Below the pieces are notes generated by a model, which worked only from the letters and a program-made list of their open reading frames with translations, had not been told where the DNA came from and ran no database searches. Of a DNA stretch of 38,793 nt, positions 1-38,793 are shown in pieces (within the stretch, counting starts at the first letter, position 1; each line of letters begins with the position of its first letter). The DNA lies in assembly GCA_003990765.1 (NCBI GenBank), contig RBNJ01000155.1, forward strand, positions 1 through 38,793, in the 5' to 3' direction. The DNA comes from Jimgerdemannia flammicorona. Lineage: Eukaryota. A program made the position numbers and the translations under genes.

Positions 1-3000
1 AAAAAAAAAAAAGATACTGGTTATATGTATTTAAAGAGAGAAGACAGATGAGTTTGGAAGAGTATTTGGTATAGTGAGAAAAGTTGTTAGAAGATATTAT
101 ATCTAGCTAGTGAGTGGGGTGGGGCTCTTAGAGAAATCATCACCACTGTCTAGTAAAGAGGATTTGTGAGTAGAGTAAAGAGAGAGTAGTGATGATTAAT
201 AGTTTAATAGTCTTTAATAATTATAAAGAGATGGAGAGTGGTCTCTTGAGAGATATTAGTTAGGAGTAGGATTATTATATTATATTAAGAGTTAGAAGAG
301 TTTAGTAATAAATGATGAAGTCCAAGTAACTATGAAAAAAAAAAAAAAATAGAGTAAGAAATATATATATGTATATTTTAAAAAGATTTGAAAAGTTGAT
401 AAAATAATTTAATTTTTGTAAATTTTTGTAAAACTTATAGATAGTTTTTTTTTATAATAAAATTTAATTATAATATATAATAATATATATATATTATTAT
501 ATAAATTATATATATTTATTAAATTAGAGTAAAATGATTAAAATATTTTTATCTATATTAATATTATATATTTCTCTCAAAAAATATATTTTTTTTACTC
601 TATATATATTATTTTATTTTATTTTTTTATTTTATAGACTTGAAGTTCTATAGATTTTTATTAAAAGGAAATTTAGACTATATAGACCAAAACTCTCTCC
701 CACTATCTCTCAAGTACTACACTCCTAATAAACCTAGATTAGCTATTGTCCAGCAGCTCAACTATAGTAGAGCTTATAGTAGCTCATATCTAATTTTATA
801 TACTACATATACTCTTCCTACTACCAGAGAGTAAATAATTATATATCAATAATTAAAGACATATATCTGAAATCTCAGTATATATAAAAAACTATACTTA
901 AGCCAATTCACATAGTTTCTGCCACTTTAAGTAGAGTAATAGATAAAGAAAAACTATAGAATAGTAGGTAGGATCTAGTTCTCTCTGATGAGATAATTAG
1001 AGGACTTAGAAGGAGATCTCTAATATCTCACTACTCAAGCTTACTGACCTCAATCATATTACTATATCAGCACTTAGTTCTAGTTAAGTGCAGTTAAGAT
1101 ATCTGATCTGGATAGCCTCAGGCCCCTCAACTACTCTCAACAACTGGGGCCTAATACTATATATTACCAAAAGTAGTCAAGAGTGATACTTACTATCTAA
1201 CTATCTCACATCAATCAAAAGGCTCCATCAATATAATATCTGCTCCAGTTCTGATGACTACCCCCAGTCTGGTATCTGACTGGTTTACTGTAATTATCCT
1301 TTCTCTTATCTATGATGGCTATCTCTTCTCTCAACCTAACTCTATCTAAAAAAACAGTTATCTATATCAGTATCATACTTGCTAAGAAGCTCACCAAAGT
1401 ATAGAGAGCTCTACTATAGATATCAAGGACCTGTAGGTAATCTATACTGATACTTAATACTTAATTAACCAATACTCTATATAGTCTATGATATACCAAG
1501 ATAATATCTTATTAATAATAGTAAAAGAAAAAAGTTTCATATTAAAACAAATATACTCCAGATATAGTCAGAGATATTAGAAACTATGAAAAAGTAGAGA
1601 AGATACCAATTTGATACTGATAAAGAGACAATTTAACACTATTGTCTCTCTCTCACTATACCCTTATAGATATAGTAAATCAATCTGAGATAGAAGAGAT
1701 AAAAGTAGAAAAAAGAGAACTTAGAAGCTTGCCTACCAATCTTGTCTAGTATGATAGCAGAGAAAGAGACTGTCTATATTTTTTATCTCTAACTATATTA
1801 TTAGTATATAAATATTTAATATTAAAAAATATTTTCAGATTTTTATTTTTCTAAGATTAAAGAGTAAATTATAAGAGAATTATATATAATTACTATTATT
1901 TTAGAGTTATTTATTTATAATTTAAAATATATTAGAATATTAAATATTATATTAATATTATAAAGTAAAAATAATAATTAAAACTGAATTTTATTTCTTT
2001 TTTCTATTTTTATTTTTATTTTTATTTAATCTACTTTAGTTATTATACAAAATAGTTATATAATATATAATAGTATTAAATAGATCAATTCTTAAAAATA
2101 TTATACTATATATATATATATTTTTTAATCTTTAATATAAATTATAAAAATTATATAGAATCATATTTGCTAATAGTTCCTTAGTTTATTCTTTTTGATT
2201 TTTTTATATTATTTGCTATTTATATATTGGAAAATTGAGCTTCTCTTATAAGTACTATCAGGTCAAGCAATTTTGATCTGATATTTTTATAAAATATAGT
2301 TAACAACTATTTGACTTATAATTTTATCAATAATAAATACACTACTTGTAAATTTATATAATCTAATAACTGATAAATTAGCCTATTTACAGATATTTCT
2401 ATAGGTACAAATTATAGTAAAATTATTCAAAAATAATAACATTGATGATATTACTTATATATATTATCAGATAAGTATATTATATATATATAACTTTAAA
2501 ATACTATTAATTAATCAAAGATTTATTAGATCTATTTGAAATTATTATATCTCTATAATATAACTTAAATATATGATTCTTAGAACTATGTCATTTTTTG
2601 AGTTATATTACTTAATATATAAAAATGTAAGCAATTTAGATTAATAAATATTTATTCTTCTCTGTTATCTATTTTATTATTCATAATAAAGATTATGAGC
2701 TCTGATTAAGTAGCTAAGAAATATCTTACTAAGATTATATATGACTCTATATTAAGATAGTATACTAAGAGATAAATTAAGTAGCTAATATAAGTATATC
2801 AAATATAGCTACAATAGACCCAAGTAATTCAAGTACTATATGTAATAGAAAATACAGTTCTGATTATAAGTATAAATACAGTCAAGAGATCTATCTCAGT
2901 CTTTGGCAATAAGAATTATACTATTTAGATGTTCTATATATATAATCTTCTAAAAGAATAGGCCTAATAGAGTATATGAAACTATAAGTATAGATTTAAA

Positions 3001-4441
3001 ACTATAATACTACTAATAACTATTAAGCATTATGAGAGATTTTATATAATTACTATATATAAGTATTCTCATCAAACTGATTCTACTTATAATCTCAACT
3101 ATTTAATCTATGAATAAAGCTTAAGAAAATAATCTTCAAATATACTAAATATATTGATAATCTAGTAAATTAGGTGAATTTTCTAAGTATATTAGCAGAT
3201 TATATTAGTAATAAAGATAAGATTCTAGCCCTTATAAGAGAACTCTCTAAAGTATATATTATTATTATTATTATATATAATAGTAGGAAGCTTATAGATT
3301 ATACTTATATTATAATCAGTTTTATTAATAAAGAAATATATTAAGAAAATAGTATCAAAGATAATGAGAAGATTCTACAGATCCTATAGATAAGACAAGA
3401 GGTATCAATAAGATCAAAAGTATAAATCTAAGTTTGACAGTAACTATCATTACTGTGGTAAATATAGATATTATGTAAATAATTACTATTATAAAAAGAA
3501 TAAGAAGGAAAATAAAAAAGAAAAGTATAATAAAAGGAAAAAGAGTTGAAATATAAATATTACTAAAGTAGATAATAATAGTGATCTTTTCTTTACTTAA
3601 GCAATATATATAAAAGACCTAGAGAATACATCTTCTACTATTACAAAATTCAACAGAAATACTTTTAAGCTGATGATCAAAAATAATATATATAAGTATT
3701 ACTAATAAATATATCAATATAACCAATAATAATGATGTATAGCTTATAGATTCTAGTATTATATAATATATATATAATAGCATATATAGAGTAGTTCTCT
3801 ATATATGAGCTTCTCAAATATCTAATACTAATTAAACTAGATAATAATAATAATATATATATTTAGAGTAAGAAGAATATCAGTATATATCTTTATAAAA
3901 AAACCATAAAGTCTATCAGTACTCTTGTAGATATACTATATACTCTAGAAATAAGAAAAAACTTCTTCTCAATCAGTAAAATAATACCTCATAATGATAA
4001 AGAAATACTTATATATTTAAAGAAAGCTATAGTCTATGATATATAGAAAAAAAGCTCTTAATAATCTTAAAGTATAGTAATATCTATATGATTAATAATA
4101 TGTATATTAAATAGAAATAGCTTCTGTATTTATATATATAATAACTATACTTAATATATCTAATATAGTATTAATGTTTAGGATATATCAGTAAATTAAG
4201 TCTCAAAAGAATAATTAAGAATAGCTCAGTAAGTAGATTACTAATATATTATTTATCCTGATAACAACTTCTGTAAAAACTATATAATAAATAAGACTTT
4301 AGAGTATCTATTTAAAGAATGGCTAAAGTATATATTCAGGATTCTATACTTTATATATATAGATATATATAGACTGATATATATACTATTATATTCCAGA
4401 AAGAGATATTTCATTATAATTATTAATGATTATATACATAT

Positions 4442-4969
4442 TGTAACATAGCGGATGCTTACTCTTGAAAGTATGTCGGATTTCTGTATCTTGAAAACTT
4501 GACCATTCTGACTCTCACAGAGTCTCTTGAAGTTGTAGGGGAGAGTGGGTGAGTTCGAAGTGTATCTGCCTGCAGGCTTACTAGTTCCTTTGCTATCTCT
4601 TTGCTTTGAACTATTTTGATCTGAGGTTTATTAACTCAAAGATACTGGGTTATTTATATAAGTTTGCTAGCTATGAGATGGCTACTGAGTTATGTGGCTA
4701 AGTTATGAGTCATTTAGACAATGTCTAGAAATTTAGACAATGTCGAAATGCTATACTAAATTGGGGTGTTCAATTTGGATAATGTCTAAGAATTTAGACA
4801 ATGTTGAAATGCTATACTAAATCGAGGTATTCAATTTGGATAATGTTTAAGAATTTAGACAATGTCAAAATCGAAGACTGCTAACTATAAGGTTATACTA
4901 CTTTGGGACTGGGTGCGATCAAGTGTCTATTCCCTATTTTCTTCTTCCAAATTTGGCTGTACTGTCACA
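4442..4969 (-). repeat. 3' LTR of gypsy A (528 bp)
   Basis: TGTAACATAG...GTCACA, near-identical to 10749-11280; preceded on the minus strand by the purine tract CAGGAGGAAG. Confidence 0.95.
4713..4870. repeat. 61-bp tandem repeat within the gypsy A LTR (also ~11020-11180)
   Basis: TTTAGACAATGT recurs at 4732, 4793 and 4854 (period 61), with a partial copy at 4713. Confidence 0.85.
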
Positions 4970-4970
4970 A

Positions 4971-4980
4971 CTTCCTCCTG
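4971..4980 (-). promoter_or_regulatory. Polypurine tract of gypsy A
   Basis: Minus-strand CAGGAGGAAG, 1 nt before the 3' LTR; the same tract occurs in gypsy B. Confidence 0.85.
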
Positions 4981-5006
4981 AATAGATAGTCTTATCCCTG
5001 AGGCAT

Positions 5007-5444
5007 CTATTCAAACTCCCCGGTTTCAACCGTCTGTATGGTCTTATACTGTGCAATTTGCTGCATGACTGTTTTCCAATGATGTCTTCTTACTTTCTCA
5101 AAGTTGGTGGGGGTTACTCCTCTCAGGTGGTCCATCACTAGTTTATCTTCTCGGAATAACTTGTGGATCCTTTTGGCGATAGTAATCTGTGAGTAGGAGA
5201 GTTGGCACTTGGCAATCCAGTCCTCTTTGGTCTTTGCTGGATCCTGATTGAGCATCTGTCCAAGCTTGAAGTACTCTTGGAATTCTGCTTGGTATTGATA
5301 GGCTCTAAAGTGTGAGATCTGAGAGAGATGAGTCTGCACAATACTCTGAATATCCTCATAGTATGGCTCTATGGTCAGAGGCTCGGTGGTGTGCCATTGT
5401 CTTTCAATGGCTCTTTAGGCAGCACTAGTGATCTTGAGTGCCAT
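5007..5444 (-). pseudogene. Gypsy A accessory ORF3, unknown function (~145 codons, one internal TAA)
   Basis: ATG at 5444 lies just after the integrase stops and is in frame with track ORF 5007..5339. Motifs QEYFKLGQML and IAKRIHKLFR match the gypsy B LTR ORF. Confidence 0.75.
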
Positions 5445-5455
5445 CACAGTACTTT

Positions 5456-6650
5456 TATTACTGGCTATGATATTTCTTGAGTCAGTTTCGGTGAATGGTG
5501 GTCGGGATTATTGTGCCTGAGGGTTTTCATAGCCAAAAGGTGGTCCCTTTTATATTTTGCACAAGGTAAGGTCCTTCCCACTTGAGCTCCAGTTTTCGTG
5601 ACTATGAAACTTCTACCATATTCTGATACACTAGGACTTTGTCTCCTATCTTGATAATCTCCAAGGGCTTGTGGATCTTTTCTGTATTCCTCTGTTATAG
5701 TGTCTGCACCTTGGTTATGTAATCCTCAGCCTTCTTCCTGATTTGGTGTAGTCTCCATATTTCCATGTCCACATATTTCCATATAGCATCTCCATTGGAT
5801 GATAGGGTTCCTTGAGAACATTCTTCTCCAAACAGCATTTCTTGAGAGGTAAAGTGGGTGCTTTGTGATCGGATATCCTGGAGAGCAGATAATGCATTAG
5901 CAGATAGTGATCCCAGTTCTTGTAGTTATCACAGATCTTGGCGATAATATTCTTGAGGGTTTTGTTCATCCTTTCTACTTATCTGTTTCCTTGGGGGTGA
6001 TAGGCTGTGGTCTGAATGTACTAGATCTTGTACTTCTTGTAGAGAACCTCAAAGAGCTGGTTCACAAATTCTGTTCCTCTATCTGTAGTTACTTGTGTTG
6101 GGGTCTTGAACTGGCAGATGATTTCCTTGTGGAAGAAATTGGTGATTGACTGTGCATTGGCTTTCTTGAGAGGTCCTGCTTCTATCCACTTCGTAAAAAG
6201 GTCTACAATGACAATGATGTATCAGTTACCAGTCAGGGTCAAGGGTAGAGGGCTGATTACATCCATTGCTATATGGGCAAATGGTACTGGTTCTATGTGT
6301 GCTGATTCTGGTGCTTGATTCCGTTGGTCTTGTTTCTGTTTCTGGCATTTGTTGCATATCTTGACAAATTGTCTGATATCTTCCTCTATCCCTGGCCACC
6401 ATATTGTTCTTCTTGTCTTGTCATATGTATTTGTTCCTCCTAGATGGCCAAGTTTGTGTACTGATTTCATTGCTTGCTCCTTCTTATGTTCTGGTATGAC
6501 CAGTAGTTTTCCTTTCTTCAGTGTTTCTCCATCAGTTTTGAATTGTTTCTATGTCCTGTTGATAATCATTTGTGTCCATTCTTCCAGATGTTGGGGCATC
6601 TTTCGCTGTCCTAGATATGTGATAATTCTGTAGTAGAGCTCCTTATTTAT
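5456..6650 (-). pseudogene. Gypsy A integrase (HHCC, DDE core, GPF-type C-terminus, no chromodomain)
   Basis: HKLGHLGG...CNKCQ, MDVISPLP, VDLFTKW, NKTLKNI and IHRN.LKKY; several stops and frameshifts. Confidence 0.9.
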
Positions 6651-9600
6651 GATTGATTTGTTGGTTGGAGGCAGTTTGAGGTGTCCATGAGAGAGCATCT
6701 GCATTGGAATTCCATCTTCCAGGGCAGTGTATGATGGTCACATCATAGGCTTGTAATTTCATTATCCATCTGACATAGATTCCCTTAGGTTGTCCAGTTG
6801 TCAGTAGCCAGGTGAGAGCTGAGTGGTCTGTCTGGATAGTGAAGTGTCTTCTGGCCAAATAGTAGTGGAACTTTTCCACAGCCCAGATGACTGCAAGGCA
6901 TTCCAACTTGTAGGACTCGTATTCCTTTTCAGCCCCTCGGGTTCCATGGCTAAGATATGTAATGACATACTCTTTTTTGTCTTCTTTTTGAGCTAGGACT
7001 GCTCCTAGTCCTTGTATGCTTGCATCTGTCTGAAGGATAAATTCTTGGGTCCAATTGGGTCATCTGAGGATGGGTGCCTGAGTTAGTCTGATCTTGAGTT
7101 TGTCAAATGCTTTTTGTTGTCTGCCAGTCTACTGGAACTTGGTATCCTTCTTGTTGAGTTCGTAGATTGGACCTACGATGTTGGAGAATCCTCTAATGAA
7201 TCTGCAATAGTAGGAGGCAAGTCCCATGAAGGCTTGGGCTTCTGTAACAGTAGTGGGCCTTGGGTATGCTGCTACTGCTTGTATTTTGAGGGGGTCCATG
7301 TATGTTCCATCTCGATTGATAATATGACCAAGATAGGAGATCTCAATTTCTGCAAACTTGCACTTCTTGGGTTTGATATAAAGGCCATGTTGTCTTAGTT
7401 TCTCCATTATCTGCTGTATATGCTGCAGATATTCCTCAGGTGTCTTGCTATAGATGATTACATTATTGACATAGACCATCATCCATCTTCCCATATCATA
7501 GTGGAAGATTTTGTTCATCATTTGCTGAAAGCTTGCTGGTGTATTGCACATTCTGAATGGCATTCGTAGGTAGATATAGGTTCCGTCTGAGGTGATGAAG
7601 GCTGACTTTTCACTTGCTATCTCTGTGAGTCCGATTTGGTGAAATCCTGAGTATAAGTCCAAGGTGCTGTAGTACTCTGCTTCGTCTCCCAGTGTTATAA
7701 GGATGTCACTGATGAGCAGCAGTGGTTGGCGATCCTTCTTGGTAACTGCATTGAGCTTTCTGTAGTCGACACAGAGCCTTGGGGCAAATTCTCCAGGTTT
7801 GCTTTCTTTTTTCGGGGCTAGTACAACTGATGAAGACCAGGGGCTGCTGGCTTCTTTGATGATGCCAGCTTCTTCCATCTGCTTGATTTCTTCTCTAAGT
7901 CATTCTCGGTAGGCTGGCGGGACAGGTCTTGCCTTCTGATAAATGGTTCAGTGTCTCTGGTGTCTACCTCATGATAGTAGTATGGGGTCTTTTCCTTGAT
8001 ATCCTTGAAATCTGTGGCAAGGACATCCTCAAATTTGTAGAGTATTTTCTTGAGTTCCTCCTTAAGTGGGAATTCATCTTCAATGGTATAACTGTGCTTG
8101 CTTGTGTTTTCCTCCTTCTTATGCTCAAGTTCAGTGATCTTGGTGCTGGCGAATACTCCTCTTCCTATGGATCCAAATTCTTTCTTTCCTCTTTTTGTTT
8201 CCTCCAGATTCATGACTTCTATGATCCTTGGCTGTATGATTGGGAAGATCAACATCTGTGCCAATCAGTCCTTCTTCTTGACTGGAAATGGAATTGTAGG
8301 ATTGTGGTTCCTAGCAATGAGTAGAATTTCTTCAGTATAGTCTGAATCAATGACTCCTTCTTCAATTGTGATTTCACTTCTAGCCAGACTGCTTCTTGTC
8401 TTGAGAATCCTGACATGATCCCTTGGGATGGTCATCTTTAGTCCAGTTGCAAGTAGTGTGGTTATCTGGGGTTCAAGTACAGTTTCTTCTACTGTAGCGA
8501 TGTCCATTCTGGCTGCATTTTCTGACTTATATTCTGGTAAGACTACATCAGGGTGGATCTTTCGAATCTTGATCTTGATTTCTTCTTCATCATCACTGTC
8601 CTTCAGGAGGACTGGTGGTTCGTTGTCTTCCTTCTTCTCTTCTTCTCTGATCTGTTTTTCGAGAGCTTTCTGCCATCTTTCCTGGTAGATCTTCCTGGTT
8701 TCAATGGTGTACTGGTAGCAATTATTGACATGCTCCATACAGTACATCTTGATTCCATGAGGACAGACTCCTTGTGGAGCATAGCCTTCTGTGATCTTCT
8801 TGCACCATTCTTCTTCACTCATCCATCCAACTTTTTTCTTCTTTGGAATAGTCACCATATAAGCTTCCTTTTGCTCACTCTCTTCTTCCTCCATATCAGG
8901 CAGGACTCCTTTGTTGACATTGATGGGAATTCGTATCTTCTGTCCCCAGTAGGTGATCTGTATCTTCTAAGTATTGAGATCGATTACCGCCTTGGCCTTG
9001 TGAAGCCATTGATTACTGATGAGGATGTCATAGTTGGTGGCATTGGTTACAATTATATCTACTGGGATTATTGCTCCTCCGATCTTGATGGGAACATCTC
9101 GGATCTTTCTCAGAGGTGTGGCTCTTGTGCCATCAGTTGTGACAAATACTAGCTTAGTTGCTTCTTCCACATCCCAACCTAGGCAGTCTACTGCCTTCTT
9201 ACTGAGGAGACATCCTCCTACTCCCATGTCAATGATGGCTTCAAAGGTTCTATCTTCAATTTGGCATGTTGTATAAGCAGAGGTTTTGTGATTGTCCTCA
9301 CTTTCTTCTCCTGAGTCCTCTTGAACATTATTGGCCTCAGTTATCTTCTATCCTTGTTCCTTGGTTGTTTCAGCAAGTCCAAACCTCATTTGCTGTCTGA
9401 ATGTTGGGATTTCTGCGAGCTGACCAAAGGTTGCATTGACCTTTTGTTGACTGAGATCCTTGAAGATATCATACTTGAAGGTCTTGGTCTTGCAAAGCTT
9501 CTTTTCTTTTTCTCCTTTACTGGCTAGAGTGGTTCCTCAGATGATATCTTGAACTGCTTACTCCAGCTCGATATCTTGGTCCATCTCTTTGGCTTGGCTT

Positions 9601-10634
9601 TCTGTAGTGATTTCCATCTACTTTTCCACTGGGTTCTTCTTGGGTCTTCCTGGTGGTCTCTTGTAGAGTTCTTTGTGAGCATCCTTCTTGGTGGTCTGAG
9701 CAGAATAGGCCTCCCATTCCTCTTCATTGGATTCTCCAATTTCTTCAAAGGTGATTATATTGGCCTGCTCCTTGTTTCATATAGCATTGCTTGGTTGAGT
9801 CTTGCATTTGGTTTCACTCATACATTCATAGGAGTAGTGGCCTTCTTCTCTGCAGCTGTAGCAGGTACCTTTCTTCTTGTCTGAGGTGGCGGCAAACTTC
9901 TGAACAGGGTGGCAATCTCTTCCTCAGATTTCCTTTACCACATCTCCCAGGTGAGCAGTTATTTCAGCAAACCTTTTGGCAAGTTCCTCCATAGGGTCAC
10001 TGTTCTTTTGCTGCTCTGTAGCTTTTGGCTGAGGTGTGTTTTGATTGATCATTATGGTGGAGATCACACTGGTTGCCTTGGGTGCCTCGATTCTGACTCC
10101 TGTAACTCTCTCCATTGTATGATCTTATGGGTGTCTGGCTATCCAGTATTGCTGAGCATAGGTGACCTTCTGTGGCAGATCCAGAATCACTGGTGATGAG
10201 CAGATGGCCATGGCTATTTCTGGATGGACTCCTTTTATGAAGGTTGCTTCAGCTACTTGATCTTGGATAGCAGTAGCATAATCTGCAAGGATTATCTGAT
10301 ATCGGATTCTGATATAGCATGTGTTTGGATCCTCGCTCATTCCTTGGCATATTGTGTTGAGCTGATCCTTCAGGGCTTGCTTGATCTCGTCTGTGTAATA
10401 TGTATTTCAGAGCCAGGTCTTCTGTGCTGTCAGTATGGCATTGGCATCATTTCCTGCATGGGTTGCAGCTGTGAATGCTGCTCTGGCAGGGCCTCGTAGA
10501 CTGAAGGGCATGAGGGCTACTTGCTGTACTGCTGTTAGAGTCCTTACAGCAGCATACTGCTCGAAATCGTCAATGAAGGTGATGATTGATTCATCTGAGG
10601 TATATCCATGGAATACTGGTGGTCTCATATCCAT
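6643..10634 (-). pseudogene. Gypsy A gag-protease-dUTPase-RT-RNase H polyprotein, disrupted
   Basis: Gag MRPPVFHG; knuckle CYSCREEGHYSYEC (~9820-9870); protease IIDMGVGG; dUTPase RSSLA, GVIDSDY and RGKKEFGSIG; RT LCVDYRKLN and LDLYSGFHQI; RH ECLAVIWAV, TDHSAL and NADALS. Confidence 0.92.
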
Positions 10635-10727
10635 CTTATCTGAGTATTGGGGCTCGGTTTGTATAGTTGTTCAGGTAGTGGTGGTTGTTCGTTGTTCAGC
10701 TTGAAAGTGAGGGATTCGTCTTGAATC

Positions 10728-10745
10728 ACCAGCCAATGGGTACCA
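10728..10745 (-). promoter_or_regulatory. Primer-binding site of gypsy A
   Basis: TGGTACCCATTGGCTGGT starts 3 nt after the 5' LTR; cognate tRNA not identified. Confidence 0.75.
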
Positions 10746-10748
10746 AGT

Positions 10749-11280
10749 TGTAACATAGTGGACACTTACTCTTAAAAGTACATTGGATTTCTGTATCTTG
10801 GAAACTTGACTGTTCTGACTCTTGCAGAGTCTCTTGAAGTTGTAGGGGAGGGTGGGTGAGTTCGAAGTGTATCTGCCCACAGGCTTACTAGTTCCTTTGC
10901 TACATATCTCTTTGCTTTGAACTATTTCAATCTGAGGTTTATTTACTCGAAGATACTGGGATATTTATACAAGTTTGCTAGCTATGAGATGGCTACTGAG
11001 TTACATGGCTAAGTCATGAGTCATTTAGACAATGTCTAGAAATTTAGACAATGTCGAAATGCTATACTAAATCGGGGTGTTCGATTTGGATAATGTCTAA
11101 GAATTTAGACAATGTCGAAATACTATACTAAATTGGGGTGTTCAATTTGGATAATGTCTAAGAATTTAGACAATGTTGAAATTGAAGACTGCTAACTATA
11201 AGGTTATACTACTTTGGGACTGGGTGTGATCAAGTGTCTATTCTCTATTTCCTTCTTCCAAATTTGGCTGTACCGTCACA
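10749..11280 (-). repeat. 5' LTR of gypsy A (532 bp)
   Basis: Direct repeat of 4442-4969, differing mostly by transitions; adjacent to the PBS. Confidence 0.95.
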
Positions 11281-13185
11281 ATATATAAGACCTTTACATA
11301 TATACTTCTTATTAGTAAATAATAAAGCTCTGAAAAAAATTAAAAAATTCAATATAATTATAGAAAATAAAATAAAATATAGAATATAACTATATAATTA
11401 TAAATATATCAATAGTATATTTAACAATTTCTGAAGAAAAATAGTATATATCATCAGATAACTATACTCTATATATCTCAGTAGAATAGTATGGCTGAGT
11501 AATTTAACTAAATAATTATTGAAATAATATAGGTAATGATTTATATAATTAAATTGTCATATTTCTATTAGATCAAAGCTATCAATATAGTGATATATAT
11601 ATATATAATTAGTATAATTTTCAAGCCTTAAATAAGGAGTCTTATAATAATGATAAAAATTCTAGAAATACTGATTATATTTCTGAGGAGTTGTAGAGTA
11701 AAAAAAAAAATGTCTAATATATTTATTTATATATATTTAGATATAATATATATATTCTTAACAAAAGTAATATCATTTAATATAAGTTTGAGCTAAAGCT
11801 AATAAGTACATATTCTTTGAATATTCTGGTAAAGTATATGGGCTCTGAAATATTGAAAAATAGTATATAGTTATTTTATATAATATATAGTTCAAGGAAG
11901 AGATCAAGAAATCTTGCATAGATATATCTGTTAAAACCTCTACAATTATAGTTCAGTCAAAGCAACCATCATTCTCTCTTTAGTTGTTAAGAAAAATATT
12001 TTATAAATATAGCTATTTGAAAATTATCTACTAAATGAACTATAGTTACCTGAGCCAAAAAACAGAGATCAGAGATAAGAATGATGAACTCTTCAGTAAT
12101 AAAGAATTCATAAAGAAAAAGGACAAACAAAAGCAAAAGTACTCTAATATTTACTGAGAAATAGTTCAGATTTAGAAAGTTATTAAGATTAAAAAGTCTT
12201 AAAAGATAATATAAAAACTATATAAGCTAGATCAAAATATATAAATATATATATATTATAATATCTTCTGATGAGCCAAGTATCTACAATGATACTATAA
12301 CTGGTCCTAATAGAGAAAGATAAAAGTAAGCTATGGATAAAGAGTATAATTTACTCATAAAAAATAATATATAAGATTTTGTATCTCTTTTATCAAACCA
12401 CTAAGTAATCAGATCACATTGGGTCTATAAATCAAGTATAAGATTAATAGAAACATAAAATAATATAAAGCTCATTTCATTGCTAAGAGATATTTACAAA
12501 GTTATAATATAAATTATATATGATGAAACTTTCTCTTTAGTATTCAAGCTTACTTTACTAAGAATATTCCTTACAATCAGTATACTATATAATCTAAAAA
12601 TCCACCAAATAGATATTAAGATAGCCTTCTTAAATAGTGATATTGATATTAATTTATATATCTATCAACTTAAAGGATATGAACTATATAATAATCAGAA
12701 TAATCTTGTATGTAAATTATACAAAGAGTTATATAAAATTAGTAAGTAGTATATCTGTAGAACTGAAAAATTAATAATTATCTTCTTGATAATAGATTTC
12801 TATATTATAAAGTAGATAATTATATATATATTCAATACTATAATAATAAAGTAGCTTTTATAGATATATAGATAGATAATATAATTATTATTATATAAAG
12901 ATAAGCTCAATAAAGTTAAAGAAGCCTTATACTAAGAGTTTAAGATAATATATATAAGTGATATATTCTTATTTTTAGAGATATCTATTATATATAATAA
13001 AAATAAATATACTATATATCTCTTATAAATAATATATATCTAAATACTTCTCAAATATTTTAATATAAGTAAATATAAGTCTATTAGTATGTATATATAT
13101 ATCAATAAAGTTGAAAAAAAACCTGAGACTGATACTATACCAGAGTCTGCTAAGAATATCATCAATATTCCTTATTAGTAAGTAG

Positions 13186-14723
13186 TGTAATGGTGACCCC
13201 AGAATGATGACATCAGTATAGGAGATAGTCTTTCCTTATAAGCCACCAGATCAGAGCATAAGAAGATCATACAGTATATGAAATGAGCAATAATGGCCAA
13301 CTGTGAGTCATTGTGACCACAGTACAAGCATCCTGAAGAATATAAAAGAAGGATCAAGGAACTATAGTAGCAGCAACCAACAAGAACCACCAATCCCAAA
13401 ATAGCTCAAAGACTTACTACAAATGAAATGCCTGCTGCCTGCTAAACCTCAAGGTCAAGGAATCACCAAGGTATCTCAGTTGAGGAAAGGATGTTCCAAG
13501 ACATCAGAAGAGCCATGAGGACCCACTCAATAAGGACTCTGAGTATCAACCTGGATACTACAGATCCCTATCACTTTATCCTCTACTATTGTGAAATGGA
13601 AACAAGAATCACCATTACCACTGAATGCCTCCAAATGTGGCAGGAGTACAAAATAGGAAACCTCCTCTGCCAGGAGTTCCCACAGGCTAGCACTCAAGAG
13701 CTATAAGATGCCACTCCCATGGATATATATGAAATGAGGATAGCTAAGAAGATCTATCAGATCTTCAGACATGCATCATGGTTGATCCCCAACTTAGAGT
13801 ATGTTAGAGTCTCAGACTTCAGAGACCTGTCATCCCACCATATCAATGCACTAGAAGCCAGGGTAGCTACAGAAGCCCAGTCCACTATCACCCTCAATAG
13901 TGAAGAAGTAGAAGACTTCTGGCATCCCATCCTTCAGGACAACCCAGACCAATTCCTGCAAGGATTGATCTCAGTATTCCAAGACCCAAGCATCCAGGTT
14001 AGACCTCCCTAAGACCCCACATTTGTTTCTTATTTTGTGAAAAAGAACCTTATAAACTGGAGAGCTCCAGATCCCCTTATTCCCACTGCTGCTGAATGTG
14101 ATGATATCATTGGTGATGACGTCATCCTGTATGACATCAACATATGTGAAGCATGTGAATCATGTGATGATGAATTCACAGATCTCATCTCCTTCAGTGA
14201 TGATAATGATGATGAAGCCCCCATGATCCTGAACTTTCTACTCTAAGTTCTTTGTTACACTAAATAATGTCAGCATCAGTATTCTCATATAACACTGGAT
14301 AATGCCAGCACCGGCATTCTGAGGTGATACAAAATTGTTCCAATACTGGTATTCTGATATGACACTGAATTATATCAGTATCCTGAACCTGTACAACTAT
14401 TAGTGCCGACCCTGGAACTCAGTAGTTTTAGTTATTGGAATTTATATTTAGCTTTATATCTTAGCAACTGTTGAATTATATTTTGTATAGATACCTCTCT
14501 TATTTCCTCTGAAATAAAGTCAGTCAAGTTCAGTGCAATACATAATCCCTTGCAAGCAATCTAAGAGATAACAAGATAGTTAAAGATAAGAAGTTTGAGA
14601 ACTATAAGACCTTGGAAAGGTACTCCAATAAGAACTTGCTTATAACAAACTTGAGTTAGTCTAAGAGATATATCTTGAAGAGAATCTGATATATTTGAAG
14701 GACTCAGTGACTACTATGTGACA
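13186..14723 (+). repeat. 5' LTR of gypsy B (1538 bp), containing a 5'-truncated copy of ORF3
   Basis: Direct repeat of 20418-21958; track ORFs 13491..13706, 13719..14012 and 14037..14246 are all in one frame. Confidence 0.95.
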
Positions 14724-14726
14724 ACT

Positions 14727-14744
14727 TGGTACCCATTGACTGGT
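14727..14744 (+). promoter_or_regulatory. Primer-binding site of gypsy B
   Basis: TGGTACCCATTGACTGGT, 3 nt after the LTR; one transition away from the gypsy A PBS. Confidence 0.75.
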
Positions 14745-14843
14745 AATTCAAGATGAATCCCTTACTTTTAAGCTAAAAAACGAACAACCCCCACAACAAC
14801 TACCCTGACTACAAGAATCACCCCTGCAAGAATTCAAGATAAG

Positions 14844-17800
14844 ATGAAAATGCACCCCCCCACATTTTATGGATATATATACTACCGAAGAGTCAATCCT
14901 GACCTTCATTGAAGACTTTGAACAATTTGCCACCATACAAGCCCTTGGTGTAGATACTCAATTGGCCCTTCTACCAGTCAGCCTCAGAGGACCTGCCAGA
15001 GACAAGTTCAATGCAGCCACCATTGCTGATGCTGGTGCAGCCAAACTTGCCAACATGGAGGTCTTTCTCAGAACAATATATTATACCAAAGAGATCAAGC
15101 AAGCTCTCAAGGATCAACTCAATACCATCTGCCAGGGACTTAGTGAAGATTCCAACTCATTCTATAATCGAATCTGCCACCAGATTGTCTTGGCTGGCTA
15201 TGATGACCACCTCAAGGAACAAATAGCAGATTCAACCTTCCTCAAAGGAGTTCACCCTGAAATTGCCCTAGCAATCCAGTCTACCCCAGCTGTACTGACC
15301 CTTGATCAGAAAGTGGTCTTTATACAGAGATATTAGACTATCAGACATCCTGCTGAACACTTAATGGAGAAAATAACTGACATCAAGATGGAGCCATCAA
15401 AGCCAACTAGTATCTTACCTGCTACAGTTGTAAACAGACAACCAACCTCACCTACCCCCAAGACAACCAAAGCTGACCCAGTGGAGGAACTCGCCAAGCA
15501 GTTCACTAAGATGACTACACACCTTGGAGATGTTGTTAGAGAAGTCTGAAGTGCCAACAGGAGACCAGTGCAGAGATTTGCAGCTGCTACAGAAGAATGC
15601 AATATCACATGCTTCAGATATAGAGAAGAAGGCCACTATACAAAGAATTGCATGACTGAAACAAGACGCAAAGCCCAACTAAGTAATACTAGCAGAACCA
15701 GAGAACAAACCAATGCAGTAGTCATCGAGGAGATTGGTGACACTGATGATGAAGAATACTATAAGGAGCTTGAATTCTATCCTGCTACTGAAGGTACCAG
15801 AACCTGGTCCAAGCTCTATGACAAGAAGAGCAATAGCAAGCCAGTTGGAAGACCAAAAAAGACCCCAGCTGTCACTATTCAAAGCAAGATCCAACTCAAG
15901 GAGATTGATCAAGACATAGAGTTAGATGAAGCTATCTGCCAAATTATTGAAGGCACTACTCTAGTCTCAGGAGAAAGTGAAAGCAAGAAGGAACAGAAGC
16001 TGCGCAAGACCAAGATCCACCAGTATGATATCTACAAGGACCTCAAGGAACAGAAGGTCAATGCTACTTTTGGACAACTAGCTGAAGTCCCTGTCTTCAG
16101 ACAGCAGTTGAGAGTAGGACTTGCAACTACTGTCAAGAATCAAGAGTACAAGATTGTAGAAGCTCACAATGTACAGGAAGAATCTGAGAACTCAGGTGAA
16201 GAATCTGAAGACCAGCACAAGACATCAGCCTATACCCTATGTCAGATCGAAGACTGTATCTTTGATGTCATCATTGATACTGGTGCTGGGGGATGCCTCA
16301 TGAGCAAGAAGACAATTGACTGCCTAGGTTGGGATATTGAAGAGTCCACCAAGATGGTCTATGTCACAGCAGATGGTATACAAGCTACCCCCCTTGGCAA
16401 AATCCGAGAAGTCCCCATCAAGATAGGAGGAGCTACCATTCCAGTAAACATGATTGTTACAAGCACCACCAACTATGACATCCTTATTGGCAACCAATGG
16501 CTTTATAAGGCCAAGGCCATCATTGACCTCAATGCCCAGAAGATGCAGATCAACTATAAAGGAAGAAAGGTACAGGTCTCTATCAATGTCCACAAAGGAG
16601 TTCTACCAGACATGGAGGAAGGAGATGAAGAAGACACAGAGGTCTTCATGCACTCAGTGAACAAGAACAAGAACAAGACACCCAAGCTCACAGATGAGCA
16701 GTGGTATAACAAGATCATCAATGGCTATGCCTCTCAAGGAAGATGCCTCCATGGTACTAGGATGTACTGCTCTGAATACCTGAATGACTGCTGGTCCTGT
16801 ATCAGTGAAGTCAGGAAAATCCACCAACAGAAACATGAGTAAGAAGCCACTGAAGCAAAAAGGAAAGCCGAAGAAGATGACCAGCCCCCAGAGCTCCAAG
16901 CTGACAGTGATGATGAGTAGGAATAAGAATCAGACATCACCCTCAAGGTCAAGAAGTTTCACCCTGAAGCCAAGATCCCAGAATATAAGACTAAAGGAGC
17001 CATAGGAATGGACCTTGCCAGTATTCAAGATGCTACCCTTGAACCACAGACCACCACCCTACTTGGCACTGGAATTGGAGTCAAGCTGCCAGAGAACCAT
17101 GCTGGAATTATCAAGACAAGGAGCAGTCTGGCCAAAAGTGAAATCTCAGTTGAAGGAGGAGTAATTGACCCAGATTACACTGGCAAGATCTTCCTCATAG
17201 TCAGAAATCACAACCACACCACCCCCTTCGAAGTCAAGAAGCATGACAGGATTGGCCAGATGCTGATCTATGAAATTAAGAAACTCAAGATCATTGAAGC
17301 CATTGAACTCATCAAGACCAAGAGAGGAGAACAAGGCTTTGAATCTACTGGAAGAGGAGCCTATGCCACCACCAAGATTACCAAACTTGAACACAAGAAA
17401 GAAAAGGACCAGAATAAGCACACATATACCATTGGAGAAACCTTTCCCCTGGAGGAACAACTTCTCAAGATTCTGCACCAGAATGAAGGAGTACTTGCTA
17501 TAGACTTCAGGAATATCCACAATCAAGAACCCAAGTACTACCATGAAGTTGACACTGGAGTTACCAAGCCCATCTATCAGAAAGCCAGACCCATACCACC
17601 TGCCTACAGAGAATGGCTGTGAGCAGAACTCAAGGAAATGGAAGAAGCCAGAATCATCAAGCAAGCTATCAGCCCCTGGGTCTCACCCATTGTCCTTGCT
17701 CTAAAGAAAGAAAGCAAACCTGGAGAGTTCATGCCAAGACTCTATATTGATTACAGGAAGCTCAATGCTATCACCAAGAAGGATAGACAGCTCTTGCCAA

Positions 17801-18864
17801 ATATTCAAGAGATCCTTACCACCCTTGGAAGTAAAGCCAAATACTACACCACCTTAGATCTGTTCTCAGGCTTCCATCAGATTGGTCTCACACAAGATAC
17901 CAGTGAGAAATCAGCCTTCATCACACCTGATGCCACCTATATCTACCTGTGAATACCATTTGGAATGTGCAATGCCCCAGCAAGCTTCCAGCAAATGATA
18001 AACAGAGTCTTCAGTAATGAGATTGGAAAATGGCTCTTTGTCTATGTTGATGATGTGATCATCTTCAGCAACACTGCACAGGAACATATCAATCACATAC
18101 AGCTAGCCCTCAAGAAGCTCAAAGAGCATGACCTCTACATCAAGCCCAAGAAATACAAGTTTGCGGCTCAAGAAATTGCCTACCTAGGACACCTCATCAA
18201 CCAGACTGGAATCTACACAGACCCCATGAAGATTGAGGCTGTTGCAGCCTACCTGAGACCCAGAACAACTACAGAAGTCCATGCCTTCCTTGGACTGGCC
18301 AGCTACTACAGAAGATTTATCAAAGGATATTCCAATATTGCAGCACCTATCTACGAGCTACTGAAGAAGGAGACCAAATTCGAATAGACCAAGGAGCACC
18401 AAGAAACCTTCAATGAACTCAAGACTAGGTTGACCCAAGCACCTATCCTCAGAAGACCAGACTGGAACCTAGAATTCATCCTGCAGACAGATGTGAGTAC
18501 TAGAGCAGTCCTAGCTCAGAAGAAAGATGGACATGAATATGTCATCTCCTATATAAGCCAAGGTACCCATGGAGCAGAACAGAACTATGAGTCATGCAAG
18601 CTTGAATGCTTAGCAGTAGTCTGGGCAGTAGACAAGTTCCACTACTACCTAGCTGGGAAACATTTCATTATTCAAACAGACCACTCTGCTCTTGCCTGGC
18701 TATTCCACACCCTGAACTCCAAAGAAATATATACCAGATGGATCTACAGGCTGCAAGAGTATGACTGTACTGTCAAGCATTGCTCAGGAAAGACCAACAC
18801 CAATGCCGATATACTCTCAAGAACACTCTGAAACACCCCCATCAAGACCATTCAACATAAATAA
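14844..18864 (+). pseudogene. Gypsy B gag-protease-dUTPase-RT-RNase H polyprotein (single frame, interrupted by point stops)
   Basis: Track ORFs 14869, 15364, 15568, 17008, 17638, 17965 and 18430 share one frame. Motifs: CFRYREEGHYTKNC, IIDTGAGG, dUTPase motifs, VYVDDVIIFS, KLECLAVVWAV, TDHSAL, NADILSR. Confidence 0.93.
16945..17360 (+). pseudogene. dUTPase domain within gypsy B pol (homolog at ~8160-8570 minus in gypsy A)
   Basis: All five trimeric dUTPase motifs in order: GMDLAS, RSSLA, GGVIDPDYTG, DRIGQML, RGEQGFESTG. Confidence 0.92.
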
Positions 18865-20104
18865 GGAGCTCTACTATGGATTAATCAGCTACCTTAGGCA
18901 GTGGAAGATGCCCAACCACCTCGAACCTTGGACAATCACTATTATCAACCAGACTTGGAAACAGTTTGAACTAGACAATACTATACTCAGAAAAGGAGGA
19001 AAGCTAGTAATACCTGAACACAAGAAGTATTAAGTAATGAAGGAAGTACACAAGCAAGGACACTTAGGAGGAACTAACATATATGACAAGGCAAGAAGAA
19101 CCATGTGGTGGCCCAAGATGGAAGAAGACCTGTGCCAATTTGTCAAAGGGTGTGATAAGTGCCAAAAACAGAAACAAGATCAGCAAGACCAGGCACCTGA
19201 GTCATCAAGAATTGAGCCTATCCCTTTCTACCACATTGCAATGAATATCATTGGACTGCTACCAGTAATACTATCAGGAAACTGCTATATTATAGTTATT
19301 GTAGACCTCTTCACCAAATGGATAGAGGCAGGAGTATTACAAGAAGCCAATGTCCTCTCTATAGCTGACTTCCTGCACTGAGAAATCATCTGCTGCTATA
19401 AGACACCAAAGCAAATCACAACAGACTATGGAACAGAATTTGTCAATGAATTCCACGAGATAATATATCAGAAATACAAGATCCAGTACATCAAGACCAC
19501 AGTATACCACCCTTAAGGAAATGGACAGACAGAGAGAACCAACAAGACCCTCAAGAACATCCTAGCGAAGATCTCAGAGATATATGAGAATTGGGATAAC
19601 TATCTCCCAACTGCCCTCTCTGTCCTATGAGATATATGGTCACAGAGCACACACTTTACCCCAAGAGAGCTGCTCTTCAGAGAAGAAGATTCTGATGGAA
19701 CCTCAGCCACAAATCTAGATCTAACTTGGAGATAGGTTGATGCAGAAATCTGGAGACTACACCAAATCAGGAAGAAGGCTGAAGATTATATCACCAAGTC
19801 ACAAGCACTGACAAGGAAGAATGCAGAAAAGAATCACAAGGCCCTAGAACCCATCCAAATCAGAGAAAAGGTTCTACTGTATCGAAATATAGTAGAAGCC
19901 TCATGGTTATGAAAACTGGAACCCAAATGGGAAGGACTCTTCTACATGCAAGATATCAAGAGAACCACCTTTTGGCTTAGAAAAATCTCAGGGACTATAC
20001 TGCCTACTACAGTACATAGGAACAGACTCAAGAAGTACCATGAACCTATATAAGAGAAGCAAAATGTAATGACTACCTGTGAGGTTCTAGTCTGTGAATC
20101 ATAA
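18857..20104 (+). pseudogene. Gypsy B integrase, +1 frame relative to RT-RH
   Basis: HKQGHLGG...CDKCQ, VDLFTKW, TDYGTEF, YHP*GNGQTERTNKTL, KLEPKWEGLF, VHRNRLKKY; apparent end at TAA 20102-20104. Confidence 0.9.
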
Positions 20105-20108
20105 CAGC

Positions 20109-21481
20109 ATGTCCTGTGACCAGCAGGCTATCTGTCTGGACCATTCTCTAAGGGATACAGCACTGATAACTACTCATCTATGAGACTTTCAAAGTCAGAG
20201 AAGTTTGAACCATCAACTGATTGGTCAAGATCAGAATCAGGCCCTTGCTCTATATGAAGGGAGTGATCCTTCACCATCATACCAAAATACAAAGGGAAGA
20301 TGCCAGCCCATAAATACCACTTTTCGACCCCTTGCCAGAGGTTATGGGATCAGCAAATTTTTCAGGACTAGACCAATGAATAAGGATGCTCAGGAAGATC
20401 CTTATTCAGGAGGAAGATGTAACAGTGACCCCAGAATGATAACATCAGCACAGGAGACAGCCTTTCCTTACAAGCCATCAGATCAGAGTATAACAAGATC
20501 ATACAGCATATGTATGAAATGAGTAATGATGACCAACTGTGAGTCATTGTGACCACAGTACAAGCATCCTGAAGAATATAAAAGAAGGATCAAGAAACTG
20601 CAGTAGTAGTAACCAACAAGAACCACTAATTCCAAAATAGCTCAAAGACTTACTACAAACGAAATGCCTGCTGCCCACCAAACCTCAAGGTCAAGGAATC
20701 ACCAAGGTATCTCAGTTGAGAAAGGATGTTCTAAGACATCAGAAGAGCCATGAGGACCTGCTCAACAAGGACTTCGAGTGTTAACCTGGGTACTGCAGAT
20801 CTCTATCACTTTATCCTCTACCGCTGTAAAATGGAAACAAGGATCACTATTGCCACTGAATGTCTCCAAATGTGGCAGGAGTATGAAATAGGAAACCTCC
20901 TCTACTGGGAGTTCCCACAGGCCAGCACTTAAGAGCTACAAGATGCCACTCCTATAAATATATGTGAAACAAGGACAGCTAAGAAGATCTATCAGATCTT
21001 CAGGCATGCACCATGATCGATTCTCAACTTGGAGTATGTTAGAGTCTCAGACTTCAGAGATCTGTTATCCTGCCATATCAATGCACTAGAAGCTAGGGTG
21101 GCTACAGAAGCCCAGTCCACTATCACCCTCAACAATGAAGAAGTAGAAAACTTCTGGCATCCCATCCTTCAGAACAACCCAGACCAATTCCTGCAAGGAT
21201 TGATCTCAGTATTCCAAGACTCAAGCATCCAGGTTAGACCTCCCCAAGACCCCACATTTGTTCCTTATTTTGTGAAAGAGAACCTCATAGACTGGAGAGC
21301 TCCAGATCTCCTTATTCCCACTGCCGCTGAACGTGATGATATCATCGGTGATGATGTCTTCTCATGTGATATCGACATATACAAAGCACATGAATTGTGT
21401 GATGACAAATTCACAGATCTTATCTCCTTCAGTGATGATGATGATGATGAAGCCTCTATGATCCTGAACTTTCTGCTCTAA
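20109..21481 (+). pseudogene. Gypsy B accessory ORF3 spanning the PPT and U3 of the 3' LTR (~457 codons reconstructed)
   Basis: ATG 4 nt after the integrase stop. Track ORF 20205..20522 crosses the PPT/LTR junction in this frame. It continues into 20750..20932 and 21029..21481 after a 1-nt deletion that the 5' LTR lacks. Internal stops fit C->T or G->A changes. Confidence 0.7.
20407..20417 (+). promoter_or_regulatory. Polypurine tract of gypsy B
   Basis: CAGGAGGAAGA directly before TGTAAC of the 3' LTR. Confidence 0.85.
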
Positions 21482-21958
21482 GTTCTATATTATACTGAAT
21501 AATGCCAGCACTGGTATTCTCATGTAATACTGGATAATGCTAGCACCAGCATTCTGAGGTGATGCGAAATTGTTCCAACACTAGTATTCTGATGTTATAC
21601 TGAATTATACCAGTATCCTGAACCTGTATAACCATCAGTGCCGACCCTGGAACTCAGTAGTTTTAGTTATTGAAATTTATATTTAGCTTTATATCTTAGC
21701 AACTATTGAATTATATTTTGTATAAATACCCCTCTTATTTCCTCTGAAATAAAGTCAGTCAAGTTCAGTACAATATACAATCCCTTGCAAGCAATCTAAG
21801 AGATAACAAGACAGTTAAAGATAAGAAGTTTGAGGACTATAAGATCTTGGGAAGGCACTCCAATAAGAACTTACTTATAACAAACTTGAGTTAGTCTAAG
21901 AGATATACCTTGAAGAGAATCTGGCATATTTGAAGGACTTAGCAACCACTATATGACA
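20418..21958 (+). repeat. 3' LTR of gypsy B (1541 bp)
   Basis: TGTAACAGTG...ATGACA; ~35-bp degenerate tandem repeats (~21490-21620), TATAAATA (~21721) and AATAAA (~21748) lie downstream of the ORF3 stop. Confidence 0.95.
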
Positions 21959-22599
21959 GTAGTTAGATCACTTATATATCTTATATTAAGAATGAGATCT
22001 TATATATTATATTATATAATTTAAATGAGATAGTATAATACTCCTTCTACTATATATAAAAATTTACATTGATTAGTAATTGAGAGGATTTTCAGATATA
22101 TTAAAAGTATAGTATATTATAAACTTACTCTCAGCAGATTGAGTAAGAGTAATAGTAAGAATAGTATATTTCTATCTGATATATATAATGTCAATTAAGC
22201 TGAATACTTAAATGATCACTACTTTATAATCAGATATCTCTTTTATATTGATAAAAATAACAATAAAGTTATTTTATAGCAAATATACAAGTATTGTTTA
22301 TAGAAGTTATTTAGCTATACTAGTTATTAAAAGTACTCAGTTTTAATCAGAAATAGTATTATATACTTATTCTTTAAGATAACAGATCAATGATTACTAT
22401 GACAAAAAACTCAGTATATTATTCAAAAATAAAATATATCAATATATAATATTATTATATAAGAGAGTATATAGAGAATGAGATCATATGTTTAAAATAC
22501 ATTCTAGTAGAGTATATGATTGTAGATTTGCTTATTAAAGTCCTTTTAAGACTAAAATTTAAGCAATATACTTAAGAAATAAGTTTTATAGAGAACTAT

Positions 22600-23794
22600 T
22601 ATAATAATATCTCTGAAACCAATAATATCAGAATTCAGAAGACCGCTTTGACTTTGCAAGTCACTAGTTATAAGTTATAACTCAACTATAACTCATCTTG
22701 ATCAGAAGATAATTTTATCTGAACTCATAATAACTTATAATGAGCCCAATAATATACTACTCTAAATCAGATAACTCTACCCACTAAACCAAAAAAGAAG
22801 ACTCTCAAGATATAAAAGAAGTATCAAGAGAAGAAGTACAAAACATCAAACTATGAATAAGAGACTTACTACTAAAAAAAATTACTACTATTTACCAAAT
22901 AGTAAGGTTAAGAAGCCACTCTAGTCTATTAGTTCAAGAATGAATATTCTCTGATATTTGTAGAGCAATAAAGTTATATATAAAAAGAACTTCTAGTCTG
23001 AACCTCTATATAAAGAACTCCTATTACTATACTCTTAGCTACTAAGAAATAGAGATAAGAATTATCACTACTGCTGAGTATCTTTGGATATAATAAGAAT
23101 ATAAGATAGAATATCATCTCTACTAAGAATTCATATAAGCCAGCTCTTAAGAAATTACAGATACCATATATATGAATAAGTATGAACAGAAATTAACCAA
23201 AAGAGTCTACCAGATCTTTAGGTATATATTCTGGATCATTCTCAACCTGGAATATATCAAAGTTTCTGATATTCAAAATGACAAGTTATCATATAGACCA
23301 TCTTAAAGAAATAATTGCAGAAGAGACCCAATCTACTATTATAGTCAAGAGTAATAAAGTTCATGACCTTTAGAATCCCATCTTAGAACTAGTTTGTCTA
23401 TGGTCTGATTTTACTATTTCAAGGCCTTCTCTTAAAAGTCTGCTACTCTCAGAATTCCACAGATATTTCCTACTTTATAGATAACAATACTATTAACTAA
23501 AGTCCTCAAGAGTAGAATAACTATATACCCTTTGGTGATATTATTAACAATGATATCACTCCTCTAAACAACTTGGAGAATGATAGCAACATACTTATCC
23601 TTTTAGTAATTATGAGTTACAACTAATTATCTAGTCTTATATATGTATAGTCTAAAAACTATATAAATATTTCCTGATCTGTAATAAATAAATCTCAGTC
23701 AATTGGGTTTACCAACTTAAGTTCTGAAATACAAGGAAGTTGAGTGTAAGAACTTTGAGAAAAGACTCCAAGAGTTGAAGAATTACTCTTATCA
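22600..23794 (+). mobile_element. Older solo LTR of a gypsy-B-related family carrying a decayed ORF3 domain
   Basis: Start TATAATAATATC resembles TGTAATGGTGAC after G->A/C->T changes; ends in CA; flanked by CTAT at 22596-22599 and 23795-23798. Encodes KRVYQIFRYIFWIILNLEYIKVSD (~23200-23270). Confidence 0.75.
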
Positions 23795-23829
23795 CTATCT
23801 TGAAACTCAGATATATATCAAGAACTGCT

Positions 23830-24110
23830 ATAAATCTTGGAAATTGAATATAAGACTACAGACTATATGAAATTCAAAATATAAGTCAGTTAAGACCATT
23901 ATGGAAATCAGATACAAGACCCTAGAACTCAAAAGACAAGTCAAGACTGCACATACAAGATACAAGTCAGTTAGTAAAGCTGCTATAGAAAATCATTATA
24001 AAACTCAAGATACAAGTTAGTTAGTTAAAAAAATTACTACAGAAATTAGAAACAAGATCAGGAAATACCACTACAGTTAGTTAAAACTACCAGAAAACTC
24101 AGTCTAGGAT
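23830..24110 (+). repeat. Degenerate short repeats (AACTCAAGATACAAGTCAGTTAG-like), possibly the copia-1 3' UTR
   Basis: Recurring CAAGATACAAGT(C/T)AGTTAG-like units at ~23875, 23955 and 24003. Confidence 0.45.
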
Positions 24111-24879
24111 ACCAGAGTAACTGCCAACTCACCAGGAAACTCATGAATGACCGCCCTTTTGACATATGAAAGGCCAGTCACGTGACCAACAACTTGAGAC
24201 ACGCGAACTCCAACTTGACGCAAATAGGAACAAATCGAACAGCAGATAAAGTGAACATTGAGCCAGAAGTATTGTTGGGAAACAAATAGAATATAGTATA
24301 GACAATTCAGTAGCACATTGAGCCATGCACATCAGCAAACCTGACATACAAATCGCACACCATACTATATACTAGTAATGGAAATATATACTAATAATCA
24401 TGGGACATTTCATAATGAAAAAGAAGCAGAAAAACAATGCATTGCATATCTCTCTCTCTCTTCAAGCATTACATTGCATTGTTGTTTTATTTCTCTCCTC
24501 TACATCTGAATTTTCTATTACCTAGACCTATCTATATTCTTTATTTTTACTATAGTTTCTTATATTTTAAGCATGGGGAGATAGCATTCTTTTAGCACAT
24601 TTGCAGTAATTCTAATGTTATCACTTGGTTTCACTGCATTCTTACATTCCTGCTTACATTTCATTTTAATTTTTTTTTTCTTGCATATTATCTCGTTGAG
24701 CGGGAGTGTTGAAATTATTACATCTCGATAAGTGGCTTAGACACGTGATTCCTAGAATACGTCATCTTTTTAGCTACGCGTAAAACGCGAGCAATTCGGA
24801 TCAATTAACATTCGCTCTTCTCTGTTATCCACTCCATTATTCACAACAGGATCCCCAATTTTAGTAGTCCAGGAGGTGA

Positions 24880-24922
24880 ATTATTATTTTTATTTATTTT
24901 ATTTTATTTTATTTTATTTTTT
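24880..24922. repeat. (TTTTA)n microsatellite
   Basis: Direct inspection. Confidence 0.85.
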
Positions 24923-25508
24923 GGTAAGTAGGATGGGGACAGTATGGTCGAATATTACACAACGTGTATGTGGTTGCATTACGGGGATGGCGCCCAAAAA
25001 ATTTGATTCCCACAACCGTGCGCCAGGGGGTCAAAACTGGTATTGATAAGCTGGCGTCTTCCATATACATTTCAGTGTCGTTGGTAACGGGGCACTCTAA
25101 AGCACGCCGACCAGCGCCTAAGGGCGGGCACGGCTTTGTGGTCGGTCCGGGCGCTTAACAAATTCGGACCGGGAAAAGCCTGGCCTTCGGGCCTCCTTCT
25201 TTCGCTTCCTGAGATATATATGTTTTTCGCAGTTTTGCGGTAGCGTATATACAACATAGTGAGTTCTTTTTAATAAAGTTAAAAGGAGCCAAGTACCCAG
25301 GGTCACGTGTGTCGTTGTATGCCACGTTCTCGAGCTCTATACCCTTGCACCTTACATCGTCTGCACGGAATGGAAGCCCTTTGAAACCCCCTCCTACCTT
25401 CCTTCCACCAGAACCACACAACGCCACCGCCACATTTGACACCTCCACCCCCCCCCATGGAACCATAGCAGGACCGCCCCGCCGACGAATCCGATTTGAA
25501 ACGCCACT

Positions 25509-26231
25509 ATGCCGACTGCCACCGGCTTGACTATCATTATAGCGAACCTGCGAGACATTGTCAAGGACCTGCAGAGGAGGATCGTGACGATGGAGGCCCT
25601 GGCGGACGGTCATGGGATGGACGCGCGACTGTTGTGGACCCTGGAGGTGAGCTCGATTGCATTGGTTAGAGGGAAAGGTTTATGTGTTTGAGTGGGCATA
25701 CGTTGCAAAATCTCCCTCTCATTTCGTATCAGTTATATTGCACTTGCTCACTCATGATCGTTACCGCCATACTTTTCCCTCCTTCCCAGGAATACAACCT
25801 GAACACCAACGCCCAATTTACCGCACCATCAAACGTACCATTTTCGACCTCTGGAACACGCCGCGAGCTCTCACTTCCCACCTGGAAGTGTGCCACGCTA
25901 ATCAACATGAGGGCAGCAGCGATGCCGACTTTCGGTCCACTTCTTTTTCGACATGCTTAGCTTCGAAGACACTATTCCGACATCAGCAACTCGATTATTG
26001 ACCGGATCTCCGCTGTCAGCTAGACAGGTATCCAAATTTCTCTCGCTATCCTCTTCCAGTCGCTCTGCAGCGCCCGGGGGTCTCGATCGCGAGCTTTCGG
26101 GACACATAATCCCCCGATTCCAGGGCCACATTGGAGGCCGGGTCGCCGAAGACTTGTATATCGACCTGTTTACCCCATCGGGGACGCACTTCCTGACCGA
26201 TACCATGCCGGAGGGTGATGCCTTTGCATAG
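25509..26231 (+). CDS. Hypothetical spliced gene or pseudogene (possible exons 25509-25646, 25790-25834, 25917-26231; ~165 aa)
   Basis: Strong donor GAG|GTGAGC at 25647 and pyrimidine-rich acceptor CCTTCCCAG at 25789. The second intron has a weak donor (GTACCA) but a GCTAAT branch site and CAG acceptor. Exon phases join in frame; CpG is retained. Confidence 0.35.
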
Positions 26232-26922
26232 GAAGGGAGTAAGGATGTTCCTGGGGGGGGGGGGGGGGATGTAAAGCAAATGGCAAGGTTAGGGGTCCAG
26301 GGCAGGGGTGGAGGATGAGCGGAGGGAGGATGAAATGGGCGTGATTTGGGAAAAGAAGAGAAGACGAGACGGTGTGGCAAGGGCGCACAGAGATGGGTAA
26401 CTAGGACGGAGGTCGTTGGAAAGCCGAACGGAGGCGGCGGGTATCGGGGTTAGGAGGTGTTTAGGCATTCGAAATCGGGCTATGACGTGGTTAATGGTGA
26501 GTATTATTTACGGGTTTATTGATACTATGCCGAGAGATTGGAAGGAAATATTCAAGAGTGCAGCGGGGTTGGCGTTGTCCATTTATTCCTTGAGTCTGAT
26601 GGGTTGATTTCTGAAATGTCATCATTTCGCTCACATTTTCTCTCATCTTTTGATCCCACCCCTCTCCAAATACTATCACAATCGCAAAGAATACAAGGAC
26701 GTCGGGGATTGATTGTGAGGACTATTTTTTTTTTTCTCCTTTTTTTTTTTTTTGTTGTATTTGTGGTCCTTTCACACTGGCGATTAACCTCCTGCCACTC
26801 CATTCGATTCAAAACTTCCTTAACCAACCCATCGCCCCTCCTCAACTATCCACCCCAGGGCGTAACCTCCTCCTGCGTGGGAGACACCCAACGTTCTTCA
26901 ACACGCTAGCTCATAGCGCTAC

Positions 26923-27348
26923 ATGGAAGAGAAGAGCATTGACCAGCTCGGTCATCACGAAGTCAATTACTCAGCGCGGTCGACGTGTACCGGGCCATCT
27001 TCGCCGCGGGACTAATCGGAGAAGGACGAAGGTGAGGTCGAGTTTGTGGATCCGTTCGCGTCGGAGGAACGGCAAGTACTTTGAGACGGACCAGGACTCG
27101 CAACGCTACTGGCAGGTCTGAGATCGTCATGCGTCGGGCTGACCGGTTTGTCACTCTATCACACCATGGATCTTTATGACAAGATGTTCAAGGAAGAAGC
27201 AGAGGGCGAGCAGAGACTGTATGATGTCAACTCTCGTGATCGTGGACTGACCTTGCTTAAGCTCCGCACTTTTCTGGTACAACTACATCATGAGAATTTT
27301 TGGAACTCTCACCTGTATCTGAGATATCTAGGAACATCTGATATCTAG
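26923..27348 (+). pseudogene. Fragmentary coding-like sequence of unknown identity
   Basis: GC-balanced, protein-like segments in different frames (VDVYRAIFAAGLIGEG; GKYFETDQDSQRYW; MDLYDKMFKEEAEG), grading into AT-rich DNA. Confidence 0.25.
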
Positions 27349-27493
27349 TAAAAATTACAATATGCACCAATCTCTAAGTATTCTGTTTCAATTTTTAATT
27401 CAAATTTGAGTAATATATAAAATTCAAATAGATATAAGAGAATTAGAAAGTCTTAATAGTAAAATATGTATAATAGTAAAATATCTTTTATGT

Positions 27494-27497
<4 letters not shown>

Positions 27498-27532
<35 letters not shown>

Positions 27533-27576
27533 ATAAAATAAAAAAAAAAAAAAAAAAAAAATATTTTTTTTTTATT

Positions 27577-27600
<24 letters not shown>
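27498..27600. repeat. Long poly(A)/poly(T) homopolymer cluster
   Basis: Several A runs of 20 nt or more and a T run. Confidence 0.9.
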
Positions 27601-27607
<7 letters not shown>

Positions 27608-27779
27608 CTTCTAAAATTTAAAGAATAGTATTAATATTATTAATATTAATATTAATATTATTATTATTATTATTAAGCTATAATATTTATTTGAATATTA
27701 GTATCTTATTGATTAATAATCTTAAAATACTACATATAAGTCAGATAATACTTCAGTTCTTTTTACTTAATAGTAAAGT

Positions 27780-28133
27780 TAGTACTCCCAAATGAATTAA
27801 ATCAATTCAAATCAAATCAAATTGGGGATCATTTGAATTAAATTGAATTGGGGATTTTTCAAGTTTCAATTGAATTAAGAGTCCAATTTGAACACTATTT
27901 TTAGAAATATAATAATTCAATGAAATTATATCCAAATTTAATAATCTTTAGCTTATTAGATTCCTCTTATATGGAGGAATCTAACAGGCTAAAGATTATT
28001 GAATTTAGATGTATTTTCATTGAGTTATTATATTTCAAAAAATAGAGTTTGAATTAAATCTAGACCTTTGATTTAATTAAATCAAATTAAATTTAGATCA
28101 AATTTGATTCAATTCAATTCTTTGAGAGTACTA
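27780..28133. mobile_element. Foldback MITE 1, hAT-type (decayed)
   Basis: Ends TAGTACTC...GAGTACTA; perfect 8-bp TSD AGTAAAGT (27772-27779 and 28134-28141); palindromic about ~27970. Confidence 0.85.
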
Positions 28134-29013
28134 AGTAAAGTATATTCAATTTTGAATTTTTTAAGTTTCTTAAATTTATTAAGGAGTTTTTTTAATTATA
28201 TAGTAATTTAGTTATTAAAGAGTATTTTTTTTATTTAATAATATTAAAATAATAACTACATTATTAAAAAACAAAAATTAATTTTAAAGATCTATTATAA
28301 TATATTATCTTTTTAAAGTTAGATTATATATTTTCATAAATATATCTAATATATATATCTGATAATTTTTTGAAAGTAAACTTTTATTATTATTTATTTT
28401 ATTCTATATAATTAACTCTTTTATTAATAACTTATTTATTTAAAAATAATTATTATTAGTATTTTAATTATCTCTATTACTTTTAGAATTACTATTATTC
28501 TCAAATAGTTATTTCAAATAAAGAAATAAGATCTATAATTATTTATATATATAGAAATTATAATTATTAGCTTATTATATAAATTTTTTAGTAGTTAACT
28601 ATATAAAGTTTCTAATAGTAATTTATTAATTTTATTAATACTATAAATTTATATTATAAATTATAAACTTAGAAACTTTCAATATATATTATAAAATTAG
28701 CTTATAGTTAAAAGATCTTTAGATAATATAAATATTTTAAATATATTTAGATATAATTTATGGATATATAAGTAAAGAATAAATTATTAAATGAAATGTT
28801 TTATTTATAGATTAATATTAATAATTAAAGTATTTTAAAATATCTTATTTAAATAAATTTAATTAATAGGGAGATTTTAATATTATTAATAGTATTAATA
28901 TAAAATCTTTTTTATAATAATAAGTAAACTTTAGTAATTATTAGAAATTTTAATAGATCTTATATATATAATATATTTTATTATTTATTAAAATAGTAAC
29001 TCAATATAAATAT

Positions 29014-29367
29014 TGTAACGTAGTGGACGCGGAATTTAGTAAGTTGGATGGATTTTGGAATTGGACTGGTTTGATCTGACTCGTTCTGACTGAGGTTTAT
29101 TCACTTTAAAATACTGAGTTATTTATACAGATTTGTGCGCTAATTCTGCTACTAAATATGTGGCTAAGTATTAAGTCTTTTCATGTGAAATTCTCAGGTA
29201 GAATCTCATGTGAAATCCTATCTGAAATTCGTGAAAGTAACAAGAGTTTCACTGATAATGTTTTAGATGCAGTGTCTGCAGTAAAAGACTATACTAAATT
29301 GGAAATTGGATTCAGGTACTACGATCAAATGTCTATTTCCTGTTTCTATTTCATACTATACGTCACA
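29014..29367 (-). mobile_element. Solo LTR related to the gypsy A LTR (354 bp, CpG retained)
   Basis: TGTAACGTAGTGGAC...CGTCACA with TSD ATAT on both sides; shares blocks GAGGTTTATT, ATGTGGCTAAGT, CTATACTAAATTGG and GATCAA.TGTCTATT with the A LTR. Confidence 0.88.
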
Positions 29368-29486
29368 ATATATAACTTTATTTCACATATCATTTTATCA
29401 CTTTTACATATATATTATATATTAAATATATAATTTATATATTTTGAATAAATTACTTCTTCTGTTTATTACAATAAAGTTATAAG

Positions 29487-29868
29487 TAGTATTCTCAAAA
29501 AATCAAATAAAAGGTCCAATTTAATTTAATTTGAATCGGATCAAAGATTAATTTAATTTAAAATTTAATTCAAACTCTATTTTTTAAAATATTATCTTGA
29601 CAAATATATATCCAAATTTAATAATCTTTGGCTTGATAGATTATCCTATATAGAATGAATCTAATAAGCTAAATATCATTGAATATAGATATATTTTCAT
29701 TGAGTTATTATATTTCTAAAATTAGATTTGAATTATTAGACTCTTAATTCAATTTAAACTTAATTTGATTCAAATTTTATTTGAATTGAAAAATCCCCAA
29801 TTTGATTTTATTTGAATGATCCTCAATTTGATATAATTTGAATTGATTCAATTTATTTGAGAGCACTA
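29487..29868. mobile_element. Foldback MITE 2, same family as MITE 1, opposite orientation
   Basis: Ends TAGTATTC...GAGCACTA; degenerate 8-bp TSD GTTATAAG/GTAATGAG; internal similarity to the reverse complement of 27780-28133. Confidence 0.8.
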
Positions 29869-30062
29869 GTAATGAGCTCTGATTAGTAGCTAGAAACTTC
29901 TCAAATAATATATACATACTATACTATAAAGTATAGTTTAAGTGCTCATGAATGAATATAGTTATTATCAGTCTAGATATAGTAAAGATGTCTGCTAAGA
30001 TAGTGATATTAAAGTTCTCTCTAATAGCAGAAGGTGATCATAATATAAAATATCTATCTAGG

Positions 30063-32752
30063 TATTAGAGGTGAAGTTTTCTCTAGTAATAGAGATAACT
30101 ATAAATATTAGAATAGCAACTCAATATACCAGTATGTGATCTTATGCCATTCTATCAGATTTATATTATTTATCAGTAAAGTATAAAATATATGACCTAT
30201 ACAACTTTAATAAAAATGCTCCTCTCTTTATAATAAAGATTATGAGCCCTACTAGTGGTAAGTAGTTATAGTAAAACACTTCTTTAAAATACACTATACT
30301 AGGAATGTCTAACAATCAGCCTAGCAATGTGAGCATAGAAATAGATATGCCAATTACAAGTATTCCACTAACCACAGGTGTAACCTCAATAAGTAGTGCT
30401 CCTAACGAGTCAATTTAATCCGGATTGGATTCGGATTGATTCGGATTGAATCCCATCCGGATCAACTCAGATGGGATTCGAATCCCATCCGGATGGATTC
30501 GAATCGGACTCGAATCGGATTCGAATCAACCATTGTTTTGATTTCCAAATTAGACAATTAAATGTTTACATCAATAACTTGATGAATAATCATCCAAATT
30601 TGATGATCTTGGTGTCATTTGAAAGCCCGTAATAAGGCCTATCTAATGATACCAAGAACATTGAAATCGGATCACGCGTTGCTGAGTTATGAAGGAAAAC
30701 ATTGAATCGCCGATTTTGGAAATTCTTTGATTTGCCGATTTTGGAAATTTCGTCAAATGGAACGTTTTCCTTAATATCTCGGCAACATGTAATCTGATTT
30801 TAATGTTCTTGGTATCATTAGAAAGGCCTTATTAAGGGCTTTCAAATGACACCAAGATCATCAAATTTGGATGATTATTCATCAAGTTATTGATGTAAAC
30901 ATTTAATTGTCTAATTTGGAAATCAAAACAATGGTTGATTCGAATCCGATTCGAATCCGATTCGAATCCATCTGGATGGGATTCGAATCCCATCCAAATC
31001 CATCCGAATCCCATCCGGATTGACTCGTTCCGAGCACTATCAATAAGTATAGGAAATATAGTTCTGATTATTAGTGTAAATATAGCCAAAAGGTCTATCC
31101 TGATCTTTAATAAGAGAGACTATATTATTTAGATATTTCATATTACAAATCTTCTTAATGAATACAGCTTAGTGGAGTATATAAAACCATAAGTGCTAAT
31201 TAAAATTGTAATTTTACAAATAATTATCAAGTATTATGTAAGATCACATTTATGTTATTGAACTTATAAATGAAGCTTATAATGTATACTATGACAGCTC
31301 ACAATATATGAGAGATTACATTTACTTATCATATATAAGCATCTATATCCAATTGTTTCTACTTGAAATTTCAATTATTCAATATATGAATGAAGTCCAA
31401 GGAGTGTATCTACAATTATGTTAGTTGTATCAATAATTTGGTAAATTGAGTGAATTCTCTCAGTATATCTGCAGATTACATTAAGAATAAAGACAAAATT
31501 ATAGTACTCATAAGAGGACTTCTGGATGTGCATAATGTTATCATTACAACTATGCATGAGAACAGCAGTCTCTTGGATTATGCTCATATGATAACAAGCC
31601 TCATGAATGAGAAAATACATCAAAGAAATAGTGCCAACAATAATGAAAACACCTTCTATAGGTCCTGCAGACATGGTGCTAAATAAGGAAATTACAGACA
31701 ATATGGCCAAAGGAGATAAACCCAAACCCAAGCTCAATAATACAACAACTAGTCTACTAATTAATAAACCAAGTATGATGGCTACTGTGAATACTGTGGT
31801 AAGTATAAATATAGGAAATACTATTATTATAGCTGGCAAAATGACAAGGAGAGCAGTGAAAATAAACAATAATGTAGAAAAAGCCAATATTGGCAATATG
31901 AGAACAGCAGAAAGAACTATAGAAGAAAGTGTAGTAATACAAACACTGCTGAAACTAATGAAAGCAGTAATCTATTTTTTGTGCAAGCCACTAGCTCTAC
32001 TGTCAATTCTGCTAGCATGAGATCTATATCTATAACAAGTAGTTCCACTAGTACAAGATCTACTATATCTATGAAACCTGGTCAGAAGGATGATAATTTT
32101 AGACCAAAAAGTTCTACTAATTTTACCAGTTGCTAGTGTAAGATCTACTGCCAAATTCACTAACCCATCATCTATGAATCTAAGTTAGCAAAATACTTTT
32201 GAGTCAATGAAAAGTAATAATGATGAATATACCACTAATATAGCTAATGACAATAATATCTAGCTAATAGAATCTGGAGTTATATAATATATAATACTAT
32301 ATAGAGAATAGTTCTCTATATATGAGCCTTTTGAATACCCTATACCTATCAAGTTAGGAGATAATAATATCATCTATACTCAAGAAAAGGGAAATATAGA
32401 GATATATCTCTATAGAAATATTATTGAGTCTACTATCAATCTTGAGAACATACTATATACTTCAGAGATAGAAAAGAACCTCTTCTCTATAGGCAAAATG
32501 ATAGCTCATGGTAATAAAGAAATATACATATATGTGAAGAGTATCACTATATATGATTTGTATAATAATATGATAGCTTTAAAATATAGAAATCTTTATA
32601 TAATCAATGAGATACCAAATAGTATAAAAGTCTCTACTTATGCAATAACTATATCTGATACATCCAACATATGACATCAATACTTAGGACATATCAGCAA
32701 GACAAGTCTTGAATATATATATAATAAGAAGTGGCTTAATGAAAGGATTGCC
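30063..32752 (+). mobile_element. Decayed Ty1/copia element (5' LTR, PBS, gag, protease, GAG-pre-integrase), cut off by a LINE
   Basis: PBS GATTATGAGCCC (30238-30249); gag from ~30305 homologous to copia-1; protease WLIESG...WFSTYE (~32260-32330); NLFSIGKM; WHQ.LGHISK (~32670-32700); MKGLP. LTR start is approximate. Confidence 0.8.
30394..31039. mobile_element. Young foldback MITE 3, hAT-type (646 bp), inserted in copia gag
   Basis: TIR TAGTGCTC...GAGCACTA; perfect 8-bp TSD TCAATAAG (30386-30393 and 31040-31047); ~300-bp inverted arms with GGATTCG-like subterminal repeats; CpGs intact. Confidence 0.93.
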
Positions 32753-34343
32753 AGCGACAACTTTCTCCTGTACAATTCGCATTATACAAAAACTTCAAGC
32801 AATGGTTTTCAACACAACTAAGAGAAAGGGTACTATCAAGATGTCATTGAGCAAGAGTTCTGACGAGTATACTGGGTCAGGGGGAGCTGGGGCTTTTGGC
32901 TGGCAGAAGGTAGAGAGGGGGTATGGCCTGGGGATGGGGGCCTTTGGAGGGTCAAAGGTGGGAGAAAGCACTGGAGGTGGACCGGTGTCTGGGGGATCTG
33001 GAGGAAGGTCTGGTCCCTCCAGCTTTGTCAACAAGGTGAAGGTGGGTGGATGGCCTACTGGAACGAGGGTTGGCACTACTGAGGGGAAGGGCAAGGCTAG
33101 TGTCAGGAGGGGGAGTGGCCCTCAGGGGGGAGTGGTGAGCATAGGGGCTGGTGGTGCTGTGGCTGGGGGTGTGACTGTTGATGGGAGTGTGACGGGGAAT
33201 CAGGAAAAAAAAAGAGATATGACAGCTGATAGCAGGGTGGGGCAGGGGTTCCCGATGCAGAAGGGGGACCTGGCTGATGGTGTTATAAGGCTGGCGGTGG
33301 CACCATTACTCAAGAAGTCGATCTCGGAGTTTGTGGTGACTCTGTGCTTCTGAGGCTTAGGGGTGACGGCGAGGATGGTCTTGGGGCTTATCTCGAAGCA
33401 GGTGGCTGGGGCAGCTTCGGTGAAATTCCTGAAGGGTCTGGAGGGAGTTGAGGTGGGCTTTGAGGAGGTGGGCCCACTGGAAGAGGCGCTGAGGGTGGGA
33501 GTGGCAGTTGGAGAGGTAGTGGTCCCCATGATATACTGTTTGAGATGGGACCCCAGGGTGATGCAGCTGCTGGTGAAGGGGGTGCCCACAGTGACGAAGG
33601 AGGAGACAAGGAGGAGGGTAGAGGAGGTGATGGCAGAGTATGGGGATGTGGTGGATATTGGCTTCCAGGTGTGGGAGGGGACGACAATCAGGACTGACAA
33701 TATTGATGTCAAGATTCGGCTGGCAGGGAGAGAGGCCACAGGGAAGGCTGGTGACTGGCCCTTAGTATTGATGTGGGGGGCCTTTATTTGTAAGATGTCA
33801 AAGGTGAAGGGGAGTGAGAAGGAGGAGGAGGATTTGTTGGAGGCATTGGAGGAGATGAGTGGTGCGGTGGAATGGCGGGCAAAGGCCTGGAAGCTCTATG
33901 AGGAGTTGACGCACTTGGAGATTGTGGAGGAGAAGCATATCTGCACTGACAAGAGGCAGTGGGAGCGGGCCTAGGAGTGCTTGAGGCAGAGGGAGCTCTT
34001 GGCAAGTATGGCAGGAGGGGAGAAGAGGAAGGTTGATGGGGCTGAAGGGTCTGGAGGCGTCAAAGCCAGTATATGGGCTAGCGAAGGCGGAAAGGAGGTG
34101 GTGGTGCCAGAAGAATGGGCTGCGAAGGTCCTGGGCAGGGATCCCTATGCAGATGGTACTTTCGAGGTCTGGGAGGAGAAGTTGGATAGTACCCCCCCCC
34201 CCACTTATCAGGAGGGACCCAGTGGGGCGGAGAGGGGCAGCGGAAGATATACCAATGAAGGGGGCCCAGCGGGTTACCTTTGGGGTCCCAGATGTGGTGA
34301 AAGGGGGCCAGGTAGTGGCTGTTGGTGAGGACGAGCTGGTGGC
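32753..34343 (+). mobile_element. L1/Tx1-like LINE a: 5' UTR and 5' part of ORF1 (ATG 32841), disrupted and interrupted by LINE b
   Basis: Track ORFs 32709, 33363, 33981 and 34033 align with ORF1 of LINE b (LAVAPLLKKSIS, KFLKGLEGVEVGFEEV, WDPRV.QLLVKGVP). The 5' UTR resembles 34344-34432. Confidence 0.85.
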
Positions 34344-34432
34344 AAAATACCACCTTTCTCTGGTAACTTTCAGATTACACAACCCTTTGGCAACACTTTT
34401 GATGCAGTTTCTGGAGAAAAGCTACTAGTATC

Positions 34433-36463
34433 ATGGTGACCAACGAGTATCCGGAGGTGCGTACGGGGCAGGGTGGCCCTGGAGCATTTGACTGGCAGCA
34501 AGTGGGGAGAGGCCCCGGCTTGAGGGGAAGTATGAGGGGCCTGCTGGTGGGGGGCCACGGTGGAAGAGGGGGTGGAGCTGGAGGTCAAGGGTCCGGTAGG
34601 GTGAGCTTTGCGGAGAAGGTGAAGGGGGGTCGACAGGGAGCTGGACTGGAGAGCTGGCTGAGAGGGGGGAAGGTACCGGTGGTGGCTTCCAGGCTGCAAC
34701 CGCTTGGAGGTGCCTCTCTGGAGGGCCATAGGAGTGGAGCTGGGGGAGCAGTGGCTGGGGCTGGGACTGCTGATGGAGGTGTAATGGGTGATCTGGAAAA
34801 AAATCTAGATGGGACTGCTGATGGTGAGCCGAGCAGTGGGAAGGGCACGAGGCCCGGGGACCTGGCGGATGGTGTAACAGGACTGGCGGTGGCTCCGTTA
34901 CTCAAGAAGTCGATCTCGGCATTCGCAGTCACGCTGTGCTTCAGGGGCTTAGCAGTAACAGCAAAAATGGTATTGGGGCTTATCGCTAAGCAGGTAGCAG
35001 GAGCGGCTTTGGTGAAGTTTCTGAAGGGACTGGAGGGGGTGGAGGTGGGATTTGAGGAGGTGGAACCACTGGAGGAGGCGCTGAAGGTTGGGTTAGTGGT
35101 TGGGGAGGTGTATGTTCTGATGGCAAGGTGCTTGAAATGGGATCCGAGGGTGGTCCAACTGCTGGTGAAAGGAGTACCCACGGTGACAGCGATGGAGACA
35201 AGGAAGAGAGTGGAGGATGTCATGGTGGGGTATGGTGAGGTAGTGGATATCGGATTTAGGGTCTGGGAAGGGACTGCGCTCAGGACTGGGGATGTGGATG
35301 TGAGGATTCGGCTAGCTGGGAAAGAGGCTACCGGGAAGACGAGGGACTGGCCTTCGGTGTTAGTCTGGGGGGCCTTTCTATGCAAGGTGACGCAGGTGAA
35401 AGGGAGTGAAGAAGAGGAGGAAGATTTATTGGAAGCACTGGAGGAGCTGGATGGGGCTGTGGAACGGCGAGCTAAGGCCTGGAAGACTTTCGAGGAGTCG
35501 ACGCTTCTGGAGGTGGTGGATGGAAAGAGGATTCGAGTGGACAAGGTGCAGTGGGAAAGGGCTCAAGGGCGGAAGAGGCAGAAGGATTTGCTGGCCAAGC
35601 TGGGGGGTGGTCATCAGAAGGTTGTGAGCATGAAGACAGGTACAGAAGGGGCTGGAGCGAGTGTCTGGGCTGGTGAGAGGAGTGGGAACGAAGGGGCAGG
35701 GTCCGGAAAGGCTAAGGAGGTGGAGATTAGAGACCTATATGCTGACAGCACCTTGGAGATTTGGGACGCCAGCTGGGAGAACTCCCCCACCCCTTCCCCT
35801 CTAATCAGGCGTGGCCCGGCTTCCAGGAACAAGCCCGGGGAGGACGTGATGATGCTGGGAACCCAGCAGGTGAAATTCAGCATTCCGGAGATATTGGATG
35901 GGGACCAAGTGGGGGCAGCAGGAGAGGAGGAACTGGTAGATGTCCCGGAGGTGTGGGATGAGGACGCGAGTGTGGGAGCGGACACCACAATGCTGGATGG
36001 AGGGAGGCCGGCGACCCCGGGTGGTAAGGAGGTGGGGAACCTACTTTGGATGTGCCAGATGATGAATAACCTGGCGGCGGACGAGCTGGGGGAGGTGGAC
36101 TTGCGAGGGATGGGTGATGAGTACTGGACGAGAATTTTGCAGGGGGAAGGAGTGGCGATGGCACTGAAGGCGGAAATTCTCACGGTGTACCTGGCAGAGG
36201 AAGGGTATGAGGTGGATAAGGAGAGGGAGGTAGAGTTGGCAGTGGTCATGGGGGAGAAGGCTAAATACTGTTGGAACAGGCGTCATGGGTTGCAACTTTG
36301 GTAGGAGGCTTGCATCGAGTACCGTGAGGAGTTTGAGGAGAAGGCTGATGAGGAGATGAATGAGCTGTTGGCTGGACTGGAGGCTCAGAGGGCCGAAGAG
36401 GAGGAGGTGATGGCTGAACATAATCTGGACATGGCATGGGAGAAGAGGGGCATGGAGCAGTAG
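34433..36463 (+). pseudogene. LINE b ORF1 (putative RRM-type nucleic-acid chaperone; one internal TAG at 36302)
   Basis: 623-aa track ORF continues in frame to TAG 36461-36463; LLVKGVP...YGEVVDI...RTG resembles Tx1-type ORF1; lies upstream of ORF2. Confidence 0.8.
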
Positions 36464-36493
36464 GGATTGATCGAGAACAAACCATATTTCATT

Positions 36494-38793
36494 ATGAATA
36501 GTACAACCAACATTTTTTCTTTGAACGTGAATGGGCTTAGGGGCACAGCTAGATGCAGGAACATTTTTCTTTGGTTGAAGGGATTGGAGGCCGATCTCTT
36601 CCTCTTGCAGGACGTCAGGTGTGAGGATGATGCTGATAGGATGGAATGGACTAAGGAATGGGGTGGTATGGCGATTTGGAACAGCAAGGTTGAGATTCTG
36701 GTTTGGAAAGGCAGAGGGGAGATAAAGGATGTGAGGAGCTGGGGGGAGAGACTGGTCTGGGGCGAGTGGATTCGCGCAGGTTGAGAGCCGGTCACAGTTG
36801 GCTCCTGTTACTGCCCTGCAGTGCGGGGGGAGTGTGTGGAATGGGGGAAAGGGTTACTGGAGAGTGGGATCCTTGCTGAAGCTGGGTTGGATATGCTTGG
36901 AGGAGATTTCAATATGGTTCGGGATGTACGACTGGATAGAACTGATGGAGGACGGGGTGCGGAGAGCAGGAGTGAGGGGTTAGCGACGTGGGAGGAGGTT
37001 GAAAGGCTAGGAGCACTGGTGGATGGTGGTAGGGAGCACTGGGGGGACAGGAGAGTATATATGCATTGGGCTGGAGGTCTGGGGACAAGGATTGACTGGA
37101 TTCTGATGGCCAACTGTTGGGACCACGATGTCTGGAAGGTGTTAGAGGTTGAATGGTGCCCATGGTCGGATCACTGGGGTCTCTTGGGACAGGGGTTTTT
37201 TGGGGGAAGTAGAGATGGGCCTGGACATTGGCGCCTGAATTCTTCCTTATTGGATGATGAGGTCTGGTGGGAGGAGTGGGCGAAAGACATTCAGCTGAAG
37301 GTGGCAAATTGGTGGCAGGAAGGGGCAGTAATTGGGGTTCGGTGGATGAGGATGAAAGAGATGACCAGGATGTATTGGAGCGAGGTTGGCAGAGTGGCTG
37401 GGAAGCAGCGAAGGCAGAAAGTACATTGGGCTTCTACTAGGTTGGCTAGGCTCCTGGAAGAATGGGTGAGACTGGCTGCAGTGGAGGGAGGAGAGGATTG
37501 GAGAATTACAAGGGTGAGGATGGAGGTTGGGGAACTGCAACAGGTGCTGTGGGAAGAGGAAGAGTCAAGGGTGCGAGGCCTGGTGGCTCGGCTTCATTGG
37601 CAGGGGGTGGAGGAAGGGGAGAGGCCTTCCAAGTTTCTCACAAGGACACTTCGGGCGAGAAGGGTACAACAGCAGTGGGAAGGGGTTCTTGACTCAGATG
37701 ATATACTAGTGCATGGTGTACAGGACATCCTTGGAACGCTGAAGGCGCGATGGAATAGATTGTGGAGTGAGGAGGAGGGTGGGGCAGATGCTACAGCCAT
37801 TGACCAAATATTAGAAGATTGGCGCCCACTGCAGGCTGAGGGACTAGGTGATCTGGTGATACCAGTAAAGGAGGATGAGATCCACCAGGTTCTTGCCGCG
37901 ACAGCCTCGGGTACGGTGCCTGGGGAGGATAGCCTCCCCTGGGATTTCTGGAAGTGAATGGTTGGAGTCCCGGGTATATTGGGGGAGTTGACAGCACTGT
38001 GTGACTCTATATTGCAGTCAGAGAGGTGGGTGGGAGAGCAGGACCTTGGGCTAGTGACGCTGCTCTATAAGAACAAGGGAAGGCAAGAGGATTGGAGGAA
38101 CTGGTGGCCGATAATGCTGTTAGATATGGATAGGAAGTTGGTGACTAAGGTGGTGGTGGCAAGGCTACAGAAGGTGGCCCAGCAGATTGTGGGTGTTGAA
38201 CAGAGGGGCTTCATTGGGGGTTGGCTCATTAGAGATGGTATGGCCTGGGTGCATGGCGTTATTGAAGGTACTCAAGCCTGTGGACTAGACGGGCGTCTTG
38301 TCTTCTTAGATCAGAAGAAGGCTTATGACCGGGTACAGCGGGTCTGGCTGGCGAAAGTATTGGATAGAATTGGAGTTCCGGCCTCATTTCGGTCGGTGAT
38401 GATCAGCTTACTGGAAAGGAGTAGGGCTGCGCTGGTGTGCAATGAACATCGAGGGGTGGCTTTCCCTCTGGGCAGGGGAGTGCCCCAGGGGGACCCACTG
38501 TCCCCCATTTTGTATGCTCTTTCTTTGGAACCCCTCATGGACAGGATTCGGCGGAGGATCGTGGGGCTATCTATCTATGGAGTTGGCTGGAAGGTTGGAG
38601 CCTTTGCGGACGACATGGTGGTTGGCTTGGGGGTGACTGCGGATGTCGAGGAGCTCCAGAAGACAGTGGAGTGGTATGAGGCGAACTCGGGGGCAAAGCT
38701 GAATTGGCACAAGTGTGAGACAATGGTGCTGGGCAATGGCTTGGTGGGTGGGGAGGTTATTGGAACAATTGTCCCCACCAGAGAGGCAGTGCG
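36494..38793 (+). pseudogene. LINE b ORF2 (APE endonuclease and reverse transcriptase), two in-frame stops, partial
   Basis: SLNVNGL, GGDFN, RIDWIL, SDH, GHWRLNSSLL, EGERPSKF, LDQKKAYDRV, GVPQGDPLSPILY, AFADDM, GAKLN; TGA at 36782 and 37955. Confidence 0.95.

Follow-up and report, generated by a model that had tools for sequence, protein, structure and literature searches.

Architecture of the two elements and of the surrounding DNA

The window, i.e., the whole stretch of 38,793 nucleotides that was analyzed, carries two complete gypsy-type insertions arranged head to head, element A on the minus strand and element B on the plus strand, as established by self-comparison and direct reading (Table 1). 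Paired LTRs with TG..CA ends, a TSD, a PBS and a PPT are found in both elements, and the Pfam domains appear in the order RVP_2, RVT_1, RT_RNaseH and Integrase_H2C2, with a dUTPase domain between PR and RT, so that structure and domain order are those of Metaviridae (Ty3/gypsy). The PBS ACTTGGTACCCATTG is common to A and B, as is the PPT AGGAGGAAG. The two internal regions share 68% DNA identity (A 5467-10789 corresponding to B 20041-14683), and tblastx comparison gave 54-68% identity in pol and about 50-60% in gag. No Pfam match to a chromodomain, on which an assignment to the chromoviruses would depend, was obtained at 5465-5725 or 5715-5978, i.e., where integrase ends in the decayed A copy. 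Neither tRNA nor Rfam features were detected in the window.

The LTRs measure about 530 bp in A and about 1540 bp in B, as had been stated originally (0.53 vs 1.54 kb), and the LTR-pair identity is 92% in A and 89.6% in B. Both elements are riddled with stops, many of which fall in the internal region of A. The differences within the LTR pairs are nearly all transitions (149 transitions vs 4 transversions in B, mostly CpA>TpA; 37 vs 2 in A, mostly CpG), a pattern that looks like RIP-like or deamination hypermutation. Mutation of this type means that LTR divergence provides no clean estimate of age.

Table 1. Coordinates of the main features of elements A and B in the window.
Feature	Coordinates	Strand	Remarks
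A, 5' LTR	10749..11280	-	Self-comparison
A, 3' LTR	4442..4969	-	TG..CA ends; self-comparison
A, TATATAAATA box in 3' LTR	4660-4651		
A, AATAAA in 3' LTR	4632-4627		
A, 61-bp repeat x2.6 in 3' LTR	4712-4871		
A, internal region	4970..10748	-	gag, protease, dUTPase, RT, RNase H, integrase, ORF3
A, TSD	11284-11281 and 4441-4438		4 bp, ATAT
A, PBS ACTTGGTACCCATTG	begins at 10748		After 5' LTR
A, PPT CAGGAGGAAG	4971..4980	-	Followed by T, then LTR start TGTGACAG
A, dUTPase domain (PF00692)	8265-8966	-	E 1.5e-11
A, candidate promoter TATAAAAG	5547..5554	-	86 nt upstream of ORF3 start, inside integrase codons
A, ORF3	5007..5468	-	153 codons + stop; P0001 alignment
B, 5' LTR	13186..14723	+	TG..CA ends; self-comparison
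B, 3' LTR	20418..21958	+	Self-comparison
B, TSD	13182-13185 and 21959-21962		GTAG
B, PPT AGGAGGAAGA	20408-20417	+	
B, dUTPase domain (PF00692)	16927-17622	+	E 1.4e-27
B, TATAAAAG in 5' LTR	13341-13348	+	87 nt upstream of ORF ATG
B-type ORF3 in 5' LTR (U3)	13428..14246	+	P0010 aligns 13428..14243, P0009 13491..14243
B, TATAAAAG in 3' LTR	20577-20584	+	87 nt upstream of ORF
B-type ORF3 in 3' LTR	20664..21481	+	1-nt frameshift near 20720; stops 20732, 20930, 21014
B, TATAAATA box in 3' LTR	21721-21728	+	Downstream of ORF stop
B, AATAAA in 3' LTR	21748-21753	+	Downstream of ORF stop
Third B-type copy, TATAAAAG	22811-22818	+	Decayed copy; 70 nt upstream
Third B-type copy, ORF region	22862..23608	+	Heavily mutated; about 60% DNA identity

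Several other features were noted in the window. AT-rich blocks extend over 1-5000, 11000-13000, 22000-24000 and 27000-32000, with stretches of 11-30% GC between elements, and collinear dispersed repeats (2845-4203 and 31049-32709; 68-75% over about 1.1 kb, in three pieces) flank the element cluster. An island of 52% GC at 25000-27100 carries ORFs of 116-183 aa on both strands, three of which were scanned and gave no Pfam match. Inverted repeats of about 380 bp with 74% identity (27780-28133 and 29487-29868), lying 1.4 kb apart in DNA of 11-25% GC, may represent the ends of a decayed DNA transposon, and a 525-bp perfect-type palindrome, 89.6% self-complementary and made of short GGATTCGAATCC-like units, occupies 30470-30994. 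At the end of the window, a GC-rich block (33000-38793, plus strand; 54-59% GC, G-over-C skew +0.37 to +0.51) contains ORFs 633 and 390 aa long, to which Pfam offers no match, an 850-bp direct repeat (33144-33994 vs 34736-35586, 74%) and, cut off by the end of the window, an RT domain at 37958-38791. This block is probably another retroelement.

ORF3 of element A, its homologue in element B and the encoded protein

In element A, an additional ORF (ORF3) was found on the minus strand after integrase, its stop lying 36 nt before the LTR and just upstream of the PPT. An ORF between integrase and PPT, spanning 5444..5007, had been proposed in the original prediction; there is indeed an ORF in that span, but it contains an in-frame TAA at 5417-5415, where CAA (Gln) has been lost, and the true start lies upstream at 5468. 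The frame that is open from stop to stop in the A copy is thus reduced to 5414..5007 (135 aa). The intact 153-aa database protein P0001 (76-77% identical) aligns with all 153 of its residues to 5468..5010, at 75.8% identity, and this full-length alignment sets the gene span at 5468..5007. The start codon of the A copy has also decayed, from ATG to ATA (5468-5466); with the ancestral ATG in place, about 20 nt at the start of ORF3 would be shared with the last pol codons.

When 5.8 billion proteins were searched by word index with the A ORF, nine candidates came back, eight of which are relatives, and after a joint profile search the A-type database proteins numbered ten, one of them full length, with pairwise identities of 63-96%. 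The ORF, located between pol and the 3' LTR in sense orientation, is therefore kept among A-family copies, as anticipated, with the qualification that database proteins are intact by ascertainment. The copies of ORF3 in the window are dead in both A and B, and intact versions exist elsewhere. These findings show that A ORF3 is a real retrotransposon accessory gene, limited to this lineage.

Element B carries a related ORF in both of its LTRs. The copies are broken by TAA or TGA stops; in the 5' LTR, the frame is interrupted by TAA near 13443 and again at 13704 and 14010. When the stops were read as X, six database proteins were recovered among 94 candidates, including intact ones of 247 and 271 aa, and the joint profile search raised the number of B-type proteins to seven. 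Within the LTR, 243 nt precede the ORF, and about 240 nt separate its stop from the TATAAATA box; because it ends upstream of both the LTR TATAAATA box and AATAAA, it is placed in U3. Its distance from the pol stop is about 610 nt, beyond the PPT. Between the two LTR copies, 21 of 253 codons show synonymous differences and 48 non-synonymous ones, as expected for decay after insertion. The third, heavily mutated B-type ORF region lies about 0.9 kb past the B 3' LTR; its N-terminal part is matched by the family HMM with an iE of 1.7e-27, and its flanks no longer match B.

The relationship between the two ORFs was addressed at several levels. In a tblastn search of the window, the A ORF matched the B 5' LTR at 13485-13868 (29/129 identical, E 1e-05), and this was its sole non-self match below E 2. 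The three pairs of motifs on which a kinship of the two ORFs had been proposed by eye all fall within this one collinear alignment. Comparison of the two family alignments with hhalign gave a probability of 85.9% and an E-value of 5.2e-06 over 110 columns; with a value of 38.6, the real score exceeded the mean of 200 column shuffles by about 9.7 sd (mean 13.4, sd 2.6, max 20.8), and the reversed profile scored 14.9. The proposed protein relation is in this way borne out by profile-profile comparison with shuffled controls. Moreover, in a six-frame search of the window each family HMM found the ORF of the other family as its best non-self match (iE 0.0023 and 0.0021). MAFFT aligned A end to end and collinearly with the N-terminal approximately 140 residues of B, which is longer than A by two insertions (10 and 12 residues) and by about 110 residues at the C-terminus; the amino acid identity is 22-25% (about 23%). 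On the other side, single-sequence comparison was weak: BLASTP of P0001 against P0009 gave an E-value of no better than 8e-04, and phmmer with the A protein missed the B family, as described below. We conclude that, at the level of sequence comparison, A ORF3 is shown to be homologous to the N-terminal approximately 140 aa of the B protein of 247-271 aa.

The family is narrow. The joint profile search identified 17 proteins among 8000 scored candidates, ten of A type, seven of B type and no others. The B family was not reached by phmmer with the A protein alone among 1.84 billion representatives; three of the five phmmer matches of the A ORF belong to its own family, and the other two, P0015 and P0017, are tandem-repeat proteins and were judged spurious. 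A scan of prokaryotic genomes for relatives yielded 50 pattern matches, none of which was confirmed.

No known family could be assigned to the protein. Neither the window fragments nor the 17 family members gave a Pfam match above cut-off. The two matches of a PDB profile search were to a carboxypeptidase and Atg5 (E 0.49 and 1.1) and carry no meaning; when the A model was compared with PDB and BFVD by Foldseek, nothing matched at E<=0.001, and in the ESM Atlas only unnamed clusters were hit. No likeness to Sag, Nef or Tas emerged from the PDB profile search or from Foldseek against PDB and BFVD. Structure prediction for both proteins had been recommended originally, and the AlphaFold2 models obtained are all-helical in both families, but poor (mean pLDDT 52.6 and 43.7). 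HTH_Tnp_Mu_2 was matched in 2 of the 17 members, with a best E-value of 0.031 that does not reach the cut-off, and HTH proteins appeared among the Foldseek matches of the low-confidence model at E>=0.88 only; as the fold models are poor, a helix-turn-helix reading is only a lead. In the five proteins scanned there is no membrane segment (maximum Kyte-Doolittle 19-residue mean 0.19-0.74), and since the proteins (153-271 aa) are hydrophilic and devoid of such a segment, they are not env-like. As far as modeling goes, the A ORF3 product is shown to be a soluble, all-helical protein of about 153 aa without known family. A proteins are near neutral in charge. The pI of B proteins is 4.1-4.6; their N-terminus is rich in Arg, and their tail, which ends ..DLISF..D/E-rich..LNFLL, is strongly acidic, with a net charge of -9 over the last 20-residue window.

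Conservation is uneven along the protein, and invariant columns are grouped in a block at P0009 121-194. When P0001 was modeled as a homodimer, the score reached 0.46, compared with 0.00 for the best of three controls, with at least 56% of contacts agreeing between runs and a partner pLDDT of at least 63. In calibration, 21 of 30 solved homodimers and none of 23 solved monomers attained this mark (17/29 and 0/30, respectively, in eukaryotes), counts that are small and come from a test calibrated mainly on microbes. The predicted symmetric interface comprises residues 40-76 and 84-94; it falls on the block that is most conserved in the A family and covers FQEYFKLGQIL, with the QEY.(L/I)G..L motif common to A and B. 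The modeling thus supports binding of the ORF3 protein to itself as a homodimer.

The gene, the PPT/LTR boundary and the candidate transcript

The PPT together with the first LTR bases is strongly conserved between the elements (22/24 identical, A 4984..4961 vs B 20403..20426), the PPT and LTR start reading TATTCAGGAGGAAGT and TGTGACAG in A, and TATTCAGGAGGAAGA and TGTAACAG in B. The U5 end and the PBS are also conserved, and the U3 interiors of A and B show no DNA similarity, in agreement with the original description of the LTRs as dissimilar. Given the conserved PPT/LTR start, ORF3 lies on opposite sides of the same boundary, internal in A and in U3 in B; the gene and the PPT boundary have swapped places between A and B. 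It had been suggested that the PPT/U3 boundary shifted relative to the gene. The different sides are as suggested, but the PPT and the LTR start are conserved as a unit, which means that either the gene moved or a short module of PPT and terminus moved, and that no simple slide took place. Of the original interpretation, in which selection on an ancestral third gene was proposed, a part is thus supported: the homology of the two proteins, the retention of the ORF in both families, and its placement on different sides of the PPT. As genomic RNA includes the 3' U3, the RNA of A and B alike is ordered gag, pol, ORF3, R, and ORF3 is the 3'-most gene on the genomic RNA of both A and B. The B gene being within U3, a copy of it is present in every B LTR.

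Two candidate traces of the rearrangement were rejected. A derivation of the B U3 leader from the 3' end of integrase, hinted at by MAFFT, gave local scores of 19-22, which are within those of shuffles (mean 18.7-18.8, max 27-30). A PPT relic upstream of the B 5' LTR, as would be left by a tandem array, is explained in part by the TSD GTAG, and no B-like DNA is present upstream.

Upstream of ORF3, the sequence TATAAAAG may serve as a promoter. It has eight matches in the 38.8-kb window on both strands, and four of them precede an ORF3 start by 70-87 nt in sense orientation (one in A and three in B-type copies), a coincidence that was noticed after the fact, with the three B-type matches shared by descent. 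B integrase has no TATAAAAG at the site homologous to that of A. Being AT-rich, TATAAAAG is immune to the C>T decay seen here. An mRNA running from TATAAAAG to the LTR poly(A) signal would have a length of about 0.9 kb for A and 1.15 kb for B. Contigs of relatives are short (nine of the ten A-type contigs at most 962 nt, six of the seven B-type contigs at most 1046 nt), which is compatible with such mRNAs and equally with fragmented assemblies.

The U3 of A (4712-4871 and 11023-11182) contains 2.6 tandem 61-bp units, each with a 6-4-6 palindrome, GTCTAAGAATTTAGAC. Allowing at most one mismatch, GTCTAAGAATTTAGAC has six matches, all in the two A LTRs, against 0.16 expected. Judging from sequence, these palindromes are possible protein-binding sites. 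No repeated palindromes of this kind were found in the B LTR.

The explanation that we consider the best overall, and to which we give somewhat better than even chances, is that ORF3 is a real, lineage-restricted gene, whose product would be a dimeric regulatory protein made from its own 3' mRNA. The steps that concern the mRNA, the dimer and its role are put forward with low confidence. The mRNA might be a short 3'-terminal transcript that starts downstream of TATAAAAG and ends at the LTR poly(A) signal; its product could form a symmetric homodimer through the most conserved helices (residues 40-76), and the dimer might serve the element as an accessory factor with a regulatory or nucleic-acid-binding role. 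In the B form, an acidic, hydrophobic C-terminal tail would be added, perhaps resembling an activation domain.

A rather unlikely alternative is that ORF3 is homologous in the two elements but was not inherited in place, the 3' module having been acquired or replaced in one or both lineages by template-switching recombination with another retroelement, whose diverged version of the gene came to lie on a different side of the PPT. The amino acid identity of about 23% in ORF3 is to be compared with 50-68% in gag and pol by tblastx and 68% at the DNA level, and a gene so much more diverged than pol allows for recombinational replacement besides strict vertical descent; however, accessory genes and U3 commonly evolve much faster than pol. 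The DNA homology of A and B ends exactly at the pol stop and ORF3 start (A 5467 = B 20041), and no relic of ORF3 was found in the 357-nt pol-PPT spacer of B or in the A LTR, nor any relic PPT after the B ORF, all of which suit a replacement. Yet the collinearity of the two proteins extends over the full length of A, and only two types, with no third donor lineage, came out of the joint profile search.

Less probable still, and in our view unlikely, is that A ORF3 is translated from genomic RNA in coupling with the pol terminus, either by termination-reinitiation or by frameshifting in the overlap of about 20 nt, with TATAAAAG being coincidental. The overlap of the ATG, as restored by comparison with P0001, with the last pol codons would suit such coupling, and TATAAAAG is AT-rich and in A consists of Lys/Tyr codons. 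On the other hand, the equal spacing of TATAAAAG (86/87 nt) in non-homologous contexts would be left unexplained, and as the B ORF lies about 610 nt past the pol stop and beyond the PPT, coupling cannot be the mechanism shared by the two elements.

The lineage-restricted gene with its own 3' mRNA can also be pictured in a stronger form, which we hold to be quite improbable as a whole, namely as a self-contained, retrovirus-like cassette with its own TATA promoter, ORF and LTR poly(A) signal. Since that of B would lie inside the LTR, each LTR, solo LTRs included, might express a dimeric factor that works in trans on the family. Repeated palindromes such as GTCTAAGAATTTAGAC in the U3 of A would then be a possible target in trans, and the A/B pair would document the passage of a gene from one side of the PPT boundary to the other.

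Very improbable, finally, is that the similarity arose by chance or that the ORFs are open frames without function in non-coding DNA that decays fast: the identity of 22-25%, the stops in both window copies, the lack of a family match and the intactness of the database proteins by ascertainment only would agree with this, but the distance of the real hhalign score from the shuffles, the reciprocal best profile matches, the full-length intact proteins at 57-96% pairwise identity within each family, the unevenness of conservation with its invariant block, and the non-coding U3 of A and B, which bear no similarity at all, disfavor it.

Relation to known systems

A published account describes additional ORFs in sense orientation, located between pol and the 3' LTR (aORF-3S), as well known in plant elements; it also mentions antisense additional ORFs in the fungal element Boty and states that the functions of aORFs are mostly unknown (PMC7264820). 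In a figure on fungal gypsy elements, the legend likewise includes an 'add. ORF' whose function is unknown (PMC2864245). The arrangement in A fits this known class of additional ORFs in LTR retrotransposons: ORF3 follows integrase and precedes the PPT, is in sense orientation, is kept across copies and has no similarity to known proteins. It differs from env-like aORFs in having no membrane segment and only 153 aa, and from aORF-3S in that the gene of the sister element B sits inside the LTR. In the open-access literature, no report of an ORF inside the LTR of an LTR retrotransposon was found.

As regards the host elements, dUTPase domains occur in fungal gypsy elements according to another account, with PosPlaTy3-5 carrying dUTPase between protease and RT (PMC2864245). 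Fungal Ty3/gypsy elements with dUTPase have been reported from Postia placenta, Phanerochaete chrysosporium and Tuber melanosporum. Elements A and B share with them the dUTPase between protease and RT; no chromodomain was found where integrase ends in the decayed A copy. Together with the RIP-like decay and JGI labels, this literature gives a lead towards a fungal host.

Extra genes are common in LTR retrotransposons, and a role is known for almost none. The A/B pair offers a natural comparison, the same orphan gene having been kept on either side of a conserved PPT/LTR boundary, so that a gene has been retained in a surrounding LTR architecture that is plastic.

Among retroviruses, accessory genes in or overlapping U3 include MMTV sag and HIV nef, and the foamy-virus gene tas/bel1 has an internal promoter. 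By analogy, the arrangement in B resembles that of MMTV sag and HIV nef, with the 3'-most gene in U3 and duplicated in both LTRs, and may be regarded as a retrotransposon counterpart to the retroviral genes embedded in U3. The candidate TATAAAAG promoter upstream of ORF3 recalls the internal promoter of foamy-virus tas, and the acidic C-terminal tail of the B protein could be likened to those of transactivators. In contrast to sag, nef and tas, to which no sequence or fold similarity was found, ORF3 is hosted by a gypsy-type retrotransposon without env. If a dimeric regulator with its own promoter proved true, retrovirus-style trans-regulation would have arisen in a simple, probably fungal retroelement, and the LTRs themselves would be protein-coding units.

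Follow-up and report, generated by a model that had tools for sequence, protein, structure and literature searches.

The window analysed here, a 38,793-nucleotide stretch of the Jimgerdemannia flammicorona genome (contig RBNJ01000155.1), contains two full-length gypsy-type LTR retrotransposons, elements A and B, both of which are decayed, dead copies. Element B occupies the forward strand between a 5' LTR (TG...CA) at 13186..14723 and a 3' LTR at 20418..21958, which are 90% identical to each other, and a 4-bp target duplication (GTAG) lies outside the element in the flanks read by eye. Its ORF1 (14844..18864, start tentative) encodes Gag, protease, dUTPase, RT and RNase H in a single frame with decay stops. 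The following ORF2 (18857..20104, 415 codons, decayed in this copy) is a stand-alone integrase with an HHCC zinc finger and a DDE core. Element A lies on the reverse strand between a 5' LTR (TG...CA) at 10749..11280 and a 3' LTR at 4442..4969, delimited by LTR comparison (92.6% identity), with a 4-bp target duplication ATAT. It comprises a decayed ORF1 of the same Gag-protease-dUTPase-RT-RNase H composition (6643..10634, start tentative), an ORF2 for a stand-alone integrase (5458..6650, decayed here, 397 codons in an open copy) and an ORF3 of 153 codons (5007..5468). Six-frame reading and Pfam matches give the same domain order in both elements, namely protease, dUTPase, RT, RNase H, a stop and then the integrase in the +1 frame, with RT_RNaseH upstream of the junction and Integrase_H2C2 downstream. 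A primer-binding-like sequence starts three bases past the 5' LTR and is the same in both elements (14724-14745 in B; 10748-10727, reverse strand, in A), as is the purine-rich tract just before the 3' LTR. The LTRs themselves differ threefold in length (1538 nt in B, about 530 nt in A), and both copies of the long LTR of B hold a 154-codon frame devoid of any Pfam family (21017-21481; 13700-14100).

The integrase start overlaps the ORF1 stop by 8 nt in both elements (18856..18864 in B, with TAA at 18862-18864; 6643..6651 on the reverse strand in A, with TAA at 6645-6643), and the start codon reads ATA in the window copies. The 21-nt sequence CATAAATAAGGAGCTCTACTA is found at 18856-18876 (forward) and 6651-6631 (reverse). 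As the preliminary description had reported, the RNase H frame ends H-K-stop and the integrase frame reads INKELYY in +1 in both elements. Its statement that Gag to RNase H form one frame holds for B, decay stops apart, and fails for the window copy of A, which carries a private frame change near 7950. The identity of the 21 nt, also reported there, is real in the window copies and partly accidental: typical copies match at 20 of 21 positions, with CTA in place of the CTC of window B in the other 29 of the 30 B-type copies compared.

Two origins had been put forward for this junction, either a start codon lying on the stop, with integrase as its own ORF and ATG turned into ATA by G>A decay, or a programmed +1 shift at AAA-TAA. 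Searches of the window genome returned 112 loci, which, after removal of two with the junction at their edge, collapsed to 103 distinct copies; they come from the top scores among thousands of candidates, so that the sample leans to well-kept copies and copies with junction indels are under-sampled. The alignment of the junction over these copies, by which the preliminary description proposed to distinguish ATG from ATA, gives cATGAATAA, the start overlapping the stop by 8 nt, in 98 of 103, and ATA in five, two of them being the window copies (A-type: 29/32 ATG and 3/32 ATA; B-type: 69/71 ATG and 2/71 ATA). The TAA stop of ORF1 is intact in 103/103 copies, and none of the 100 copies in which the distance from the junction to RNase H could be measured shows a change in it. 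Decay is driven by CpG loss (22-28% per site); changes at TG/CA contribute less (5-7%), and the loss at the start column (3/32 in A, 2/71 in B) is close to that of other TG sites (5.8% and 5.3%). Since the start column fits the background TG>TA rate, the ATA of the window is attributed to decay, which bears out the first of the two origins. The TG>TA rates of the two window copies are 4/44 and 4/41, and the presence of ATA in both is a coincidence of a rare kind, roughly one case in a hundred. In these two related families, integrase is thus encoded separately, by an ORF2 that has an ATG of its own at the ORF1 stop or next to it.

This arrangement is old. Open natural copies of the A and B integrases are 74% identical, with a pN of 0.16 and a pS of 0.77, and the last 430 Pol codons give a pN of 0.24 and a pS of 0.71. 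On these values the two types are near synonymous saturation, and the split dates back far and was under selection. Synonymous conservation between A and B is highest over integrase codons 1-10, at 0.81, the 25 other segments ranging from 0.23 to 0.74; an RNA element at the 5' end of the integrase was not accepted on this peak, which rests on 8 codons only.

The open B integrase used as a query retrieved 86 near-length proteins of 228 to 727 aa, none of which contains an RNase H domain, and the identity to longer, fused proteins did not exceed 34% (25 matches). Across 46 aligned homologs (39-48% identity), the catalytic residues D130/D190/E226 and the zinc ligands are invariant or almost so, and a Met stands at the junction column in 46/46, followed by N or D in 45/46; 44 of the 46 begin at this column, a position at which gene callers report M whatever the start codon. 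In 11 proteins whose gene call extends further upstream, a true internal Met occupies that column. A quick IQ-TREE run with 63 stand-alone and 37 fused integrases placed 56 of the former, A and B included, in one clade with an SH-aLRT of 100 and no fused member, the stand-alone status of most rows coming from gene calls and not from DNA. Seven further stand-alone integrases are nearby and adjoin plant elements. Fusion of RNase H to integrase in intact relatives, which the preliminary description had named as the sign that both copies inherited a dead ancestral indel, was searched for among the close integrase relatives and was not found. No close relative was found in the viral and prokaryote collections, and a search of the window genome for other split families (query P0021) returned solely A- and B-type copies among the 30 loci read.

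The junction can be followed at the DNA level in metagenomic relatives. Of 92 metagenome and viral loci, 44 have RNase H upstream of integrase, in the same frame in 33 and in a different frame in 11; among the latter, L088, L089 and L090 are true splits, seven others stand at 33% identity or less, and L103 was rejected, looking like ordinary decay. L088 and L089 belong to the 56-member clade. L088 has open ORFs with no CpG loss and a 1564-aa ORF1 extending from Gag to RNase H; its junction is ATGA, a 4-nt overlap, with integrase in the -1 frame. In L089 the RNase H tail is longer (22 aa, vs 13 aa in A, B and L088) and the junction reads TGA-TC-ATG, integrase again being in the -1 frame. In all four clade junctions seen as DNA, two of them from the sister types A and B, the start is no more than 8 nt from the stop. 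In the more distant L090, the RNase H stop and the integrase start are separated by a 278-nt spacer. This spacer (L090:1075-1355) contains a roughly 70-nt tandem duplication and A-runs, has no Rfam match and gives a fold z of -1.1. The N-terminus of L089 gave no match in the window genome, which does not of itself show its absence there.

The RT-RNase H of L088 was compared with 120 relatives among the matches listed. All 14 dUTPase-bearing relatives (50-58% identity) are without integrase and terminate 10-30 aa past RNase H. Against this, integrase is present in 5 of the 44 listed relatives at 47.5% identity or more, none of these five having a dUTPase, and in 74 of the 76 below that value. 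A second group of Gag-Pol proteins, devoid of dUTPase, continues after RNase H with 200-400 aa that are not integrase (P0270, P0275-P0277, P0289, P0293, P0296, P0299 and others), and a third group stops 2-5 aa past RNase H; these groups without dUTPase are perhaps other split layouts. Taken together, the copies, the homologs and the metagenomic junctions make it nearly certain that integrase as a separate ORF is a real, selected and clade-wide architecture.

The third ORF is less regular. In A-type elements it shares 11 nt with the end of the integrase ORF and starts with ATG in 24 of the 27 copies read (ATA in window element A), while the third ORF of L088 overlaps integrase by 29 nt. In B-type copies the ORF following integrase stops at codon 25 in 43/43, with no long ORF in that frame, and L089 has no ATG nearby. 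ORF3 has no Pfam family, and an Atlas search gave unnamed or unrelated leads only. Its starts in A (5468, reverse strand) and L088 (5960) coincide in position, inside the His codon of the KKYH motif at the integrase C-terminus; the two proteins show no evident likeness by eye. A 28-nt tandem repeat array lies downstream of ORF3 in L088 (L088:6810-6949).

Elements A and B are of Ty3/Gypsy (Metaviridae) type by their LTRs, target duplications, domain order and integrase. Both have two TG...CA LTRs and 4-bp target duplications, in line with the definition in the available excerpts of PMC12440569 (TG...CA LTRs, target duplication of 4-6 bp), the order Gag-PR-RT-RH-IN and a gypsy-type HHCC/DDE integrase, whose profile finds the Ty3-G Gag-Pol as best solved-structure match (E 3.5e-54). 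They depart from the general rule given in the same excerpts, under which there are one or two proteins and IN is a part of Pol, in that the break falls between RH and IN instead of gag and pol; with integrase outside Pol, they are classified here as a variant and not as canonical Ty3/Gypsy. In the integrase tree, whose deep support is weak, the clade neighbours plant elements and is separate from the rows that bear a chromodomain, and unlike in chromoviruses no chromodomain was found in P0001, P0040 or the 86 near-length homologs. A dUTPase between protease and RT is likewise described for PosPlaTy3-5 of Postia in the excerpts of PMC2864245, a likeness by description; the dUTPase-bearing fungal Gypsy elements treated there (Postia, Phanerochaete, Tuber) have gag and pol either in a single ORF or as two ORFs, with no separate integrase described. 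In the literature searched, including the available parts of PMC7947760, PMC10508981, PMC2774666, PMC9963178 and 10.64898/2026.05.21.726589, integrase was not found as an ORF of its own in any LTR element; a prior annotation is possible in Repbase, GyDB, Dfam or subscription journals, which lie outside that scope. Lokiretroviruses, considered as a precedent with a split integrase, were ruled out by the corresponding part of PMC7947760.

With regard to its expression, ORF2 is probably made by coupled termination-reinitiation, a reading that rests on junction geometry. The full-length RNA would serve as template, some of the ribosomes finishing ORF1 would remain on it and restart at the adjacent AUG, and free integrase would be produced at a lower level than Gag and RT; protease cleavage at its N-terminus would not be needed, and it would enter the particle untied to Gag. 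Coupling is favoured because start and stop remain adjacent in the four clade junctions despite different tails and frames. The overlap of the A-type ORF3 with its upstream stop adds to this; the other elements do not show that pattern consistently, the third ORF of L088 overlapping by 29 nt, L089 lacking an ATG nearby and B lacking a long ORF in that frame.

Restart after long ORFs is described, in the available excerpts of PMC5972666 and PMC10275272, for caliciviruses, influenza B (TURBS), the non-LTR element SART1 and, among fungal precedents, the victorivirus HvV190S and the hypovirus CHV1; these same excerpts report it neither for an LTR retrotransposon nor for an integrase. As in these systems, the start lies on the stop of a long ORF or a few nt from it and out of frame (AUGA in L088), and all four clade junctions fall within the interval of about 20 nt of TURBS. 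In contrast to TURBS, the A, B, L088 and L089 junctions carry no motif 1 complementary to 18S helix 26, and no significant structure is predicted upstream or downstream of them. Neither UGGGA nor a match to the host 18S helix-26 loop, which we take to resemble that of yeast, occurs upstream in the four elements; a scan for 18S complementarity yielded scattered 7-mers only, none common to A and B at a TURBS-like position. The 80-nt flanks contain no significant minimum free energy fold (z -1.87 to +1.77, in a model without pseudoknots), the hairpins at about +30 in L088 (z -1.87) and L089 (z -1.23) being in different registers. No cis element is thus identified. Rfam searches of six loci gave one sub-threshold antisense match, which was dismissed.

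An A occupies position -3 in 5/5 starts, vs a background of 30-40%, which supports initiation and not a particular route to it: a strong -3 context is not required for TURBS-type restart according to the excerpts of PMC10275272. It fits a separate mRNA equally well, and the main alternative, which we consider rather unlikely, is that integrase is translated from its own sub-genomic RNA, transcribed from an internal pol promoter or spliced from a leader to an acceptor near the junction, the overlap then reflecting compactness. Sub-genomic RNAs are used for retroviral env and for foamy virus pol. The lack of any reinitiation element and the 278-nt spacer of L090 agree with such an RNA, as does a CAG at conserved Ala-Asp codons in A, L088 and L089; this CAG is however missing in B, and in L088 and L089 an ATG in another frame comes immediately after it. 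The four elements A, B, L088 and L089 have neither an acceptor nor a branch point in common, and none of them has a TATA-like match; in A and B a branch-point consensus is missing within 150 nt. A sub-genomic RNA also leaves unexplained why start and stop stay adjacent while the tail changes in length.

The same adjacency is unexplained if ribosomes reach the integrase AUG independently of ORF1 termination, by internal entry or by shunting, a route that we consider improbable. In its favour, the 36-nt stretch preceding the AUG in A and B is A/C-rich (7-11% G) and free of structure; against it, the linker of L088 is G-rich and neither a structure nor a shared motif was found.

A programmed frameshift near the ORF1 stop, yielding an RNase H-integrase fusion, draws on the integrase frame being open upstream of the ATG for 29 codons in A, 47 in B, 11 in L088 and 41 in L089, and is in our view highly improbable. 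The linker peptides encoded there are not conserved, and the junction Met is conserved in all 46 homologs. Restart is favoured over a shift because the frame varies, +1 in A and B and -1 in L088 and L089, while the Met stays, so that the direction needed would differ among relatives. Neither a slippery XXXYYYZ heptamer nor a listed +1 motif occurs in the four elements. The proposed AAA-TAA shift site, restricted to the five decayed copies, is itself a product of decay, given the ATG of the 98 others and the match of ATA to background TG>TA, and the second origin put forward for the junction is therefore abandoned. Integrase is not mentioned in the available excerpts of the frameshifting review PMC5009743.

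That the split is a dead ancestral indel in non-autonomous copies borrowing integrase from elsewhere is largely refuted and scarcely credible: every genomic copy seen is decayed to some degree, yet purifying selection acted on both sides of the junction after A and B separated, the DDE triad and zinc ligands are invariant, L088 with its open ORFs has the split, and the clade has no fused member.

Integrase is normally loaded into the particles of retroviruses and LTR retrotransposons within a Gag-linked or Pol polyprotein, and a clade keeping it as a free gene must solve both its translation and its packaging differently. We see about an even chance that these elements constitute a widespread, undescribed clade of dUTPase-bearing gypsy elements, in which a TURBS-independent stop-restart would deliver integrase after an ORF of 1,300-1,600 codons, the switch in stoichiometry would move from gag/pol to RNase H/integrase, free integrase would be packaged without fusion to Gag, and some members would chain a third gene likewise. 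Should restart be confirmed, the clade would supply many naturally occurring eukaryotic stop-restart junctions for which no cis element is known, and the rules of reinitiation after long ORFs would become testable. It would also account for the annotation of such integrases as 'transposase' and the scoring of the elements as frameshifted pseudogenes.

Several other features were observed in the window. A GC-rich, strongly G-skewed, non-LTR retrotransposon-like element extends over 33000-38793 on the forward strand and runs off the end; its ORF1-like block is duplicated (33264-33563 vs 34856-35155, 78%), its long open frames at 34403-36304 and 36785-37957 have no Pfam matches, and the RT motifs QGDPLSP and AFADD were read by eye near the window end. 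An inverted repeat at 30455-31009, with 249-nt arms that are 92% complementary and 57 nt apart, is composed of short GGATTCGAATC-like units and resembles a MITE or foldback element. Within 27780-29868, nested inverted and direct repeats (27888-28045/29575-29732; 27780-27862/29786-29868) surround a very AT-rich core, and a 64-nt piece at 29079 resembles the LTR of element A. A GC-rich island (52%) at 24900-27200 carries several frames of 80-180 aa on both strands, without a Pfam family, and is possibly a host gene in exons.

What the first reader, a model, noticed from the sequence alone, without database searches (positions are those of the whole stretch)
20109..21481. Accessory gene reading through the PPT and ~1 kb into the LTR of a Ty3/gypsy element (nef/sag-like layout)
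Seen: an ATG 4 nt after the integrase stop opens a frame that crosses the PPT and LTR boundary and ends at MILNFLL*, just upstream of the LTR tandem repeats and TATA. Each LTR has one private indel (4 nt missing in the 5' LTR near 13275; 1 nt missing in the 3' LTR near 20720). Taking the longer allele at both sites gives one ~457-codon frame, and the remaining stops fit C->T/G->A changes. The protein has a helical-looking core (QEYKIGNLL...IAKKIYQIFR...NLEYVRVSDF) and an acidic tail, with no obvious signal peptide or TM segment, so it does not look like env. Known: HIV nef and MMTV sag overlap U3, whereas typical gypsy LTRs are non-coding. Inference: an uncharacterised element-encoded regulator, such as a transactivator or an anti-silencing factor.
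Basis: partly seen in the sequence, partly recalled or inferred. Interest (0 to 1): 0.88.

Follow-up and report, generated by a model that had tools for sequence, protein, structure and literature searches.

The report
Conserved accessory gene inside retrotransposon LTR

Summary
The element is real. It is a TSD-flanked Ty3/gypsy retrotransposon (13186-21958; PR-dUTPase-RT-RNaseH-IN) with 1.54-kb LTRs.

Each LTR holds the same open frame ending MILNFLL*. All six stops and the 1-nt deletion inside it are private to one LTR, so the copy that integrated carried it intact.

Intact relatives of 138-342 aa (26-80% identity) exist in environmental assemblies. Full-length ones start at the same Met-Pro, which matches window ATG 20664 / 13428.

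One distant relative with DNA in hand (L001) has an in-frame stop 54 nt before its ATG. It also has the same TATAAAAG box 80-87 nt upstream and about 28 conserved bases before the ATG.

So the conserved gene is about 272 codons (20664-21481) and lies wholly inside the LTR. It is not a 457-codon frame crossing the PPT: three stops between 20520 and 20606 are shared by both LTRs.

The protein has no Pfam, PDB or fold match and no hydrophobic segment. It has a basic N-terminus, a helical core and an acidic tail.

A sister element in the window has short LTRs. It carries a weak homologue of the core between integrase and PPT.

Expression and function are inferred, not shown.

The parts
13182..13185 (+). 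Target-site duplication, left copy (GTAG)
   Evidence: Same 4 bases at 21959-21962
13186..14723 (+). 5' LTR (1538 bp, TG..CA)
   Evidence: Aligned to the 3' LTR: 153 differences in 1536 columns, 149 of them transitions
13341..13348 (+). TATAAAAG box upstream of the LTR ORF (5' LTR copy)
   Evidence: Identical box in the 3' LTR and in L001, 80-87 nt before the ATG
13428..14246 (+). LTR ORF, 5' LTR copy (272 codons, no frameshift, 3 private stops at 13443, 13704, 14010)
   Evidence: tblastn with P0005 covers residues 1-271 at 70% identity. Stops listed; the other LTR reads sense codons at those places
14724..14750 (+). Primer-binding-site region after the 5' LTR
   Evidence: ACTTGGTACCCATTGACTGG... 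is nearly identical in the sister element E2. It was not matched to a tRNA
14869..20053 (+). gag-pol (PR, dUTPase, RT, RNase H, integrase), with a frame change near 18990 and a few stops
   Evidence: Pfam hits RVP_2, dUTPase (3.8e-26), RVT_1 (4e-29), RT_RNaseH, Integrase_H2C2 and rve. No chromodomain hit
20109..20522 (+). Post-integrase 'spacer' frame that crosses the PPT and the first 105 nt of the LTR (137 codons, 1 internal stop at 20181, closed by TGA 20520)
   Evidence: Unusually open. No relative found. Weak collinear similarity to the E2 post-integrase ORF (BLASTP E 0.014). Its coding status is unresolved
20408..20417 (+). Polypurine tract (AGGAGGAAGA)
   Evidence: Directly 5' of the LTR. 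The 24-nt PPT/LTR junction is 92% identical to that of E2
20418..21958 (+). 3' LTR (1541 bp)
20577..20584 (+). TATAAAAG box, 87 nt before the ORF start; no other ATG in between
   Evidence: conserved in L001
20664..21481 (+). LTR ORF, 3' LTR copy (the conserved gene; broken here by a 1-nt deletion after 20719 and stops at 20732, 20930, 21014)
   Evidence: Relatives at 61-79% identity and more distant ones. The stops and the deletion are absent from the 5' LTR and from soil-metagenome copies
21721..21753 (+). Downstream TATAAATA (21721) and AATAAA (21748): candidate promoter and poly(A) signals of the genomic RNA
   Evidence: Motif positions. E2 has a similar box at a similar distance from its LTR end (about 215 against 237 nt; the 15-nt match is not significant on its own)
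21959..21962 (+). Target-site duplication, right copy (GTAG)
22881..23584 (+). Third, heavily decayed AT-rich copy of the LTR ORF, with TATAAAAG at 22811
   Evidence: tblastn with P0005: 41% over residues 1-137, then weaker pieces
4441..11281 (-). Sister element E2 (PR-dUTPase-RT-RH-IN) with 534-bp LTRs that lack the ORF
   Evidence: 68% nt identity to E1 14683-20041. LTRs 4441-4970 and 10748-11281. Pfam. No tblastn hit of the family in E2
4971..5444 (-). E2 post-integrase ORF (158 codons read with 3 X), a weak homologue of the LTR-ORF core
   Evidence: hhalign against the family profile: prob 72%, E 3.5e-5, 79 columns. Score 37.9 against a maximum of 21.8 in 200 shuffles. BLASTP E 0.003

Best explanation
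The finding is an accessory gene of about 272 codons that lies entirely inside the long U3 part of the LTR of a dUTPase-bearing Ty3/gypsy retrotransposon. The host is most probably a soil fungus.

Shown:
- The gene starts at the Met-Pro codon pair at 20664 (13428 in the 5' LTR) and ends at 21481 (14246).
- It was intact when this copy integrated.
- It belongs to a small orphan protein family whose members keep open frames down to 26-28% identity.

Inferred:
- The gene has its own promoter, the conserved TATAAAAG 80-87 nt upstream. It uses the LTR's downstream poly(A) signal, so every LTR could give a monocistronic mRNA of about 1.1-1.2 kb. The genomic RNA would start at the second TATA (21721).
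- The product is a soluble, probably nuclear protein with a basic N-terminus, a helical core and an acidic, hydrophobic-studded tail. It would act in trans on the element's own expression or RNA handling, as a transactivator or Rev/CERV-like factor.

The frame that opens at 20109 and crosses the PPT is a separate, unresolved feature. It may be a small ORF3 that corresponds in position to the sister element's post-integrase ORF.
For: Anatomy:
- LTRs, PPT, PBS region, TSD and the PR-dUTPase-RT-RH-IN domain order are all present.

Intact at integration:
- All 6 stops and the 1-nt deletion inside 20664-21481 / 13428-14246 are private to one LTR.
- Soil-metagenome copies read sense codons at 20930 and 21016, and carry the extra base after 20719.

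Protein family:
- 4 relatives at 61-79% identity were found among 286 candidates.
- 5 representatives were found in 1.84 billion proteins, including members at 26-49% identity, all 138-342 aa.

Start codon:
- P0005, P0009, P0010 and the L001 ORF begin at the aligned Met-Pro.
- L001 has an in-frame TGA 54 nt before its ATG.
- Three upstream stops are shared by both LTRs.

Own promoter:
- TATAAAAG lies 87 nt (window) and 80 nt (L001) before the ATG.
- About 28 nt before the ATG are conserved although the proteins are only 40-47% identical.
- There is no other ATG between the box and the start.

ORF lies in U3:
- The sister element E2 shares the PPT/LTR start, the LTR end and the PBS region. It has a TATA-like box at a similar distance from its LTR end as the downstream TATAAATA of E1.

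Protein character:
- pI 4.5-4.9; maximum 19-residue hydropathy 0.59-1.05.
- Net +5 to +8 in the first 20-40 residues of the closest relatives (P0005, P0004).
- Tail windows of -4 to -9.
- Both AF2 models give helices plus a short hairpin.
Against: - No RNA evidence of any kind: no RNA run was listed, so the transcription start, splicing and translation are untested.
- The TATA box is an AT-rich octamer. It also occurs twice elsewhere in the window (3609, 32623), so its conservation in one distant relative is suggestive only.
- Only one relative's DNA (L001, a 1535-bp contig) could be read. I could not show that L001 or the other relatives sit in LTRs of gypsy elements.
- No dN/dS could be computed, because only protein sequences of the relatives were available. 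The two LTRs diverged after insertion without selection.
- Structure models are of low confidence (pLDDT 45 and 42). Nothing ties the protein to any known regulator, so the functional part rests on composition and analogy.
- The spacer frame 20109-20522 is more open than chance. Some coding across the PPT therefore cannot be excluded.
Confidence: 0.6

Rival explanations
1. One reading: one accessory ORF of about 457 codons starts at ATG 20109 just after integrase, reads through the PPT and about 1 kb into the LTR (nef-like overlap), and is broken here only by hypermutation.
For: - After allowing for the 1-nt deletion, the spacer frame and the LTR ORF are in the same frame.
- The spacer frame has only 1 stop in 137 codons.
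Against: - Stops at 20520, 20550 and 20604 stand in both LTRs, whereas every stop in the conserved part is private to one LTR.
- Two of the three shared stops are TGA.
- The full-length relatives begin at the Met-Pro matching 20664.
- L001 has an in-frame stop and the TATA box inside the supposed coding stretch.
- No protein of 172-550 aa, 600-2000 aa (weak evidence) or any length among representatives is longer than 342 aa.
- The 137-codon upstream part has no relative.
- None of the 40 best-supported differences from soil copies falls on the three shared stops. This is weak evidence, because 331 further differences were not shown.
Confidence: 0.05
2. The same conserved gene inside U3, but with no promoter of its own. 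It would be translated from a spliced subgenomic RNA made from the genomic promoter, as I recall for MMTV sag and as reported for Cer1 CERV. The TATAAAAG conservation would be incidental.
For: - Accessory genes at the 3' end of retroelements are commonly expressed by splicing. The Cer1 CERV abstract (PMC10309623) is one example.
- The sister element's homologous ORF starts 13 nt after the integrase stop, with no room for a promoter.
- The conserved bases before the ATG could be a splice-acceptor or translation context.
Against: - A canonical TATA box is conserved at the same distance in a relative whose protein is only 40-47% identical.
- No AG stands immediately before the window's ATG.
- No RNA data exist either way.
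Confidence: 0.25
3. The upstream TATAAAAG is the promoter of the genomic RNA. R would then be over 1 kb long, and the ORF would be the first cistron of the full-length RNA, ahead of gag.
For: - It is the stronger TATA consensus of the two.
- The ORF would be 5'-proximal and easily translated.
- Ty1 gag is recalled to start inside the 5' LTR, so coding sequence in R-U5 has precedent (from memory).
Against: - E2 shares the LTR termini but has a 534-bp LTR without the ORF. It keeps a TATA-like box about 215 nt from its LTR end, matching the position of E1's downstream TATAAATA (237 nt).
- An R of about 1.1 kb, with a 272-codon ORF before gag, would be highly unusual.
Confidence: 0.08
4. The ORF is a host gene or gene fragment recently picked up by the LTR, or it is a chance open frame, and has no role for the element.
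For: - The family is tiny and has no annotated relatives.
- LTR retrotransposons do capture foreign ORFs. The bdelloid elements of PMC5408684 are an example (passages seen).
Against: - Whole-library profile search found only 5 representatives, all short stand-alone ORFs on contigs of 0.7-4.8 kb. No larger cellular protein was found.
- Divergent members keep the same start, upstream box and open frame.
- A related element carries a weak homologue at the post-integrase position, which argues for long association with this element lineage.
- An intact frame of 272 codons is far beyond chance, given about 7.9 stops per 137 codons in off-frames.
Confidence: 0.05

Closest known systems
MMTV sag (superantigen ORF in the U3 of the MMTV LTR; recalled, not checked in a paper here)
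   Same: - A complete ORF of about 270-320 codons lies wholly inside an unusually long U3 (an LTR of 1.3-1.5 kb).
- The ORF is therefore duplicated at both ends of the integrated element.
   Different: - No sequence or fold relation was detected.
- Sag is recalled to be a membrane glycoprotein, whereas this protein has no hydrophobic segment.
- The host is not a vertebrate, and the element is a Ty3/gypsy retrotransposon, not a betaretrovirus.
Foamy-virus Tas/Bet and HIV nef (3' accessory ORFs overlapping U3; recalled)
   Same: - A regulatory or accessory gene sits at the 3' end and overlaps LTR sequence.
- Tas is recalled to have an acidic activation domain and its own internal promoter. This matches the inferred own promoter and acidic tail here.
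   Different: - Those ORFs begin upstream of the PPT and only overlap U3. The conserved ORF here begins 246 nt inside the LTR.
- No sequence similarity was found.
Cer1 CERV of C. elegans (PMC10309623; abstract seen)
   Same: An orphan regulatory protein encoded by a Ty3/gypsy-type LTR retrotransposon in addition to gag and pol.
   Different: - CERV is made from a spliced mRNA and is needed for genomic RNA export. Neither expression nor function is known here.
- No similarity was detected.
dUTPase-bearing fungal gypsy elements (PosPlaTy3-5 of Postia, Phanerochaete elements, Tuber Tmt1; PMC2864245 passages) and bdelloid Juno/Vesta/TelKA (PMC5408684 passages)
   Same: - dUTPase lies between PR and RT.
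- Some fungal elements are drawn with an 'additional ORF of unknown function', and bdelloid elements carry diverse ORF3s.
   Different: - Tmt1 is described as a chromodomain element (PMC12581995 passages), and no chromodomain was found here.
- None of the passages I saw places an ORF inside the LTR. The figures and supplements of these papers were not seen.
Sister element E2 in the same window (4441-11281, minus strand)
   Same: - 68% nt identity over the internal region.
- The same PPT/LTR start, LTR end and PBS region, and the same domain order.
- It carries a weak homologue of the ORF core.
   Different: - Its LTR is 534 bp and holds no ORF.
- Its homologous ORF (about 145 codons) lies between integrase and the PPT, that is, in the internal region.
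Rice Retrosat2 ORF0 (PMC3485330; passages seen)
   Same: An orphan extra ORF in a Ty3/gypsy element with very long LTRs; it evolves faster than pol.
   Different: ORF0 lies upstream of gag-pol in the internal region, not in the LTR. The host is a plant, and the sequences are unrelated.

Membership tests
Ty3/gypsy (Metaviridae) LTR retrotransposon | Direct LTRs with TG..CA ends, flanked by a short target-site duplication | tested here: met
   LTRs 13186-14723 and 20418-21958; TSD GTAG on both sides
Ty3/gypsy (Metaviridae) LTR retrotransposon | pol domain order PR-RT-RNaseH-IN | tested here: met
   Pfam RVP_2, RVT_1, RT_RNaseH, Integrase_H2C2 and rve in that order, with dUTPase between PR and RT
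Ty3/gypsy (Metaviridae) LTR retrotransposon | PPT before the 3' LTR and a tRNA primer-binding site after the 5' LTR | tested here: inconclusive
   PPT AGGAGGAAGA is present. The PBS-like TTGGTACCCATTGACTGG is conserved with E2 but was not matched to a tRNA
Chromoviruses / Tmt1 clade of Tuberaceae | Chromodomain at the integrase C-terminus | tested here: not met
   No chromo hit in any frame of 14724-20422 at E 0.01 or better. Integrase ends ...LKKYHEPI*
dUTPase-bearing gypsy elements | dUTPase domain within pol | tested here: met
   PF00692, E 3.8e-26 in E1 and 3.8e-18 in E2
sag-like layout (ORF wholly in U3) | The ORF starts and ends between the LTR 5' end and the genomic transcription start | tested here: inconclusive
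   The ORF occupies LTR positions 247-1064, upstream of TATAAATA at LTR position 1304. The transcription start itself was not mapped
MMTV Sag protein family | Sequence similarity and a membrane anchor | tested here: not met
   No Pfam family at E 1 or better apart from a sub-threshold ATG5_HBR hit. Maximum hydropathy 0.59-1.05
nef-like layout (ORF starts upstream of the PPT and overlaps U3) | A continuous conserved frame across the PPT | tested here: not met
   Three shared stops lie between the PPT-crossing frame and the conserved ORF. Relatives start inside the LTR-homologous sequence
env / env-like ORF3 | Signal peptide and transmembrane segment | tested here: not met
   No 19-residue window exceeds 1.05 on the Kyte-Doolittle scale in 5 family members
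Transcriptional transactivator (Tas/Tax/VP16-like in function) | Nuclear localisation, binding to the element's own LTR, and activation of transcription | not testable with these tools
   Only the composition is compatible: a basic N-terminus and an acidic tail

The most novel reading that the evidence does not exclude
A lineage of fungal dUTPase-bearing gypsy elements owns a dedicated regulatory gene that has moved between two positions. In the sister family it sits in the 'env slot' between integrase and the PPT. Here it sits in the U3 of the LTR, where it has acquired its own TATA promoter. Every LTR, solo LTRs included, would then be an autonomous transcription unit. Each would make a trans-acting factor that switches on, or protects from silencing, all copies of the family. 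That would be a Tas/Tax-like positive-feedback circuit in a retrotransposon, with the LTR doubling as a gene.
Probability: 0.2. Interest if true: 0.8.

Novelty: new variant of a known kind. Interest (0 to 1): 0.6.

Why it matters
LTRs of retrotransposons are normally treated as non-coding control regions. A complete, conserved gene inside U3 is known to me only from a few vertebrate retroviruses.

If it is confirmed, several things follow:
- LTR and solo-LTR annotation pipelines would be discarding a real gene family.
- Solo LTRs would not be inert, because each would carry a promoter plus an ORF.
- Fungal retrotransposons would have retrovirus-style regulatory proteins, giving a handle on how such elements reach very high copy number despite methylation or RIP-type defence.
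- The pair of sister elements in this window gives a natural comparison, ORF in the internal region against ORF in U3, for asking how LTR boundaries and accessory genes co-evolve.

Tried and rejected
- Whole genome: none is held, so no genomic consensus or copy census was possible.
- Pfam on three translations of the ORF region and on 11 family members: only a sub-threshold ATG5_HBR hit (E 0.09-0.12, below the cut-off), which I rejected.
- PDB sequence profile search: 0 hits at E 5 or better.
- ESM Atlas: best feature score 0.83 and TM 0.33 or less, both below the tool's own bar.
- AF2 on two family members with 11-row alignments: pLDDT 45.1 and 41.6.
- Search for longer or fused forms (600-2000 aa): none among 8000 candidates; weak evidence.
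- Spacer ORF 20109-20519: no candidate relative; no similarity to the 5'-open frame of L001; the family profile matches it only over the 18 residues it shares with the ORF start.
- Derivation of the ORF from gag: hhalign E 0.93, rejected.
- First metagenome-contig scan with the family alignment: 243 pattern matches, none confirmed. The second scan gave one locus.
- Sequencing runs: 13 rows from 9 studies hold parts of the element, and no RNA holder is listed. Expression could therefore not be examined.
- Laid contigs are short unitigs of about 110-200 nt, so no contig bridges integrase to the ORF.
- A 33-nt direct repeat in L001 (1311 nt apart, 82% identical) gave no clear reading.
- Purine/pyrimidine alignment of the flanks to the element gave long low-quality alignments. 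I trust it only over 22860-23560.
- Rfam: no family in the window.
- Earlier findings of this scan: none by place, sequence or words.
- Literature on ORFs inside retrotransposon LTRs: six phrases gave 6 papers, none relevant by listing. A broader search listed 15 of 223 papers. Truffle/gypsy terms gave 5 papers. None of the listings or passages I read describes one.
- The Tmt1 paper (PubMed id 17972080) is not held, and the figures and supplements of PMC2864245 were not seen. A prior description there cannot be excluded.
Full report
**The element**

The window holds a full-length LTR retrotransposon on the + strand, which I call E1.
- Its LTRs are 13186-14723 and 20418-21958. BLASTN gives 89.6% identity over 1563 columns; the alignment is.
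- They start TG and end CA, and are flanked by the same four bases GTAG at 13182-13185 and 21959-21962.
- A purine run, AGGAGGAAGA (20408-20417), precedes the 3' LTR.
- A PBS-like TTGGTACCCATTGACTGG follows the 5' LTR.
- Pfam on X-read-through translations of the internal region gives aspartyl protease, dUTPase (E 3.8e-26), RVT_1 (4e-29), RNase H, Integrase_H2C2 and rve, in that order. There is a frame change near 18990 and no chromodomain.
- The two LTRs differ at 153 of 1536 aligned positions, and 149 of these are transitions, mostly in CpA and CpG contexts.
- The flanks are AT-rich (GC 0.12-0.29) with CpG observed/expected of 0-0.4 and RIP-type indices. A 24.5-27 kb island has normal CpG.
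- Together with the literature on dUTPase-bearing gypsy elements in fungi (PMC2864245, passages), this points to a fungal host. The host was not identified and no genome is held.

**Checking the observation**

The frame does end MILNFLL* at 21479-21481 / 14244-14246.

The stops split into two classes (read against the alignment).
- Inside 20664-21481 the 3' LTR has stops at 20732, 20930 and 21014. The 5' LTR has stops at 13443, 13704 and 14010.
- Each of these six is private to one LTR, and the other LTR reads a sense codon at that place.
- Upstream, three stops stand at homologous places in both LTRs: 20520/13284 (TGA), 20550/13314 (TGA) and 20604/13368 (TAG).
- Both LTRs are copied from one template at integration. 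The inserted copy therefore had an intact frame from 20664 to 21481, but not from 20109.

Soil-metagenome contigs of the same family, laid at 85% likeness or more, agree for the conserved part (2172, 442, 281 and 186 contigs in four runs).
- Nearly all read another letter at 20930 and at 21016.
- Some carry an extra base after 20719. Loose ends at 20719 show the same, with a sense codon at 20732.
- None of the 40 best-supported differences falls on the three shared stops. However, 331 further differences were not shown, so this is weak evidence.

A smaller correction concerns the integrase stop. In the integrase frame the first stop is 20051-20053 (...LKKYHEPI*). That is where nucleotide homology to the sister element ends (20041). 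ATG 20109 is therefore 55 nt, not 4 nt, after the integrase stop.

**The ORF is a conserved gene**

- The X-read-through translation of the 5' LTR copy found 4 proteins among 286 candidates: 174-271 aa, 61-79% identity, E 3.6e-58 to 3.4e-119.
- A profile of these, run against 1.84 billion representatives with no length limit, found 5 proteins of 138-342 aa. They include members at 41-47% (P0009, P0010) and 28% (P0011) identity to P0005.
- Each cluster has 1-2 members, on contigs of 720-4848 bp from JGI/IMG and ENA.
- All are stand-alone open frames. The alignment shows conserved blocks: WxEYEI, AKKIHQxFRH, a PILQDNPDQ(F/W)LQGL-type block, WR(A/S)P, and (D/N)LIxF followed by acidic runs.
- No form of 600-2000 aa was found (weak evidence).
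- Inside the window, tblastn finds the family at three places only: the two LTRs and a third, heavily decayed copy at 22881-23584.

**Where the gene starts**

- P0005 (MPAARQTS...), P0009 (MPALRTNH...) and P0010 (MPPIRNNC...) begin at the same aligned Met-Pro. This corresponds to ATG 20664 in the 3' LTR and 13428 in the 5' LTR.
- A second metagenome scan gave one relative with DNA, L001, a 1535-bp contig.
- L001 carries an intact 291-codon ORF (376-1251) that starts MPALRTNHH. It has an in-frame TGA 54 nt upstream of its ATG.
- L001 has TATAAAAG 80 nt before the ATG, and the window has the same octamer 87 nt before it in both LTRs (20577, 13341).
- About 28 nt directly before the ATG are nearly identical (AAAGACTTAC[C/T]ACAAAC..ATGCCTGC), although the proteins are only 40-47% identical.
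- No other ATG lies between the box and the start in the 3' LTR.

This is what I would expect of a promoter and 5' UTR belonging to the ORF itself. It rests on one distant relative and an AT-rich motif, so I rate it as suggestive.

**The upstream 137 codons**

The frame from 20109 to the TGA at 20520 has 1 stop. The other two frames have 11 and 7. Only 0.39% of 2326 off-frame windows in pol, and 0.12% of 5000 shuffles, do as well. This is more than chance.

On the other hand:
- It has no relative among proteins of 75-240 aa.
- It has no Pfam hit.
- It has no similarity to the 5'-open frame of L001.

Its status is open. It may be a small ORF3 or a decayed remnant of one. It is separated from the conserved gene by the three shared stops and by the TATA box.

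**The sister element**

On the minus strand lies E2 (4441-11281).
- It is 68% identical to E1 over 14683-20041 and has the same PR-dUTPase-RT-RH-IN order.
- Its LTRs are only 534 bp (39 mismatches).
- E1 and E2 share the PPT/LTR-start junction (24 nt, 92%, E 4e-5), the LTR 3' end and the PBS region. The LTR interiors do not align.
- E2's LTR has no copy of the ORF.
- E2 has a TATA-like box about 215 nt from its LTR end. E1's downstream TATAAATA (21721) lies 237 nt from its LTR end. The 15-nt match between them is not significant by itself.

This is my reason for placing the genomic promoter at the downstream box, and hence the ORF in U3.

E2 also has an open stretch right after its integrase (5444 to 4971, read with 3 X).
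- It matches the core of the family profile: hhalign prob 72%, E 3.5e-5, 79 columns.
- BLASTP against P0004 gives E 0.003.
- The hhalign score of 37.9 was reached by 0 of 200 shuffles (maximum 21.8), and the reversed sequence scored 15.4.
- An E1 gag control scored E 0.93.
- E1's own spacer frame aligns weakly and collinearly with this E2 ORF (BLASTP E 0.014).

So the accessory gene, or a paralogue of it, seems to be an old property of this element lineage. It lies in the internal region in E2 and in U3 in E1. How it came to differ was not resolved. It is not a simple PPT shift, because the PPT and LTR start are homologous in the two elements.

**What the protein looks like**

- No Pfam family and no PDB sequence relative at E 5 or better.
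- No Atlas look-alike above the tool's bar.
- Two AF2 models of low confidence, pLDDT 45.1 and 41.6. They agree only on helices across the first two thirds, a short hairpin and an unstructured tail.
- Foldseek gave nothing (best E 2.9).
- Five members have pI 4.5-4.9 and a maximum 19-residue hydropathy of 0.59-1.05, so there is no membrane segment.
- In the closest relatives (P0005, P0004) the first 20-40 residues carry a net +5 to +8. Tail windows carry -4 to -9 per 20 residues.

It is therefore not env-like. A basic N-terminus with an acidic, hydrophobic-studded tail is the usual look of nuclear regulators and activation domains. This is inference from composition, not a test.

**How it most likely works**

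Shown:
- A conserved gene of about 272 codons lies wholly inside the LTR, and is therefore present twice per element and once per solo LTR.

Inferred, in order of my confidence:
1. It lies in U3, upstream of the genomic start.
2. It is transcribed from its own TATA box and ends at the LTR's poly(A) signal. Alternatively it reaches ribosomes through a spliced subgenomic RNA.
3. Its product acts in trans on the family's transcription or RNA handling.

My odds:
- Structural reading (start at 20664, separate from the PPT-crossing frame, real gene): about 0.85.
- Own promoter: about 0.45, against about 0.25 for splicing.
- Regulator function: about 0.3.

**Comparison with what is known**

- The closest layouts are retroviral and are recalled from memory. 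MMTV sag is a whole ORF in a U3 of about 1.3 kb. Foamy-virus Tas/Bet and HIV nef are 3' accessory ORFs overlapping U3.
- Among retrotransposons, extra ORFs are known, but in the passages and abstracts I saw they lie in the internal region. Examples are bdelloid ORF3s (PMC5408684, passages), rice Retrosat2 ORF0 (PMC3485330, passages) and Cer1 CERV (PMC10309623, abstract).
- Fungal 'additional ORFs' are only named in a figure legend (PMC2864245).
- My searches for an ORF inside a retrotransposon LTR found none.
- The Tmt1 paper is not held, and figures and supplements were not seen. Prior description cannot be excluded.

**Verdict**

The LTR really carries an uncharacterised, conserved, non-env accessory gene in a sag-like layout. 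It is about 272 codons with its own start inside the LTR, not a 457-codon frame reading through the PPT. I rate it a new variant of a known kind, with interest 0.6.

Noticed in passing
window 4441-11281 (minus strand): A second, related dUTPase-bearing gypsy element (E2) with 534-bp LTRs (39 mismatches). It shares the PPT/LTR termini and PBS region with the element under study, but has no ORF in its LTR.
   Followed up: yes
window 22811-23584 (+): A third, strongly decayed AT-rich copy of the LTR ORF with its TATAAAAG box, about 0.9 kb downstream of the 3' LTR. It is probably a remnant LTR of an older copy, and its boundaries were not resolved.
   Followed up: partly
window 32739-38793 (+): G-rich (GC 0.54-0.59, GC skew 0.37-0.51) non-LTR retrotransposon-like region. 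It has an RVT_1 reverse transcriptase (E 3.4e-25) running off the window end, and two related upstream ORF copies (direct repeat 33264-33563 / 34856-35155, 78%).
   Followed up: partly
window 1-4400, 11300-13180, 22000-24000, 27000-33000: AT-rich blocks (GC 0.12-0.34). In the strongly decayed ones CpG observed/expected is about 0 and TpA/ApT is above 1, which looks like heavily RIP- or deamination-decayed repeats. The two gypsy elements are only mildly affected.
   Followed up: partly
window 24500-27200: An island of GC 0.52 with normal CpG (observed/expected 0.87-0.97). It has no Pfam domain in six frames and no Rfam family, and is followed by long A runs near 27500. It may be unique host sequence of unknown content.
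   Followed up: partly
window 21349-21417: The acidic-tail coding stretch of the LTR ORF has almost no cover from soil-metagenome copies at 85% likeness (depth 0-1.7, against hundreds on either side). This fits the hypervariable tail seen in the protein alignment.
   Followed up: no
L001 170-202 and 1481-1513: A 33-nt direct repeat (82% identical) lying 1311 nt apart, on either side of the ORF in the metagenome contig. Its meaning is unknown.
   Followed up: no
window 3770-4023 / 32287-32540 and 27894-28049 / 29574-29729: Further dispersed direct repeats (72-76% identity) in the AT-rich blocks, probably remnants of other repeat families.
   Followed up: no
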